Positions 1 through 64,000 are shown, counted from the stretch's first letter. The stretch is DNA of 64,000 nt from Nitrososphaerota archaeon (GCA_040290255.1 PSMU01000002.1:294303-358302), one strand, 5' to 3'. Notes: generated from the sequence alone by a model not told the origin. Made by a program: numbers and translations.

Positions 1-925
1 GGCCCCTGAGCACGGCCATCCAGGCCTTGGTTACATTTTCAGGCAGGTAGCCGCCGCCCCCGTAGGCCAGCAGCCGCCCGCCGGCCCTTTCATGGGAGAA
101 GCGGTGCAGGTATGATGCCACCCGCTCATGTACCCTAAAGCTGTACCTGAGATGAGTGAGCGGATCTCCCTCCAGGCCGTCGGCGCCGGCCTGCATGAGC
201 ACTAAGTCAGGCCTGATGCCCTCCAGGAACTCCCTGGCCCTCTCGAGGGCCTGAAAGAAGGCCTCATCGCCCGCCCCTGGCGAGAGGGGGATGTTGAGCT
301 TCGTGCCGTGGGCCCGCCCTTCGCCCCTCTCATGAGGGAAGCCCGTGCCGGGGTATAGGAACCTGCCATCCTCGTGCACGTCCAGGATCCAGACGTGCGG
401 GTCGTGCTCGTATTCGTAGAAGACCCCATCGCCGTGATGGGCATCGATGTCCACGTAGAGGATATCGCGAAGGCCCCTTCGCCTCGCCGCTTCGATCACG
501 ACGCCCACATCGTTGAAGACGCAGAAACCTGCCGCGGCGGCGCGACGCGCGTGATGAAGTCCGCCTATGGGGTTAAAGCCGTGGTCCGCCGCGCCCGTAA
601 GGATCAAGTCCAGCAGCGAGAGCGAAGAGCCCACCACATAAGAGGCGGCCTCGTAGATGCCCCTGAAGGCGGGCGTATCGCCCTGGTCCAGATAGCCCCT
701 GCCTCTGCGAGAGGCGAGCTTAACGTATTCTACGTAAGAGGGGTCGTGAAAGAGCGCGAGCTCCTCTTCGCTGGCCCTCCTGGGCCGCACCTGGATGACC
801 CGAAGGCCCGCCTCTGAAAAGAGGGCCCTGCGAAAGGCCTCGTACCTCTCGGCCGAGAAGGGATGAGGCGGAGGGAAATGGTAGCTGGCCAATTCCTCCC
901 CCAACGCCACGGCTACCCTGCACAC
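1..925 (-). CDS. Histone deacetylase / AcuC-family Zn-dependent deacetylase (3' end beyond window)
   Basis: Not in the ORF track because it runs off the window edge. Manual translation from GTG at 925 gives HPF, LFH, GGLHHA...GFCVFND and YVDIDAHHGDG motifs. A TTAAAG box lies about 23 nt upstream. Confidence 0.9.
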   Translation of the reverse strand, partial: MCRVAVALGEELASYHFPPPHPFSAERYEAFRRALFSEAGLRVIQVRPRRASEEELALFHDPSYVEYVKLASRRGRGYLDQGDTPAFRGIYEAASYVVGSSLSLLDLILTGAADHGFNPIGGLHHARRAAAAGFCVFNDVGVVIEAARRRGLRDILYVDIDAHHGDGVFYEYEHDPHVWILDVHEDGRFLYPGTGFPHERGEGRAHGTKLNIPLSPGAGDEAFFQALERAREFLEGIRPDLVLMQAGADGLEGDPLTHLRYSFRVHERVASYLHRFSHERAGGRLLAYGGGGYLPENVTKAWMAVLRG

Positions 926-949
926 GGCCCGTAGGGAGGCCGAGCGCCT

Positions 950-2086
950 TTAACCGTTGCTGGCCTCAGGCCCCGGAGGGCACGAGTAAAGCCTCGACAG
1001 GCGGCGCAGCAGCTCGCGCTTGTTCGCTGCATCCAATTCACAGCCCTCCGCGGCATTCCTGAGAAATTGCGCCGCCTCCTCCATGAGCCTGCGCCGGACC
1101 GGGAAGGGGACTCCATCCTTCCCGCCGTGGGCAAAGCTGAACTTAACGGGGTCCTGCCAGGAAGGGGGAGTGCCGTAAATGAGCTCCGAGGCCAGCGCCA
1201 GGCTCCTCAGGAGCGAGGGCCCCACGCCCTCGACCTCCACGAGCGCTTCATAAGAAGAGAGGCCCATCTCGTAGAGCCTCCTGAGGAGAGGCCAGTTCAG
1301 CCTGCGGGGGAGCTCGTAACCCGCTGGCGCCTGGGCATAGGCTAGGCCGCTGGGCTCCTGCAGGAGCCCCTGGCCCCTGGCCAGCTGTAACGCCTGGAGG
1401 ATGCGCTGAGGGCACAAGCGCAGCAGTTCCAGCTGGCAGACCTTGTTATCGCGGGAGAGCCTAGAGGTTAGGTTCAGGACAGGACGCTGCTCCAGAGCCC
1501 CCACGGCCGCAGCATGAGGCTCCTCCGTAAATTCATTCACAAAGCGCGAGAGCCAGTGATACCGCCTTGCCCTGCGCTCCGACGCGTTGATGCCCTGCTG
1601 AACGATGGCCCATGCTTCGCTTTCGGTGAAGAAGAGCGCCTGATGGTAGATGGGATAGCCGGCCTGGATGAGCGCGGTGTCCACCTTGGCCACCATCCTG
1701 CTGACCCTAGAAAGCCGGGCCGCCAGGCCTGGGTCTAGGCCCTCGCGGGATGTCAAGGCCTTGAGCTGCTCCGGGATAAGAAGGGAGGCCCTGCCCTTGC
1801 CCCCCACCCCCCAGGCTCCTAACCCCAGCTCGTTCAGCGTGTCCCTCAGCACGGCCGTGGTGACCGTCGTCAGGCCAGACGAGTGCCAGTCATAGCCCAG
1901 CAGGCAGCCCAAGGCCTGAAGCCAGTAGGGGTTCGCGAGGCGATCCAGCAGCTGCTGAGGACCGAAGTCCTCCAGGATGAGCCTAACGAGGGGCTTGGCC
2001 AAGGCCCTCATCCTGAGCACGAGCCATCGCGGCGCCCTGCCCAAGTGAAGGGGCAGCGTCACCTCGCCCGTCTTGGCCCGCCACAT
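950..2086 (-). CDS. DUF763 family protein
   Basis: 378 aa with LPLHxGxAPxWL, DWHSSGxTT, ARRYHW and DPVKFSFAHGGKDGVPFPV signatures, plus an HhH-like GVGP. Confidence 0.9.
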   Translation of the reverse strand: MWRAKTGEVTLPLHLGRAPRWLVLRMRALAKPLVRLILEDFGPQQLLDRLANPYWLQALGCLLGYDWHSSGLTTVTTAVLRDTLNELGLGAWGVGGKGRASLLIPEQLKALTSREGLDPGLAARLSRVSRMVAKVDTALIQAGYPIYHQALFFTESEAWAIVQQGINASERRARRYHWLSRFVNEFTEEPHAAAVGALEQRPVLNLTSRLSRDNKVCQLELLRLCPQRILQALQLARGQGLLQEPSGLAYAQAPAGYELPRRLNWPLLRRLYEMGLSSYEALVEVEGVGPSLLRSLALASELIYGTPPSWQDPVKFSFAHGGKDGVPFPVRRRLMEEAAQFLRNAAEGCELDAANKRELLRRLSRLYSCPPGPEASNG

Positions 2087-2127
2087 GCGGCAAAGCTTTT
2101 TAACGCGGAGGGCCTTAAAAGGCTGTC

Positions 2128-3696
2128 TTGTCCTCGCCCAAGGTCACGTACGTTTCTCTGATGGCCGATGAATCCATTCACCCGCGCTATGAAAAGGGCC
2201 TGGAGCAGATAGAGCGTGAGCTGGGCCTCCGCCATCCCTTTTACGTGGGCGGCGAGGAGGTCTGGAGCACACGGCAGTTCTCCAAGACCTCGCCGCTGGA
2301 CACCTCGATAAAGATAGGGGACTTCCAGGTGGGCGCGAAGGAGCACGTGCTAAGGGCCATAGCGATGGCCAAGGAGGCCTTTAGGGACTGGGCCGGCCGA
2401 GCCTGGAGCGACAGGGTAGCAATAATTCGGCGCGCCGCCGAGCTGCTCGAGAGCGACATGTACCGCCTCGCGGCGCTCATAACCTACGAGGTGGGCAAGA
2501 ATAGGTATGAGGCGCTGGCGGAGGTCGGCGAAGCCATCGACATGCTTCGATATTATGCGGAGGTCTACGAGGAGAACCAGGGGTATGTCAGGGCCATGAG
2601 GCCAGGAGCGCCGGGGGAGCAGACTAGGAGCGTCCTTAGGCCCTATGGCGTGTGGGCGGTGATCTCGCCCTTCAACTTCCCCATCGCTTTAGCGGCCGGC
2701 ATGATCTCTGGCGCGCTGCTCACGGGCAACACGGTCGTCTTCAAGCCCACCAGCGAGGCCCCGCTTTCAGGCCTCAAGCTCTACGAAGCCTTCAGGAGGG
2801 CGGGTGTGCCCGAGGGCGCGCTGCATGTCCTCACCGGCCCAGGGGACTTCTTCGGCGAGGTAGTCGTCAGGCATCCTGACGTGATGGGCATCGCCTTCAC
2901 GGGCTCCAGGGCCGTGGGCATGAGCCTTTACAGGAGCTTCACCGCCAGCCAGCCATTTCCTAAGCCCTTCATAGCGGAGATGGGCAGCAAGAACCCGGTC
3001 ATCGTCACCAGCAAGGCGGACCTCGATAAGGCCGTGGAGGGCACCGTGCGGGCCGCCTTCGGTTACGGCGGGCAGAAGTGCTCCGCCGCCTCGAGGCTCT
3101 ATGTGGAGGCCTCCATCTATACCGAATTCCTTGAGAGGCTCGTAAGGCGCACGAGGGAGCTTAGGGTGGGCGACCCGAGGAGGAGGGAGACCTTCCTGGG
3201 GCCCGTCATAAACCGGGCCGCGGTCCAGCGCTACCAAGAGGCGGTGGGCCAGGCCGTAAGCGATGGGGGCAGGGTCGAGGTGGGGGGGAAGGTGCTCAGC
3301 GCAGGGGAGTTCGCCCGAGGCTACTACGTCGAGCCCACGATCATTACGGGCCTGGCGCCCGAGCACAGGCTCTTCAAGGAGGAGCTCTTCGTGCCGCTGC
3401 TCGTCGCGACGAGGTTCTCAACACTCGAGGAGGCGCTCAGAATGGCCAACGATACGGATTACGGCCTCACGGCCGGCATCTTCAGCGAGGATGAACGCGA
3501 GGTTAACTTCTTCTTCGAGAGGATCGAGTTCGGCGTCGTCTACGCCAACAGGCGAGGGGGGGCCACCACGGGCGCGTGGCCAGGCGCGCAGTCCTTTGGA
3601 GGCTGGAAGGCCAGCGGCTCGACGGGAAGAGGGGTCGGGGGCCCCTATTACCTGCTTACCTTTCTCCGCGAGCAGGCGCAGACAACGGTAAGGTAG
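2128..3696 (+). CDS. NAD-dependent aldehyde dehydrogenase, probable 1-pyrroline-5-carboxylate dehydrogenase
   Basis: SPFNFP, FTGS, EMGSKN, GQKCSA (catalytic Cys), EELFVP and YGLTAG motifs. TTTTTAA lies 24 nt before the TTG. Confidence 0.85.
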   Translation: MSSPKVTYVSLMADESIHPRYEKGLEQIERELGLRHPFYVGGEEVWSTRQFSKTSPLDTSIKIGDFQVGAKEHVLRAIAMAKEAFRDWAGRAWSDRVAIIRRAAELLESDMYRLAALITYEVGKNRYEALAEVGEAIDMLRYYAEVYEENQGYVRAMRPGAPGEQTRSVLRPYGVWAVISPFNFPIALAAGMISGALLTGNTVVFKPTSEAPLSGLKLYEAFRRAGVPEGALHVLTGPGDFFGEVVVRHPDVMGIAFTGSRAVGMSLYRSFTASQPFPKPFIAEMGSKNPVIVTSKADLDKAVEGTVRAAFGYGGQKCSAASRLYVEASIYTEFLERLVRRTRELRVGDPRRRETFLGPVINRAAVQRYQEAVGQAVSDGGRVEVGGKVLSAGEFARGYYVEPTIITGLAPEHRLFKEELFVPLLVATRFSTLEEALRMANDTDYGLTAGIFSEDEREVNFFFERIEFGVVYANRRGGATTGAWPGAQSFGGWKASGSTGRGVGGPYYLLTFLREQAQTTVR

Positions 3697-3704
3697 CGCG
3701 GGGC

Positions 3705-4124
3705 TTGAGCGAACAGGCCCGGGAGCGCGAGGATGAGATCTATGCCGACAGGATAGCGATGATGTACAGGGCCATCCTTGAGGGCGGGACCCAGGGGATC
3801 GCGCAGAGCGACGCCTGGAAGAAGCTGAACCTGACGAGCAGGGAGGGCTCGAGGATCGCGATAAGGCTCGAAAGGAGGGGGCTGATAAGGAGGGAGCGCG
3901 TGGTAAAGGACGGCAGGTGGACCTACGTGCTCATCCCGCTGGTCAAGCCCCTGGCCTTCAGCTCGATAGAATCGGCCCCCTGCCTGACCTGCAGGTTCGA
4001 GACCATCTGCCGCCCCGGGGCGGACATAAACCCCATCAACTGTCCTCCGGATAAGGAGGGAAGGGGGATCGGCAGCTGGGCCCTGGCCGAGTGGAGGGCG
4101 GCGAGGCAGGCGCAGGGCGCCTGA
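3705..4124 (+). CDS. Archaeal transcription factor E beta subunit (RPC34-like wHTH + C-terminal 4-Cys Fe-S domain)
   Basis: wHTH region (GIAQSDAWKKLNLTSREGSRIAIRLERRGLI) followed by PCLTC-x4-C-x8-C...W. Start moved to TTG 3705, after the ALDH stop. Confidence 0.8.
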   Translation: MSEQAREREDEIYADRIAMMYRAILEGGTQGIAQSDAWKKLNLTSREGSRIAIRLERRGLIRRERVVKDGRWTYVLIPLVKPLAFSSIESAPCLTCRFETICRPGADINPINCPPDKEGRGIGSWALAEWRAARQAQGA

Positions 4125-4178
4125 TCAATAGCCTCACACGTCGCGGTTGGCGCCAGGGCGCCCAAACGCCTCTTGTGC

Positions 4179-7089
<2,911 letters not shown>

Positions 7090-7194
7090 ACTCGTGGTGA
7101 AGGTCAGCGCGGCGCGTGATAAATGCTTCCTTTTTATTTTCTTTACATCTATGTATACCGAAGCATATTTATTTATCCTCCGGCTTCAGCGCAC
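7090..7194. promoter_or_regulatory. AT-rich divergent promoter region of korA and the PhoU/AbrB regulator, with central palindrome TACAT-CT-ATGTA (7144-7155)
   Basis: Mirror-image GAAGCAT..TTTAT elements on both strands and a perfect 5-bp inverted repeat between them. Confidence 0.5.
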
Positions 7195-8217
7195 ATGCTG
7201 GCCGAAAGGAGAAAGGTGCAGCAGGTGGGCAAGGCCACCATAAGCGTGAGCCTGCCCAAGGCCTGGGTGAACAGGAGGGGCATCAAGAAAGGGGATTATG
7301 TCCTCGTCTCCGAGCAGCTGGACGGCTCGCTAAGGCTGGACCTAGATTCGCCCCCCAGGGCCGCGCCCGCCATGGTGCTCGAGGCGTCTAGGTTTCCCTC
7401 CGCCTACGCTTTAACTCAGGCGCTGCTCAGCTGGTATATGCTGGGATACGATGAAGTCACGGTCAGCGGGGCGCTCACGGATGAGCTGCTCTCGGCCATT
7501 CACTCCCTGGCCAAGAGGTTGAGGGGGGTCGAGGCCGTGCATGTCACCCCTGCGAAGGTCGTGCTGCAGAGCTTCCTGGAGGAGAGCAGGTATCCCGTGG
7601 ATGCCCTGCTCTCCAGGCTTCTTTCGCTCATCTCGAGCATGATTCAGTACCTGCTGAACGCGGTCAAGGAGGCCAAGCCCGAATACCTGAACGAGGTTTC
7701 GAGGCTGAGGGGCGATGCCGAGGAGCTGTACTGGTTGATAGTCAGGCAGCTGCTGCTCGCGCTGAGAAGGCCGGAGCTGGCGGCAAAGCTAAGAATTGAC
7801 TCACCCCTGCATGCCACGGGAAACCGCCTCATAGCGCGCTCGCTTCTGCGCGCCGCCCTGTTGCTGGACGCATGCGCTGAGCTGATCTTTCAGCCAATAG
7901 CAGCACGGCGCTGGGGGGCCGGGCAAATCGAGGGGCTCGCCCAGCTGCTGGCGCTGGCCGGGGAGCTGCTGAGGCTGGCCACCTCCTTTTTGGATAGGGC
8001 GGACCTCCCGAGCTTCCTGGCCTACTATAGCAAGCTGGAGCAGATGGCCCAGCTGGCTGAAAGGCTCACCCAGGAGCTGGGGGGCCTTGACCTTAAGGGG
8101 GCCAGAAGTTACCTGCTCGCCGTGGAGCGGCTCTCGGCCCTGGCCCGGCTGGCCGAGGACGTGGCCGAGGTGGCCATCCACAGGCTAATAAGGCGAATGG
8201 GCGGCTCGAGCGCCTAA
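7195..8217 (+). CDS. Archaeal AbrB-PhoU family regulator
   Basis: N-terminal RKVQQVG..T..VSLPKAWV AbrB signature followed by helical PhoU-like repeats. ATG 7195 follows a TATA-like TTTAT. Confidence 0.85.
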   Translation: MLAERRKVQQVGKATISVSLPKAWVNRRGIKKGDYVLVSEQLDGSLRLDLDSPPRAAPAMVLEASRFPSAYALTQALLSWYMLGYDEVTVSGALTDELLSAIHSLAKRLRGVEAVHVTPAKVVLQSFLEESRYPVDALLSRLLSLISSMIQYLLNAVKEAKPEYLNEVSRLRGDAEELYWLIVRQLLLALRRPELAAKLRIDSPLHATGNRLIARSLLRAALLLDACAELIFQPIAARRWGAGQIEGLAQLLALAGELLRLATSFLDRADLPSFLAYYSKLEQMAQLAERLTQELGGLDLKGARSYLLAVERLSALARLAEDVAEVAIHRLIRRMGGSSA

Positions 8218-8573
8218 TCCCTCTCGACCGTGCACCACTTCCCCTCCCCCTCATAGAAGGTCACCCTGGTCACCTTCAGCGACTTCGAGAGCTCATCGAA
8301 GATCCACCTGCAGATGTTCTCGGAGGTAGGATACTCGAACAGTTCATTGAGGTTTCTGTGGTCGAGCGTATCGAGCACGCGCCTGACCTGCTCCTTCAGC
8401 TCCTTGTAGTCTAGGACCATGTGGGCCCTGTAGCCCTCACCCCTGCCCAGGCTCCCCTCCACTTCCACGATGATCCTGGCGGTGTGTCCGTGATCTCTCC
8501 CGCAGGTAGGATGGCCCTCCAGCTTGTGGGCATAGTCGATGCTGAACTCCATGCCCAGCCTAATCGTGCCCAT
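8214..8573 (-). CDS. queD: 6-carboxy-5,6,7,8-tetrahydropterin synthase
   Basis: AH-x6-CGRDHGHT, LDHRNLN and PTSEN motifs. Confidence 0.88.
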   Translation of the reverse strand: MGTIRLGMEFSIDYAHKLEGHPTCGRDHGHTARIIVEVEGSLGRGEGYRAHMVLDYKELKEQVRRVLDTLDHRNLNELFEYPTSENICRWIFDELSKSLKVTRVTFYEGEGKWCTVERD

Positions 8574-9360
8574 CCCCCAGCTCCCTCACGATCTCGGCCC
8601 AGGCGTTGTGCTTATGTATCGATTCGAGCGCCTCCACGATCACCCTCAGGCGCCCCTTAAGCCCCCTTTGCCTGGCCAGCTTGAGACATTCGCGGGCCAC
8701 GTCCTCCACGAACATGGGGCGCTGATACATGCGCTTCACCAGCTGAACCTCATCGGAGGCCTTGAGCAGCGTGAGGCTGGGAGCGCTGAGCGCCTCCTCC
8801 GCGATCTCCACCAGCTCCTCGAGCTTGGGCAGCGCGTCGGACGAGGTTACCTTGAGGTAGACCGAGGCCCTCTGGGAATGGGCCATGCCGCCGGTGCTCT
8901 CCAGGCTGTGGGGGCAGAGCGTGCTGCCCACGACCTTTACGGCCAGCGAGCATAGTGGCTTGCCATCCCTAAGCAGCACCTCACATGTCACGTCATAGGG
9001 CTCGAATGAGCTGCGATGCGTCGATGGCGTAGACCTCCTGAGAAGGACGCTGCCCCTGAGCAGGACCCTTCCCTGCCTATACCTATGCCTCCTCTGCAGC
9101 AGGCGCAGGGCGAGTATCCCAAACTCGGGAAGGGAGCGATAGGCCTGCTCCGCGGCTTCATAGAGGCTCTCGGTGAGCCTCGACATGTGGACGCCCTTCT
9201 TGTCGCCGTCCAGGTCTATAAAGAGCGAAGCCTCCCAGAGCACGCACTGGCTCAGGCCCCCTAAGTCTACGCGAAGGGGCAGCGCTATTCCCTTCACGCC
9301 CACCCTATCGAGGACCTCCTTCACCTCTGGCATGCGGTCCTGAGTTGCGCTTAGGGTCAT
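8560..9360 (-). CDS. GTP cyclohydrolase, FolE2/MptA family
   Basis: KGVHMSR, TLCP, AHSQR, PMFVEDVAR and ESIHKHNA motifs. Confidence 0.88.
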   Translation of the reverse strand: MTLSATQDRMPEVKEVLDRVGVKGIALPLRVDLGGLSQCVLWEASLFIDLDGDKKGVHMSRLTESLYEAAEQAYRSLPEFGILALRLLQRRHRYRQGRVLLRGSVLLRRSTPSTHRSSFEPYDVTCEVLLRDGKPLCSLAVKVVGSTLCPHSLESTGGMAHSQRASVYLKVTSSDALPKLEELVEIAEEALSAPSLTLLKASDEVQLVKRMYQRPMFVEDVARECLKLARQRGLKGRLRVIVEALESIHKHNAWAEIVRELGDGHD

Positions 9361-9404
9361 TGACGCGGGCTCGCGCCGCCGCCGACTTTAAAGGCTTTGC
9401 ACGC

Positions 9405-9926
9405 TCAGCTAAGGCGCTGCGCCGCCAGGCGCCTCAGGCGCTCAAAGTCATAAACACCGCGGAACCTGCTCAGCAGGAGCTCAAGGTAAAAGCGGACCTC
9501 CTCTTCGGACATATACTGAAACATGTATTCGCCCGAGTAAGGATAGGGCTCGCCCAGGCGCTGCACGAATTCTATATGCATAAAGGGGTCGTCGTGCCTG
9601 ATGGTGATGGGCGCCCTGTCGTTGTTCAGGTTCACCACTTCGAGCGCTAGCCTGCCGACGAAACCGCTGTGTACCTTTGCCGCGTTCAGGAAGCTGAGGC
9701 CCATCCTGCCGAACCTGCTCTTCGCCGTAAGATGCGCTACATATCCAGGTGGTACGAAGACCACCTCCTTGGTCGTGAGGTTCTTATGCTCCAAATAACG
9801 AAGGCTCACGTCCTCCCTTACCGTAAGCACATAGCTGTCCCCATCCAGGAGCGAGGGGCTGAACGGCCTAATTGCGTGCAGCTCTCTTATGAGCTTCTCG
9901 AGCTCGGCCCTGCCCAGGACGCACAT
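9405..9926 (-). CDS. dcd: dCTP deaminase / dUTPase-fold protein
   Basis: KSRFGRMGL, VHSGFVGRLALE and PYSGEY motifs. Confidence 0.75.
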   Translation of the reverse strand: MCVLGRAELEKLIRELHAIRPFSPSLLDGDSYVLTVREDVSLRYLEHKNLTTKEVVFVPPGYVAHLTAKSRFGRMGLSFLNAAKVHSGFVGRLALEVVNLNNDRAPITIRHDDPFMHIEFVQRLGEPYPYSGEYMFQYMSEEEVRFYLELLLSRFRGVYDFERLRRLAAQRLS

Positions 9927-9927
9927 C

Positions 9928-10893
9928 TCATAGCCCCGCGGGCCGCGGAAGCTTTAACCTTATCGTGAAGAGCCTCTCGAAGGCCACGAAGGAGAGCAGG
10001 AGCAGCGAGGCCAGCGAGGCCACCAGCTCGAAGGCCGAGGAGGCCTGGTCGTACAGTGAGGTGATGAGCGAAGGCGCCGTCTGCCCCCAGTAGTAGCTCA
10101 CCGTATTATAATAGTTGAAGGACCAGTGAAGCATTATGGCCGCGTGAAGGCCCACGTAGACGTAGAGCTCGCCGAGCGCCGCGCCCGCGATGGCGGCAGG
10201 GAAGAACTTGCCGGGCTCCCAGCCGCCGGCCAGGTGTGCCAGTCCGAAGATCGCGGAGGAGAGCGCCACCAGCGCGTGCAGGGAGGCGGGCACGCGGCCC
10301 TGCGCGCCCGAGGAGGGCCTCCATAGCATCCTGAGAAAGTTGGCCGAGCCCGGCGCTTTAGCCCTGAGCAGCAGCGCCGCCGGCAGGCCCAGAAGCAGCA
10401 GCCTAAAGGTCACTTCCTCGTTGATCGGAGCCAGGCTCACGCCTATGAACTGCATGATCGGGTCATCCTTCGGAAGCGTGCCCACCGGCACGCCTGCGGC
10501 TTCGCTCGCCGAGCTGGCCAAAAGCGACAAGAAGAGCGTGACGCCATAACTGAGCAGGAGAAGCGCCAGGCCGTTTTGTAGCAGGGACGAAGGCCTGCCC
10601 GCGGCCGCCTCCCTTAGGGAGCTCAGAAAGCTCCCGCCCCTCGCCAGCAGGAGCAAGAAGGCCGCATAGAAGAGCTCCGATACGAAGAAGGCCCGCTTCG
10701 CCAGCTCCACATCGTCGAGCAGGTATATGTAGAGAAAGGGAACGCCTAGGTAGGGCGGGTTAATGTAGCTGCCCGGCTTGAAGAGGGCCACCATCAGGCC
10801 TCCCAGCAGCATGGAGAGGCCCATATGCGCCGCCATCGCCGCCACCACACAGGCCCCCAGGAGCCCTATGGCCCGCCTTAGCGAGGAGGACAA
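9928..10893 (-). CDS. CPBP (CAAX protease / Abi) intramembrane glutamic endopeptidase
   Basis: Multiple TM segments, with EEVTFR, FGLAH and HxxxN motifs. Confidence 0.85.
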   Translation of the reverse strand: MSSSLRRAIGLLGACVVAAMAAHMGLSMLLGGLMVALFKPGSYINPPYLGVPFLYIYLLDDVELAKRAFFVSELFYAAFLLLLARGGSFLSSLREAAAGRPSSLLQNGLALLLLSYGVTLFLSLLASSASEAAGVPVGTLPKDDPIMQFIGVSLAPINEEVTFRLLLLGLPAALLLRAKAPGSANFLRMLWRPSSGAQGRVPASLHALVALSSAIFGLAHLAGGWEPGKFFPAAIAGAALGELYVYVGLHAAIMLHWSFNYYNTVSYYWGQTAPSLITSLYDQASSAFELVASLASLLLLSFVAFERLFTIRLKLPRPAGL

Positions 10894-10894
10894 G

Positions 10895-11200
10895 TTACTG
10901 GACTTCTATGGAGCCTTCCCTAAACCCCAGCTCTACAAGCAGCTGCTTTATCCTGGGCCGGTGGTCGCCCTGTAGAATTATCTGTCCATCCTTCACGGTC
11001 CCGCCACAGGCGAGCCTGGTCTTCAGCTGAGTGGCTATTCTGTGAAGGTCATTCCTCTTGGGGTCCATGCCCTCTATGATCGTGGCCGGCTTCGAGAGCT
11101 TCCTCATCTCCATCCTTACGGTTATCTTCGCGCTCTCCCTATCCAGCTCCCCGCATACGCAGAGGTCCAGTGGCAGCCCGCACGTGCTGCAAACTTCCAT
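10895..11200 (-). CDS. sui1: Translation initiation factor aIF1 (SUI1)
   Basis: CSTCGLPLDLCVC, LKTRLACGGTVK and LQGDHR motifs. Confidence 0.93.
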   Translation of the reverse strand: MEVCSTCGLPLDLCVCGELDRESAKITVRMEMRKLSKPATIIEGMDPKRNDLHRIATQLKTRLACGGTVKDGQIILQGDHRPRIKQLLVELGFREGSIEVQ

Positions 11201-11263
11201 GCAGTTGCAGCAGCAGGGCCGGCCACGTATAAAAGCTTTAGGGAGGAGCTGAGGCCTAAGGGC

Positions 11264-11503
11264 ATGGGCGGGACCGAGGCCTACGCGCTGCTGGTGCTAG
11301 GAGCCCTTCTCATGCTGCTGGGCGCCCTGCTGATAGCCACGGCCCTGCTCGCGAGGGCCTGGCCCGCGCTCGTGGGCTTCCTTCAGAGGCTCCCCCCTTA
11401 CATCCTCTGGACCTATTCGAGCGATGGCTTCACCTTCGCCACCTCACCGCTGCTCATCCTGCTCTCCGTGCTCGCGCTCATCATCTACCTGCTAAGGAGG
11501 TAG
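11264..11503 (+). CDS. Small two-TM membrane protein
   Basis: ATG 11264 after a TATA-like element; two hydrophobic helices around PYILWTYSSDGFTFATSP. Confidence 0.65.
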   Translation: MGGTEAYALLVLGALLMLLGALLIATALLARAWPALVGFLQRLPPYILWTYSSDGFTFATSPLLILLSVLALIIYLLRR

Positions 11504-11538
11504 CCAAAGGTTAAATTTCCGGCGCTGAAGAAGAGGTC

Positions 11539-12093
11539 ATGGAGGGGGCGGCGGCTGGGGCGGCGGCGGACCTAGTGGGCGCTGCCCTGCTGCTGAGGAT
11601 GGACTGGCTCGCCATAAGGGGGTACCGGCTGATAAGGAGCCCCACGCTCGTCAAGATGGCGGCCTTCTTTACCCTGCTCGCGGCGGGGCTGGTGGGCGAA
11701 GCGGCCAGCCTGCTCTCGGGGCTGAACGCCATAAGGATCTCGGCGAACCTGTTGGCGGCGCTGGCCTTCGTCTTCCTGGGGCTTGGATATCTTGCAAGCC
11801 TCAGGGCAGGCGCTCAACTGCTCCTGCCGCCCCTGCTGGGGCTCAACATACCGGAGCCGGTGCTGATAGGCCTTGCGCAGGCCCTGCTCACCTACTTTGG
11901 CTCGCTGAGCGCGCTCGGCAGCTTCCTCGAAAGAAGAGGGAGGAGCGGGATAGCCTCCGCGCTGGGCCTGGCCCTCTTCCCCTTCGCCACCTTCATGACG
12001 CTCTTCGAGCCTGCGCTCAACCCGCTGACGCCTTATCTGCACCTCCTGGGAGTCGCCCTGCTGTACGCCGCCAGCTTTCCGAGGCGCAGCTGA
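11539..12093 (+). CDS. Polytopic membrane protein (about 6 TM), possible membrane sensor
   Basis: 184 aa, almost entirely hydrophobic, with a TTAAAT box upstream. It ends 1 nt before a wHTH gene. Confidence 0.7.
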   Translation: MEGAAAGAAADLVGAALLLRMDWLAIRGYRLIRSPTLVKMAAFFTLLAAGLVGEAASLLSGLNAIRISANLLAALAFVFLGLGYLASLRAGAQLLLPPLLGLNIPEPVLIGLAQALLTYFGSLSALGSFLERRGRSGIASALGLALFPFATFMTLFEPALNPLTPYLHLLGVALLYAASFPRRS

Positions 12094-12094
12094 C

Positions 12095-12376
12095 TTGCGC
12101 AGGTATAGGAACAGGTTTCAGATCGTCTTTCAGCTGCTGCGTGCCCTGGCGAGCCACGACCAGGCCACCGTTTCGAAGCTGATGAGGGAAGTGAACATGC
12201 CCTACGTGAGGCTAATAGGCCTGCTCAACGACCTGACCACGCTGGGCCTGGTGCAGAAGGTGCCCTCGGCGGGGGATAGCTCGGCCTCCTTCAGGCTCAC
12301 ACAGGGCGGCAGCGAGCTGCTGAGCCAGTATCAAAAGTTCAAGGAATTCGCCGAGCGAATGGGGCTCCGACTATAG
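12095..12376 (+). CDS. Archaeal winged-helix DNA-binding protein
   Basis: RNRFQIVFQLL...SKLMREVNMPY...L...GLV...FRLTQGG pattern typical of small archaeal wHTH regulators. Confidence 0.85.
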   Translation: MRRYRNRFQIVFQLLRALASHDQATVSKLMREVNMPYVRLIGLLNDLTTLGLVQKVPSAGDSSASFRLTQGGSELLSQYQKFKEFAERMGLRL

Positions 12377-12412
12377 CGCAACGATTTTAATGGGGCCGGC
12401 CCTTGCGGGCGC

Positions 12413-12790
12413 GTGCAGGAGGTTAAGGCGGAGGGGGCGCCAAAGCCCGTGGGGCCCTACAGCCAAGCCCTCATCGCGGCCGGCCTAGTCTTCTGCTCGG
12501 GGCAGATTCCGCTGGAGGCTGCGTCGGGGCGCCTAGTGGAGGGGGATATCCGAGCTCAGGCGAGAACCGCGCTGAAGAACCTGGCTGAAGTGCTCCGAGC
12601 TGCCGGCAGCGGGCTGGATAAAGTAGTGAAGGTCACGGTCTACCTGGCCGACTTGGCGGATTTTCAGGCCTTTAATGAGGTATATCAGGAATTCTTCCGG
12701 GCCCCCTATCCGGCGAGGACGACGGTCGAGGTAAAGGGCCTGCCTCGCGGGGCCAGGATAGAGGTCGACGCCATCGCGCTGGCCCGTTAG
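12413..12790 (+). CDS. ridA: RidA family enamine/imine deaminase
   Basis: APKPVGPYSQA, SGQIP, VVKVTVYL, PARTTV and IEVDAIA motifs. Confidence 0.93.
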   Translation: MQEVKAEGAPKPVGPYSQALIAAGLVFCSGQIPLEAASGRLVEGDIRAQARTALKNLAEVLRAAGSGLDKVVKVTVYLADLADFQAFNEVYQEFFRAPYPARTTVEVKGLPRGARIEVDAIALAR

Positions 12791-13866
12791 CCCTCGGGCC
12801 TGCCCAAGGCCCTCGAATAAGCGGCCACGCTGATGCGGCCGGCGACCTTCCTTGCCACCTCCACAAGGGCCCTTGCTGGCGCGGAGCCGGGGTCCGAGAT
12901 GACGATGGGGATACCCTCATCGCTCCTCTCCCTGACCTCCTTCGCCAGCGGCACCTGGCCCAGCAGCGGCACGCCCAGCTCCTGCGCGTACCTGGCGCCC
13001 GTACCATCTCCGAAGATGTAGCTGGGCGCCCCGCAGCAGGGGCAGATGAAGTAGCTCATGTTCTCCACCACCCCCAGCACCTCCACGCCCAGCCTCCTGA
13101 ACATCAGCAGGGACTTGGACGCTATGAAGGAAGAGGTTTCGTGTGGGGTCGTTACAATTATCACCCCCGTGAGCGGTATCGACTGCGCCAGCGTCAGCGG
13201 TATATCGCCCGTGCCGGGCGGCAGGTCCACCAGAAGATAGTCGAGTTCGCCCCACTGCGTATCGGCCATCAGCTGCCGGAGCGCGGCCGAGATCAGGGGG
13301 CCCCTCCATATCACGGGCGTTTCGTCATGGACGATGAAGCCGAAGGACATGAGCTTTAGGCCGTGATAGCTCTCCGCGGGAATCAGCTTCTTGTCCTCCG
13401 CCCTGGGCTTTACGTTAATACGAAGCAGCCTGGGCAGCACGGGCCCGTAAATGTCCGCATCGAGCAGCCCGACCTTCGCCCCCAGCTGCGCGAGGGCCGC
13501 GGCCAGGTTCACCGCCAGCGTGGACTTGCCCACGCCGCCCTTTCCGCTGGCTATGCCCACGATGTTCTTGACCTGGCTCAGGGAGCTGAAGTCCAGGGCC
13601 TGCCTCGCGCCCCTTACCCTGGCCGTGACCTTCATGTCCACCTCGCGCACGCCCTCGATGGAGCCGACCGCCTGCCGGACCTGCCTCTCTATCTCATCGT
13701 TGAAGGGACAGGCAGGGCTGGTCAGCTCCAGCGTGAACGAGACCCGATCACCTTCGACGGCCAGGTCCTTTATCATGTTTAGGCTCACGACGTCGAGCTT
13801 CAGCTCGGGGTCCACGACCTTTCTCAGCTCCTCAAGCACGCGCTCCTTGGTGGGCACAGGAACCAC
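12787..13866 (-). CDS. mrp: Mrp/NBP35 Fe-S cluster carrier ATPase with N-terminal DUF59 domain
   Basis: DPEL...TSPACP, SGKGGVGKST, DADIYGP, DLPPGTGD and ENMS..CPCC motifs. Confidence 0.92.
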   Translation of the reverse strand: MVPVPTKERVLEELRKVVDPELKLDVVSLNMIKDLAVEGDRVSFTLELTSPACPFNDEIERQVRQAVGSIEGVREVDMKVTARVRGARQALDFSSLSQVKNIVGIASGKGGVGKSTLAVNLAAALAQLGAKVGLLDADIYGPVLPRLLRINVKPRAEDKKLIPAESYHGLKLMSFGFIVHDETPVIWRGPLISAALRQLMADTQWGELDYLLVDLPPGTGDIPLTLAQSIPLTGVIIVTTPHETSSFIASKSLLMFRRLGVEVLGVVENMSYFICPCCGAPSYIFGDGTGARYAQELGVPLLGQVPLAKEVRERSDEGIPIVISDPGSAPARALVEVARKVAGRISVAAYSRALGRPEG

Positions 13867-13903
13867 CTAAGACGGCTATAACGTCGTTATAAGGATTGCC
13901 ATG

Positions 13904-15214
13904 TCAGGCGCTGATCCTGTAGAAGTGAAAGAGGATGGAGAAGCTGAGCAGCAGGGCGCCCAACTCCAGAAGGACCACCGAGCCCAGGTTGGTGTTCACG
14001 GCCCTCAGCAGCAGGCCGTTCAGGGCCAGCTGAAAGACCACCAGGGCCATGAGGTTGAACCTAGCCCACCTGGGGCCGATCTTCACCTGCGTAACGACGC
14101 TCGGCCTGGCGGGCGTGGGCTTACGGCGCGAGAGCGCGGCGTAGACGATGGCGAAGGAGAGAACGCCGGCCAGAATCATAAACCCGAAGAGACTCCAGGG
14201 AGGGATGTAGAGCTTAAAGAGCGGGATATTTGTGTAGGGGTTCATCCAGAAGCCCCAGGCCGTCGTAAGCGCGGCCTGGGCAATGGAGGCGATGCCCAGG
14301 CCCGTAAAGAAGGGCCTGTCCCTCCAGGAGAGCCTCTTCCCCCTATCCACGAAGGGAATGACGAGGAACATGAGGATGTAGAGGCCCGGAAGAAGCACGC
14401 CGGCCACGAACTTATCCATGCCCGTGCGGAGGAAGGCGTATAGTGAGCTGAGGTACCACTCGGGGACGGTGAAGCCCACGGGCGCGCCCGGCACGAACTT
14501 CGTGCCGAGCTCCACGGGAAAGATGGCCGCGGCCACCAAGATCGCGCCTATGACGCCGGAGACCATGGGCACATCAAAGACCAGGTTGCGCGGGAAGTGA
14601 AGGCCCATGAGCAGCAGCATTATCACCGGTATTACGAAGACGTGATACGTGTAGAACCTTATGATGAAGTCGTAAAAGCCGGCTCCGAAGACGAAGAACC
14701 TGAGCAGGGGGCCCAGCTGAGGCGTTGACTGCGCCAACGCCACGCCTATGCTGATGGCCAGCTCAGCCCTCTCATTGAAGATGAGGTTATAGCCCGTGAA
14801 GGCCTCCAGCACGGTGAGCACTCCCAGTATGACGCCAGTCACCCACAGCATTTCGTTCCTGACCTTGAACCTGCCGCTGAAGTATTGGTAGTAAAGATGG
14901 CAGATGGCCAGCAGCACCATCGCGTTGGAGGCGGCATAATGTATGTTTCTGATCACGTACCCCAAGGAGGCCTGTTGCTCTATGAACTGAACGCTGTCCC
15001 AGGAGGTTGTGATGCCGGGATAGTAATAGAGCATGAGCATGGCCCCCGTGATCCCCAGCAGGATGAAGACGCTGAAGGTGAGCATGCCCAGGAAGCCCAG
15101 CGGGCTAATGTAGCTACGCGGGAACGTGAACCTCAGCGAAAAGAAGACGGTCCTCTCCAGCCTGTCGAGGACGTACGCTATGAGCTGCCTAACGCCTTTT
15201 CTCAGCTCCGCCAC
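13904..15214 (-). CDS. Cytochrome b of a Rieske/cytochrome b complex
   Basis: Heme-ligating His residues (RNIH..., CHL, YH...LH), PEWY motif and many TM helices. Confidence 0.9.
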   Translation of the reverse strand: MAELRKGVRQLIAYVLDRLERTVFFSLRFTFPRSYISPLGFLGMLTFSVFILLGITGAMLMLYYYPGITTSWDSVQFIEQQASLGYVIRNIHYAASNAMVLLAICHLYYQYFSGRFKVRNEMLWVTGVILGVLTVLEAFTGYNLIFNERAELAISIGVALAQSTPQLGPLLRFFVFGAGFYDFIIRFYTYHVFVIPVIMLLLMGLHFPRNLVFDVPMVSGVIGAILVAAAIFPVELGTKFVPGAPVGFTVPEWYLSSLYAFLRTGMDKFVAGVLLPGLYILMFLVIPFVDRGKRLSWRDRPFFTGLGIASIAQAALTTAWGFWMNPYTNIPLFKLYIPPWSLFGFMILAGVLSFAIVYAALSRRKPTPARPSVVTQVKIGPRWARFNLMALVVFQLALNGLLLRAVNTNLGSVVLLELGALLLSFSILFHFYRISA

Positions 15215-15216
15215 TC

Positions 15217-15870
15217 CTACGCCACCCTCCTCCCCGTGAGCGCGGAGACCTGGACTACATACCTGCCGGTACCAACGGTCCCTATGATATCGGTCGCATA
15301 AAGTGTTCCGTCATCGCCCACCTCTATCTTTACCTCGGGCAGGGCGTTGTTGGGGGCGGGCTGCAGGTAGGCTGGCCCATCGATCGCCCTGCCGTAGACC
15401 GGCTCGTACAGGCTGCCATGGCAGGGACAGGCGATGATGGAGAGGCTGGGCGTATACGTGGCCAGGCACATGAGGTGAACGCAGACGATGCTGTAGGCGA
15501 CGAGCCTTCTTTCCGGAGGCACCTCATCGACTAGATATTGCTTACCGGCGAAGGAGGCTTCGAGCTGACGAGGGCGCTGTATCTTGGCCGGCAGTTTTAT
15601 CAGCTGGCAGAGCCTGAAGGGATCGCTGTCGAGCGTGGGGTTCCCCGTCCTGGGATAGACGAACGTAACCACCTGATTGTCGGCCAATAGGGAGGGCCTG
15701 ACGGGCAGGCCCGTCTTCACGTCCAAGATCTGCTGCCTCTTGGTCGCCACGGTGGTAGGCACGAAGAAGCTGCCCAGGTGCACGAAGGAGGCCAACGTGA
15801 AGAGGGCGCCCAACCCCCCGATGGCCTTTATGAACCGGCGCCGGGATTCGTCGACGGCCGGGCGGCTCAC
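15217..15870 (-). CDS. Rieske [2Fe-2S] protein with Tat signal
   Basis: SRRRFIK twin-arginine signal; CVHLMC and CPCHGSLY boxes. Confidence 0.92.
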   Translation of the reverse strand: MSRPAVDESRRRFIKAIGGLGALFTLASFVHLGSFFVPTTVATKRQQILDVKTGLPVRPSLLADNQVVTFVYPRTGNPTLDSDPFRLCQLIKLPAKIQRPRQLEASFAGKQYLVDEVPPERRLVAYSIVCVHLMCLATYTPSLSIIACPCHGSLYEPVYGRAIDGPAYLQPAPNNALPEVKIEVGDDGTLYATDIIGTVGTGRYVVQVSALTGRRVA

Positions 15871-15935
15871 GGGCCTAGGCAGCGAGCTACTCCCTTTATT
15901 TATGTTTTATAACAAGGCCGCAGGCCGGCCCCAGC

Positions 15936-16685
15936 ATGAAGGAGCTCCGCCTCATAGCCCTGGAGACGTTGCCCGAAGTCAAGCGGGGGCAGGATATAGC
16001 CCAGCTTATAGTGGAGGCCGCCCGGAGGGAGGGCGTGGTCCTTAAGGAAGGGGACGTCATCGTCGTGGCCCATAAAATCGTTTCTAAGGCGGAAGGCAGG
16101 GTAGTGAACCTGGAGGGGGTCAGGCCCTCGGAGGTGGCGCTTAAATGGGCGAGGTTGCTGAGAAAGGACCCGAGGCTGCTTGAAGTGATCCTGAGGGAGA
16201 CCAAGAGGGTCGTGCGCATGGCCAGGGGCGTGCTGATCTGCGAGACGAGGCATGGGTTCGTCTGCGCCAACGCCGGCGTGGACCAGTCGAACGCGGGCAA
16301 GGGCAAGGTCGTGCTGCTGCCCGTGAGGCCCGATCGCTCCGCCAAAAGGATAAGGGCTCGCCTAGCCGAGCTGACCGGCCTAGACCTGCCCGTCATCATA
16401 ACGGATACCTTCGGCAGGGCCTGGAGGATGGGGCAGGTCGACGTGGCCGTGGGCTTTTCGGGCATCAGCCCCTTCTTGGATTATCGCGGCAAGGCGGATG
16501 TGCACGGCTACGAGCTAAAGGTGACGATGCCCGCGCTGGTGGACGAAGTCGCCGCGGCCGCCGAGCTCGTCATGGGAAAGATAGCCCAGAGGCCCGTGGT
16601 CATCGTCAGGGGCCTGGAGTATGCGAGGGGGGAGCAGGGCAGCAGGCTGCTCGTCAGGCGCCCGTCACAGGACCTGTTCAGATAG
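15936..16685 (+). CDS. cofE: Coenzyme F420-0:L-glutamate ligase
   Basis: KIVSKAEG, ANAGVDQSN, ITDTFGRAWRMG and DEVAAAAELVMGK motifs. Confidence 0.93.
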   Translation: MKELRLIALETLPEVKRGQDIAQLIVEAARREGVVLKEGDVIVVAHKIVSKAEGRVVNLEGVRPSEVALKWARLLRKDPRLLEVILRETKRVVRMARGVLICETRHGFVCANAGVDQSNAGKGKVVLLPVRPDRSAKRIRARLAELTGLDLPVIITDTFGRAWRMGQVDVAVGFSGISPFLDYRGKADVHGYELKVTMPALVDEVAAAAELVMGKIAQRPVVIVRGLEYARGEQGSRLLVRRPSQDLFR

Positions 16686-16690
16686 GGGAA

Positions 16691-17602
16691 GTGCTGGCCG
16701 TCCTCTCCGGCGGATCGGGCTCAGCCAAGCTCGTGCGGGGCCTACGCCAGCTCGGCGACTTCACGCTGATCGTTAACGTGGGCGATAACTACTGGTTTCA
16801 TGGCCTCTATGTCTGCCCCGACTTGGACATATTGATGTATGAGCTCGCGGGGCTCTTGGACCGCGCAAGGGGTTGGGGCATCAGGGATGATACGTTCAGC
16901 GCGCTGAGCCAGCTGCAGTATTACGGGCTGGAAACCTGGTTCAGGCTGGGGGATAGGGACCTGGCCACCTGCCTGGCCCGCACCTACCTTCTCTCTCGAG
17001 GAGAAACCCTCACGCAGGTCACGGCGAAGCTCAGCGGGGCTTTGGGCATAGCGCAGCGCCTCCTCCCCGCCAGCGATGAATATGTGCCGACGCTGCTGGA
17101 TACGGATCAGGGGCTGCTGCACCTGCAGGAATTCTGGGTCAAGAGGAGGGGCCAGCCCAGGGTGAGGAGGGTCATATATGGGAGCGAGGGAAGGCCGGCG
17201 AGCAGCGAGGCCCTGGAGGCCTTGCGGAGGGCCAAGGCCATCATCATACCGCCCGCGAACCCCGTGACCAGCATCGCCCCCATCTTGGCCCTCTCAGGCA
17301 TGGCTGAGGCCATGCGAGGGAAGCCCGTCGTGGCGGTCTCGCCCTTCCGGGGAGGGGAGGCCTTCAGCGGCCCGGCGGCCAAGCTGCTCAGAGAGCTGGG
17401 CCTTGAGGTAAGCCCGTTAACCCTCCTCCAGCTCTACAAGGGCCTCGTTACGCACCTTCTGATCGACAGCTCCGATGAGCGCCTGCTACCGGAGCTCCAG
17501 AGCAGGGGAATAAGGGCCTGGGCGACGGACCTGAGCATGGAGACGGAGCAGGCCAGCGCAAGGGTGGCTGGGCTTTGCCTTCAGGTTCTGGGCGAACTCT
17601 AG
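16691..17602 (+). CDS. cofD: 2-phospho-L-lactate transferase
   Basis: LSGGSGSAK, VNVGD, CPDLD, WFRLGDRD, NPVTSI and SGPAAKL motifs. Confidence 0.92.
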   Translation: MLAVLSGGSGSAKLVRGLRQLGDFTLIVNVGDNYWFHGLYVCPDLDILMYELAGLLDRARGWGIRDDTFSALSQLQYYGLETWFRLGDRDLATCLARTYLLSRGETLTQVTAKLSGALGIAQRLLPASDEYVPTLLDTDQGLLHLQEFWVKRRGQPRVRRVIYGSEGRPASSEALEALRRAKAIIIPPANPVTSIAPILALSGMAEAMRGKPVVAVSPFRGGEAFSGPAAKLLRELGLEVSPLTLLQLYKGLVTHLLIDSSDERLLPELQSRGIRAWATDLSMETEQASARVAGLCLQVLGEL

Positions 17603-18228
17603 CGCTGGTGCTGATGAAGCCCGTGACAGCGGCCAAGCGCAGGCTGGCTAGCTCGATGAGCCCAGGGCAGCGCAGGCGGCTGAGCGAGCTGATGCTGGAG
17701 TTAGTGCTGAGGGCGGTCTCCAAGAGCGGCGTAGAAGGGAGGGCCTTGGTCACGGCCGATGATCGGATGGGCCCGATGGCCCAGCGCTTTGGCTTCACGC
17801 TGCTGAAGGAAAAGAGGCCGAGGGGCTTCTCCAGGGCCGTGCTGCTCGCGCTACAAAGCCCGCTGGCGCGGCACTACGAGGACGTGCTCATTCTCCCAGG
17901 AGACCTTCCCCTCCTGAGGGCCGAGGAGATCGACCGCGCGCTGGCCTTGCGCCGCTCGGCGCGTGCCCCCGTTTTATCGCCCTCCCTTCGCTTGGACGGC
18001 ACCAACCTGCTGCTTGCGGCCCAGGATGAGCTTCCTCCGCTTCATTATGAGCGGGACAGCTTTCTGGGACATATGGAGGAGCTCCGCCGAAGGGGAAGCC
18101 GCTTCATAGTCTACTACGACCTGAGGCTCGCGCTGGACATAGACACGATGGGGGACCTAGAGCTCGCGCGGAGGCTCTTCCCGAGAAGCGAGTTCGCGCG
18201 AAGGGCGCGATTGAAGGCCATCGCTTAG
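17575..18228 (+). CDS. cofC: 2-phospho-L-lactate/PEP guanylyltransferase
   Basis: K...AKRRL, GDLPL, DGTN and DIDTxxDL motifs, directly after cofD. Start uncertain. Confidence 0.85.
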   Translation: MPSGSGRTLALVLMKPVTAAKRRLASSMSPGQRRRLSELMLELVLRAVSKSGVEGRALVTADDRMGPMAQRFGFTLLKEKRPRGFSRAVLLALQSPLARHYEDVLILPGDLPLLRAEEIDRALALRRSARAPVLSPSLRLDGTNLLLAAQDELPPLHYERDSFLGHMEELRRRGSRFIVYYDLRLALDIDTMGDLELARRLFPRSEFARRARLKAIA

Positions 18229-18235
18229 CACCGGC

Positions 18236-19375
18236 ATGAACTGGGGTCAGGCGCTTTGCCTCTCGCTGGGCCTCGTGTGGGGCCTGGCCCTGCTCCTCCT
18301 GCCGCTGAGGGGACCCAGGCTCAAGGCCTCGGGCGGCGAGCTTAGGGAAGGCCTGAGCGTTATAGTGCCCGTCCGCGACGAAGAGGCCCGCCTGAGGCTC
18401 CTGCTCCCAGCCCTGCTGGCCGAGGGCGGCGATGGGCTGGAGGTGATCGTGGTCGACGACGGATCCTCCGACTCCTCTTACTCGGTTGCCCTGGAGTGGC
18501 AGGCCAAGGACTCCAGGATCAGGGCCATCAGCGCCGGGCCCCTGCCGCCGGGCTGGGTCGGGAAGGCCTGGGCCTGCCATCGCGGGGCCTCGCTTGCCCG
18601 CGGGCGCTGGCTGCTCTTCCTCGACGCTGATGTAGGGCTTAAGCCCGGCATTCTGAGGGCGGCCCTGCAGCACGCGGCCCAGAGGGGGTTGGATGCCCTA
18701 TCGCTGAGGCCCGCCCTAAGGGTAGAGGGCGTATGGGGCAGGCTGGTCTACTGCGTGCTGGGATTCCTGATCAGGGCCCTTTATCCGCCCTCCCTGCTGA
18801 ACAGGGCCCACAGCCGGCGAGGCCTCTTCTTCGGAAGCTTCCTCCTGACCCGCGCCGAGGCCTACAGGCGCGTAGGAGGGCATGAAAGCGTGAGGGGGGA
18901 GCTCGTGGAGGATTACGCCCTGGGCCAAGCGTATAAGCGCCTGGGCCTCAGGACGGAATTGCTAAGGGGAGAGGGGTGGCTCGAGAGCCGGGCCTCCCTT
19001 TCTCTGGCCGAGGCCTGCGAAATGGTGAGGAGAATAGCTTCGGCCCCGCTTGATGGCAGGAGGGGACTGGCCCTGGCCTTTTCCTCACTCCTGCTCTTCC
19101 TTACATGGGCTCCCTGGGCCCTTCTCATCGCGGTCCTCTTCACCCCGCTGGGCCCCATCGCCCTTGCCCCTCCCCTATTGCTATGGCTCAACTTCTGGCC
19201 CGAGCTCAGGGAGATGCGCCTGAGCGCCCTATATCTGCTGGGCATCCCTCTGGGCGCAGCGGTGATCTCATACGCCGTATTCACCATGTCGGTGTGGTAC
19301 GGCAAGAGGGCCCTGCGATGGAGGGGAAGAACTTATGGCCCCAAAGCCATAAGTCCGGCCGGGCGGGATGGCTGA
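18236..19375 (+). CDS. Membrane-bound GT2 glycosyltransferase (CrtQ/HpnB-like)
   Basis: VPVRDE, VDDGSSD, PPGWVGKAWAC, FLDAD and VED motifs, with N- and C-terminal TM helices. Confidence 0.87.
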   Translation: MNWGQALCLSLGLVWGLALLLLPLRGPRLKASGGELREGLSVIVPVRDEEARLRLLLPALLAEGGDGLEVIVVDDGSSDSSYSVALEWQAKDSRIRAISAGPLPPGWVGKAWACHRGASLARGRWLLFLDADVGLKPGILRAALQHAAQRGLDALSLRPALRVEGVWGRLVYCVLGFLIRALYPPSLLNRAHSRRGLFFGSFLLTRAEAYRRVGGHESVRGELVEDYALGQAYKRLGLRTELLRGEGWLESRASLSLAEACEMVRRIASAPLDGRRGLALAFSSLLLFLTWAPWALLIAVLFTPLGPIALAPPLLLWLNFWPELREMRLSALYLLGIPLGAAVISYAVFTMSVWYGKRALRWRGRTYGPKAISPAGRDG

Positions 19376-19377
19376 GG

Positions 19378-19809
19378 ATGGGCGAGGGCGCGTGTCCCTT
19401 CTGCGAAATAGCCCAGGGGAAGCGGGAAGCGGCCTACGTATATAGGTCGGAGCGGCACGTGGCCTTCATGGACCATCGCCCCATAAACCCGGGCCACGTG
19501 CTGGTAATACCCGTGGCCCATTATGAGACGCTGTTGGATATGCCCTACGGAGAGGCCGGGCCCCTCTTCGAGCTCGTAAGGAGGGTGGCCAAGGCTGCGA
19601 AGGCGGCGGTGAGGGCCGATGGCGTGCACATAGGCGTAAACAACGGCCGGGCCTCTAACCAGCTCGTCCCCCACGTACACGTGCATGTGGTGCCGCGCTT
19701 CTTCGGAGATGCGCCCGGCGCGCGAATGCCCCCCAGAAAGGCGATGGCGTTTGACCAGCTGAGGGCCCTGGCCGAGGAAATCTCCAGCCGGCTCAGGGAG
19801 ATCGAATGA
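19378..19809 (+). CDS. HIT family hydrolase
   Basis: CPFC, PGHVLVIP and NNG..SNQ.VPHVHVHVVPR motifs. True start is ATG 19378. Confidence 0.92.
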   Translation: MGEGACPFCEIAQGKREAAYVYRSERHVAFMDHRPINPGHVLVIPVAHYETLLDMPYGEAGPLFELVRRVAKAAKAAVRADGVHIGVNNGRASNQLVPHVHVHVVPRFFGDAPGARMPPRKAMAFDQLRALAEEISSRLREIE

Positions 19810-19848
19810 GGGCGCGCATGCGGTCACCGCGGCCCCGGGAGGTGAAGC

Positions 19849-20382
19849 ATGACCAGCGGGCTGTCGCCTGACCTGCTCGAGGCCCTTGCCTACATGCTGC
19901 CCGCCTACGTCGCCAACGGCACGCCCGTGGTGGCCGTGCGCTTCTTCAGGTCGCTACATCCCTTAGATCTGGGGCGAAGGGCCTGGGATGGGCGAAGGCT
20001 CCTCGGCGACGGGAAGACCGCGGAGGGGTTCGCTTCGGGCAGCGCCATGGGCTTCCTCGCCGGAACCTTGGTGCTATTGGCAGACCCCCTGCTCTATAGG
20101 GCTTGGGCGGAGCCGCTGCTGCTGGCCCTGGGCGCGCTCCTGGGCGATCTGCTGGGGGCCTTCATCAAGAGGCGACTGGGCCTGCAGAGGGGGCAGCCGG
20201 CCCCCGGCCTCGACCAGCTGGACTTCCTGGCCGTGGGCCTGCTGCTCACCTTCTTGCTCTATGGTCCTCCCTCCTGGGCGACTTCGTGGGTGCTGCTGGG
20301 CCTTGCTGTGATAACGGTTGGCCTTCACCTCTTGACCAACGCGGCGGCACATGCTATGAGGTTAAAGGAGAGGCCGTATTAG
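19849..20382 (+). CDS. carS: CDP-archaeol synthase
   Basis: PAYVANG.PV, PLDLG...DGRR.LGDGKT.EG and GDL.G.FIKRRLG..RG...P.LDQLDF motifs. Confidence 0.9.
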   Translation: MTSGLSPDLLEALAYMLPAYVANGTPVVAVRFFRSLHPLDLGRRAWDGRRLLGDGKTAEGFASGSAMGFLAGTLVLLADPLLYRAWAEPLLLALGALLGDLLGAFIKRRLGLQRGQPAPGLDQLDFLAVGLLLTFLLYGPPSWATSWVLLGLAVITVGLHLLTNAAAHAMRLKERPY

Positions 20383-20400
20383 CGAGGAGCAAGGGGCGCC

Positions 20401-22905
20401 ATGGCCAGGTTCACGTGCCCCTTATGCCGGGGTCCCGTGCGCTTCGCGCTGAGGGAAAGCCAGGGGCTGCTGGCCTTCTGCGGCCCTTGCTCCCTGGGCA
20501 CCGCCTCGGGGGCGGAAGACGAGGAGGAGGCCTACTTAGAGCTTCTGGAGGCGGTGGAGGGAGGCAAAGCCCGGAAAGGGAACCTGCAGGGCCTGCTGGA
20601 GGCCGAGCGGCTCCTCATGCCCCTCCAGGAGCTCGAGCGGCTCCTCGTCCGTGAAGGCATCACGCTCGGCGAGCTGCCAAATGATGTGAGGGAGCTGCTT
20701 CTGAGCAGACAGGATCTGATAGTGAAATATGAGCTGCTGGCCGCGCACATGCCCAAGGGCGGCGAGGTGCCGGAGGACCTGCCCCGGGCCTTTCGGGAAG
20801 CTGCCCTCCGGGCGGGCCTCAGGCCCTATCCCTTTCAGGTGGAGGCCTGGAGAAATATCCTAGCGGGCAAGAATACGCTTATCCTAGCCCCCGCGGGCAG
20901 CGGCAAAACCGAGGCCTTCGCGCTGCCGGCGCTTTACCTGGGCTCGCTGGCCCAAGGGAGGCCCAGTGTGCTGTTCATCTATCCCACCAAGGCGCTGGGC
21001 AGGGATCAGAGGCCGAGGCTTGCCCAGCTGGCGGAGGCGATGGGGATGAGGGTGCAGGTCATGGACGGCGATACGCCGGAGGACGAGAGGAGAAGGATCG
21101 CGGAGGACCCTCCTCACGCCATAATAACGAACTTCGATGCCATACACTACCACCTGCTGTATAGGACGCCCTTCGGCAGGCTGCTGCCGCATATCAGGGT
21201 AGTGGCCTTGGACGAGGTGCAGGTCTACAAGGGCGTTTATGGCGCCCACGTGCATTTCATCCTTCGCCGCCTCAGGCGCGTAACGCGGGGCCTTCAGCTC
21301 ATAGCCGCCTCCGCGCTGCTGGAGAACCCCGTTGAGTTCGTGGAAAAGCTCTGCGCCGCGCCCTTTGAGCTGGTGAAGGAGGAGACGGGGAGAAGGGGGC
21401 CCGCACACCTGATCGCCATCATGCCCGTGCTCAGGGGCTATCATGAGTTCTTCGTCCGCTGCGCGGAGCTGCTGCTGCGGCACCGCCGAAACCTATTGCT
21501 CTTCTTCAACTCCCACAGGAACGCCGAGCTGGTGGCCCTCATGGCGAGGAGGAGGGGCCTAAGGGTGGAGGTGCACAGGGCCGGCCTGCCCGCCGCGCAT
21601 CGGGAAAGGGTGGAGAAGCTCTTCAAGGGCGGCGAACTCAGGGCGATAGCGGCGACCCCCACGCTGGAGCTGGGCCTAGATGTAGGAACCGTGGACGGGG
21701 TGGCCTCCGAGCTGGTGGTCGTAAACAGGCTGGTGCAGAGGGTTGGAAGGGCCGGGAGGAGGGGCCAGGAGAGCGCGGTCGTCCTTGTGCTGAGGCCGGA
21801 TGACCCTATCGGACAATACTACAGGAGGAACTTTGACCAGTACTTCGCTGACGTCGAGGCCGCCTACCTTGAGCCCGGCAACCCCTACGTGGCCGAGCGG
21901 CAGCTCCTGGCGATGGCCTTGGAGAAGCTCCTGCTGCCGGAGGAGGCGCGGGGCCTAGAGGATGTGCTGCGGCGACTCCTAGGGAGGGGGCTGCTCCGCG
22001 CGAGGGGGATGGGCTGGGAGGCCGTGAGGCCCGGGGCGCTTCGGGAGCTCTCCGACCTTAACCTCAGGGGTACGGGGGAAGCGGTGAGGATCTACGTTGG
22101 GGGGCGAAGGGCAGGCGAGAGGGAGCTCCCGCTGGCGCTGGAGGAGCTCCACCCCGGCGCCGTGTACCTGATGAACGGCAGGCCCTATCTCTGTAGGGAG
22201 CTGGACCTAAAGGCGAGGCGCGCGGCGCTGGAGCCCATGAGCGGCGAGCCGTACTTCACGAGGGCGATCGTGGAGGAGGAGCCCCGGGTCCTGCGGGTGC
22301 TCGAATCAAAGGGCGTGCTCGGCCTGACGGTGCTCTATGCGGAGCTGGCGCTCACAAAGCGCGTGGTGGGCTATATGCGAAGGACGCTCGGTGAGGCGGG
22401 CCCCGGCACGCTTATTCCCCTTCCCGAAGCTCCCACCTATTCGTTTAGGACGAGGGGGCTTGTCTTCAGGGCCCCCAGGCCGCTGCGGTTCTTGGAGAGG
22501 AGGTCAGAGGAGGGCCTATGGGAGGGCTCCTCGTACCATGCCAGCGAGCACGCGCTCATCGAGGGCACCGATATGATCACGGGAGGAGCGGCCGAGGAGA
22601 TGGGCGGCCTCTCGCTGGGCGCCTCGGGCATCATCCTGGTCTACGACGCGGCGCCGGGGGGCAGCGGCCCGACCTACCTGCTCTTCAATAGGATGGAGGC
22701 GGCCCTGCGCAGGGCCTATGAGGTGGTGAGCCGCTGCCCCTGCGCTTCCCTAAAGGGCTGTCCCCGCTGCGTATACTCATACCGCTGCGGCAACGATAAC
22801 AGGTTCCTGAGCAGGGAGGGGGCCGAGGAGGTCCTGCGCCGAATTTTGGAGGGCGAGGGCAGGGGCCTCGAGCCGGACGAGGTAGGAGGATGGTGGAGGA
22901 GCTGA
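20401..22905 (+). CDS. SF2 helicase with C-terminal DUF1998 Zn domain (Hrq1/MrfA/SftH-like) and N-terminal Zn ribbon
   Basis: APAGSGKT, YPTKAL, DEVQ, TPTLELGLDVG and QRVGRAGR motifs; C-terminal CPC...GCPRC..SYRCGN. Confidence 0.9.
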   Translation: MARFTCPLCRGPVRFALRESQGLLAFCGPCSLGTASGAEDEEEAYLELLEAVEGGKARKGNLQGLLEAERLLMPLQELERLLVREGITLGELPNDVRELLLSRQDLIVKYELLAAHMPKGGEVPEDLPRAFREAALRAGLRPYPFQVEAWRNILAGKNTLILAPAGSGKTEAFALPALYLGSLAQGRPSVLFIYPTKALGRDQRPRLAQLAEAMGMRVQVMDGDTPEDERRRIAEDPPHAIITNFDAIHYHLLYRTPFGRLLPHIRVVALDEVQVYKGVYGAHVHFILRRLRRVTRGLQLIAASALLENPVEFVEKLCAAPFELVKEETGRRGPAHLIAIMPVLRGYHEFFVRCAELLLRHRRNLLLFFNSHRNAELVALMARRRGLRVEVHRAGLPAAHRERVEKLFKGGELRAIAATPTLELGLDVGTVDGVASELVVVNRLVQRVGRAGRRGQESAVVLVLRPDDPIGQYYRRNFDQYFADVEAAYLEPGNPYVAERQLLAMALEKLLLPEEARGLEDVLRRLLGRGLLRARGMGWEAVRPGALRELSDLNLRGTGEAVRIYVGGRRAGERELPLALEELHPGAVYLMNGRPYLCRELDLKARRAALEPMSGEPYFTRAIVEEEPRVLRVLESKGVLGLTVLYAELALTKRVVGYMRRTLGEAGPGTLIPLPEAPTYSFRTRGLVFRAPRPLRFLERRSEEGLWEGSSYHASEHALIEGTDMITGGAAEEMGGLSLGASGIILVYDAAPGGSGPTYLLFNRMEAALRRAYEVVSRCPCASLKGCPRCVYSYRCGNDNRFLSREGAEEVLRRILEGEGRGLEPDEVGGWWRS

Positions 22906-22909
22906 TGCG

Positions 22910-23461
22910 CTAGGCCCTCCACCATTCGAAGCCAAGCAGCGAAATCTTTTTCCTCCTTCTGTCGGCCAGGGCCATGATGTACTTCTTCCTGACGGTGTTG
23001 GCGAGCCGGCCCGCAAGCACTATATGAGGTGCCGTGATCTCGGCGCTCGGCCTGAAGACCTGGATCAGGTAAGGGGCGTGATCTATTCCTGGGCCCTGCT
23101 CATAGACCGCGAAGTCGCATCCGAACTTTATGCCCGGCGTTACGACGAAGCCCCTCTCCCTAAGGTGCTCGTAGACCATGTACTTCTCGGCGAACTCCAC
23201 ATACTCCCTCACGCACCTTCGCCTCAGGCCCTCCAGGCTCACCGGCCTCCCGGACCTTATGTCCAAGATGTAGAGCCTGCCCTTCTTGCAGAGATAATAG
23301 GCCTCTAGCAGGTCCAAGAGCAGCGGGGCATCGAAGTCGGCCCCCTTGGGCTTGGGTATGCCCAAGGGCTTGCCGTAAAAGCCCTCCTTATACAGGCGGC
23401 GGGCCTCCTCCCTGTCCCAGATGCAGACCCTATTGCCCACCAAGTAGCCTTGGGCGGGCAT
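22910..23461 (-). CDS. endA: tRNA-intron endonuclease, catalytic subunit
   Basis: KFGCDFAVY..GPG..HAPY and RLA..VRK, carrying the catalytic Y/H/K residues. Confidence 0.92.
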   Translation of the reverse strand: MPAQGYLVGNRVCIWDREEARRLYKEGFYGKPLGIPKPKGADFDAPLLLDLLEAYYLCKKGRLYILDIRSGRPVSLEGLRRRCVREYVEFAEKYMVYEHLRERGFVVTPGIKFGCDFAVYEQGPGIDHAPYLIQVFRPSAEITAPHIVLAGRLANTVRKKYIMALADRRRKKISLLGFEWWRA

Positions 23462-23464
23462 GGG

Positions 23465-24124
23465 CTACAGGCCCAGGGAGAGGACCGTCATGTTGTCCAT
23501 CGCCTCCAGGCACCTGTCCCCCGTCTCCTCCAGGATGTCCGCGATGTCCTTGAGCAGTATCAAGCTCGGCACGTCCAAGTTGGAGTTTATGATCTTGACC
23601 AGAAGCTCTCGGTAGCTCTCGTCGACCTTGCCCTCCGTCTCCTTGAGCGTCCCGCCCAGCTGCAGGGCCTTCTGGGGCGAGATGGTGAGCGCCTTCGTAA
23701 GCTCGTAGAGCCCCTTTAGGAACTCGTTCACGGCGTTCAGGAGCGCCTCCAGGCTGGCCAGGAGCGCCTGGTTCGAGAGCGTGGCCTTCTTAAGATGGGC
23801 CAGCCTGAAGATGATGCCCGTTATATAGCCCGCCAGCTCCTCGATGAGGTTCGTTGTGCGCATGAAGTCCTCGCGGTTAAGGATGAGCACGCCCATGCTG
23901 GCCAGCTCCCGGGCCAGCATGCGCCGGTAGGTCTCCACGTCCTCCTCGGCCTTCTTTGCCCTCTCGAGGGCTGCCAAGATGTCCTCGCGGTTGCCCGCCT
24001 TGGCGGCCTCCAGCGCGAGGTTCAGCTCCCTCGAGGCATCGTAGACCCTTCTTGCCTGGTCCAGCAGCACCGTCAGCGTGCGGCGCTTTGCCTGCAGCTC
24101 AGCTTCTCCTGCATAGACGGCCAT
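23465..24124 (-). CDS. DUF47 / PhoU-like helical protein
   Basis: REDF...IEE.A, E..VDE.YR and D..EE..DRC repeat pattern. Confidence 0.8.
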   Translation of the reverse strand: MAVYAGEAELQAKRRTLTVLLDQARRVYDASRELNLALEAAKAGNREDILAALERAKKAEEDVETYRRMLARELASMGVLILNREDFMRTTNLIEELAGYITGIIFRLAHLKKATLSNQALLASLEALLNAVNEFLKGLYELTKALTISPQKALQLGGTLKETEGKVDESYRELLVKIINSNLDVPSLILLKDIADILEETGDRCLEAMDNMTVLSLGL

Positions 24125-24148
24125 GTGGGTCGTTGTGGGGCTAAGTTT

Positions 24149-25036
24149 TTAACTCTTCTCACGCGCCCGCTCATCGCCCAGCTCCATCTGCTTGCGCCTT
24201 ATCTGTTCATCGAGGGGAGGGTGCCTCCTCCCGCGCCGGGGCCTTATCGGATAATGGCCGATGAGCTCCAGCGCCCTTCGCTGAAGGGGCTGCGCCTCTA
24301 GGGGCACGAAGCTGTTCCATTGCTTATAGTGGGAGTAGGAGCCCGGCAGGGTCCATCGAACGTCGAAGGAGCGGAGCTCGCTGGGTTCTATGCAGACGGC
24401 GACCCTATCCAGCTCCCTGTGCAGCGAAAGGGGGCAGGTGAAGAGGCGCTGCGGATCCATCTTGTTCTCCACCCGCACGCCCTTCAGCCCTTCGCCCTCG
24501 AGCCGCTTCAGCACATACTCGGTTACGGCATAGGCCACGTCAAGGGGATGGACGCCGGGCATGTTCCAGTCAAGGGCCCCCGGGTGCAGGTGCACGTGCA
24601 GTCCCCTGCCGCTCCACTTCACGATCAGGGACCTCTCTATGCCCAGCCCCCTGAGGAGCTCCAGCAGCCTTAGGCCCGCCTCGACCACATGGCGCCACTC
24701 CGGCGAGGCCGCGTCTATATCCCAGGTGGGCATACAGCTGACCCAGTTTTCGGGCCGCAGCAGCTCCGAGCGGCTCAGGCTCCTGTATTCAAGCGCGGTC
24801 GCGTAAAAGGTCCTGGGGCCGAGGTGGCTGAAGCGGAGCAGCAGGGCCGGCACATCCTCCGGCGAGGCAAGCGCCAGGGGATGGCCTTGCCCGGGAAGAT
24901 AGCGCAGCAGCATCCTCCTTTCATTGGCGGGCGCGCAGTGTATGCCCACCCATCTGTTCCTGGCGAAGGACCAGATGGCATAGGCGACCTCCTCTTTCTG
25001 ATAGTGCGCCAGGACCTCCTCCCTGGCTAGGGCCAA
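24149..25036 (-). CDS. Stand-alone archaeo-eukaryotic primase (AEP) superfamily protein
   Basis: Motif I WDID, motif II KWSGRGLHVH and motif III D..RL...PLSLH. Confidence 0.75.
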   Translation of the reverse strand: MALAREEVLAHYQKEEVAYAIWSFARNRWVGIHCAPANERRMLLRYLPGQGHPLALASPEDVPALLLRFSHLGPRTFYATALEYRSLSRSELLRPENWVSCMPTWDIDAASPEWRHVVEAGLRLLELLRGLGIERSLIVKWSGRGLHVHLHPGALDWNMPGVHPLDVAYAVTEYVLKRLEGEGLKGVRVENKMDPQRLFTCPLSLHRELDRVAVCIEPSELRSFDVRWTLPGSYSHYKQWNSFVPLEAQPLQRRALELIGHYPIRPRRGRRHPPLDEQIRRKQMELGDERAREKS

Positions 25037-25040
25037 CCCG

Positions 25041-25838
25041 CTACGGGATGCCCTCCTCGGTCCTCCTGCTGGCCTCGGCTATCCTCCTGGCTACGCCCGC
25101 GGGCAACGATATATCCTCCCTCCTCCGCTCGACCCTCTCCAGCACGACGAGGCCCACGCCCGGCCTTATGTCGACTTCATGCAGGAACCTGTCATGATTG
25201 GTCTGGCGCATCTTCTCGATGAGCACGTACCTCTTGAGCTCACCAGCCCTGATGGCCCTCCTGAACCTTATTATGCCGTCGGCGATGTGCTCTATGCCCC
25301 ATCCAAAGGACTCCGCGCTGGTGATGGCGTATTGGCTCGTCGCCAGGATGGTGAAGTCCCACTTGGCCAGCACCTTCTTGAGGAAATAGGAGTACCGCCT
25401 GGCCATGGCCGGCCTGTCGAGCCAGAAGGCGCTCACGCTGTCCACGACCAGCCGCGCCCTGCCGTAGCCCAGCTCCTTCTTGGCCTCCACCACCTTATCC
25501 ACTAGGGGCTCAACTTCTAGGGCCGAGAGGGACCAACGGTCCTCCTGCCCCATCAGCGCGTCCACGATGATCAGCTTGCCCGCATCGATGGCCGCCTTGA
25601 AGTCGATCGAGAACTGGGCCGCCTGCCTTATGACCGAGGCCCGGGATTCCTCCGTGGTCACGAAGATGCACCTGTCGCCATCCATTAGCCCGCGCTGTAC
25701 AAAATGTATGCAGAGGACCGTCTTGCCCGTGCCCGGCTCCCCCGTGACGGCCACGAAGAACCCCCTGGGAATGCCGCCCTCCAACATGGCGTCTAGGCCC
25801 GGAACTCCCAGCGATAGCCTTTCTGGGCCCTCGGGCAC
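25041..25838 (-). CDS. Single-domain KaiC/RecA-like ATPase (archaeal KaiC family)
   Basis: GEPGTGKT, TTEE, VVDS, EHIADGII and IEKMRQT motifs. Confidence 0.9.
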   Translation of the reverse strand: MPEGPERLSLGVPGLDAMLEGGIPRGFFVAVTGEPGTGKTVLCIHFVQRGLMDGDRCIFVTTEESRASVIRQAAQFSIDFKAAIDAGKLIIVDALMGQEDRWSLSALEVEPLVDKVVEAKKELGYGRARLVVDSVSAFWLDRPAMARRYSYFLKKVLAKWDFTILATSQYAITSAESFGWGIEHIADGIIRFRRAIRAGELKRYVLIEKMRQTNHDRFLHEVDIRPGVGLVVLERVERRREDISLPAGVARRIAEASRRTEEGIP

Positions 25839-25861
25839 GGCTCACGTGCGCGCCTTGGGTT

Positions 25862-26530
25862 TTAACCTTTAGGCCTGCCCTGTGCGGCTTCCCACTCTGT
25901 CCTCAGCAGATCTAGGCGGCTGAGCCCCAGCCTATCCGCCCCCGCCTCCAGCAGCGCCAGGGCCTGCGCCAGGCCCCTGATGCCGCCCGCGGCCTTGACC
26001 TTCACTGGCGCCAGGCGCTTGGCGAGCCTGACGTCATCGGCCGACACGGGCCTGGGGCCGAAGCCCGTGCCGAGCTTGAGGAAATCTATGCCGTACTCGG
26101 TGAGGCCCCTGAGCACGGCCTTCAGCTCCGGCTCCCCCACGCCTACCTCCACGATGGCCTTGAGCACTATGCCCGGAGCCCTCTCCCTGAAGGCGGCCAG
26201 CTCCCTGTAGAAGTCGCTCAATCTCCCCCAGCGCAGGTAGTAGGGGTTGGGCACGAAGTCCACCTCATCCACGCCCTGGGCCAGCAGGTAATCCAGCTCC
26301 GCTATTTTGCTCTCAAGCGTTGCATAGCCGAAGGGGAAGCCGACCGCGCCTATGAGCTTGACCTGGCCCAACCGTAGCCTGGCCTCCCTTGCCAGGGATG
26401 AGGGCACCACGAGCCCATAGGGCCTGAGCGCCGCGACCAGCTCGAGGACCTCAAGGAACTCCCGCTCCGAGGCCTCGGGCCTAAGGAAGGCCAGGTCGCA
26501 GCGCCCGGCCAGCTGCTCCCAAGAGCTCAT
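25862..26530 (-). CDS. deoC: Deoxyribose-phosphate aldolase (divergent)
   Basis: VGFPFG, DEVDFV, LKAIVE, K.GTGF, VKAAGGIR and GADRLG motifs. Confidence 0.85.
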   Translation of the reverse strand: MSSWEQLAGRCDLAFLRPEASEREFLEVLELVAALRPYGLVVPSSLAREARLRLGQVKLIGAVGFPFGYATLESKIAELDYLLAQGVDEVDFVPNPYYLRWGRLSDFYRELAAFRERAPGIVLKAIVEVGVGEPELKAVLRGLTEYGIDFLKLGTGFGPRPVSADDVRLAKRLAPVKVKAAGGIRGLAQALALLEAGADRLGLSRLDLLRTEWEAAQGRPKG

Positions 26531-28317
26531 GCCCCCGCGCCCTCCTGAATCGGCTCCGGCCTCTCCTCGAGGGCCCTCTTGCGCTGCTTAAGGTAGAGCT
26601 CGACGAGCTCCTCCACGGTAGTCGCATCCTCGGGGGCCTTGTCGTCCCTGAGCCTGCCCGTATACTTTGGGAAGCGGAGGGCGAGGCCCACGCCCGGCCT
26701 GAACCTGTCCAGCGCGGCGGTGTGGATGGGGGAGAGCGTGATCTCGGACGCCGCGACCTCGATGACGAGCTTGGGCTCGAGCCAGACTTCAGGCTCCAGC
26801 TTAGTATCAACCCTCGGCGCCCTGTGTTCCCTTACCAGCTGCCGGGCCATATCGGTGAACCTGGCCAAATCCTCGTCCGTGAAGCCCGTGCCGACCTTGC
26901 AGACGGACCTGAAGATATCCTCGCCCTTGTCGTAGACCGCGCAGAGGTAGGCCCCGTACTTGCCGGCCCTCTTGCCCCTGCCGTGAAAGGCGCCGACGAC
27001 GACCAGGTCGAGCGTATCCGCCAGCTCCAGCTTGTACTCGCGCTTGAGCTTGATCCAGGCGAACTCCCTCGCCCCGGCCCTATAGGAGGAGTTGGGGTCC
27101 TTGCAGACCAGGCCCTCGCATCCCTCGGCGATGGCCTGCGCCATCCAGGCCTCGAGCTGGGCCGCCGTCTCGGCCAGGATGTAGGGCACCGCCTTGAACA
27201 TATCATCCTGCTCTAGGAGGCCCTCGAGGATCCTTCTCCTCTCCTTCAACGGGGCCTGCGTGAGGTCCCGCCCCTCCGCGTAGAGCACGTCGAAGAGATA
27301 GAGGGCCACGGGATAGGCCTTCATGGCCTGCTCGATGCCGTACTTCCTGCGCCTGTGCATCAGCTCCTGAAAGGGCAGGAATTCCCCCGTGGCTTCGTCG
27401 ACGGCCACCACTTCGCCCTCAACGATGGCGATCTCCGCCTTCAGGCGACTCCTCGCCAGGGCTACGACATCGGGATAGTGAAGCGTTATGTTCTCCAGCC
27501 TGCGTGAGAAGAGCGTCACGCGGTCGCCCTCCTTATGCACCTGCACCCTTTCGCCGTCTAGCTTGTACTCGGCCTGCACGGGGCCCGCGATCTTCTGCAG
27601 CACCTCCTCGGCGCTGGTGAGCCTCTCGGCCAGCATGGGGCGGACAGGCCTGCCCACCTGCACGCCGAAGGCCGCGATCGCGTCGATGCCCTTGGTGGCC
27701 AGCGCCTTGAGCACGAGCCCTATGTCGCTCGTGATGTTGTAGGCCCGCTCGAGCAGGGACCTCTTCTCCCTGCCGCCCGCGAAGGCCTCGGCCGCGGCAT
27801 CGAGGAGCGTATAGTCCGCCACCCCCAGCCGTAGCCGGCCCGTGACCATCCTAAGGATGTATTTGGCCTCCTTAGGCTGTGCGTCGTTGAGCAGGCTCGC
27901 CAGGAGCTTTACCTTGACGTCCACGGAGCCCGGGCCGGCGGCCTTGGCCATCTTGAGCAGGGTTTCATAGACGCCTTGTACCGACAGCGGCTCGGCGAAG
28001 AAGGTGGTCTGCTTCTTGTGGGCCAGGGCCTCGGCCGCGGCATCCCCCAAGTCGCCCAGCTTCTTGTAGAGGGCCTCCACCTCGGCCACAGATAGGCCGC
28101 TGGAGAGCGCGATCGCCCTCAGGGCCAGCTTTTCGGCGACGCCGATCTCTATGCCCAAGTAATCCGGCGCGAGCTTGCCCAGCGTAAGGTATGCGATCCT
28201 GTCCAGCAGCTCGGCCGGCGCCTTCAGGAAGAGCTGCATCAGGATGGCCGTGAGCTCCAGCCTCTTGGTCGTGGCCTCCATCGCTTCGAAGGCCTCGACC
28301 AGCTCTTGAAACCTCAA
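26527..28317 (-). CDS. lig: ATP-dependent DNA ligase
   Basis: EYKLDGERVQVH, EGE, LFD, EGLVCK, WIKLK and LRFPK motifs. Confidence 0.95.
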   Translation of the reverse strand: MRFQELVEAFEAMEATTKRLELTAILMQLFLKAPAELLDRIAYLTLGKLAPDYLGIEIGVAEKLALRAIALSSGLSVAEVEALYKKLGDLGDAAAEALAHKKQTTFFAEPLSVQGVYETLLKMAKAAGPGSVDVKVKLLASLLNDAQPKEAKYILRMVTGRLRLGVADYTLLDAAAEAFAGGREKRSLLERAYNITSDIGLVLKALATKGIDAIAAFGVQVGRPVRPMLAERLTSAEEVLQKIAGPVQAEYKLDGERVQVHKEGDRVTLFSRRLENITLHYPDVVALARSRLKAEIAIVEGEVVAVDEATGEFLPFQELMHRRRKYGIEQAMKAYPVALYLFDVLYAEGRDLTQAPLKERRRILEGLLEQDDMFKAVPYILAETAAQLEAWMAQAIAEGCEGLVCKDPNSSYRAGAREFAWIKLKREYKLELADTLDLVVVGAFHGRGKRAGKYGAYLCAVYDKGEDIFRSVCKVGTGFTDEDLARFTDMARQLVREHRAPRVDTKLEPEVWLEPKLVIEVAASEITLSPIHTAALDRFRPGVGLALRFPKYTGRLRDDKAPEDATTVEELVELYLKQRKRALEERPEPIQEGAGA

Positions 28318-28706
28318 CCTTCACCCCTCCTGATGGCGATGGGCCCTCCTTCGCGCAGGGCCCTTAAGGGCTTTGCCGAATCCAAGAGCCTGCCCACGGG
28401 GTTAGCGGGCCTGGGCGAGGGGGCCGAGGCCGCGAAGATGCACAGCGCGGCGCCGCTGGGCATAAAGGCCATCTCCCCTTCGGCGAAGGAGCTCCGCGCC
28501 TTTTCCAGGCCCTCCTGCAGCGGCACGGGAAAGTAGATGAAGGCATCCTGATACCACGTGGCCCTGCCCGTCATCGGCAGCAGGGCCAGCAGCTTCGAGA
28601 CAGTGAAGGGGGCCCAGTGCCTTACGAGCTCGCCCCTGAGCGTGACCCCCGCGGCCTCGACCAGCACGGCCACCCTGCTCAGGCTAGGAGCCCTGAGCTC
28701 TGCCAT
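28314..28706 (-). CDS. Cyclophilin-like fold protein
   Basis: APFTVSKL...LP, GEMAFMP....CIF and NPVG motifs; 4-nt overlap with the ligase start. Confidence 0.75.
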   Translation of the reverse strand: MAELRAPSLSRVAVLVEAAGVTLRGELVRHWAPFTVSKLLALLPMTGRATWYQDAFIYFPVPLQEGLEKARSSFAEGEMAFMPSGAALCIFAASAPSPRPANPVGRLLDSAKPLRALREGGPIAIRRGEG

Positions 28707-28766
28707 GCCGCGCCGGTTCGGGCGGCCAATTCTTTTTAAAGCCGGCGCCTTGCCGGTTGCCGCTTT

Positions 28767-29108
28767 ATGAGCGCGCAGAGCGAGGGGGGAAGGACAAAGG
28801 CCAGCCAGGTGCTTATTGGCCCTCCCAGGCTAACGCGCTTCGAAAGGGCCCGCATCGTGGGGGCTAGGGCGCTGCAGCTGGCCTATGGAGCCCCCCCGCT
28901 GATACCCGTCACGAAGGAGATGAGGGACCCTATTCAGATCGCGGCGGCGGAGCTGGAGAGGGGCGTGCTGCCCATAATCATTCGCCGCACGCTGCCCGAC
29001 GGCACCTTTCAGGATATACCGCTATCCTGGCTCCTCCCCTCCCAGAAGGAGGGTCGCGCCGCGAGGGCGCCGCGCCGTAAAAGTATAAAAGAAGAGAAGG
29101 AAGGCTAG
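28767..29108 (+). CDS. rpoK: RNA polymerase subunit Rpo6 (K)
   Basis: [22 protein letters not shown]...A..EL..G.LPI.IRR.LPDG signature. Confidence 0.95.
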
Positions 29109-29112
29109 CGGC

Positions 29113-29427
29113 ATGAGCGCAGGTCCAGCCGAGCAGCCGCCAACGAGGCCTACCCCTCCGCCCAATCACATCTTCATAGGAAAGAAGCCGCGGGGCGTCT
29201 ATGTCACGTCGGCGATGATCCAGCTTGCCCAGGCGGGCGAGGTGGTGCTAAAGGCGAGGGGCCTCGCCACGGCCAGGGCGCTGGACGTGGCCAGGATCCT
29301 GACGATGAGGGCGGGCGCCGATATCTTCGAGATAAAGCAGATCAAGATAGGCGAGGAGAGGCTGACGGGGCAAGAAGGGCAGCCCAAGTCCGTCACCACC
29401 GTCGAAATCACCATCGCGAAGAAGTAG
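29113..29427 (+). CDS. alba: Alba nucleic-acid-binding protein
   Basis: IFIGKKP...YV, VVLKARG.A..RALDVA and VEITI motifs. Confidence 0.88.
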   Translation: MSAGPAEQPPTRPTPPPNHIFIGKKPRGVYVTSAMIQLAQAGEVVLKARGLATARALDVARILTMRAGADIFEIKQIKIGEERLTGQEGQPKSVTTVEITIAKK

Positions 29428-29479
29428 ACGGGCCCTACGTTAAGTTTTTAAGCGCGCCCCTGTGGCCCTGGCGTGAGAA

Positions 29480-30811
29480 GTGGCCGAAGGGGGCCTCGAA
29501 AGCTCGTCGTCCAGGCTCGAGCACATCGCTCCGCCCACGCTGCCCTTAAGCGCGAGCGAGATTAGGGAACTGGCCTCGCAGTACGGCACGCCGTTCTACC
29601 TCTTCTCCGAAGCGATGATAGAGGAGAGGCTCAGCAGGCTGGCCAGGAGCTTCGCGGCCTTCAGGGGCACGGTGGAGGTAGCCTACTCCATGAAGGCCAA
29701 CTTCAACCCTCATATCCTGAGGGCCTGCGAAAGGGCAGGAGCGCTCTTCGATGTCGCGACCGCGGATGAGCTGGCCTTCCTCGAGAAGAGCGGCGTAAGC
29801 CCCGGCAGGGCCATCTTCACGAGCGTGGATGAGTCGGAGGAGGCCCAGCTGGTCGCCCTTACGAAGGGCGTCAGGCTCATCTCAGTCAGCTCCTACAACG
29901 GCCTCCTCAGGCTCGCCAGCACGGCGGAGAGGCTGGGCAGGAGCGCGCCGCTGCTGGTGCGCATCAACCCTGAAGTGCTCGTCAAGGCGGAGGTGCCCGC
30001 CAGCGCTCGGCGGGGCAAGTTCGGCGTGCCGCTCAACGGCAACTGCAGGGACAGCGCGCTTTACATAATAAGGTCCTTGAACTCTTTCCCCAGCCTCGAG
30101 TTCAAGGGCTTCCACTTCCACTTAGGCTCCCAGATTACGAACCCCTTCGCCTTCATAAGGGCGCTGGACCGGCTCGAGGCCTTCGCCCTTAAGCTCAGGA
30201 GGGAAAGGCCGGACTTCAGCCTTGAGGTGCTGGACATAGGAGGCGGCACGCCCGTCTGCTACGGCTCGCCCGTGCCCGAGCCGGAGGAGTTCGCGAGGCC
30301 CATCGTCGAGAGGCTCAACCAGTTCTCCGAGAGGTTAGGGCGCGAGTTCAGGCTCATCGTGGAGAGCGGCAGGTATATCGTCGCCGAGGCGGGCTCGCTG
30401 GTGAGCAGGGTCGTGAACGTGAAGGACTACGGCGAGGATGTATTCATAATCACCGACGCGGGCTACCACCTGCTGCTCGATGCGGCGCTGCTCGACCAGC
30501 CCTATCCTCAGCTGATCATGCCCGAAGGGGAGGGAGGGCTGGAGCTGGGGGGCAAGAGGGTGCATACGGTGGGGCTTCTCTGCGACTCCGACGACGTGGT
30601 GCCCATCGCTCCGAACTCCAGGCTTGAACGTGTTAAGCCGGGCGACCTGCTCATCTTCGCCAACGCGGGAGCTTACTCCGTCGTCTTCAACATGCCCTTT
30701 CACTGCGCGCGCAAGCCTCCCATCCTGATGCTCCGGAGGGATGGGCGGGTGATCCTCGCCAGGAGAAGGGAGAGCCTAGAGGAGCTGTACGCGGAAGAGG
30801 GGGGGCTGTAG
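29480..30811 (+). CDS. lysA: Diaminopimelate decarboxylase-like fold-III PLP decarboxylase
   Basis: YSMKAN, RINP, KFG, HFHLGSQ, DIGGG, ESGRY, CDSDD and GAY motifs. Confidence 0.8.
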   Translation: MAEGGLESSSSRLEHIAPPTLPLSASEIRELASQYGTPFYLFSEAMIEERLSRLARSFAAFRGTVEVAYSMKANFNPHILRACERAGALFDVATADELAFLEKSGVSPGRAIFTSVDESEEAQLVALTKGVRLISVSSYNGLLRLASTAERLGRSAPLLVRINPEVLVKAEVPASARRGKFGVPLNGNCRDSALYIIRSLNSFPSLEFKGFHFHLGSQITNPFAFIRALDRLEAFALKLRRERPDFSLEVLDIGGGTPVCYGSPVPEPEEFARPIVERLNQFSERLGREFRLIVESGRYIVAEAGSLVSRVVNVKDYGEDVFIITDAGYHLLLDAALLDQPYPQLIMPEGEGGLELGGKRVHTVGLLCDSDDVVPIAPNSRLERVKPGDLLIFANAGAYSVVFNMPFHCARKPPILMLRRDGRVILARRRESLEELYAEEGGL

Positions 30812-30846
30812 ACTAATTCTTTTAAGGGCCACGCCCAGCCCTCAGC

Positions 30847-32181
30847 GTGAGCGCTCGAAGGGCCATCATCTTGGGCGCGGCGGGAAGGGACTTCCATAAC
30901 TTTAACGTCTACTTCAGGGAAAGGGAGGATATAGAGGTCGTCGCGTTTACGGCCACGCAGATCCCCTTCATCGCGGACAGGGTCTACCCGCCCGAGCTGG
31001 CGGGGCCCAGGTACCCCCGGGGCATACCGATCTATGATGAGGAACTGCTGCCCAGGCTCATAGAGGAGCTGCGCGTGACCGACGTGTACTTCTCCTATAG
31101 CGACGTGAGCCATGAGCACGTCATGCACTTAGCATCGCTGGCGCTGGCCAAGGGCTGTTCCTTCCACATCCTCGGCCCCGAGGATACGTACGTCACCTCT
31201 GCGAAGCCCGTCATTGCGGTGACGGCCAGCAGGACGGGGGCAGGAAAGAGCACGGTATCGAGAAGGCTGAGCCTGACGCTCAGGGCCTGGGGCCGCAGGC
31301 CCGTCATCGTGAGGCATCCCATGCCCTATGGGGCCCTGAGAGCGGAGCCGCAGCTGTACAGGAGCGAGCAGGACCTCGCGGCGGCGGGCCTCACGATCGA
31401 GGAGCTGGAGGAGTTCGAAGGCCACGTCGCCAACGGATTCCCCGTGCTCGCCGGCGTGGACTACTCGCTCGTCCTAAGGCGGGCCGAGCAGGAGGGGGAC
31501 CTTATCATCTGGGATGGGGGGAACAACGACCTGCCCTTCGTAAGGCCCAACCTGCACATCACGGTCGTGGACCCCACGCGGCCTGGGCACGAGCTGAAGT
31601 ACCACCCCGGCGAGGCGAACGTCAGGATGGCGGACCTGATCGTCATAAATAAGGTAAATGTGGCTAGGCAGGAGGATATAGTTAGGGTAGAGGCGAACGT
31701 CAGGAAGCTGAACCCACAGGCCCTCGTGGTAAGGCTGCGTTCGGAGGTGAGGCTCAGGGGAGAGGTGGAGCTGCGCGGGAGAAGGGTCCTGGCCATCGAG
31801 GATGGGCCGACCGTGACGCACGGCGAGCTGCCCGAGGGCGTGGCGGCCCAAGCGGCCAGGCAGGCGGGCGCGCAGCTCGTGGACCCCAGGCCCTATGCGT
31901 TGGGCAGCATAAAGGAGGCCTACATAAGGTATCCCTTTATGGGCCCCGTCCTGCCGGCCCTGGGCTACAGCCGGCGTCAGCTAAGGGAGCTGGAGCAGGT
32001 CATAGAGCGCGTGGACTGCGACGTGGTGGTGCTCGGCACACCCGCCAACCTCGCCAGGCTCATCAACATCGCCAAGCCCATCGCCAGGGTTACCTATGAG
32101 GCAGTGGACGCCGGCGCGCTGGGCTTCGAGGAGGCCTTGCTGCAGGCGGCCGCCAAAAAGGGCTTAGCGCTTAGGCCCTAG
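30847..32181 (+). CDS. COG2403 P-loop NTPase (cyclic 2,3-DPG synthetase / arginine synthetase ArcE-like)
   Basis: GAAGRDFHNFN, FTATQIP, RTGAGKS, RHPMPYG, WDGGNND, EDGPT.THG and PALGY motifs. Confidence 0.85.
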   Translation: MSARRAIILGAAGRDFHNFNVYFREREDIEVVAFTATQIPFIADRVYPPELAGPRYPRGIPIYDEELLPRLIEELRVTDVYFSYSDVSHEHVMHLASLALAKGCSFHILGPEDTYVTSAKPVIAVTASRTGAGKSTVSRRLSLTLRAWGRRPVIVRHPMPYGALRAEPQLYRSEQDLAAAGLTIEELEEFEGHVANGFPVLAGVDYSLVLRRAEQEGDLIIWDGGNNDLPFVRPNLHITVVDPTRPGHELKYHPGEANVRMADLIVINKVNVARQEDIVRVEANVRKLNPQALVVRLRSEVRLRGEVELRGRRVLAIEDGPTVTHGELPEGVAAQAARQAGAQLVDPRPYALGSIKEAYIRYPFMGPVLPALGYSRRQLRELEQVIERVDCDVVVLGTPANLARLINIAKPIARVTYEAVDAGALGFEEALLQAAAKKGLALRP

Positions 32182-33411
32182 GCCCAACAGCTCCAGCGCC
32201 CTGGGCAGCAGCTGCCACCCCTCCATCTCTCCCAGGCTTCCATAGGCCGCCTGCCTCTCCGAGAGATGCTGAAGGCCGTCAGAACTCGTCTCCCCCTCCC
32301 TATACAGCGCGGCGGGAACGGGGTCGGCGCTATGGGCCTTGAGGACGCAGGGCGTGCTGTGGTCTGAAGTGATCAGCATGCTGCCTGAGCCCCCTCTTTC
32401 CGAGAGCGTGCCGAAGAAGCGCGCATCGATCTCCTCGATTGACCGGAGCTTGCCCGCGGCATCCCCCCGATGCCCGAACTCGTCGGGGCCCTTCACGTGC
32501 ACATAGACCACGTCATGCCGCTCGTTAAGCGCCAGCGCCCTGAGGGCCTTTTCCTCCAGGGCCTCCTCCGGGACCGGAACGAGCTCCATGCCCAGGAGCT
32601 TGGCTATTCCCTTCTCGACGGGCATGCTGGCCACGCACGCGAAGGAGAGGCCGAACTTCTGATTCACGGTCCTGAAGGAGCGAGGCAACGTGCCCGCATC
32701 CCTGAGCAAGAGGGCGTTGACGGGCAGCTTGCCCTGGCCCCTCCTCCTCTCGTTTACCGGGCTATCGCTCAGGGCCCTCATCGCCTGCACGTAGAGGCGG
32801 TTTACCAACTGCGCGCTCAGCTCGGCTTCTGGCTCCAGCGCGCGGCACGGCTCGACCTGGGCCTGCGCCTCGGCCAGGGCTAGGCTCATCTCCCCCTGCC
32901 TGCTGTAGGCGGGGTCCATGTTGGTTATCCTTCCCGAAAGCTCGGCGGGCCCCCATATCAGCACGACCCCCCTATGGCCCACGGTGTGGACGACTCGCGC
33001 CCTGAAGGGGGCCAGGTCGAGCGCTCTCTCAACCTCCTCGGCCAGGGCCCTTCCGTCCTCTTCGCCCAGGTCCTTGCCCGCCCTTCTATCGAGGATCCTA
33101 GCCCCCACTACGCAGGCAAAGTTGGCCCTTAGGGCCAGCATGCCCGGCTCAAGGCTTAGGCCCGCCCCCAGGGCCTCGAGCACCCCCCTTGCTACGCCCT
33201 CCTCGGGCAGCCTGTAGCCCAGCAACGAAAGCGCCCCCGCGTCCGACTCCGGCGCGACGCCGCGCCTGACAGGATGCACCAGGCCCACGCGCGCCGAGCG
33301 CACCAGCGCATCCAGATGGGGCGTGCGGGCCGCCTCCAGGGGCGTGAGGCCGCCAAGCTCCTTGATGGGCCTATCGCCCAGCCCATCCAACACCACGAAA
33401 AGCATCCTCAT
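32164..33411 (-). CDS. apgM: 2,3-BPG-independent phosphoglycerate mutase, archaeal type
   Basis: LDGLGD, TPLEAARTP, PESD, DRRAG, KGPDEFGH, SDHSTP and HSADPVP motifs. Confidence 0.9.
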   Translation of the reverse strand: MRMLFVVLDGLGDRPIKELGGLTPLEAARTPHLDALVRSARVGLVHPVRRGVAPESDAGALSLLGYRLPEEGVARGVLEALGAGLSLEPGMLALRANFACVVGARILDRRAGKDLGEEDGRALAEEVERALDLAPFRARVVHTVGHRGVVLIWGPAELSGRITNMDPAYSRQGEMSLALAEAQAQVEPCRALEPEAELSAQLVNRLYVQAMRALSDSPVNERRRGQGKLPVNALLLRDAGTLPRSFRTVNQKFGLSFACVASMPVEKGIAKLLGMELVPVPEEALEEKALRALALNERHDVVYVHVKGPDEFGHRGDAAGKLRSIEEIDARFFGTLSERGGSGSMLITSDHSTPCVLKAHSADPVPAALYREGETSSDGLQHLSERQAAYGSLGEMEGWQLLPRALELLGLGPKR

Positions 33412-33462
33412 GAAGGGCTGGTGCTGAAAGGTTAAAATCCCTTTCTCCGACGGCGCCCCGCC

Positions 33463-34479
33463 TTGGCCTTCACCCTTAGGAGGGATTATTATTCGGAGAG
33501 GTTCGTCTTCACGCGCGAAGCCGCGGAGGCGAGGGCCCGGGAGGGGTGCTCCATCTGCACCGGCGACCCCTCCTTCGGCAGGAGCCTGCTGGCCCTAAAG
33601 GAGAGGGAGGGGGCGCTCGTCAAGGAAGAGGAATCGGATGAGTGGGAGGTCAAGGTAGTGGAGCCCGCGGAGCCGCTGGCATCGCCCGAGGGTGATGGGC
33701 AACAGCCCTCCCTGGGGCTGCTAGTGGCTAGCAGGCCCAGGGGCCTGCACAGGGTGGCCGTGCTGGCCAGGCAGCATGGCATGGGGCTTAGCCAGCTCGG
33801 CCGGAGGGCCTGGCTCTTGGGCCTCACGGCCCTACAGGACCAGCTGAGGTCGCTCTATGCCCAGAGGGGGATCGCGTACGTGGCCCTCTTCGCCGATGAC
33901 CCCGAAGTCATCTACCAGCCACCGGACAGGGAAGAGCCCCTTCATGCCCTGGCGCACCTCCTGGGCCTGAGCTTCGTGCCCAAGGCGATTAGGGAGGAGG
34001 TGGAGGCCCAGAACACGTACTACGAGGATAAGGGCGAGTGCGCGCTCTGCGCGGTGCTTAAGCAGGAGGGAAGGGGGCCGCGCCACCTCTTTGCGACGGG
34101 CGCCTTCGTGGCCCTCGCGCCATGGGCAAGCGCCAGGCCCTACGCGATCAAGCTGGTGCCCAAGGCTCACTCCAACAGCTATTCCCGGCTCACGCAGAGG
34201 GAGCTGGATGACCTTGCGCTCGCATTGGAGGTCATCTTTAGGGCGCTGCAGGAAGTCCTGCCGAAGCAGCCCTATCACTTGGTGTTCAACGACTATCCCA
34301 GCAAGAGGAGCACCATGGACATGCACTTCTCAATAGAGATCTACTCGGACCCGCAGAGGAGGAGCGCCCTAGAGGAGGGCTGGGGCCTCGCCTTTAACAG
34401 GGTTAGGCCGGAGGCGGCGGCGCGGGCCCTGGCCCCCGCCTGCCGCAGGCTCCTCGCCGAGAGGCTGGGCGCCGACTAG
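33463..34479 (+). CDS. Galactose-1-phosphate uridylyltransferase-like protein, catalytic HxH apparently lost
   Basis: LRRDY, CSIC, CALC, APWAS.RPY and ALEEGWG...N.V.PE.AA match GalT; HALAH sits where HPH(S)Q is expected. Confidence 0.7.
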   Translation: MAFTLRRDYYSERFVFTREAAEARAREGCSICTGDPSFGRSLLALKEREGALVKEEESDEWEVKVVEPAEPLASPEGDGQQPSLGLLVASRPRGLHRVAVLARQHGMGLSQLGRRAWLLGLTALQDQLRSLYAQRGIAYVALFADDPEVIYQPPDREEPLHALAHLLGLSFVPKAIREEVEAQNTYYEDKGECALCAVLKQEGRGPRHLFATGAFVALAPWASARPYAIKLVPKAHSNSYSRLTQRELDDLALALEVIFRALQEVLPKQPYHLVFNDYPSKRSTMDMHFSIEIYSDPQRRSALEEGWGLAFNRVRPEAAARALAPACRRLLAERLGAD

Positions 34480-35483
34480 AGCTCCAACAGCGCCTTATAC
34501 CTTTCAATGTTAGGCACGGGCGTGGGATCCACGCCCTTCAGCACGGCAAGATAGACGGTGGCCAGCTCCAGCTCGTAGAGGGCGCCCGCTTCACCCACCA
34601 GGCCCTGGCCCACCTGTAGGCGATGAAGCCTCAGGCCCTTCTCGCGGTAGAAGGCCTCCAGGGCAGCCCGCACGCCTTGCCTCAGGGGCGTGCGCCCCCG
34701 CTCGAGCAGGACAGGGCGGGGTCCCGGCAACCTTTCGAGGCCGCAGATGTAGTTGTGCATAGCCTCCGGAATCGGGAAGAGCAGGGAGGGCTCCTTTGCA
34801 TTTTCGGCCAGGCTCTTGGCGAACCTTTGGGCCACGGGCCCCAGCTCTTCATAATAATGGCAGACGGCGACCCCGCCGAAGATGTGCTGGGCCAGCCGGG
34901 CCGAAGGGCCGCGCACGCCCTTGCGCAGCGCGTTCCTTTGCCTGGCCTCCCTCCAGCGGGCGGCAATGCGCGGCACAAGGCCCTCGAGCCTATCGCCCGT
35001 GCAGAGGCCAAGGAGCGTAAAGCAGCCCCTCAGCAGATAGGGGAAGGAGGCCCTCGGCGAGTGGCGAAAGGGGATCAGGAGGCACGGCGCCCCCTGCTGG
35101 CGGCAGAGCTTCATCAGCCGCCCGCCCGAGCAGATGGCCGCCACGCGCGCCTGCCTTCTTGCGGCCGCCCTAAGCAGGTAGAGGGCCTCCTTTGTCTCGC
35201 CGCTGGCGCTCACGACCGCTAACAGGCAGCCCTTGTCAAGCCCCCTCAGCGCGACCTCATCGCTGTACACGCCCACCCTTCCGCTTCGCAGATGGCGCGC
35301 CAGGAGCTCGCAGGCGACCCTAGAACCGCCGAAGCCAACAAACCGGATCTCCTCACAGGAGCCGAGATCGCCCTGCAAGCTCACCTGAGCCCGCTCCAGC
35401 ATCTCCGGCCATGACAGAAGGGCTTCGTAAAGGCCCGCCTTATCCACCCGCCCCAGGGCCTCGGGCGTGAGCTCAGCCGGCAC
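34476..35483 (-). CDS. Bifunctional phosphoglucose/phosphomannose isomerase (SIS family)
   Basis: GFGGS, SASGETKE, SGGRL, PRAS, AENAK, PEAMHN and GVDPTPVPNI..YK motifs. Confidence 0.85.
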   Translation of the reverse strand: MPAELTPEALGRVDKAGLYEALLSWPEMLERAQVSLQGDLGSCEEIRFVGFGGSRVACELLARHLRSGRVGVYSDEVALRGLDKGCLLAVVSASGETKEALYLLRAAARRQARVAAICSGGRLMKLCRQQGAPCLLIPFRHSPRASFPYLLRGCFTLLGLCTGDRLEGLVPRIAARWREARQRNALRKGVRGPSARLAQHIFGGVAVCHYYEELGPVAQRFAKSLAENAKEPSLLFPIPEAMHNYICGLERLPGPRPVLLERGRTPLRQGVRAALEAFYREKGLRLHRLQVGQGLVGEAGALYELELATVYLAVLKGVDPTPVPNIERYKALLEL

Positions 35484-36069
35484 CCCTTCTCACCTCAATG
35501 CCGAGCCCCTCCGCCGCCCGTATAAGAGCCCTTTCGCCGAGGCCCGCGTGGCCAGGCGAAAGCACGATCGTCTGCCCCAGCCTGTCGATCACGGCCCGGG
35601 CTGAATCGGAATGGCAGACGGCCAAGGAGGGCTTAAGGTCACAGATGAGCCTTCGGAGGCCCTGGGAGGCGCTGCCCTCGCAGAGGCTTCCGCGCGGAGG
35701 GAGGGGGCTCAGCAAAATGCTGAGCGCGCGGCCCGAAAGGAGGCCCGCGAGCCAGGCCCTCAGCCTGGCGTAGGCCGCCGTCTCCAAGGCGTTAAGCATC
35801 AGTCGATCGAGGCCGGCCACGACATAGTCCTCCTGCGCCAGCGGCTCATCAACGACGCAGACCATGCTATCGGGCCGTTTTCCGCGCTGGGCGCCGGCTA
35901 GGCCCAGTATCGCCCTGGGGCTATAGGCGCTGAGCAGCGCTCCCAGCTGGGCGGCATCGGGCAGCTCCTGCTCGGGCAGGAGGACGTAGTCCGCCGCCTC
36001 CCGCTCACGCAGGAGCCAAGAGGGCATGGGGGCGCCCGCCAGGCCGGAAAGGGCGACAAAGGCGACCAT
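35473..36069 (-). CDS. Degenerate calcineurin-like metallophosphoesterase-fold protein
   Basis: The C-terminal pattern ILLS-PLPPRG / S.GLRRLI...KP.LAVC / G.T.VLSPG mirrors Icc-type phosphoesterases but lacks the His/Asp ligands. ATG at 36069. Confidence 0.55.
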   Translation of the reverse strand: MVAFVALSGLAGAPMPSWLLREREAADYVLLPEQELPDAAQLGALLSAYSPRAILGLAGAQRGKRPDSMVCVVDEPLAQEDYVVAGLDRLMLNALETAAYARLRAWLAGLLSGRALSILLSPLPPRGSLCEGSASQGLRRLICDLKPSLAVCHSDSARAVIDRLGQTIVLSPGHAGLGERALIRAAEGLGIEVRRGAG

Positions 36070-36073
36070 AGGG

Positions 36074-37312
36074 CTACGCTTGCAGGAGGGGGCTCCTCTC
36101 CCTCTCCTCCTTCGTGAGGTAGAAGACCTCCTCAAGTACCTTCTGCTCCGCCCTGGAGAGCGCCAGCGAGCGCCGCGCCATCATCCTCCTCCTGATCTCC
36201 AGCGCCTTATCCAGATCCAAAGGGGCGGCCCTGCCGTTCATGTAGAGCGTGAAGGAGGGGACGTCGACGTTGACCAGGCCCGCGACATGCGATGCAACCC
36301 CGATCCTTATGCCCGAGTAGATGAGCGTACCAATGCTTATCTTAGCGTCATCGCCTATAAAGGCCCCCACCTTTTGCCTGCCGGTATCCACTTTAGAAGG
36401 GCCCTCCACCACGCGCACCGTGCCGTATGTGTTCTTCAGGTCGGAAAACTGGGCCCCACTGCCTATATTCACCCACTCGCCTATCACGCTGTGGCCCAGG
36501 AACCCCTCGTGGGCCTTGTTGCTATAGCCAGCTATGAGCGACTCCTCCACCTCACCCCCTAGCCTGACGACGGGCCCTATCCAGCTGCCCTCCCTCACCT
36601 TCGCGCCATGAACCCTTACGCCCTCGGCCAGGTAGCAGGGGCCCTGCACGACGCTGAAGGGCTCGAGCCGCGCGCCTCGCGCTATGTACACCGGCCCTCC
36701 GCTTGTGTCTATATGGCAGGCGGAGGCCACCTCGGCCCCCTCGTCCACATACAGGCGGCTGACGTCCCCCAGCGCATAAAGGCCCGCGCCCAGCTTCCCA
36801 GGGCCCGCGCTAAAGCGACGCAGGAAGCTCGCGCGGCTTTCGTCGTGCAGCTCCCACAGGTGCTCGATGAGGGGAGTGCCAGAGGCCCGCAGGGGCTCGA
36901 GGCCCAGGGCCCTGAGCTTGGATGCGGCGGCCTCGAGGGCCCCTCCTTTCTCGCTCAGCCTGCTCAGGTGGCCGGAGTTGAGCCTTGCCGCCACGGCATC
37001 TTCGCCATGAAGCAGAAAGGACCCGGGCCTCAGCCGGGCGAGCAGCTGGCCCGCCACCGAGGGCCTCAGCCGGCCGTTGACCAACAGCACCTCGCCCTCC
37101 TCGGGGCGCTCCACGAAGCGGGGGCCCCCCTTCTCCAGGGCCAGCTCCCTGAGGTAGTCCCTTACTATTCCGCAGGCCACATCGGGCTTGAGCTCGTCGA
37201 GGAGCCAGTCCGCTATGCGGCGACCGGCAAGGGGAAGATAGAAGACGGGCCTAGTATGCGCCAGGGGCAGGAACCTTGAGAACTTCTCGTCCTCGAAGAG
37301 CGCCACCTGCAT
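36074..37312 (-). CDS. GlmU-like protein (nucleotidyltransferase-like N-domain + left-handed beta-helix)
   Basis: F.PL..TRPV, GGEVEES, NK.HEGFLGHS.IGEWVN.G and SDLKNTYG motifs plus hexapeptide repeats. Confidence 0.85.
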   Translation of the reverse strand: MQVALFEDEKFSRFLPLAHTRPVFYLPLAGRRIADWLLDELKPDVACGIVRDYLRELALEKGGPRFVERPEEGEVLLVNGRLRPSVAGQLLARLRPGSFLLHGEDAVAARLNSGHLSRLSEKGGALEAAASKLRALGLEPLRASGTPLIEHLWELHDESRASFLRRFSAGPGKLGAGLYALGDVSRLYVDEGAEVASACHIDTSGGPVYIARGARLEPFSVVQGPCYLAEGVRVHGAKVREGSWIGPVVRLGGEVEESLIAGYSNKAHEGFLGHSVIGEWVNIGSGAQFSDLKNTYGTVRVVEGPSKVDTGRQKVGAFIGDDAKISIGTLIYSGIRIGVASHVAGLVNVDVPSFTLYMNGRAAPLDLDKALEIRRRMMARRSLALSRAEQKVLEEVFYLTKEERERSPLLQA

Positions 37313-37313
37313 G

Positions 37314-38015
37314 CTAGCCCAGCTCCCCCAGCTTCTCTAGGTAAGCCGCGTAGGCCCTCCTGTAGCCCTCTTTGCTCCCCAGGTCGTAATACTCCGCCTG
37401 ATAGATATCGACGAAGGCCCTCTCTCCCGCCTGCAGCAGGGCGGCGAAGGCCTTATCCATACCGACGACCTCCCCGGCGGGGACATAGCTCAGGAACTTG
37501 GGCTCGAAGATAAAGCAGCCCGTGTTGATGATGCCGCTGACCTCGGGCTTCTCGCGCCAGGCCACCAGCCTGCCCCTCCTTACCTCAAGGAAGCCATAGG
37601 GCAGCCGGGTGGTGTAGTTGGTGCCTATTATGGTGGCGATGGCCCTCCTTCGTATATGCCTCTGCTCTGCGGCCTTGACCGGGAACTTGAAGAGCACATC
37701 TCCATAGCAGCACAGAAAGGTGCCATCCAGATGGGGCTCGGCCGTCTTCAGCTGCCCCGCCGTGCCGAGCGGCCTCTCGCTCTTCACGTAGGTGAGCTTC
37801 AGGCCCCACTCGCTCCCATCCCTGAAGTAGGCCTCTATCATATGCCTCAGGTAGCTGACGCAGAGTATGACCTCCTCTATGCCGTTCTCCCTGAGCCAGA
37901 GCAGGATGTGCTCCAGCAGGGGCCTGTCCGCCAGCGGGAGGAGAGGTTTGGGCAGGAAGTATGTGTAGGGCCTCATGCGGGTTCCGAGCCCGCCGGCCAG
38001 GATGACGGCCTTCAC
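37314..38015 (-). CDS. Sugar-phosphate nucleotidyltransferase
   Basis: ILAGGLGTRMRP.T..LPKPL, PLGTAG, GD and EKP motifs. Confidence 0.92.
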   Translation of the reverse strand: MKAVILAGGLGTRMRPYTYFLPKPLLPLADRPLLEHILLWLRENGIEEVILCVSYLRHMIEAYFRDGSEWGLKLTYVKSERPLGTAGQLKTAEPHLDGTFLCCYGDVLFKFPVKAAEQRHIRRRAIATIIGTNYTTRLPYGFLEVRRGRLVAWREKPEVSGIINTGCFIFEPKFLSYVPAGEVVGMDKAFAALLQAGERAFVDIYQAEYYDLGSKEGYRRAYAAYLEKLGELG

Positions 38016-38024
38016 GTTCGCGCG

Positions 38025-38885
38025 CTACAGGGCACGGAATAAAACGCTATCTAGGGCCATGAGGCCCAGGCTCAGCAGCAGGTAGGTATTGGTGAACCTG
38101 AAGAGGGGCAGCGCCCGGTCTCCCTTGCCCCTTAGAAAGGGAAGGGAGAGAGCCAGCAGCGCGGCGTTCAGCGGCAGCAGGCCGGCGTAGTAGGCGCTGC
38201 CCAGGCCCGCCACGGCGCCCAGCATGGAGGCTGAGAAGAGCGCCAAGGACGCGAGGCCCACCGCGCGGGGCGCGGCCTCGGCAGCTAGGACCGCCGGCAG
38301 CATGGGGATTCCGCCCCTCCTGTAATCGTCCCTATAGTGCAGTGAGAGGCTCCAGATATGGGCGGGCGTCCATATCACGATTAGCAGATATGCGAACAGC
38401 ACGGCCGGAGGAACAGAGCCCGCCGAGGAGCTGCCCACCAGCAGGGGCATACCACCCGCGAAGCTGCCCACCACGATGTTCAGGGGGGTCCTCCTCTTGA
38501 GGAGCGCCGTGTAAACGAGCACGTAAATCACGGTTCCGGAGAGCATGAAGAGGAAGGGAAGAGGGCCGAGCGCCACGAGCAAAAGGCCGTGGGCGGCAAG
38601 GCTGAGCATGAGCCCATAGCCGAGCGCAAAGCGAGCTGAGAGGCGGCCCGCGGGCACGGGCCTATGCTTGGTCCTCGCCATCAGCGCATCCACATCCCTG
38701 TCCGTGTAGGCGGACATGGCCTCGGCGCCCGCCACGCCCAGGAAGCTCCCTAAGAGGGCTATCAGCAGCCCGCCAAAGCTCACCTGAGGGCCGGAGGCCA
38801 TAAGAAAGCCGACCAGGGCGGAATACGTGAGCGCGAGGGAGATGCCCGGCTTCATGAGCTGAAGCAGATCCCGGGCGGCGGGCAA
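38025..38885 (-). CDS. ctaB: Protoheme IX farnesyltransferase (heme O synthase)
   Basis: LMKP, DRDVDALMARTKHRP.PAG, YT..LKRRT..NIVVG, WTPAH and DY...GIPMLP motifs. Confidence 0.9.
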   Translation of the reverse strand: MPAARDLLQLMKPGISLALTYSALVGFLMASGPQVSFGGLLIALLGSFLGVAGAEAMSAYTDRDVDALMARTKHRPVPAGRLSARFALGYGLMLSLAAHGLLLVALGPLPFLFMLSGTVIYVLVYTALLKRRTPLNIVVGSFAGGMPLLVGSSSAGSVPPAVLFAYLLIVIWTPAHIWSLSLHYRDDYRRGGIPMLPAVLAAEAAPRAVGLASLALFSASMLGAVAGLGSAYYAGLLPLNAALLALSLPFLRGKGDRALPLFRFTNTYLLLSLGLMALDSVLFRAL

Positions 38886-38973
38886 GGCGCCCCGGTCGAC
38901 CCCTCCGCCCTATTAGCCCTTCCCTTCACCGAAAAATATATCTAAGAGCCTAAAGCCCCGCTGCCGAGCCGTT

Positions 38974-39066
38974 TTGGTCAAGTTCGAAGAGGAAGAAGAG
39001 GAAGAGTTCGGCGAATGGGAGGAAGAGGAGGACTACGAGGAGGAGTTCGAGGAAGAGGAAGAGTAG
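38974..39066 (+). CDS. 30-aa hyperacidic microprotein MVKFEEEEEEEFGEWEEEEDYEEEFEEEEE
   Basis: TTG...TAG ORF below the track cutoff, with mixed GAA/GAG codons in one frame. GAAAAATATATC (BRE/TATA-like) lies upstream and a T-run downstream. Confidence 0.6.
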   Translation: MVKFEEEEEEEFGEWEEEEDYEEEFEEEEE

Positions 39067-39111
39067 CGAGAAGACGAATTTTTAATGGCCTAGGCCGCGT
39101 TTAGCCTCCCT

Positions 39112-40353
39112 TTACGCGAAGGCTTCATATTCCCTGCCCAAGATAGAGGCGGCCACGTGGAGGTCCATGATCTCATCTGTTCCCTCGTAGAGCCTCGTCG
39201 CGCGCAGGTTGAGGAAGTGGCGCGTGGGCGGGGCGAGCGTGGAATAGCCGAAGCCTCCAAAGACCTGAACAGCCCTGTCGGCCGCCTGGAAGGCCAGGTT
39301 CGAGGCGACGCGCTTGGCTATGGCCGTGGACCTGTCCGCTGCCCTCCTCAGCTCGCGGTCGAGCGGGTTTCTCTGCCACTCCATGACCTTGAAGGCAGCA
39401 TCGTAGACGGGCCAGCGGGCCATCTCCAGCGCCTCGGCCATGAAGGCGATGTGCTGCTGCACGAGCTGGTGCTTGGCTATGGGCTTGCCGAACTGCGTGC
39501 GCGCCTTTGCCCTCTCCACCGAGGCCTTTAGGCAGTCTTCGATGGCGCCCACGCAGGCCGCGGCCACGGCCAGCCGTCCAACATGAAGGGCTGAATAGGC
39601 CACCAGCAGGCCCCCCTCCTCCGGCCCCAGCAGGTTCTCCTTCGGGACGAGGACGTTCTCATACGAAAGCATGGCCAGGTCCTGCGTGAAGAGCCCAATC
39701 TTGTGCTCCAGCTTAAGGCTGGTCTTGACGCCCATTTCGCGCTCGACTATGAAGGCCGAGACCTTGCCCGTCTCCTCCGACCTCGCGAAGGTTATTATCG
39801 CGTCCGCGATCGAGCCGTTCGATATGAGGTACTTTTCGCCGTTCAGCAAGAAGCCGCCATCCTGCCTGCGGTACCTCATCTCGAGGGCGCTGGCGTTGCT
39901 GCCCACGTTCGGCTCGGTCAGCGCATAGGCGAAGACGAGGTCGCCTTTGAGCGCCGGCATCAAGTACCTCCTCTTCTGCTCCTCGCTTCCCCAGAGGTAA
40001 ATGGGCGTGCAGCCCAGCGCCGTGCTTACGAGCGCCGCCCCGCCGGGCGCCGCTTGGCCCAGCCTCTCCATGCAGAGCACGGTGACGATGAGGCCTGCGC
40101 CCCTGCCCCCATATTCGGGCGGGAAGGAGGTGCCCAACAGGTTATACTTCTTGAGAATCCTATCGGCCTCCAGGTTCAGCCTGTGTTCGAGGAAGGCCTC
40201 GTACTCCAGAGGATAGATCTCCTCGGCCGCCGCATCGGCGTCCTCGAGCACCCTGAGCTCCTCTTCGCTGAAGCGATAGCTCCTGGCGACGTCCCTTATG
40301 CTCCTCGCGAAATAAGGCTCCAGCTCCCTCCTGAAGGTGAGGGCCTGCCCCAT
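39112..40353 (-). CDS. Acyl-CoA dehydrogenase
   Basis: PEYGG.G, ALTEPNVGS, LNGEKYLISNG, R.QFGKPI, AVQVFGG.GY and YEGTDEI motifs. Start reassigned to ATG 40353, about 23 nt from TTTATAA. Confidence 0.9.
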   Translation of the reverse strand: MGQALTFRRELEPYFARSIRDVARSYRFSEEELRVLEDADAAAEEIYPLEYEAFLEHRLNLEADRILKKYNLLGTSFPPEYGGRGAGLIVTVLCMERLGQAAPGGAALVSTALGCTPIYLWGSEEQKRRYLMPALKGDLVFAYALTEPNVGSNASALEMRYRRQDGGFLLNGEKYLISNGSIADAIITFARSEETGKVSAFIVEREMGVKTSLKLEHKIGLFTQDLAMLSYENVLVPKENLLGPEEGGLLVAYSALHVGRLAVAAACVGAIEDCLKASVERAKARTQFGKPIAKHQLVQQHIAFMAEALEMARWPVYDAAFKVMEWQRNPLDRELRRAADRSTAIAKRVASNLAFQAADRAVQVFGGFGYSTLAPPTRHFLNLRATRLYEGTDEIMDLHVAASILGREYEAFA

Positions 40354-40397
40354 GCCCTTCATCGGGCGCCGCGAGTTATAAACCTTGGCGGCCTCTC

Positions 40398-40697
40398 CTA
40401 CTCCGCCAGCGCGTAGCTGACGAGCACCTCCTCCCCCTGCCTGGGGGGGCGAAGCACGTGCATGAAGGTGAGCGCCCTGAACAGGCCCTCTCCCTCGGGC
40501 TGCAGGAGGAAGAGCAGGTCGGAGCCCTCGTACCAGAGTTGGTACCTGCCCGGGCTCCTGAGATAGGGGGCCAGCCATGCCCTGCCCATGCGTGAGTTCA
40601 GCAGGCGAAGTATCTCCTCCGGGCCCTTTTCCCTGAGGAACCTCTCCCGAAGCCTGCCGAGCGAGTGGCGCGTCAGCAGTACCCTTACGCTCTTCAC
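40398..40697 (-). CDS. Hypothetical protein, possible BECR/DUF4258-like small RNase fold
   Basis: LTRHSLGRLRER N-terminal helix, beta-rich middle and ALTF near the end; GTGA overlap with the nrdJ stop. Confidence 0.55.
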   Translation of the reverse strand: MKSVRVLLTRHSLGRLRERFLREKGPEEILRLLNSRMGRAWLAPYLRSPGRYQLWYEGSDLLFLLQPEGEGLFRALTFMHVLRPPRQGEEVLVSYALAE

Positions 40698-43015
40698 GGA
40701 CAGGTCGAGAAGCCGCAGGCGCCACAGGTGAGGCAGCTGCCCAATTTATACAGCACGTTCCCGCACACGGGGCAGATGTCGAAGGCGTACCCCTCCCTGG
40801 CCATGCTCATCACCTGCTTGCCCTCGTGCTCAGGCTTCTGCTCCTTGGCCAGCGAGAGGAGGGGCTCGGCGGCCTCATGAAGGCTTCTTCCCAAGGAGAG
40901 CTCCAGGGCCTTGGCGATCGCGTCGGGGATGCTGTGCACGAGCATGCCGTTGTCCTGGCGCACGCTCACGCTCTTGATGTCCTTGAGCTGCTCTATTACC
41001 TCGTCGGCCTTTATGCCCGAGCGCAGCGCCAGCGAAACGAGCCTGCCGATCGCCTCCGCGAGCGAAAGCACCGTAGAGCCCGTCTTGCCTATCTGCACGA
41101 AGACCTCAAAGGGCTCGCCGTCCTCCTTGTTGACGGTGATGTAAAGGTTGCCCAGCTCCGTCCTGAACTTGTACGTGGCCCCCTCGAGCTGAAAGTCCCT
41201 CGTCCTCTTCTGCTCGAGCTTCCTGGCCTCCGCCGCCTTCGTCGTGAGCAGGATGCCCTCCCTGCTGCCCTCCCTATACACGGTGATGCCCTTCAGCCCC
41301 AGCTTCCAGCCCAAGAAGTAGATCTTCTCCACGTACTCCGGGGTGGCCTCCTCGGGCAGGTTCACGGTGCTGCTGATGGCGGCATCTATATGCTTCTGGA
41401 TGGTCGCTTGAAGCCTTACCCTGAACTCCGGGTCGATCCTGTGCGCCGTGATGAAGTAGTCGGGCAGCTGGCTCTCATCCGAGAGGCCGTGGAGCTCCAT
41501 GTACTTCTTAACCAAGGGATGGTAGACCTTGTATACCTCCTTGCTCAGGCTCTCGCTCCTGCGAATGTAAACCAGGTCGAAGATGGGCTCTATGCCGCTC
41601 GTCACGCCCGCCAGCACGCTGCCCGAGCCCACGGGTGGGATGGTCAGCAGGCAGGCGTTTCTCAGGCCGTGCGCCCTTATCTTCTCGAGCACCTTGGGGT
41701 CTAGCCTTTGCACGAAGGGCCTCTTCAGGTGCTCCTGTACGCTGAGCCCAGGAAATGGGCCCTTCTCCTTGGCCAGGTTGGCGCTCTCATCGTAGGCCAC
41801 GTTCTTTATGAAGGAGAAGAGCTCGTCGGAGAGCTCGAGGGCCCTTGGGCTATCGTACTTCACGCCCAGCATGACGAACATGTCGGCGAGCCCCGTGATG
41901 CCTAGCCCAACGCGCCGGCTGTAGAGGGAGGCCTCCCTCTGCTGTGGCAGGGGATGGCGTTCCTTGTTGTAGTCCAGCACGTTATCCAGGAACCTTACCC
42001 CATACCTTACCGCCCTCTCCAGCCCCTCATAGTCTATGCGCGCCTTCTCCGTGAACGGATCCAGCACGAACTTGGTTAGGTTGATGTTGCCCAGGTTGCA
42101 GCAGCCATAGTCCTCCAGCGCCTGCTCCGAGCAGGGGTTCACGCCCTTCACCGCCATCTTGGGATCGTATTCCGTGGGGCTCTCCCTCTTGACGGTATCC
42201 CAGAAGATGACGCCGGGCTCGGCCGAGGCCCAGGCATTCTCCACGAGCAGCCTCCAGACCTCCCTGGCCTTGACCTGCCTTCTGACCTTGACCTTATCGC
42301 TCTCATACCTGAGCTCGAAGTAATCGTCGCGCTCCACCGCCTGCATGAACTCATCGGAGACCTTCACGCTGATGTTGGCGTACCTTACCCTTCTCCTCTC
42401 GGGGTCGTTCTTTATCGTTATGAACTCCAACACGTCGGGATGGCTGACCTCTATCGTGATCATGAGCGCGCCCCTCCTGCCGTGCTGGCCTATGGTGCCC
42501 GTGGTCAGGGAGTAGAGCTCCATGAAGGAGACGGCCCCCGTCGAGGACATGGCCGAGTTATTTACCGGCGAGCCCTTGGGCCTCAGGATGGAGACGTCCA
42601 CGCCCACGCCTCCGCCATAGCTGTACGTCCTGGCCATCTCCATCGCGGCCGTGTAGATGCCCTCGATCGAGTCCTCCTTTATGGGAATGTAGTAGCAGTT
42701 GAGCAGCGTCACCTTGCGGGGGTTGCCCGCGCCGAACATGATCCTGCCCCCGGGCACGAACCTGAAGTCCTCGAGCAACCAGTAAAACCTCTCCTCCCAG
42801 AGCCTGCGCTGCTCCTCATCCCGCTCTACGCTGGCCAGCTCCCTGGCCACTCTCCTCCACATCTCGGGCGGGTGCTTCTCGAGCAGCCTTCCCTGCCGAT
42901 CCTTCAGCGCGTACTTCTCGATGAAGACCCGCGCCCTAAGCTCATCCCCTCCAAACCACTCTAAGGTCTCTGGCGGTATCTCGGCCTCCCGCTTCGGCTC
43001 TGCTACCTGCACCAC
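40694..43015 (-). CDS. nrdJ: Class II (AdoCbl-dependent) ribonucleotide reductase with C-terminal TSCPD-like domain and Zn ribbon
   Basis: PGGRI, LLNC, GGGVG, RRGA, NPCSE, CNLG, PVGS, SGIEP, GITVYR.GSR, SIPDAIA and terminal CPVC...C..CGFS.C. No intein. Confidence 0.93.
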   Translation of the reverse strand: MVQVAEPKREAEIPPETLEWFGGDELRARVFIEKYALKDRQGRLLEKHPPEMWRRVARELASVERDEEQRRLWEERFYWLLEDFRFVPGGRIMFGAGNPRKVTLLNCYYIPIKEDSIEGIYTAAMEMARTYSYGGGVGVDVSILRPKGSPVNNSAMSSTGAVSFMELYSLTTGTIGQHGRRGALMITIEVSHPDVLEFITIKNDPERRRVRYANISVKVSDEFMQAVERDDYFELRYESDKVKVRRQVKAREVWRLLVENAWASAEPGVIFWDTVKRESPTEYDPKMAVKGVNPCSEQALEDYGCCNLGNINLTKFVLDPFTEKARIDYEGLERAVRYGVRFLDNVLDYNKERHPLPQQREASLYSRRVGLGITGLADMFVMLGVKYDSPRALELSDELFSFIKNVAYDESANLAKEKGPFPGLSVQEHLKRPFVQRLDPKVLEKIRAHGLRNACLLTIPPVGSGSVLAGVTSGIEPIFDLVYIRRSESLSKEVYKVYHPLVKKYMELHGLSDESQLPDYFITAHRIDPEFRVRLQATIQKHIDAAISSTVNLPEEATPEYVEKIYFLGWKLGLKGITVYREGSREGILLTTKAAEARKLEQKRTRDFQLEGATYKFRTELGNLYITVNKEDGEPFEVFVQIGKTGSTVLSLAEAIGRLVSLALRSGIKADEVIEQLKDIKSVSVRQDNGMLVHSIPDAIAKALELSLGRSLHEAAEPLLSLAKEQKPEHEGKQVMSMAREGYAFDICPVCGNVLYKLGSCLTCGACGFSTCP

Positions 43016-43057
43016 CCCTTGCCCCCTCCCAAGGACATGGCCCTACTTAAGAATAAA

Positions 43058-43089
43058 CGTATGCGGCCTCTTAAGCTTAAGCCGATACG
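43058..43089. repeat. Imperfect 32-bp palindrome with perfect core CTTAAGCTTAAG (43070-43081)
   Basis: CGTAT(G)CGG(CCT)CTTAAG|CTTAAG-CCG-ATACG, between the radical SAM stop and the nrdJ start. Confidence 0.55.
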
Positions 43090-43094
43090 CGGAG

Positions 43095-44057
43095 CTAACC
43101 TCTGGTCGCCGGGGCCTTCACCCAAGCCATGAGGCTGCTCTGCTTGAGGGGCAGGGAGGGGTAAAGCAGAGCGCCCAGCGCGCGGCCAGGCCTATCCTCG
43201 ATGGGGAAGCCCCATATGCCGCCATGTTCTTCCACCAGGCCCTTGACGAGCCTATCCAGCCGCGCGCAGTAGGAGCGGGGGGCATGGATGTAGTGCGCGC
43301 TTCTTGTTCCCCGCATTAAGTACAGCTCCTCGAGCCTTGCCCTTATGAGGCCCAGGCCCATATCCTTCAGCTGCGCCGAGAGCCTGGCCCAGATGTCCTC
43401 CCTCAATCTAAGGGGCGCCGCCTCAAAGTAGGCCACGCCCCGTGCCCTGGCCTGCCCGATGAGCGCCCTCAGGTCCTTCTCCGAATCGGTGAGAAAGGGG
43501 ATCACGGGCGCTATGTTGAGGCCCGTCCTGATGCCGCTCTGCGTGAGCCTCTGGGCGGCCGCCAGCAGGGCCTTCGCCGAGGGGGTGCCGGGCTCGAGGC
43601 TCCTCTTGAGGGCCTCGTTGGCCGTGATGAGGCTGAAGACCACCATGCACCTATCGCGCGCCAGGGCCAGCAGATCCAGGTCCCTGAGCACGAGCACGGA
43701 CTTCGTAAAGACGTAGAAGGGCAGCCCCTCCTCCACGCAGCGCGCGAGAATGCGGCGAGTTATTTTGAGCTGGGCTTCATAGGGCTGATAGGGGTCCGTC
43801 GCCGATGATAGCATAATGGGCGGCACCAGCGGCAGGAAGCCCCTCAGCTCCTTGGATAGGAGCTCGGGGGCATTGCGCTTGGCCCTTATGTGATCATAGA
43901 ACTCGGGGGCCCAGTCGTAGGTGGCATAGCAGTAAACGCAGCGGTGCCCGCAGCCCACGTAGGGGTTTAGCGTGAGGCCTGCCCCCATAAACCGATGCAG
44001 GACGGACTTGCTCCTCACCAGGCTCAGGCGGGGCCTCTCGCTCTGATACCAGCGCAC
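43095..44057 (-). CDS. Radical SAM protein, spore photoproduct lyase / Rv2578c-like family
   Basis: NPYVGCGHRCVYCYA, SSATDPYQP.E, TKS..V.RD.D and LEPG.P motifs. Confidence 0.88.
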   Translation of the reverse strand: MRWYQSERPRLSLVRSKSVLHRFMGAGLTLNPYVGCGHRCVYCYATYDWAPEFYDHIRAKRNAPELLSKELRGFLPLVPPIMLSSATDPYQPYEAQLKITRRILARCVEEGLPFYVFTKSVLVLRDLDLLALARDRCMVVFSLITANEALKRSLEPGTPSAKALLAAAQRLTQSGIRTGLNIAPVIPFLTDSEKDLRALIGQARARGVAYFEAAPLRLREDIWARLSAQLKDMGLGLIRARLEELYLMRGTRSAHYIHAPRSYCARLDRLVKGLVEEHGGIWGFPIEDRPGRALGALLYPSLPLKQSSLMAWVKAPATRG

Positions 44058-44114
44058 GCCGCAGCCCTTGGGCTACGGCTATGATATTTAAGCCTCGGAC
44101 GCTCTTTGGCGGAC

Positions 44115-45395
44115 ATGGGCCTGCCCCGCCAGGCAGCCGACTACGTCATCAGGGGCATAACCCAGCTCGTCACCCCTGTGGGGCCCGCGCCCAAGTATGG
44201 TAGGGAGATGGAGGGGGTGCAGGTGATCGAAGATGCCGGCCTGGCCGTTAGGGGAAGGAAGCTCCTGTACGTGGGGCCCACCACCGGCCTGGGCGACTGG
44301 ATAGGCGAGGGCACCAAGATCATCGACGGCACGGGCTTCACGGTCCTGCCCGGCTTCGTGGATGCCCACACGCACATCGCCTACACCGGCGACCGCTCCT
44401 TGGAGTTCAAGTATAGGCTCAGGGGCATCCCCTATCATCTCACGCTGGAGGCTGGCGAAGGCATCTACGCGACCAAATGGTTCGTGGACTCGGCTGACGA
44501 TGAGACCATCTTTAGGGAGACAATGGCGCGCCTCGACATTGCCCTCACGAGGGGCACCACGGCGATGGAGATCAAGAGCGGCTATGGGCTCTCAGTGGAG
44601 GGGGAGCTGAGGCTCCTGCGCATCATAAAGCGCCTGCAGAGGGCTCATCCCATAAGAATAGTGCCCACGCTGCTGGCGCTGCACGCGATACCTAAGGAGA
44701 TCGAGAGGAGGACCTATCTGGAGCAGGTGGTGCAGGAGCTCCTGCCCAAGGTGGTCCAGGAACGGCTGGCGGGCTTCCAGGATGCCTTCGTCGACAAGGG
44801 AGTCTTCACCGCGGCCGAAGCGATATACGCGCTGAAGGCGGGCAGGGAGATGGGCCTTATGCCTCGCGTGCACGCGCATGAATTCTCAAGGGAGGGGGGC
44901 GTGAGGACGGCCTACGAGGTCAAGGCCATCAGCGCCGATCACCTGATCTACGCCTATGGCGATGACGTCGAGAGGCTAAGGGATGCGAGGATCGTCGGCG
45001 TCCTGCTGCCCGCCTCGAGCTTGGTCCAGAAGCCCGGCGAGCACGCCAAGGCCCGCGGCATGGTTACCGAAGGCATGGCGCTGGCGCTGGGCACGGATGC
45101 TAACCCCGTCGTGAAGGTCTACAACATGCTCTTCGTGATGGGCCTCGGCTGCGTGCTGAACGACCTGTATCCCGAGGAGGCCATCACCGCCGCCACCCTG
45201 AACGCGGCCTATGTGCTGGGCCTGGCCAACCGAAAGGGCAGCCTGGAGGCGGGCAAGGACGCGGACTTTGTTATGTATGAGGCCAAGAACTACCTTCACG
45301 TGATCCAGGAGTTCGCGGAGAGGGCGCCCAGCTATGTCTACTGTGAAGGGAGGCTGGTGGCCGAGCGCGGGCGGCTTCTTATCCGTACCTCATGA
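44115..45395 (+). CDS. hutI: Imidazolonepropionase
   Basis: [38 protein letters not shown] and G.LE.GKDAD motifs. Confidence 0.9.
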
Positions 45396-46359
45396 GCTGC
45401 CTGATCGCCCAGAGGATCCTGCGGCTGGTGGGGTTATAGAGCTCCTCGAAGGCGTTGGGGGCCTGGGGCACGCTGGGCCCCGTCACGCGCTTTATGGGCG
45501 CCCTGAGGTGCTCCAGCGCCCTCTCGGCGATCAGGGCCCCGAGCTCGGCCCCAAAGCCCATCGTCCTAGGGGCGTCGTGCACTATGACCACGCGGCCGGT
45601 CTTCTTGACCGACTGCAGGATAGCCTCTATGTCCAGGGGCATGAGCGTGCGCAGGTCGAGGACCTCCACGCCGATGCCCTCCTTCGCCGCCTCGTCGGCC
45701 GCCTTGGCGCTCTCATGCACCGGCCAGCCGTAGGTCAGAATGGTCACGTGTTCGCCTTCCCTGACCTTCTTGGCCTTGCCCAGGGGCACGATGTACTCCT
45801 CCTCCGGCACCTCCTCGCGGGGCGTGCGGTATAGAAGTTTAGGCTCTAGGAAGATGACCGGGTCCTCATCCCTTATCGCCGCCTTCAGCAGGCCCTTCGC
45901 ATCATAGGGCGAGGAGGGGATGACGACCTTAAGGCCGGGCCTGTGCAGATAAAGCGCCTCGGGAGATTGAGAGTGGTAGAACCCTCCCCTAACTCCAGAG
46001 CCGCAGGGCGCCCTCACCACGACGGGGGCGATGTTCTCGCCGCCGGAGCGATATCTTAGGAAGGGCAGGTGGTTGAAGAGCTGATCGGCGGCGGGAAAGG
46101 CGAAGTCGATGAACTGTATCTCGGCCACGGGCTTAAGCCCATACATGGCCATGCCCACGGCCATGCCCACGATGCCCAGCTCCGAGAGAGGGGTGTCGAG
46201 CACCCTCTCGGGCCCAAACTCGTCCAACAGCCCCTCCGTCACCAGGAAGACGCCGCCCCTTACGCCCACATCTTCGCCAAGGACCACGACCCTTGAATCC
46301 CTCCTCATCTCCTCCCTCAGCGCCATATTCAGCGCCTTGGCCATGCCCACTTCGGCCAT
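45379..46359 (-). CDS. 2-oxoacid dehydrogenase E1 beta subunit
   Basis: GEDVG..GGVF..T.GL, DTPLSE, EIQF.DF, HSQSPE and DPVIFLEPK motifs. Confidence 0.92.
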
Positions 46360-46360
46360 G

Positions 46361-47518
46361 CTAGCTCACCTCGAGGCCGAGCGCCTCCGCGATCTCCCTG
46401 AACTCCTCCTCAAGATGCCAGGGCACCTGCCCAAAGACATCCGTGATGAGCTCCCTGGGAGGCGGGGGAGGCAGCGCCTCGGCCTGCTTTATCGCTTCCT
46501 TCACCTGCGCCTCCACCCTGGCCCAGAGCTCGCGGTCCTCCTGCTCGCTGAGCGCGTTGACCGAAGCCAGGTAGCGCGAGAGCCTTAGGATAGGGTCGCG
46601 CCTCTTCCAGAGCTCCACCTCATCCTTGGGCCTATATTTGGTGAGCGGGTCGTCCGCCGTGGTGTGAGGGCTTAGCCTGTACGTTATCGCCTCTATCATG
46701 GTGGGCCCCCCGCCCTCCCTGGCCTTCTCGGCCGCATATTTGGTCAGCTTGTATACCGCTATCGCATCGTTGCCGTCCACCGAGAAGCCCTCTATGCCAT
46801 AGGCCACGGCCTTGACGGAGAGCCGCGTCACCTTGGTCTGCTTTGATACGGGCAGCGAGATGGCGTACTGGTTATTCTCACAGAGCAGGATGAGCGGCAC
46901 GTCGAAGACGGCCGCAAAGTTGGCCCCCACGTGAAAGTCCCCCGTCGAAGTCGCGCCGTCCCCAAAGTACACGAGCGCCACGTCCTTCCTCTTGAGGTAC
47001 TTCATCGCGTAGGCCGCGCCCACGGCATGCGTGATGCTGCTTCCCACGGGCGCGCCCGCGCTGGGCACGTTATAGTCCATGAAGCCGAACTCGGCGGGCA
47101 TCTGCCTGCCCTTGCTGGGATCGCCGGAGTTGGCGAAGAACTTGGCGCAGATCTTTATCAGCGGTACGCCCCTCGCCGTCAGCGCGGCCAGCTGCCTATA
47201 GTTGACGAAGAGCGCATCGCCGGGCCTCAGCGCATAGGCGCTCGCCGCCTCCGTCGCCTCCTGCCCCTCCGCAAAGGCATAGGTGCCCTTCATCCTGCCC
47301 TGTCTCTGCAGGATAGAGGCCTGCCGGTCCAGCACGCGCGCCGTGACCATGGCCTCGTAGATGGCCAGCAGGTCCTTGGTGGAGGGCATGGGCCCAGCCC
47401 TGAGGAGGGCATCGTCCACCACCCTGCCCTCGGGATCCAAGATCTGAAGCACCTGAGGCTCCTGGCCTGAAGCGCGAAAGGGCCTTAGAAAGTCTGCCTC
47501 AGCGAGCTGCGAAGGCAT
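46361..47518 (-). CDS. 2-oxoacid dehydrogenase E1 alpha subunit (branched-chain/pyruvate type)
   Basis: QRQGR, GQEA, KGRQMP, FGDGATS...ENNQYAIS and YR..PHTTADD motifs. Confidence 0.92.
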
Positions 47519-47549
47519 CGCCCGCCGATGGCGCGCCCAGGCTATAAAC

Positions 47550-47831
47550 CTATCCTATGCCGGAGCGCAGCTCCAGCGGAGAGGGGAGCTTCTTCCACAG
47601 CACGACCAGCGGGAGGCCATACCTCCTCGCCAGCCTGAGCATCTTGCCATGAGGCGCGAGCGCTTCATTGTAGTACTTTATGCTCACTTCGTTCAGCACG
47701 TTAAACGGATCGACGGCGCTTCTCCCCAGGGCCCGCGCGATATCGGCCCTCGTGAGGGAGGGCTCCAGCAGCCTGTAGGCGATGACCTCCTCGTCCTCAT
47801 AGACCTTCTCAAGGGGGCGGCGTTCACTCAA
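47550..47831 (-). CDS. Hypothetical protein coupled to hutH
   Basis: 93-aa ORF overlapping the hutH stop by 8 nt and filling the gap to E1 alpha. Confidence 0.55.
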   Translation of the reverse strand: MSERRPLEKVYEDEEVIAYRLLEPSLTRADIARALGRSAVDPFNVLNEVSIKYYNEALAPHGKMLRLARRYGLPLVVLWKKLPSPLELRSGIG

Positions 47832-49329
47832 GCCCCAGCTGCGCCCTGTTCAGGATCTCCAGCAGCTCCCCGCTTGCCAGCAGCTGGGCGGCCGCCTCTA
47901 TCTCCGGCTGAAGCGAATGGTCGGCCCTGTCAAGCGGCAGCCTCCTCCTCAGCTCCGTGCGTAGAAGCGAGGTGCCGATGCCGAGCGGCTCCGTGACGTA
48001 ATCCAGCGCCCTGAGCGCGCAGGCGAGCTCCGCGCCCAGCACCAGCGAGGCAAGCCCCACGGCCCTCCTCGCCTTGAGCGCCGCGGTCATGCCGAGGCTG
48101 GCATGATCCTCCTGGTTGCCAGAAACGCTGACGTAGTCGACGCAGCTCGGGGAAGCCAGCAGGCGAAGCTCCGCGAGCAGCGAGACGGCCGTATATTCGG
48201 CCATCATGTAGCCCGTCTCGAGGCCGGGCCTCTCGCTGAGATAGGGAGGAAGACCGCTGATGGCGGGCGTAAGCAGCAGCTTGGTCCTGGCCCTCGAGAT
48301 CACGGCCAGCTCGTTGAGCGAGATGCAGAGCAAATCCATCGCCTGCGCCAGGTGCTGGGCATGAAAGCCGCCCCCATGAAGGGCCCTTCCCTCAACGATG
48401 AGGGGGTTATCGCTGCAGGAGTTCAGTTCCTGCTCGACGGCCTCCCTGATGAAGCGGTGCGCCTGCCTCACGGCCCCGTGCACCTGCGGCGCGCACCTGA
48501 TCGAGTAAGGGTCCTGCACGCCTCGCCTGCCCAATCGCTCGCTGCCCTTCACGAGCTTCCTCACGTTGGCCATGACCACATCCTGGCCCTCCAGCGGCCT
48601 TACGACGTGATGTAGGGGATCGAAGGGCTCCGGACTGCCGCCTATGGCTTCCAGGGAAAGGGAGAGGAGGGCATCCGCGGCCTTTATCAGCTGAAGGGCA
48701 TCGTAGGTCGCCAGGGCCGCGCAGGAGGTGGTGAAGTGGGTGCCGTTTATGAGCGCCAGGCCCTCCTTATTCTGTAGGGACAGGGGCGTGAGCCCTGCCT
48801 CCCTGAGCGCCTCGCCGGCAGGCAGCCTCCTGCCCCTATAGAAGACCTCCCCCTCGCCCAGCAGCACGGCCGCGAGGTGGGCCCCGGGCGCGAGGTCGCC
48901 GCTCGCCCCCAGCGAGCCATAGCAGGGGACCACGGCCACTATGCCATGGTTAAGAAGCGCCTCCAGCGCCTTCAGCAGCTCGGCCCTCACGCCCGAGTAG
49001 CCCTTGCTGAGGGAGAGCAACCGCGCAAGGAGCGCACCCCTTACTATCTCTTCGGGCAGGGGCTCTCCCACGCCGGCCATGTGGCTCCTGATGAGGTTCA
49101 GCTGTAGCTGAGCCTGTTCCTCTTCATGCACCACGTAGCTGGCCTGTCCGCCCACGCCGGTGCTCACGCCGTAGACGGGCGTCCCCGTCCTTAGCAGGCG
49201 CTCGAGCGCCTCCCTGGAGGCGGCCGCCCTCTGCAGGGCGGCATTCGAAAGGATGACCTGCTCCCTCCAGCGAGCCACCCGCACGAACTGCTCGAGGGAT
49301 ACCTCCTCATTCCCGACCTCAAGCGGCAT
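47824..49329 (-). CDS. hutH: Histidine ammonia-lyase
   Basis: YGVSTG.G, GSLGASGDLAP (MIO-forming ASG), KEGLALING, QDPYSIRC.PQVHG, DNP and QEDH motifs. Confidence 0.92.
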   Translation of the reverse strand: MPLEVGNEEVSLEQFVRVARWREQVILSNAALQRAAASREALERLLRTGTPVYGVSTGVGGQASYVVHEEEQAQLQLNLIRSHMAGVGEPLPEEIVRGALLARLLSLSKGYSGVRAELLKALEALLNHGIVAVVPCYGSLGASGDLAPGAHLAAVLLGEGEVFYRGRRLPAGEALREAGLTPLSLQNKEGLALINGTHFTTSCAALATYDALQLIKAADALLSLSLEAIGGSPEPFDPLHHVVRPLEGQDVVMANVRKLVKGSERLGRRGVQDPYSIRCAPQVHGAVRQAHRFIREAVEQELNSCSDNPLIVEGRALHGGGFHAQHLAQAMDLLCISLNELAVISRARTKLLLTPAISGLPPYLSERPGLETGYMMAEYTAVSLLAELRLLASPSCVDYVSVSGNQEDHASLGMTAALKARRAVGLASLVLGAELACALRALDYVTEPLGIGTSLLRTELRRRLPLDRADHSLQPEIEAAAQLLASGELLEILNRAQLGLE

Positions 49330-49351
49330 GGCGAGAAGGCATGCCGCCTCA

Positions 49352-49358
49352 TTATATA
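49352..49358. promoter_or_regulatory. Shared bidirectional TATA box (TTATATA) for hutH and hutG
   Basis: It is the only AT patch in the 50-bp gap, 22 nt from the hutH ATG (49329) and 21 nt from GTG 49380. Confidence 0.55.
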
Positions 49359-49379
49359 GCTTTGGCCCGCAGGAGGGCC

Positions 49380-50315
49380 GTGGGGCCCATCATAAGGCGC
49401 CTCAGCCTGCCCAAGCCTCATATCAGGGACCCAAGGGACGTGAGGCTACTCTCGCTCCTCAGGCAGCAGCGGGGGAGCCAGGAGGCCCAGGTGGGCCTGC
49501 TGGCCCTGCCCTACGACGGCGCCTCGCTGGGCAGGAAGGGGGCCAGCGAGGGGCCTAAGGCCCTCCTTGAGGCGCTTCGCTTCTTTTCCTCCTACAGTCC
49601 CCCCGACGTGGACCTAAGGGCCCTGAGCATTCACGTCTTCGGAGAAGCGGCGCTGCAGGGCAAGGGGGTCCGGGAGGCGCACAGGATCGCCAGGAGGGCA
49701 GCGCTTCAGGTCCTGAGGCTCTCCCGCGTGGGCCTGTTCCTCGGGGGCGACCATTCGCTTACTTATCCCTGCTTTGCCGCGCTACTCTCGCTGGAGCCCC
49801 GCGCGCCGGCGCTGGTGTACTTCGACGCACACCTGGACCTAAGGCGGGGCCCTCCTTCGAGCGGGAACGGAATCGGAAGGGCGTTGGCGTTGGCCCGGGG
49901 GCGCGTTGCGGCCGTGAACGTGGGTGCCCGGCCCTTCAGCACGGCCCAGGCCTACTTTAGGAGGGCGCGCGAGCTGGGGCTCACGGTGATCACCAGCCAG
50001 CGGGCGATGGAGCTGGGGGAGGGCCTAGCCGAGGAGCTCCTGCGCCTCATCTCGGGCGCCGATGCCTTATACATCAGCGTCGATGCGGATGTGCTGGATG
50101 CCCCGTATGCCCCGGGCGTGAGCTCGCCCGGCATTTCGGGCTTTACGCCCCTGGCCCTAGGTCGCTGCCTCTTCGAGCTCGCGAGGCGCTGCCCGCTGAG
50201 GGCTGTGGACTTCTGTGAGCTCGCGCCCAGGCTCGACCCCAGCGGGGTTACAGCCCTCTCGCTGGCCCATGCCCTGGCCTGGCTGCTGGCCGGGCTGGCG
50301 CAGAAGCTCACCTAG
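49380..50315 (+). CDS. hutG: Ureohydrolase (arginase family), probable formimidoylglutamase
   Basis: GR.GA..GP, GGDHS.TY, DAHLD, SVDADVLD..APGVS.P and ELAP.LD motifs; divergent from hutH. Confidence 0.78.
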   Translation: MGPIIRRLSLPKPHIRDPRDVRLLSLLRQQRGSQEAQVGLLALPYDGASLGRKGASEGPKALLEALRFFSSYSPPDVDLRALSIHVFGEAALQGKGVREAHRIARRAALQVLRLSRVGLFLGGDHSLTYPCFAALLSLEPRAPALVYFDAHLDLRRGPPSSGNGIGRALALARGRVAAVNVGARPFSTAQAYFRRARELGLTVITSQRAMELGEGLAEELLRLISGADALYISVDADVLDAPYAPGVSSPGISGFTPLALGRCLFELARRCPLRAVDFCELAPRLDPSGVTALSLAHALAWLLAGLAQKLT

Positions 50316-50988
50316 CCCTCGCGTTTCCCCAGAGCAGTATGTGCAGCCTGGGCGACAGGTGGTACCCCCTTCTGGCGGCCTCGCCCTTTAACCACCTCAT
50401 GCGCCCTTCGATCGCCTCGGGAGCCGTGCCCTCGGGCATGAGCAGCACCCTGCAGGGGGGCAGCTCGAGCTCGCTCACGAGGGCGTCCACCTCGAGCAGG
50501 TCGGCGGGCTCCACGACGACGAACTTAAAGTAGCTGTTGGGCAGGCGGGCGAAGCAGCGAAGCGCGGGCCACTTCAGCCTGGCCTCGAACGGGTTGCCCG
50601 AATTCCCCAGCTTCGGCGAGACGTTCCACTGGGCCACCAGCCCTAAGAGCCCCGGCGGCGGAGGCACGGTGCCGTTCGTCTCCACCTCCACGTAGTAGCC
50701 CTCGAGCCTCCTCAGCAGAGGCTCCAGCCTCTTCGCCTGCAGGAGGGGCTCCCCGCCCGTGACCACCAGATGCTTGATGGCGTAGGACCTGATGGCCTCT
50801 TCGACCTCCTCCAGCGGCATGGGCCTGACCTCCTTCGCCATATCATATGTGGACCAATCCCAGGTGTACTTCGTATCGCACCAGGAGCACTTGAGGTTGC
50901 AGAAGGCCAGCCTCAGGAAGACGGCGGGCTCCCCCGCCTTAGGGCCCTCGCCCTGCAGGCTGCCGAAGATCTCCGACACGAAGAGCAT
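50308..50988 (-). CDS. queE: 7-carboxy-7-deazaguanine synthase
   Basis: EIF.SLQGEG...G.P.VF.RL..CNLKCSWCDT, TGGEPL, ETNG, SPK and RLH..LWG motifs. Confidence 0.92.
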   Translation of the reverse strand: MLFVSEIFGSLQGEGPKAGEPAVFLRLAFCNLKCSWCDTKYTWDWSTYDMAKEVRPMPLEEVEEAIRSYAIKHLVVTGGEPLLQAKRLEPLLRRLEGYYVEVETNGTVPPPPGLLGLVAQWNVSPKLGNSGNPFEARLKWPALRCFARLPNSYFKFVVVEPADLLEVDALVSELELPPCRVLLMPEGTAPEAIEGRMRWLKGEAARRGYHLSPRLHILLWGNARAR

Positions 50989-51078
50989 GCCTTTCCGCGA
51001 GCTGTGAATGCCCTCCCCTTAAATGGTTAGTCCCGGGCGCAACGGTAGGCTTATGTAGCCTTAAGGGCAGCGGCATGC

Positions 51079-51477
51079 GTGAAGTACAGGCTGCTCGACC
51101 TGCTGGCCTGCCCCATAGACAAGGCCTTCCCCCTCAAGCACTACTTCCTTAAGGTGGAAAAGAGGTACCCGGAGAGGGCCTTCGAGAGGCCGCTGTGCAC
51201 GCTTTACTGCTCCCTCAATTCTAAGGAGGTCAGGGAGCTGGACCCCCAGGCCTTGGCCAAGGACTGCTCAAGATGCGTGAGCTTTGAGATCACGGAGGCG
51301 CTGCTCGTATGCCCGGCGTGCAATAGGTGGTTCCCCGTGATAGATGACATACCCCAAATGCTGCCGGACGAGCTCAGGGATAAGGAAGCGGACCTGGCCT
51401 TCCTGAGGGCCCATAAGGACGAGCTGCCCGCCGAGGTCCTCAGGGCGGGCCGCCCCTTTGGCCTGGAGGGGACCTAG
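51079..51477 (+). CDS. Trm112-like methyltransferase activator (archaeal long form)
   Basis: MKYRLLDLLACP.DK.FPL ... C..C.RW.P....IP.MLPDELR pattern. Confidence 0.88.
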   Translation: MKYRLLDLLACPIDKAFPLKHYFLKVEKRYPERAFERPLCTLYCSLNSKEVRELDPQALAKDCSRCVSFEITEALLVCPACNRWFPVIDDIPQMLPDELRDKEADLAFLRAHKDELPAEVLRAGRPFGLEGT

Positions 51478-52745
51478 GGCCAGACGCCCAAGGACTTTAT
51501 CGCATCGGCCACCCTCTGCACGGCCAAGCCCAGGGCGCCCATCCTCATCGTCGCGTTATACTTCTTGGCCATCTCGGCCGTGTCCCTGAAGCTCTTTACC
51601 ATCCTGCGCTCCAGCTCCGCCACGATCCTCTGCTCCTCCCACCTTTCGCGCGTCAGGTTCTGCACCCACTCGAGGTACGAGACCGTCACGCCGCCCGCAT
51701 TGGCCAGGATATCGGGGATCACCAGCACGCCGTTCTTTGCCAGTATGGCATCGGCCTCGGGCGTGGTGGGCCCGTTGGCCATCTCGATCACGACCTTGGC
51801 CTTCACCTTGCCCGCGTTCTTGGCCGTGAGCTGGTTCTCCAGCGCGGCCGGGGCCAGGATATCGACGTCCAGCGCGAATAGCTCGTCCTCCGGGATCGTC
51901 TGGGAGCCTGGAAACCCCACGACCGAGCCCGAGCTCTTCTTATACTCTAGGAGCCTGACGGGGTCAAGGCCCTGGGGGCTATAGGCCGCGCCCTTTGAGT
52001 CCGCGACGGCCACGATCTTGGCGCCCGCTTCATGAAGATAAAGGGCCAGGTTGGAGCCCACGTTCCCGAAGCCCTGAATGGCCACCGTGGCCCCCTTGAG
52101 GCTCATGTTCAGCTGGCGCGCCGCCTCCCTCGCTATGAAGAAGCCCCCAAGGCCCGTCGCCTTCTCCCTGACGTAGGAGCCGCCCACCTCGATGGGCTTG
52201 CCCGTCACCACCTCCGGGGCCAAGTAACCCCTCATCTGGCTGTAGGTGTCCATGATCCAGGCCATCACCTGCGCATCGGTGTACACATCGGGCGCCGGGA
52301 TATCCCTATAGGGGCCTATGACGTCGATGATGGAGGCGATGTAGCGCCTCGTGACCCTCTCCAGCTCGGAGGGCGAGAGCTCCTTGGGGTTGCAGTTCAC
52401 GCCCCCCTTTGCGCCGCCGAAGGGCAGGTCAAGAAGGGCGCACTTCCAGGTCATCCACATGGCCAGCGCCTTCACCTCGTTCAGGTCGACCTGCGGATGG
52501 TACCTTATGCCCCCCTTGTATGGGCCGCGCGCGTCGTTGTGCTGCACCCTATAGCCCACGAAGACCTTTATCTCGCCCGAGTCAAGGCGCACGGGCACGG
52601 CCACCTCGATGATCCTCTTGGGCACCTTCAGGTACTCATGTATGCCGGGGTCGAGCCCTATGAGCGAAGCGACCTGCTCCAGCTGCTTGAGGGCGTTCTC
52701 ATAGGGGTTGAGCTCCGCGCGCCGCCTCTGAACGGAAACCTGCAA
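51474..52745 (-). CDS. gdhA: Glutamate dehydrogenase
   Basis: RGPYKGGIRYHP, PFGGAKGG, DIPAPD, TGKP, QGFGNVG and PDILANAGGV motifs. Confidence 0.95.
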   Translation of the reverse strand: MQVSVQRRRAELNPYENALKQLEQVASLIGLDPGIHEYLKVPKRIIEVAVPVRLDSGEIKVFVGYRVQHNDARGPYKGGIRYHPQVDLNEVKALAMWMTWKCALLDLPFGGAKGGVNCNPKELSPSELERVTRRYIASIIDVIGPYRDIPAPDVYTDAQVMAWIMDTYSQMRGYLAPEVVTGKPIEVGGSYVREKATGLGGFFIAREAARQLNMSLKGATVAIQGFGNVGSNLALYLHEAGAKIVAVADSKGAAYSPQGLDPVRLLEYKKSSGSVVGFPGSQTIPEDELFALDVDILAPAALENQLTAKNAGKVKAKVVIEMANGPTTPEADAILAKNGVLVIPDILANAGGVTVSYLEWVQNLTRERWEEQRIVAELERRMVKSFRDTAEMAKKYNATMRMGALGLAVQRVADAIKSLGVWP

Positions 52746-52779
52746 GGCATTCGGCCGCGGGGCGACTTATATTTTAACG

Positions 52780-53481
52780 TTATACCGCCGGCCGGCCCTC
52801 GGCCAGGGCCCTGCACATTTTGTCGAGGGTGGCGGGCCAGTCCTGCGCGAGGACGATGCCGCTGGCCACCAGCACCCCCTCCGAGCCCAGCCTCAGCGCC
52901 GCGCGCACATCCTCCTCGCCTGTGATGCCCGCCCCGCAGAGGACATGCGTGCCCGGCGCCGCCGCCCTGACCAGCTCGACGCCCCTCGAAATGAGCTCCG
53001 GCCTTGCCCTCGAAACGGCCGTGCCGGTGGCGATCAGCTCGGGGGGCTCCAGCGCCAAGAAGTCAGGCCTCAAGGCGGCCAGGCGCGAGGCCTCGGCGGC
53101 ATCGGCCGCGCAGAGAACGGGGGCGAGGCCCTGCTCCCTCAGAAGCTTCACCGCCCTCTCGATGCTCTCCTGGTCGAGCCTGTGCTCGCTGTGGTTGAGC
53201 AGCGAGCCCGAGATGCCGAGGGCGGCCAGCGCTTCGGCCGTTACGTAGCCGGTGGTGCGCTCGCCGCGCACGGGGTCCACGTGCTGCGCGAGCAAGGGCA
53301 GGCGCGTCCTCCGGGCAAGATAGTAAAGCAGCGGCGCAGGCGGGGCCAGGGCGACGCAGACCTCATGCCTCTTGGCCGCCGCCTCGGCCCACCGGGCGAG
53401 CACGGCGGAGGAGGTGCCCAGCGTCCGCCCGTAGTTCTTTAGGTTTATTATGAGCAGGGGAGCCCTAAGCGCCCGGCGCAA
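52780..53481 (-). CDS. tpiA: Triosephosphate isomerase, archaeal type
   Basis: NLKNY, AQHVD, NHSEH, EPPELI.TG, CGAGI and GVLVASG motifs. Confidence 0.92.
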   Translation of the reverse strand: MRRALRAPLLIINLKNYGRTLGTSSAVLARWAEAAAKRHEVCVALAPPAPLLYYLARRTRLPLLAQHVDPVRGERTTGYVTAEALAALGISGSLLNHSEHRLDQESIERAVKLLREQGLAPVLCAADAAEASRLAALRPDFLALEPPELIATGTAVSRARPELISRGVELVRAAAPGTHVLCGAGITGEEDVRAALRLGSEGVLVASGIVLAQDWPATLDKMCRALAEGRPAV

Positions 53482-54598
53482 GCGGCCCCGCCAGCTCCTT
53501 CATGGTCTTAAACCTGCCCTCCAGCTTCTTCATGACGCGGGGCATGGTAGTATACTCCATCTCCTCGGGCCCCAGGCGGTGGGGCATGAAGGGACCCTGC
53601 CTCCTGAGGTAGTCCACGACTTCGTTCGCCCTCTGCCTCGCCAGGTCGAAGGCCGGGTCATCGAAGAGGTCGACGGGGCCTATGAGCCTGCCCTCGGCGA
53701 GCTGGAAGCCTAAGGCCACCACCCTTGGGGGGCCATCGAACCTAGTGCACTGGGCATACTTGAGCGGGACGGGCATGAGCGGACCATGATGTGAGCCCCG
53801 CAGCCAGCCGGCCACGAGATGTGGCGTCGCGAAGGCCTCGAGCACCTCGCCTACGGCCGGAAGCCCGTGCTGCGTCCTCACAAGACAGACGGGATCGTCC
53901 TTGCCCACGTATCTGCCCGCGATCAGCGACATGCGCGTCGTGCTCGAAACGGCGCAGAGCAGGCCATCGGCCCTCCTGTACACCTGATAGACCACATATC
54001 TGCCCGGCGTGCCTATGAGCGCCAGGAGATCGTAAAGCTCTTCGGGCGTCCTGAGGTCCACGTACTTGTCCTCCATGACATCCATAACCCTGAAGATGAA
54101 GCCCTCATGCATCCTATCATCGATGACGAGGCCCGGCGTGTTGAAGGGGTCCGCGAAGATCTTGTACAGCGGCAGGTTCCAGGCCCCCGGCTCCGTCTTG
54201 TCGGCCATGAAGATGATGATGGGCTCGCTGGGCCTCTCCTCGAACTCCGCCTCCGCGTAGCTGGGCCCCATGCCCCTGAGGTTGCCTGAGAAGGCGGTGG
54301 AGATGAGGTCCTGGCCCGCGCCGTAGAGATGATACTTCCTGGAGACCCTTTCGGTCACCTCCTGAAAGACGCGCCAGGCGAGGCCATGTACCTCCTTCGA
54401 GTCCGGCCCCTTCGGGTGGGTCATTATCAGCTCCAGGTCATCGCCGGCATGCGTCACGTGGTAATCCAGCAGAAGGCCCTGGCCCTTCGCCTCCTCCAGA
54501 AGCTGGGCCGCTAGCTTAAGCTGCTCGGGATGCGTCTGCGAGTGGCCCACGAGCGACCCCACGTCCGCCTTGATTACGGAGAGGGTGACCCTAGCCAA
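53465..54598 (-). CDS. fbp: Fructose-1,6-bisphosphate aldolase/phosphatase
   Basis: SVIKADVGS..GH, GDD, YGAGQD, DKTEPGAWN, GKDDP, RGSH.GP, FDGPPR and EMEYT motifs. Start is TTG 54598. Confidence 0.95.
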   Translation of the reverse strand: MARVTLSVIKADVGSLVGHSQTHPEQLKLAAQLLEEAKGQGLLLDYHVTHAGDDLELIMTHPKGPDSKEVHGLAWRVFQEVTERVSRKYHLYGAGQDLISTAFSGNLRGMGPSYAEAEFEERPSEPIIIFMADKTEPGAWNLPLYKIFADPFNTPGLVIDDRMHEGFIFRVMDVMEDKYVDLRTPEELYDLLALIGTPGRYVVYQVYRRADGLLCAVSSTTRMSLIAGRYVGKDDPVCLVRTQHGLPAVGEVLEAFATPHLVAGWLRGSHHGPLMPVPLKYAQCTRFDGPPRVVALGFQLAEGRLIGPVDLFDDPAFDLARQRANEVVDYLRRQGPFMPHRLGPEEMEYTTMPRVMKKLEGRFKTMKELAGPLAPGA

Positions 54599-54682
54599 GC
54601 TGCGCGGCACGGGAGACCACGAAATAAAAGGCTTCCGCCCAGGGCCAGTAACCTTATATGCGGCGAAGCGCGCCAAGCTATC

Positions 54683-55873
54683 ATGAGCAGAAGGGTGGCC
54701 GTGGTCGGCGTGGGCCACTCGAAGTTCGGCAAGAGGAGCGATGCGCTGCTGGAGGGGCTCGCCAGGGAGGCCGTGCAGGAGGCGCTGGATGACGCGCGCC
54801 TCTCGCCTAGGGATGTTGAGTTCCTATATGTCTCCAACACGGGCCTTTCGCACGATTCGCTTCCAGCCGTAGAGGTGGCCGAGGCCTGTGGGCTGACGCC
54901 CAAGGGCTCTATGAGGATAGAGGCGGCCTGCGCCTCGGGCAGCGCGGCGGTCTACGCCGCGTATATGGCCATAAGGTCGGGCCTCATAGATGTGGCGCTC
55001 GTCGTGGGCGTCGAGAAGATGACCGAGCTGCCCACGCCCGACATGGTGGAGCTAATAGGCAGGGCAGGAAACTACCTCTGGGAATTTCAGCACTTCGGGC
55101 TCACGTTTCCGGGCTACTATGCCCTTTACGCGACCGCCTACCTGCACGCATACCCGGCGGCCAGGCCCGAGGATCTCGCGGAGGTGGCCATAAAGAACCA
55201 TCACTACGGCGCGCTCAACCCTAAGGCCCACATGCGGAGGCCGATAACACTGGATGAGTACTTAGGCTCCAAGATGATCGCCTGGCCGCTCAGGCTCTAC
55301 GACTGCACGCTCATCTCCGACGGGGCAGCGGCCGTGGTGCTGGCCGGGGAGGAGCTCGCGAGGAGGCTCTCGGATGCGCCGGTATGGATCGAGGGCCTGG
55401 CCGGGGCGACGGGCACGTACAACCTGAGCCTGAGGGGTGATTTCTTAGGGCTCGAGCCCGCCGCGCTGGCCGCGAAGGAAGCCTATAGGCGGGCGGGGAT
55501 CGATTGGGAGAACCCCACCTCCCAGCTGGACGTGGCCGAGGTCCATGACTGCTTCACGATCGCGGAGCTGCTGGCCTACGAGGACCTGCACTTCTGCCCA
55601 AGGGGCGAGGGGTATAAGCTCGCCAGGGAGCGCCAGACCTACGCAGGGGGCAAGATAGGCGTCAACTTGGATGGGGGGCTTAAGGCCAAGGGCCATCCCA
55701 TAGGAGCGACGGGCGTGAGTATGTACGTGGAGGTGACGCGGCAGCTGCAGGGCAGGGTCGAAAAAGGAAGGCAGGCTCCCATCAGGAGGGGCCGCGGGCT
55801 CGTGCACAACGTGGGCGGGACGGGCCACTACGCATACGTGGGCATAGTCTCACTGGGGGAGGGGAAGGCATGA
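54683..55873 (+). CDS. Archaeal thiolase (acetyl-CoA acetyltransferase)
   Basis: EAACASG, GVEKM, KNH, SDGAAA, EVHDCFT, GHPIGATG and HNVGG motifs. Start is ATG 54683. Confidence 0.9.
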   Translation: MSRRVAVVGVGHSKFGKRSDALLEGLAREAVQEALDDARLSPRDVEFLYVSNTGLSHDSLPAVEVAEACGLTPKGSMRIEAACASGSAAVYAAYMAIRSGLIDVALVVGVEKMTELPTPDMVELIGRAGNYLWEFQHFGLTFPGYYALYATAYLHAYPAARPEDLAEVAIKNHHYGALNPKAHMRRPITLDEYLGSKMIAWPLRLYDCTLISDGAAAVVLAGEELARRLSDAPVWIEGLAGATGTYNLSLRGDFLGLEPAALAAKEAYRRAGIDWENPTSQLDVAEVHDCFTIAELLAYEDLHFCPRGEGYKLARERQTYAGGKIGVNLDGGLKAKGHPIGATGVSMYVEVTRQLQGRVEKGRQAPIRRGRGLVHNVGGTGHYAYVGIVSLGEGKA

Positions 55874-56376
55874 GCGGGGAGGTCGTCGACGAAGCGAGGG
55901 CCAAGAGGCTGCTCGAAGCCGGCATACCCGTTAAGCTGGAGCCCGGCGAGGGGCTCGTGCTCTCCGATGCCAGGGAGCTGAGGCTACGCTATAGGCTGCC
56001 GGCCAAGCCGCTGCTGTCCTTTTTGGAGGGGCTTGCCAGAGGCGCGCTCGTGGGCAGCAAATGCTCACGCTGCGGGCTCGTGGCCTTCCCACCCGTTGAA
56101 GCGTGCACCGCCTGCGGCTCCGAGGCCAAGCCTCACGAGCTGAGCGGCGAGGCCACGCTGCTTACCTACACGCAGATCTCAGCGAAGCCTTCCTCCTTTC
56201 AGCACTATGATGATTATATCGTGGCCGTAGGCCGCCTGAAGGAGGGGCCCGCGCTCGTGGCCTGGCTGGAGGGCGCGGCCCTGAGCGATATAAGCCCGGG
56301 CGGGAAGCTCAGGGTTAGGGTCAAGAAGAGGAACCCGGAGGGGTTCCTCACGTACTCCTTTTTTCTAGTAAGTTAA
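55870..56376 (+). CDS. DUF35 Zn-ribbon/OB-fold protein (thiolase partner); last codons supplied by the integrated element
   Basis: KCSRCG...FPP...C..CG followed by an OB fold; ATGA overlap with the thiolase stop. Confidence 0.88.
   Translation: MSGEVVDEARAKRLLEAGIPVKLEPGEGLVLSDARELRLRYRLPAKPLLSFLEGLARGALVGSKCSRCGLVAFPPVEACTACGSEAKPHELSGEATLLTYTQISAKPSSFQHYDDYIVAVGRLKEGPALVAWLEGAALSDISPGGKLRVRVKKRNPEGFLTYSFFLVS
56352..56361 (+). repeat. Left att core / direct repeat GTACTCCTTT
   Basis: Identical to 59568-59577 and marks the GC shift. Confidence 0.85.
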
Positions 56377-56379
56377 AGT
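56365..56379 (+). repeat. Left inverted arm CTAGTAAGTTAAAGT
   Basis: 14/15 match to the reverse complement of 59541-59555. Confidence 0.8.
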
Positions 56380-56436
56380 TTAAATTCTCCAAGGCCTTTT
56401 CCCAATACCTTCATCATCTCCGTGCCTTTTTTAAAA

Positions 56437-56715
56437 TCAAATGAGCCTCCAGCTCAATAGCTTAATCGATATCCCATTAGAGCCGCTAAGGAAAGACCTT
56501 ATGCGTGGGCTGTCCTTTCGCTTCATCTCATACCAAGCCCTTAGAGTAGCTATAACCACATCATCATCAACAACAACTATTAGCTTATCTTTACATAGCT
56601 TAATCCCTTTCAGACGAGCGACCTTAACTCCGTGAGTGGCTTGTTTGGGCTTGATGATAGGGAATCTCCTCCTAGCCCACCTATCGTTGATTAGGTATTC
56701 GACTATCAGCTCCAT
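56437..56715 (-). CDS. Element hypothetical protein (basic; 3' end possibly frameshifted)
   Basis: 92 aa, with TGATG coupling to the upstream gene. An alternate frame continues GGSFDFKKGTEMMKVLGKGLGEFKL* to 56373. Confidence 0.55.
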   Translation of the reverse strand: MELIVEYLINDRWARRRFPIIKPKQATHGVKVARLKGIKLCKDKLIVVVDDDVVIATLRAWYEMKRKDSPRIRSFLSGSNGISIKLLSWRLI

Positions 56716-57224
56716 CAGTAGAATCGGCCCGTCCTCTCCTCTTCCTTAGGCCTTTTGGCCTCTTCGATTTGCTTTTCCAAAAGCTTTAGCCTTAATCTCT
56801 CCTTCCCGGTCTTTAATTTTACCTGCTCGGCCGACTCCTGAAAGACAGACCTTAAGCTATCTATTATGGTGAGGGGCCTTACTCCTTTATAGGTCTGTTG
56901 GTGTGAGGCTTCTTCGCTTGGCTCGGGCTCTGGCTCGGCATCTAAGCTAGGTTGATGGGTTGTCTCCTCCTTGACTAACGAGCCCTTCTCGTCATAGTAG
57001 CGCTTAACGATTCGACCATCGTATAGCTCTTCTTTCTCCATTCTATACTTAGGCCTAGGCCTTTCCTCATGAGCGACTCCAATAGGTTCTTCTTCTCTAA
57101 AACGGAGGATTTGAAGCCTTCCTCTAAAGCCGGGGAAGGCATCACGGAGATTTTGTCGGATGGTTTGGAGGTTACGTCTAAACACATCGAAGTCGAATTC
57201 GTCCCTCCTCCTAGACCTAGACAT
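56715..57224 (-). CDS. Element hypothetical protein (charged, EP-rich linker, C-terminal coiled coil)
   Basis: ATG 57224 is preceded by an SD-like GGAGGAGTGA and overlaps the upstream gene stop. Confidence 0.65.
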   Translation of the reverse strand: MSRSRRRDEFDFDVFRRNLQTIRQNLRDAFPGFRGRLQILRFREEEPIGVAHEERPRPKYRMEKEELYDGRIVKRYYDEKGSLVKEETTHQPSLDAEPEPEPSEEASHQQTYKGVRPLTIIDSLRSVFQESAEQVKLKTGKERLRLKLLEKQIEEAKRPKEEERTGRFY

Positions 57225-58187
57225 ACTTATCACTCCTCCTCGACCCACTCAACATTCTCATAGCGGCCGAGGGCTCATAGGGCTCGGCTTCCTCTTCCCC
57301 CTCCTCTCTATAAGGTCGTCCCATTGCCCGTATCAGCTTGCCTAAGCCCTCCAATCGCCGGTCTATCATCTTAAGCCCCTCCATCTGAACCTCGTATTGC
57401 GAAATGGTTTTATGGTCGCTTCTTAGACGCTCTAGCTCGCTCTTTATGAAGTTCGGCTCCTTCTCCATAATTTCTTTATCCTTTTGTGCGATTTGGTCTC
57501 TAAGCTTAGTATTCTCCTCTATTAGCTCATCAAGGCGGTCCTCTAGGCGAGAAAGCCTATCATTATCGCTAGTATCCGGGGGTTAGGTGGATTGATTTTA
57601 GCCTTCAGTTCTTCCCACTTCATAAACTTATCGAATAGGTCGCCACTTTCTTCCTTCGTTACCTTATAGCCCATAGCCCCTAGCCTCCGCTTAGTCTCCA
57701 TCAATTCATCATCCTCATAGATTGGATGCCTGAACGAAGCCTCATAATCGGAAGGCTTTAATTCCCTTTTGATATCGGATGGAATAGGCTCACCACGCCT
57801 AAGACTCCAATAGAATAGTGATATTATAGCATCGATTACGTCTCGAGAGGCATAGCTTTTCTTTAAGGCATAGTACACGCTTTTTACATCATAGCCCAAT
57901 TCATCGCAAAACTTCATTACAACATCAATATTACGGAAGCGGATGGAAGTAAGAAAGCCCTTCAGAGTGTCCTTTTCAGTCGGAATGATGGGCGCCCCCT
58001 CCTCGGGTAAGGGGCTCTCCTCTTTTCTAGACAATGGAGTCCTATGAGAGCGAAGCTTATGGCCCTTTAGGCTTACCTCGCTATTGAAGCCCTTACCACA
58101 TATTTCACAAGCATAATCAGACTCGATATCAGCTTCTGATTTCGCCTCTTGAATCTCGATATCTTCGAGCTTAGCGGGCCTAACCAC
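57217..58187 (-). pseudogene. C2H2 zinc-finger + coiled-coil protein split by a 1-nt frameshift at G5 (57578-57582)
   Basis: YACEICGKGF..EVSLKGHKLRSH finger. The shifted frame opens exactly at the C-run (TAA CCC CCG GAT) and reads DRLSRLEDRLDELIEENTKLRDQ... into the 83-aa ORF. Confidence 0.7.
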
Positions 58188-58201
58188 TCTCCATCATCCT
58201 C

Positions 58202-58297
58202 CTAACTGCCTCCCTCCCCCTTCTCGGTAATCGCCAGTTCACCGACAATCTTAAGCCTCACATATTTTGACTTCTCCAAAAGCTCTCTAAACTCCAC
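58202..58297 (-). pseudogene. Short or 5'-truncated ORF VEFRELLEKSKYVRLKIVGELAITEKGEGGS
   Basis: Ends directly at the SD (AGGAGG) of the Zn-finger gene, suggesting a remnant operon member. Confidence 0.35.
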
Positions 58298-58356
58298 CCT
58301 CTTCCGAAAAGAAGGGGGTATGCCGAACGCTTGGCTTCGAGGATAATAACGAAGGT

Positions 58357-58518
58357 ATGCGGCGGCTAATCCGTAAGCTAAATGGGGTATTCCTACACGA
58401 GTTCATTCATCACATCCTACACGTCGAAGGGCTTGAATGCGACATTCCCGGGCCCGCGCTCGAGAAGCGGGTGGAGCGGGCCGTCGTCGCTATGCTGAGG
58501 GAAAAATCGGAGGAGTGA
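58357..58518 (+). pseudogene. HExxH zincin-like fragment
   Basis: MRRLIRKLNGVFLHEFIHHILHVEG...EKRVE; the frame is open upstream only to about 58291. Confidence 0.5.
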
Positions 58519-58571
58519 GGCTAGTAAGCTATGAAAAGGCTTAAGTATTTTACTTGTTCACCTTAATTACA

Positions 58572-59090
58572 ATGAGGCAAGATGAGGAAGTGAGGAAGAG
58601 CCTAATAATAGGAGGAATAGTATTAATAATATTGGGTTTTGCCCTCTCGCTAGCCCTCCCAATAATACTCGTCCCGATATCCGAAAAGATCACATATCAA
58701 GAAGTCTCCCCACTCCATTATGGTACGCTAACTTTTTTCCTTAAACAAGGCGATAGGATAGAGGGCGAATTTACCGTCAGAGGCGGAAACGACGATATAA
58801 TATTCTATATCAAAGACCCCTACGGTAATATCATTTATGAGCCCGCCGGCCAGGTACATGGTTGGCATAAGTTCAGCATCACGGCGAGTAGTAATGGAGC
58901 CTATACGCTGTATTTCGATAATACCTTTTCTCTAATCACAAGTAAGTCCGTATATCTGACCATACGCATATGCCCGTGTGGGCTCCTTGAAACGGCGAGA
59001 ATTCTCGGTATTTCCGCGATGATACCGGGCGCAATTATGGTAGCAATAGGGATGATCCTTAAGCCTAAAGTAAAGGAGGCAAAAGTCTAA
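58572..59090 (+). CDS. Membrane protein with emp24/p24 GOLD-like extracellular domain
   Basis: N-terminal TM, then V.GGNDDI.F.I.DP.G and GAYTLYFDNTFSLITSKSVYL, then a C-terminal TM. GAAAAGGCTTAAGTA lies about 24 nt before ATG 58572. Confidence 0.75.
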   Translation: MRQDEEVRKSLIIGGIVLIILGFALSLALPIILVPISEKITYQEVSPLHYGTLTFFLKQGDRIEGEFTVRGGNDDIIFYIKDPYGNIIYEPAGQVHGWHKFSITASSNGAYTLYFDNTFSLITSKSVYLTIRICPCGLLETARILGISAMIPGAIMVAIGMILKPKVKEAKV

Positions 59091-59118
59091 CTCAATCTAT
59101 AGCTTCAATTTTTTATCA

Positions 59119-59494
59119 TCATCTAATAAATTCCATTAAAGAGTGATATGGTGCCTTCATACTATCAGAGCTACCTCTCACGAAGAACCTCCTCGTTTTA
59201 GTTATTACCTCAATTACTCCTTTCTTCGCTGTGAATCCCTCCTCCCTAAACCTAATGGTTTCGATGCCCTCAAGCTTCGCTGATACTATATCTCTTTTCT
59301 TTATTGGTTAAATATAGGTAGTACTGTACTTGATATTTCCATACTCGACTAACTCTGGGCTTTGATACCTCACCTCTTCTGCGGGCATAAGCCATTGCTT
59401 CTAAGCCTACCACTTTTTCAGGTTCAGCCTTTAAGAATTGCCTGAATTCAGCTAAAGTCTCCTCAAACGCCTTATTTTTTAACTCAGACATCAT
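59119..59494 (-). pseudogene. PH-like domain protein interrupted by a frameshift near 59300
   Basis: YLYLTNK continues in a shifted frame as KRDIVSAKLEGIETIRFREEGFTAKKGVIEVITKTRRFFVRG...LMEFIR*. Confidence 0.5.
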
Positions 59495-59540
59495 TCAGGC
59501 TCCTCCGCCTAAATAGAGGCTAAGGAGCCATGTATGTTTT

Positions 59541-59555
59541 ACTTTAACTTTCTAG
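59541..59555 (-). repeat. Right inverted arm ACTTTAACTTTCTAG
   Basis: Its reverse complement CTAGAAAGTTAAAGT matches the left arm at 14/15. Confidence 0.8.
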
Positions 59556-59567
59556 GCAAGCCCTAAA

Positions 59568-59592
59568 GTACTCCTTTGAGTTGGTACGCTAG
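59568..59592 (+). repeat. Right att core GTACTCCTTT followed by the displaced original DUF35 3' end (GAG TTG GTA CGC TAG)
   Basis: In frame with the DUF35 gene if the element is removed; its TAG overlaps the convergent menA stop. Confidence 0.8.
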
Positions 59593-60476
59593 GCGAGGAG
59601 CCTGCCGAGCAGGAGGCCCAGGATGTACAGCGCCATGAAGAGCAGGAGCAGCGCTGCCGTCCTTGGGTCGGCATCATCGGGCATGGCCCTGCGGAAGTCG
59701 CGCAGAAGGGCCAGGGCCCTGCCCACGGTGGCCAAGGGCAGGAGCGTGAGCGGGCTGAAGTTAAGAAGGGCCACGCCCAAGGGCGGCCACGCGTAGCAAA
59801 GGAGCAGCAGCGCGGAGAAGAGCGAGAGGGCCCTTCGCTTCCCCAGCAGCGAGGGCAGCGTGGTAATGCCCGAGGCCGAATCATAGTCTATATCCCTTAT
59901 GTTGTTGGCCATCAGCACCAGCGCCACCAAGATCCCCATCGGGATGGAGGAAAAGAGGACCTGCGCGGAAAGCCTGCCGGTGAGCACGAAGTAGACGCCG
60001 CTGACCATAAGGGGCCCCCAGGCCAGGAAGACGGCCAGCTCCCCGGCCGCCCTGTACTTGAGCTGCAGGGGGCCCATGGTGTAGAAGGCGCTGGCCACCA
60101 TGCCGGCCGAGGCTAGGGCCAGGATGAGCGGGCCCCTGAGCAGGGAGAGGTAGGCCGCCACCGCCCAGGCCAGCGCGTAGAGGGCCGCGCAATAAACGAG
60201 AAGGGGCCTAGTGCCCAGCTGTCCATAGAGATGTGGGTGCGGCCTGTAGCGCGCCGTAGGAGCGCCGGGCCTATCGACGCCCCTGCGCACGTCAAAGTAG
60301 TCGTTCAGCAGGTTGGTGGCCGCATGCGCTGAGATGAGCGCAAGGAGGGTGAGCAGGAAGAGAGGGGGCTCGAAGGCCTGCGCTTCCTGGGCTAGGGCGC
60401 CCGCCAGGGCGGAGGAGAGGACCGTCATGATGAACGACCACGGCCTGGTCGCCAGGAACAGCGCGGCCGGGCGCAT
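59589..60476 (-). CDS. menA: MenA-like UbiA prenyltransferase
   Basis: ATRPWS, NDYFD...GVD, YT.GP..LKY...GE and NNIRD...D...G..TL motifs. Confidence 0.82.
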   Translation of the reverse strand: MRPAALFLATRPWSFIMTVLSSALAGALAQEAQAFEPPLFLLTLLALISAHAATNLLNDYFDVRRGVDRPGAPTARYRPHPHLYGQLGTRPLLVYCAALYALAWAVAAYLSLLRGPLILALASAGMVASAFYTMGPLQLKYRAAGELAVFLAWGPLMVSGVYFVLTGRLSAQVLFSSIPMGILVALVLMANNIRDIDYDSASGITTLPSLLGKRRALSLFSALLLLCYAWPPLGVALLNFSPLTLLPLATVGRALALLRDFRRAMPDDADPRTAALLLLFMALYILGLLLGRLLA

Positions 60477-60499
60477 GGGCTCGGTGGCCGTGAGGGCTA

Positions 60500-61117
60500 T
60501 TAAGCTTGTGGGAGGAACGGGAGCAGCACGAAGGCCAGCTCATCCCAGAGAGCATGGCTGGAGGCGGCAAGGGCGAGCGAGTTGGAGAGGTGGAAGAGGA
60601 GCCCGAAGACGAGGCCGAGGGCCAGCGCGAGCGCCAGAAGGGGGAGGTTGAGCGTCCAGAGGTGGATGCTGGCGTAAAGCAGCGAGGTCAGAAGCAGCGC
60701 CCGCGCGGGGCTGTAGCGGCTGGCGAGCCTGCTCTGCACGTAGCCCCTCCAGAAGGCCTCCTCCGAAGCCCCGACATATGCGAGCAGGAGCGAGAGCGGC
60801 ACCTTGGGCAGGCCAGAGCCGAGGGCATAAACGGCCCTGGCGCCGGCCTCCACGAGCGGCCTGAACACCTGAAAGGAGAGGGAGGCCAACCAATATAATG
60901 GAAGGGCCGAGGCCGCTCCGAGGGCTATGCTTGCCAAAAGAACAGGCCCAGGGGGCCTGGGCCTGGACCTCAGCGAGCTCGCGGACAGCAGAAGGAGCAC
61001 GCTAGCAGCAACGCCAAGCCTGTACCAGAAGAGGCTGAAGTCCAGCCTAAAGGCCAACAGCCAGCAGAAGTGGGCCAGGGCCAGCGAAGCAGAGAGGCGG
61101 GGGCTAGGGGAGCTCAT
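60500..61117 (-). CDS. CPBP intramembrane protease
   Basis: EEAFWRG, YASIH and SHALWD motifs plus TM helices. Confidence 0.85.
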   Translation of the reverse strand: MSSPSPRLSASLALAHFCWLLAFRLDFSLFWYRLGVAASVLLLLSASSLRSRPRPPGPVLLASIALGAASALPLYWLASLSFQVFRPLVEAGARAVYALGSGLPKVPLSLLLAYVGASEEAFWRGYVQSRLASRYSPARALLLTSLLYASIHLWTLNLPLLALALALGLVFGLLFHLSNSLALAASSHALWDELAFVLLPFLPQA

Positions 61118-62108
61118 CTCTGAAGCAGCGCACGGCCTCCGCGAAGTTGCCCACCGGCGATATGATCAGCAGGTCGAGGCCCTGGTCCAGATACCTGCCC
61201 AGGGCCGCGCGGGCCTCGGAGGGCGTGCCCGAGGCGGTCAGGGCGAGCACCATCTCATCGCTTATCAGCGAGGATGCCAGGGCTAGGTCGCGCCTCCTCC
61301 AGGCCTCCCTTATCTGCGGCAGGCCCTCCGTGCGCACCCCAAGCTCCGCCAGGGTTTTCTCGGGCACCACCTCGGCCAGCTGATAGATGAAGTAGGGGTC
61401 CCTCTTCACGGCATCCAGTGCCCTACGAGGGCTAGCGTCCACGGAAGCGAGAATATAGGCCGCCTTGTCCACGCGCCTCCCTTGCCTAGCCTCGCCCTCC
61501 CTAACCCACGCAAGCATTTGGGCAAGGTGCGATGGCGTGGCCACGCCGGGCGAGGTGATAGCGCCGTCGGCCACGCGCGCTGCGTTGGCCAGCGTCCTAG
61601 GGCTCAGGGAGGCCAGGTAGATGGGTATCGCTCCTTGGGCCCGGGTCATAAGGCGCAGCCTCCTTACGGTGTAGAAGTCGCCCTCCAAGAGGGCCTCCTC
61701 GCCGCCTATGAGCGCCCTTATGATCTTGATGGCCTCCAGCAGGCGCCGCAGGGGCCTGGTCTTCTCCACGGGGTGCACGGGATAGCCTATGAGCGGAAGC
61801 CAGGGGAAGCCGCCCAGCCCTATGCCCAGGGAAAACCTGCCGCCCGATGCATTATGGAGCGTGATGGCGGAGCTCGCGAGCAGGACGGGATGGCGCGTGA
61901 TGACGCTGGTGCAGCCTACGCCGAGCCGAATCCTCGAGGTGGCCCGCGCGACGAGCAGCAGCGCGGCCAGGCTATCGCCCCAGAGGGGGTTCTCATGGAC
62001 CCAGAAGGAGTCGTAGCCGAGCTCCTCCGCCGCCTTCGCCTGGGCCACGAGGTCCTCCAGGCTCTGGGCCCCCACCGGCAGAGGTGAACCTATGCCAAGG
62101 CGGGCCAC
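61104..62108 (-). CDS. Luciferase-like (LLM) F420/flavin-dependent oxidoreductase
   Basis: AEELGYDSFWVHE, RHP, SGGRFSLGIG.G, IPIYLA and A.VADG motifs. GTG 62108 fits the promoter spacing. Confidence 0.85.
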   Translation of the reverse strand: MARLGIGSPLPVGAQSLEDLVAQAKAAEELGYDSFWVHENPLWGDSLAALLLVARATSRIRLGVGCTSVITRHPVLLASSAITLHNASGGRFSLGIGLGGFPWLPLIGYPVHPVEKTRPLRRLLEAIKIIRALIGGEEALLEGDFYTVRRLRLMTRAQGAIPIYLASLSPRTLANAARVADGAITSPGVATPSHLAQMLAWVREGEARQGRRVDKAAYILASVDASPRRALDAVKRDPYFIYQLAEVVPEKTLAELGVRTEGLPQIREAWRRRDLALASSLISDEMVLALTASGTPSEARAALGRYLDQGLDLLIISPVGNFAEAVRCFRDELP

Positions 62109-62200
62109 GGGCCCCCTGGCGCCCAACGATATATGCGCGTATCGCCCTTTGCGCTCCGTGGCTAAGCGAAGGTTTTTAACGCATAGCTCCACGGGTGCCG

Positions 62201-62521
62201 ATGCTCTTTCTGGTCCGAGTTAAAGTGCGGCAGCCTGAGCAGATGAGCCAGAAGCAGCTCATGCAAGCCTGGCAGCGCGAGGCCGAGGCCGCGCTGGGCG
62301 CCCTGAAGGCCGGCAGGGTCAAGGGCCTCTATAAGGTCACGGGCAGAAGGGAAGCCATCGCCATCCTCGATGTCTCCTCCCATGAGGAGTTGGACAGGAT
62401 CCTGGAGGGGCTTCCGATAGTTAGGGAGCTGGGGCCATGGGTGCGAATCGATGTTACGCCAATACACCCCTACGAGAGCTTCTATGAGCTCATCAGGAAG
62501 ATGGCCTCCGAAGCGGGGTAG
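62201..62521 (+). CDS. Muconolactone isomerase-like protein
   Basis: MLFLV.V.V..P, W..E...A, YKV.G, DV.SHEELD..L..LP and VTP..PY motifs; TTTTTAA upstream. Confidence 0.75.
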   Translation: MLFLVRVKVRQPEQMSQKQLMQAWQREAEAALGALKAGRVKGLYKVTGRREAIAILDVSSHEELDRILEGLPIVRELGPWVRIDVTPIHPYESFYELIRKMASEAG

Positions 62522-62578
62522 ATAACGCAAAGGGGCTGAGCTCGCAGTGGGCCAGGGCGCTGCTGCTCTTGCGCGGGG

Positions 62579-63841
62579 TTAACCGGCCGGCGATGCTCGA
62601 AATGCCGAACGGCCGGCAAGCGGCGGCCGCGACGGGACTATGTCCTCATCACGCGCGGCGAGAGCTGCGTATTCTGGGCCGGCCTCGACGGAGGAATCCT
62701 GCAGAAGGGCCAACGGCCAAGCTAAAAGGACGGCGAGGGCTTGTGGGGTGCCCTGTGATGTACCTGGGGAGGTCTGTTCCCTGATGGCGCCGCCCGGCCT
62801 GCTCAGCAGGTGGGCATAGCGTATGCTCTGAACGAGAAAGGCCTGAACCGAACGATCATGCTCTATCACGTCGCTCGCCATCGCCCCAAAATGTATGACC
62901 AAGCCTTTCTGATATACATGTAGGTAAGCAGCTATGACGTCGTGGTCGTGAGGTTTATGCCTCTGCCAGACGGCTATTATGGTCGTATGGCTCATGTTGA
63001 GTAACCTGTTTTCCTCGTGGCCATGGTAGGACAGGAAGACCCTGGGCCCGAAGAGCCTGTAGAGGTTTATGATGATGGGATTCGTGGTGTTGGCATCTAT
63101 GGCCAGCAGGGCACCAGTATAGCTGCCGGGGTCATAACAGCAGTAGTCGCTCGCTAGCCAATTAGCATTTTCATCCCGCCATCTGCTATATACGTCGGGG
63201 CGTGCGGCGGTTCCGTTGAAGGACCAGCCATGTCCCCGGACCAGGGAAAGGCGGTGGGCCCGCGGCCAATACATCACCTCGGCCAGGAAAGTGGTCGCGT
63301 CCATAACGAGCAGGAATCCCCCGGATGCCACAAACCTCCTTATATCGTAGTATTCCCTTGCCGTCACATACTCCTCAAAGCCCAAGATGAGCAGGTCAAA
63401 CTGCCTTTCGCCCTTCGCGTCAAAGAGCGCGCCTCGGTCGATGTCTATATCGGAGATGACCCATATATTCTTGCCGAGCTGCAGGCCCGCCCTGCCGGCC
63501 TCCTTCGAAATGACGAAGTTATAGAGGCCGCGGGCCCAGCCCCAGTCATCGACTATGCTGGCGTTCAAGAAGTGAAGGTCGCTCCTGACCGTTTCGTTGC
63601 GTTTAGTATGAGCGTGCTTGTGAAAGAAGAAGTAGAATGAGGAGTAGGCGGTCGCAGTGAAGACAGGCTTCACTATGGCCATGCGTAGCCCCCTGCTACC
63701 TAGCTGCGAGAGAAGGTCGGGGAGCCCCGGGGTAGCGGCTACTTCGGGCTGAGGACTCGCATAGGTCCCGAGCGAGCCTGCCCTCAGTATATCAGGGACA
63801 AGCAGTGCAAAGAGCATGATGAGAGATATGACCGCCGCCAT
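62579..63841 (-). CDS. Secreted or membrane-anchored protein with N,N-dimethylformamidase beta-subunit-like C-terminal domain
   Basis: Hydrophobic N-terminus, P.FT.TAY, D.D.., LILG.EEY.T...Y....RFV..GG.L and GHSW-like motifs; lower GC than its neighbours. Start uncertain (63841 or 63853). Confidence 0.6.
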   Translation of the reverse strand: MAAVISLIMLFALLVPDILRAGSLGTYASPQPEVAATPGLPDLLSQLGSRGLRMAIVKPVFTATAYSSFYFFFHKHAHTKRNETVRSDLHFLNASIVDDWGWARGLYNFVISKEAGRAGLQLGKNIWVISDIDIDRGALFDAKGERQFDLLILGFEEYVTAREYYDIRRFVASGGFLLVMDATTFLAEVMYWPRAHRLSLVRGHGWSFNGTAARPDVYSRWRDENANWLASDYCCYDPGSYTGALLAIDANTTNPIIINLYRLFGPRVFLSYHGHEENRLLNMSHTTIIAVWQRHKPHDHDVIAAYLHVYQKGLVIHFGAMASDVIEHDRSVQAFLVQSIRYAHLLSRPGGAIREQTSPGTSQGTPQALAVLLAWPLALLQDSSVEAGPEYAALAARDEDIVPSRPPLAGRSAFRASPAG

Positions 63842-64000
63842 GCGGGTCCCCATGGGGGGCGGCGGCCTAATAAGGGCTTTTTTTGAAACGGGTAGATCCC
63901 CTCTCGGACCCAAACATCGCGGGCTCCGCATAAAGGGCATAGCGCAGGCCCCTACTTAGCGGGTGGGGATGCCCTCATCTTTGGCCAGGTGCTCCGGCCG

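Follow-up and report, generated by a model that had tools for sequence, protein, structure and literature searches.

A 3.2-kb foreign insertion in the last codons of an archaeal DUF35 gene, related to integrase-bearing elements

A 3.2-kb segment of foreign DNA is inserted in the last codons of DUF35, a gene of an archaeal lipid pathway. We consider it most probable (roughly 0.58) that this insertion, referred to below as the mini-element, derives in reduced, non-autonomous form from a family of archaeal elements that use a tyrosine integrase, and that it was inserted site-specifically. The mini-element is a stripped-down relative of ordinary integrase-carrying elements and not a new kind of system. 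Positions given throughout are those of the window, i.e. the whole 64,000-nt stretch of DNA that was analysed.

Borders of the insertion and the 3′ end of DUF35

The interrupted gene is of the DUF35/ChsH2 type and codes for a protein with a Zn ribbon and an OB fold (55870-56376, plus strand; Pfam PF12172 and PF01796, both above cut-off). It follows the gene of its partner thiolase (54680-55873), and the two genes are adjacent in 19 out of 19 relatives' loci. As the original prediction stated, an exact repeat brackets AT-richer DNA: the 10-bp sequence GTACTCCTTT is found at 56352-56361 (attL core, plus strand) and at 59568-59577 (attR core, plus strand), these being two of its three occurrences on both strands of the 1.21-Mb genome. 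When the direct repeats are extended beyond the exact core, 14 of 16 positions are identical. The GC content between the repeats is 45.3%, compared to 64.5% and 65.9% in the two flanks of 3 kb and 65% in the genome. From the repeat and this difference (45% versus 65%), the segment qualifies as foreign DNA bordered by att-type direct repeats, as in the archaeal iMGE/CIE of PMC6563490. The joint of the empty site (see below) passes from 56351 to 59568 and skips 3216 nt, the length of the whole insertion; 10 nt fit either side, so that the joint is ambiguous over the attL core, and the attR core is supported by both the repeat match and the joint. The unique part (56362-59567, 3206 bp) occurs once in the 91%-complete genome, where it has no paralogues, and is absent from the empty-site contigs of all four metagenome runs.

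The core occupies the fifth- to seventh-last codons of DUF35, a 3′-distal target in a protein gene, and the last four codons plus the stop codon of the filled gene (56362-56376) come from the element. The reading frames at both ends are as described before: the filled ORF ends with TAC TCC TTT TTT CTA GTA AGT TAA at 56376 (YSFFLVS and stop), and the displaced native end, GAG TTG GTA CGC TAG (ELVR and stop), follows the right repeat at 59578-59592 on the plus strand. Since the displaced end directly continues DUF35 in the empty-site contigs of the four runs, the native protein ends in YSFELVR, which the element swaps for YSFFLVS; restoration of the native gene end upon removal of the element, originally a prediction, is thus seen in natural sequences. 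No orthologue natively ends in FFLVS (0/14, and 0/17 among nearer relatives), and the tail of DUF35 is poorly conserved among orthologues. The native TAG overlaps, as CTAG, the stop codon (59589-59591, minus strand) of a convergent gene for a UbiA-family prenyltransferase, which is MenA-like (59589-60476, minus strand; PF01040, with the MenA-like NCBIfam matches below their cut-offs). That other convergent pairs in the window overlap in the same manner is plausible, a 4-nt overlap being seen in 4 of 12 candidate pairs, counted between stop-to-stop ORFs of at least 120 aa rather than curated genes.

A 15-nt inverted repeat lies near the ends of the element. Its left arm (56365-56379, plus strand) is complementary at 14 of 15 positions to its right arm (59541-59555, plus strand), and contains the element-side half-site GTAAGTTAA (56368-56376), including the new stop codon. 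Searched in the whole genome with at most one mismatch, the repeat is confined to the two element ends, where 3 nt separate it from the left direct repeat and 12 nt from the right one. Inverted repeats of 15 nt near the ends and a flanking repeat of 10 bp would also fit a transposon. Next to the core, the attP and attB arms agree at 11 of 21 positions (P = 0.0045, for a window chosen post hoc), and four 9-nt half-sites, CTCACGTAC, CTAAAGTAC, CTAGCGTAC and TTAACTTAC, are similar to one another, a pattern picked after seeing the data. Half-sites in the core sites of tyrosine recombinases usually lie 6-8 nt apart; those described here are 12 nt apart. An internal att-like sequence (59208-59227, plus strand) located inside the broken 108-aa-type gene (see below) is identical to attL at 17 of 20 positions and to the extended core at 14 of 16. 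A score of 17/20 was reached by 2 of 2000 shuffles, and the 16-mer with up to two mismatches matches only three sites in the genome. This sequence is part of the conserved 108-aa-type gene and does not represent a chimeric att site.

The tail supplied by the element has the same length as the native one and is partly identical to it, and this resemblance exceeds chance, as joining the element at 6292 arbitrary points produced a four-residue tail with two or more identities in only 4 cases. It had been attributed to protein-level mimicry preserving the function of the host gene, which we find unneeded: the GTA valine codon and the stop codon (TAG or TAA) sit in the stretch in which attP and attB are alike as DNA, the leucine codon differs, and orthologues conserve the tail poorly. 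Similarity between the attP and attB arms would explain the resemblance more simply.

Empty and filled alleles in natural populations

The predicted empty site, in which 56351 is joined directly to 59568, was found in contigs of all four public metagenome runs compared (X1, X2, X5 and X6, from three studies), including X6, which comes from a separate study and contains a more distant strain (95-99% similar). Like archaeal iMGE/CIE, the mini-element therefore has an empty counterpart in related populations, and this, together with its foreign composition, bears out the view that it is an inserted element. The element itself is present in two of the four runs, at a contig depth below that of the flanks (9.1 compared to 88-103 in X1), and is carried by only part of the cells in natural populations. 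Both filled junctions are real, the left one being spanned by an X2 contig (56332-56766) and the right one by an X1 contig (56400-59597); these contigs and those of the empty site exclude misassembly as the source of the element. No back-joint of a circular or excised form was seen among the metagenome contigs, from which rare forms drop out.

Four or more alleles of the element, each about 3.2 kb long, exist in public data. The variation is concentrated in an intact gene (58554-59090, plus strand) coding for a GOLD/emp24-domain protein with hydrophobic segments at both termini, in which the PF01105 match covers residues 61-139 and scores 48.6 bits, above the Pfam gathering cut-off of 25.9. 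This membrane gene is hypervariable between variants: protein variants encoded on contigs of about 3 kb share 95, 88 and 86% amino acid identity, and 24 of the 30 differences of the X1 element variant fall in the GOLD ORF, which makes up 17% of the length (P = 5e-14). Outside this gene, X1 differs at 6 positions in about 2660 nt, compared to 2 in 2885 nt of host flanks. Two gene breaks described below are common to variants, as the P0001 zinc-finger protein is also 214 aa long and the in-frame stop of the 108-aa-type gene is unchanged in X1.

Gene content and integrase-bearing relatives

Scans of all ORFs and frame fragments of the element against Pfam, PHROGs and NCBIfam revealed no integrase, Rep or transposase. 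Neither the element nor the 91%-complete genome contains a match to PF00589 or PF16795, and the integrases and Reps of the two relatives described below gave no tblastn match in the genome at E ≤ 0.05. The mini-element does not encode the tyrosine recombinase integrase that iMGE/CIE carry, nor are there integrase fragments at its ends of the kind left by SSV-type split integrases. An integrase recognising the GTACTCCTTT core was found nowhere, and the missing part of the genome could hold one. We saw no helper element, tandem partner or second insertion site. The absence of an integrase, Rep or transposase had gone unnoticed at first; with these missing and two genes broken, the mini-element looks like a reduced, non-autonomous derivative rather than a working site-specific element.

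Of the two broken genes, one codes for a zinc-finger/coiled-coil protein and the other is homologous to a 108-aa ORF. A 214-aa ORF (57543-58187, minus strand) codes for a C2H2 zinc finger (Pfam zf-C2H2_6) and a conserved helical domain, and covers the N-terminal two thirds of a protein family with member lengths of about 300-420 aa (family profile E = 2.3e-54). The C-terminal coiled-coil part lies in another frame (57280-57606, minus strand; profile positions 202-304, E = 2.4e-12) and matches the profile directly after the N-terminal part; an 83-aa ORF (57217-57468) falls in the same part. The frame is broken at a C5 run (57578-57582), and a -1 shift there would join both parts. Split over these two frames is the layout of this unnamed family: one C2H2 finger, a conserved helical domain (about 80 aa) and, at the C-terminus, a coiled coil. 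Modelling suggests that the central domain is a small helical bundle with no evident active site, and no convincing fold match was found for it. The second broken gene (59122-59400, minus strand) is a homologue of a 108-aa ORF of the relative G499 (tblastn E = 8e-9), with collinear halves (E = 4e-8 and 1e-8), an in-frame TAA at 59308-59310 and about 12 residues missing; a 74-aa ORF (59270-59494) overlaps it in another frame.

The zinc-finger gene is followed directly downstream by a 177-aa ORF (169 aa from ATG; 56715-57248, minus strand) coding for a highly charged, low-complexity protein, for which a search among 5.8 billion proteins returned only its own 99% variant. Neither a 92-aa ORF (56437-56715, minus strand), which has weak GT2-like matches below cut-offs, nor a 53-aa ORF with an HExxH-like motif (HEFIHH; 58357-58518, plus strand) has a significant family match.

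Two integrated elements of other archaea are related to the mini-element. The archaeon G499 has an island of about 7.7 kb (L039, about 7.2-15 kb) with genes for a tyrosine integrase (PF00589, E = 3.6e-20) and an RHH protein, a Rep-like gene and intact zinc-finger/coiled-coil and 108-aa genes; a winged-helix protein of 436 aa is among its products. The second element, that of G411 (L040, about 1.4-8.7 kb), carries an integrase 37% identical to that of G499 (E = 3e-81), a prim-pol Rep and a zinc-finger gene. Both integrases contain a zinc ribbon, and a Rep-type gene is found in both elements. As in the mini-element, the zinc-finger/helical/coiled-coil gene is followed in each by an ORF for about 170 aa (161 aa in G499 and 174 aa in G411). 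The zinc-finger ORF shares 37% identity over 137 aa with the intact 313-aa G499 gene (E = 7e-18), and the 177-aa ORF gives E = 0.02 with its positional counterpart in G411 and a non-significant value (2.4) with that of G499. The mini-element has the 108-aa gene in common with G499; unlike it, both relatives lack the GOLD and HExxH genes (no match). Their targets also differ, the G499 element lying between two divergent genes and that of G411 next to a DNA ligase gene, on its 3′ side. The notion of a family adapted to DUF35 is not borne out: genomic context is available for two relatives, and both lie elsewhere than at that gene. Their att sites could not be defined, and no shared core was found.

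Origin of the mini-element

We infer from kinship with these elements that a tyrosine integrase made the junctions. Fuller family members encode a tyrosine integrase that has a zinc ribbon at its C-terminus, and with it a Rep-type gene, an RHH regulator, a C2H2 zinc-finger/coiled-coil protein and the 108-aa protein. Such an ancestor, or a mini-form served by an integrase in trans, would have recombined site-specifically with the chromosome, with the crossover within the 10-bp core GTACTCCTTT of DUF35. The likeness of the arms, that of the half-sites and the resemblance of the tails favour such recombination over a duplication of the target. Because the element arm resembles the host arm in DNA, GTA and a stop codon starting with TA lie at the same distances, and for that reason the length of DUF35 is kept with an end in FLVS instead of ELVR. 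The integrase and replication genes may never have been present or, as kinship suggests, were presumably lost by deletion; two genes are broken, and the intact GOLD-domain membrane gene is retained while diversifying fast.

The mini-element might instead still be mobile, as a satellite or CIME-like element whose attL and attR are used by the integrase of a community helper element or virus with the same core. We regard this as possible but doubtful. Filled and empty alleles coexist in two runs in which the host flanks assemble as one sequence, the reduced form is stable and widespread in the population judging from its alleles of constant size, both att cores and the 15-nt inverted repeat are intact, and CIMEs are by definition devoid of integration genes but flanked by attL and attR (PMC5704250). 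However, neither a helper nor a circular junction nor a second insertion site was seen, and the same two gene breaks in different variants look like decay. With the GOLD gene set aside, divergence between the variants is about as low as in the host flanks, so that one old segregating insertion is enough, and homologous recombination between strains can maintain its presence or absence.

Three other readings have less in their favour than the reduced derivative of an integrase-bearing family. One takes the mini-element for a non-autonomous transposon: a transposase supplied in trans would have used the inverted repeats, which are 14/15 matched and unique to the two ends, and the 10-bp repeat would be the target site that it duplicated. 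MITE-like and other non-autonomous IS derivatives likewise have no mobility gene, inverted repeats near their ends and a short flanking direct repeat. We hold this to be unlikely, since a gap separates the inverted from the direct repeats, which adjoin each other in an IS or MITE, the 91%-complete genome contains one copy of the element and neither a transposase nor another element with these ends, the likeness of host and element arms extends beyond the repeat, which target duplication does not predict, and the relatives use tyrosine integrases rather than transposases. Self-movement by a new kind of recombinase, encoded by the 177-, 92- or 74-aa ORF or by the zinc-finger gene, appears very improbable. 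Several ORFs have no known family and the central domain of the zinc-finger protein no convincing fold match, but the zinc-finger gene is split in every variant seen and coexists with a classical integrase in G499 and G411, its modelled central domain is a small bundle with no evident active site beside a zinc finger and a coiled coil, and the 177-aa protein is highly charged and of low complexity. Precise deletions can be mediated by short direct repeats, and such repeats are present here; an ancestral filled state, with the empty site arising by deletion between the 10-bp repeats, is nevertheless barely credible given the foreign composition of the element (45% versus 65% GC), its relationship to mobile elements of other archaea, the overlap of the empty-allele stop with that of the neighbour, as at other convergent pairs here, and the empty site of the more distant X6 strain.

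A substitute 3′ end brought by an element is known from phage 21 and e14 at icd of E. coli, where the gene stays functional; these are bacterial prophages with their own integrase that duplicate a much longer stretch of their target than does the mini-element. In Thaumarchaeota, 14 of 68 integrated elements lie in 3′-distal parts of protein genes, and NitEve-E2 swaps the stop codon of its target for its own (Krupovic et al. 2019, PMC6563490), so that this mode of integration with an element-supplied stop is already described there. NitEve-E2 and the mini-element both have a short att sequence (13 and 10 bp, respectively), a 3′-distal insertion in a protein gene, an element-derived stop that keeps the frame closed and a site verified against an empty one. 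The hosts belong to the same broad group, the nearest thiolase relatives being labelled Thaumarchaeota or Ca. Caldarchaeum. In contrast to the mini-element, thaumarchaeal cryptic integrated elements carry an integrase by their authors' definition; they range from 2.6 to 98 kb, which places the 3.2-kb mini-element near the bottom, and the targets named in the main text do not include DUF35 (PMC6563490). The mini-element also resembles bacterial CIMEs (cis-mobilizable elements), which are described as elements stripped of integration and transfer genes but keeping attL and attR (Guedon et al. 2017, PMC5704250). In both cases attL and attR enclose an element that sits at the 3′ end of its target gene and would derive from integrase-bearing relatives; CIMEs are defined in ICE/IME systems of Firmicutes, where an incoming ICE mobilises them once accretion has taken place (PMC5704250), whereas the mini-element has no visible helper or tandem partner. 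It has the same pattern of missing integration and transfer genes with both att sites kept, and its integrase-bearing relatives show what was lost.

The insertion and its empty allele

The exact 10-mer GTACTCCTTT lies at 56352-56361 and again at 59568-59577 of the window, and the 3206 bp inside these two copies have a GC content of 45.3%, compared to 64.5% and 65.9% in the flanking 3 kb on each side. Counting both strands, the 1.21-Mb assembly contains this 10-mer three times, and two of these occurrences are the copies that bracket the element. With mismatches allowed, the direct repeat lengthens to 16 nt, of which 14 agree (CCTCACGTACTCCTTT on the left, CCTAAAGTACTCCTTT on the right). A 15-nt inverted repeat (14/15), located 3 nt inside the left direct repeat and 12 nt inside the right one, is unique to the element ends within this genome; predicted folding of the DNA of the element ends did not differ from that of shuffled sequences.

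The flanking genes are those originally predicted: a thiolase gene (54680-55873), a gene coding for a DUF35/ChsH2-type protein with a zinc ribbon and an OB fold (55870-56376, plus strand), and a convergent gene (59589-60476) coding for a UbiA-family prenyltransferase that is MenA-like but scores below the NCBIfam cut-offs. When the element is present, the C-terminus of the DUF35 protein reads ...TYSFFLVS*. Beyond the right repeat the sequence reads GAG TTG GTA CGC TAG, and this TAG overlaps the stop codon of the UbiA-family gene as CTAG. Four other candidate convergent ORF pairs in the window have 4-nt stop overlaps (CTAG or CTAA), at 8214-8217, 12787-12790, 34476-34479 and 51474-51477.

We aligned contigs from four public metagenome runs of three studies (X1, X2, X5 and X6), one of which may be the source of the window's own assembly, to positions 54900-61000. 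A joint from 56351 to 59568, which skips 3216 nt and leaves 10 nt that fit either side, was present on a contig in each of the four runs. In X1, the empty-site contig had a depth of 102.6 compared to 9.1 for the element contig, and the empty and filled forms were both present in X2 (7.5 versus 4-6), contig depth not being equivalent to the share of cells. The contigs of X5 and X6, which leave parts of the aligned stretch uncovered, contain the empty site and no element; in X6, a 95-99% similar strain from another study labelled hot springs, the site is spanned by an 858-nt contig. Independent support for the filled junctions comes from contigs covering 56332-56766 in X2 and 56400-59597 in X1, whose end points are those expected from a 31-mer graph for an integrated copy, and misassembly is an unlikely source of the filled site. 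Together, the empty-site contigs and the filled junctions indicate that the insertion is real, that the native gene ends in YSFELVR* and that the population is polymorphic, thereby confirming the bracketed insertion, the native end and both junctions of the original prediction. The locus provides a clean, population-verified archaeal case of an element integrated within the end of a coding sequence.

Attachment-site arms and the DUF35 C-terminus

The original prediction also held that the element preserves the function of the host gene by mimicry at the protein level. Its observation that the element supplies a tail of equal length stands, and goes beyond chance: among 6292 joining points in the element, 283 give a four-residue tail, only 4 of them with at least two identities, so an arbitrary junction would rarely yield such a resemblance. 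Protein-level mimicry fares less well, since likeness between the arms at the DNA level is the simpler explanation. Past the 10-bp core, 11 of 21 positions are identical between the host arm and the element arm (P about 0.005, for a 21-position window picked after seeing the data). Four 9-nt stretches at equivalent places look alike, namely CTCACGTAC (host left), CTAAAGTAC (element left), CTAGCGTAC (host right, reverse complement) and TTAACTTAC (element right, reverse complement), and the right-hand stretches contain the host stop TAG, the element stop TAA and the common Val codon GTA. The equal tail length and the retained Val would then follow from the likeness of the recombination-site arms, and the tail Leu, encoded by a different codon, would be incidental. 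An element-supplied C-terminus can stem from similarity between the arms of the element and host sites before integration (attP and attB), which is simpler than selection for protein mimicry.

The C-termini of DUF35 orthologues read ...TYELVPIE, ...YEWVPVE, ...TYYLEPA or ...YYVFVPA, and none ended in FFLVS (0/14 and 0/17), in agreement with the predicted foreign origin of that ending. The tail is only loosely conserved among orthologues. Among the species genomes compared, no relative of the host was closer than class level; the nearest thiolase homologues, at 57-63% identity, belong to metagenome-assembled genomes (MAGs) labelled Thaumarchaeota, Candidatus Caldarchaeum and Nitrososphaerales. 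The thiolase and DUF35 genes were adjacent in 19 of 19 loci of relatives, and a UbiA gene lay downstream in 0 of 19. A query of metagenome contigs with the DUF35 protein found no close relatives of the locus and one distant match (43% identity). In the archaeal mevalonate pathway, as described in PMC12960953, DUF35 proteins partner thiolase and HMG-CoA synthase in an HMGS/ACAT/DUF35 complex. The DUF35 protein of the window is the partner of the adjacent thiolase and a candidate member of such a complex. A second, weaker DUF35-like match is located on contig C3 of the same genome.

Gene content and integrase-bearing relatives

On its minus strand, the element carries a 92-aa ORF, a highly charged 177-aa ORF, a C2H2 zinc-finger gene split over two frames (214 aa at 57543-58187 and a coiled-coil part at 57280-57606) and, near the right end, a broken small gene of a 108-aa type. 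The plus strand codes for a 53-aa ORF with an HExxH-like motif and for a 178-aa protein with a GOLD/emp24 domain between two hydrophobic segments (58554-59090; 48.6 bits, cut-off 25.9). Searches of the element revealed no integrase, Rep, transposase or RNA family, and an Rfam scan of 50000-64000 gave no match at E ≤ 0.1. PF00589 and PF16795 had no match over the whole genome and, with tblastn using two archaeal integrases added, no tyrosine recombinase, even of the XerA type, was detected in the assembly, which is 91% complete. The only serine recombinase in the genome (contig C4, 24.7-25.4 kb; 236 aa, invertase/resolvase-like) lies in host-like DNA about 325 kb from the element, scores below the NCBIfam cut-offs and was rejected as unlinked to it. 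The element ORFs have no paralogues elsewhere in the genome, and an ESM Atlas search with the 177-aa ORF (169 aa from its ATG) gave no usable match. No match was found for the element DNA or the protein P0002 in phage and plasmid collections, for the GOLD protein in phages (protein mode), or for the exact 28-nt left end and the GOLD alignment in viral contigs.

A search of 5.8 billion clustered proteins gave only three near homologues of the zinc-finger protein: a 99% variant (P0001, also 214 aa) and two with the coiled coil fused. An exhaustive profile search returned 146 proteins at E ≤ 0.001, from which we took 44 with a single matched stretch and 261-425 aa, together with the window ORF, and left out multi-finger proteins, shorter fragments and the near-identical P0001. 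Members of the family are about 300-420 aa long and combine a single finger with a conserved helical domain and a coiled coil; domain libraries named nothing in them beyond the finger and coiled-coil noise. The central domain was modelled as a small helical bundle (pLDDT above 90 for residues 21-125). Foldseek and VIA-align searches with the zinc-finger model gave zinc-finger matches only, with an uninformative best Z of 5.7 for the central helical domain. One member is an annotated hypothetical protein of a Njordarchaeota MAG. Neither the protein nor its alignment found a match in viral and genome contigs, and a class-level search of 401 genomes with a 4-row alignment recovered the own genome and one weak zinc-finger match only.

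A profile search of 401 genomes of the phylum found matches at E ≤ 1e-5 in 32 genomes, nearly all of them finger-only or coiled-coil-only, along with a full-length member in one archaeon (G499, E 1.7e-86) and a split one in another (G411). The window gene gave two collinear matches in different frames (2.3e-54 and 2.4e-12), confirming that it is broken at the C5 run at 57578-57582, where a -1 shift on the minus strand would fuse the 214-aa ORF to the coiled-coil part. P0001 carries the same truncation, and the break could reflect programmed frameshifting or a shared inactivating mutation.

In G499, the zinc-finger gene is intact (313 aa) and belongs to an island of shifted GC, about 7.7 kb long, which also codes for a 471-aa tyrosine integrase with a zinc ribbon (PF00589, E 3.6e-20), a 436-aa winged-helix protein, an RHH protein, small membrane ORFs and a 108-aa ORF. 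The G411 locus, which adjoins the 3′ end of a DNA ligase gene, combines a zinc-finger gene broken by an exact 25-nt tandem duplication (L040:2481-2530) with a prim-pol Rep, a UDG-like gene and an integrase 37% identical to that of G499 (E 3e-81). Both integrases (L039:7319-8734 in G499 and L040:7111-8643 in G411) have an unusual C-terminal zinc ribbon, then a coiled-coil tail, after the catalytic domain. The integrases and Reps of the two relatives had no tblastn match in the window's genome, and a search of both loci for the attachment core and 16-mer gave nothing meaningful.

The 108-aa ORF of G499 matches 59125-59400 of the window on the minus strand (tblastn, E 8e-9). Each of its two halves gives a match of its own, and the two are collinear (E 4e-8 and 1e-8), with an in-frame TAA (59308-59310) and a loss of about 12 residues between them. 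A third att-like sequence at 59208-59227, inside this broken gene, agrees with the left repeat copy (attL) at 17 of 20 positions, a score reached by 2 of 2000 shuffles, and the 21 nt upstream of it resemble the arm of the element's right end at 12 of 21 positions (hand count from the alignment). Since one conserved gene is collinear across this sequence, a tandem or accretion model in which it joins two elements is ruled out. The window element and the G499 island share the order 108-aa gene, variable middle, zinc-finger gene, ~170-aa ORF and element end, the ~170-aa ORF having weak similarity to its G411 counterpart (E 0.02) and none of significance to that of G499. From this kinship and order, the window element, with two broken genes and no integration or replication module, appears to be a reduced relative of the integrase-bearing ones. 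The three define an undescribed family of small archaeal elements with a zinc-ribbon integrase, a zinc-finger/coiled-coil protein and a 108-aa protein, of which the window holds a decayed, integrase-less member with a fast-evolving membrane protein, still segregating in hot-spring and soil populations.

That membrane protein is the GOLD protein. On public contigs of about 2.8-3.3 kb that carry variants of the element, it is 95, 88 and 86% identical to that of the window, compared to 99% for the zinc-finger and 177-aa proteins. Of the 30 differences counted in the X1 variant, 24 are located in the GOLD ORF, which makes up 17% of the length (P 5e-14), and 18 of the 30 lie within 58599-58743. Every variant keeps the gene intact, and it looks like the selected cargo. 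Short metagenome contigs carry more distant homologues (41-49%), and a contig labelled Latescibacterota holds one at 46% (L026:7944-8477) surrounded by ordinary bacterial genes.

Precedents and competing explanations

The original prediction treated a protein-coding target as unusual, but insertions of this kind are already described in this archaeal group, where 14 of 68 integrated elements of thaumarchaea lie in 3′-distal regions of protein genes and where NitEve-E2, whose att is 13 bp long, replaces 8 nt, the stop codon among them, and supplies a stop of its own (Krupovic et al. 2019, PMC6563490). Further protein-gene targets are added in a review (PMC8371274). DUF35 is not among the targets in the main text of PMC6563490, the supplement of which may hold others. 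The cryptic integrated elements of that study span 2.6 to 98 kb and have an integrase by definition, whereas the window element has none. The closest concept is the bacterial CIME, in which the integration genes are lost and attL and the right copy, attR, are kept (PMC5704250).

The original interpretation is partly supported, and our preferred reading, to which we give a probability of about 0.6, is a decayed, non-autonomous member of a tyrosine-integrase family that inserted site-specifically in the last DUF35 codons and is segregating in populations. With both attachment sites retained, such a mini-form might still be mobilised in trans, which would extend the CIME/satellite concept to Archaea; we consider this rather doubtful. 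A stronger version, which we regard as unlikely, is a living archaeal satellite of 3.2 kb, free of integrase and Rep, that borrows the tyrosine integrase of a helper through conserved att arms and whose payload is a hypervariable GOLD surface protein engaged in an arms race; the role of that protein would be, for instance, superinfection exclusion or receptor masking. If true, this would be the first description in Archaea of an integrative element of the CIME-like or satellite type, and one located in an essential lipid-pathway gene.

Other origins have less in their favor. The element ends bear inverted as well as direct repeats, and no transposase accompanies them; transposition is a very unlikely origin. 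ORFs without a named domain would leave room for a novel recombinase hidden in the element, which we hold to be highly improbable given its relatives with ordinary tyrosine integrases. An origin of the empty allele by deletion is scarcely credible. The preferred reading, a decayed integrated element, brings no new principle; it does offer a natural example that is clean, a hypervariable cargo gene and a family of small elements so far undescribed.

Other stretches of the genome also have a shifted composition. About 75 kb of contig C3 (~72-148 kb) has a GC content near 0.51, compared to 0.62-0.65 elsewhere, and may represent either a large island or a portion of the contig that was mis-binned; it contains, at C3:118554, the third copy of GTACTCCTTT. 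Low-GC islands of contig C7, at 1-1500 (0.40), 27101-30700 (0.49) and 56301-59600 (0.44), share no protein with the window element and might be other mobile elements. In X6, short contig pieces match small parts of the element near 57081 and 59300 and then continue into unlike sequence, and they may belong to a related element elsewhere in that community.
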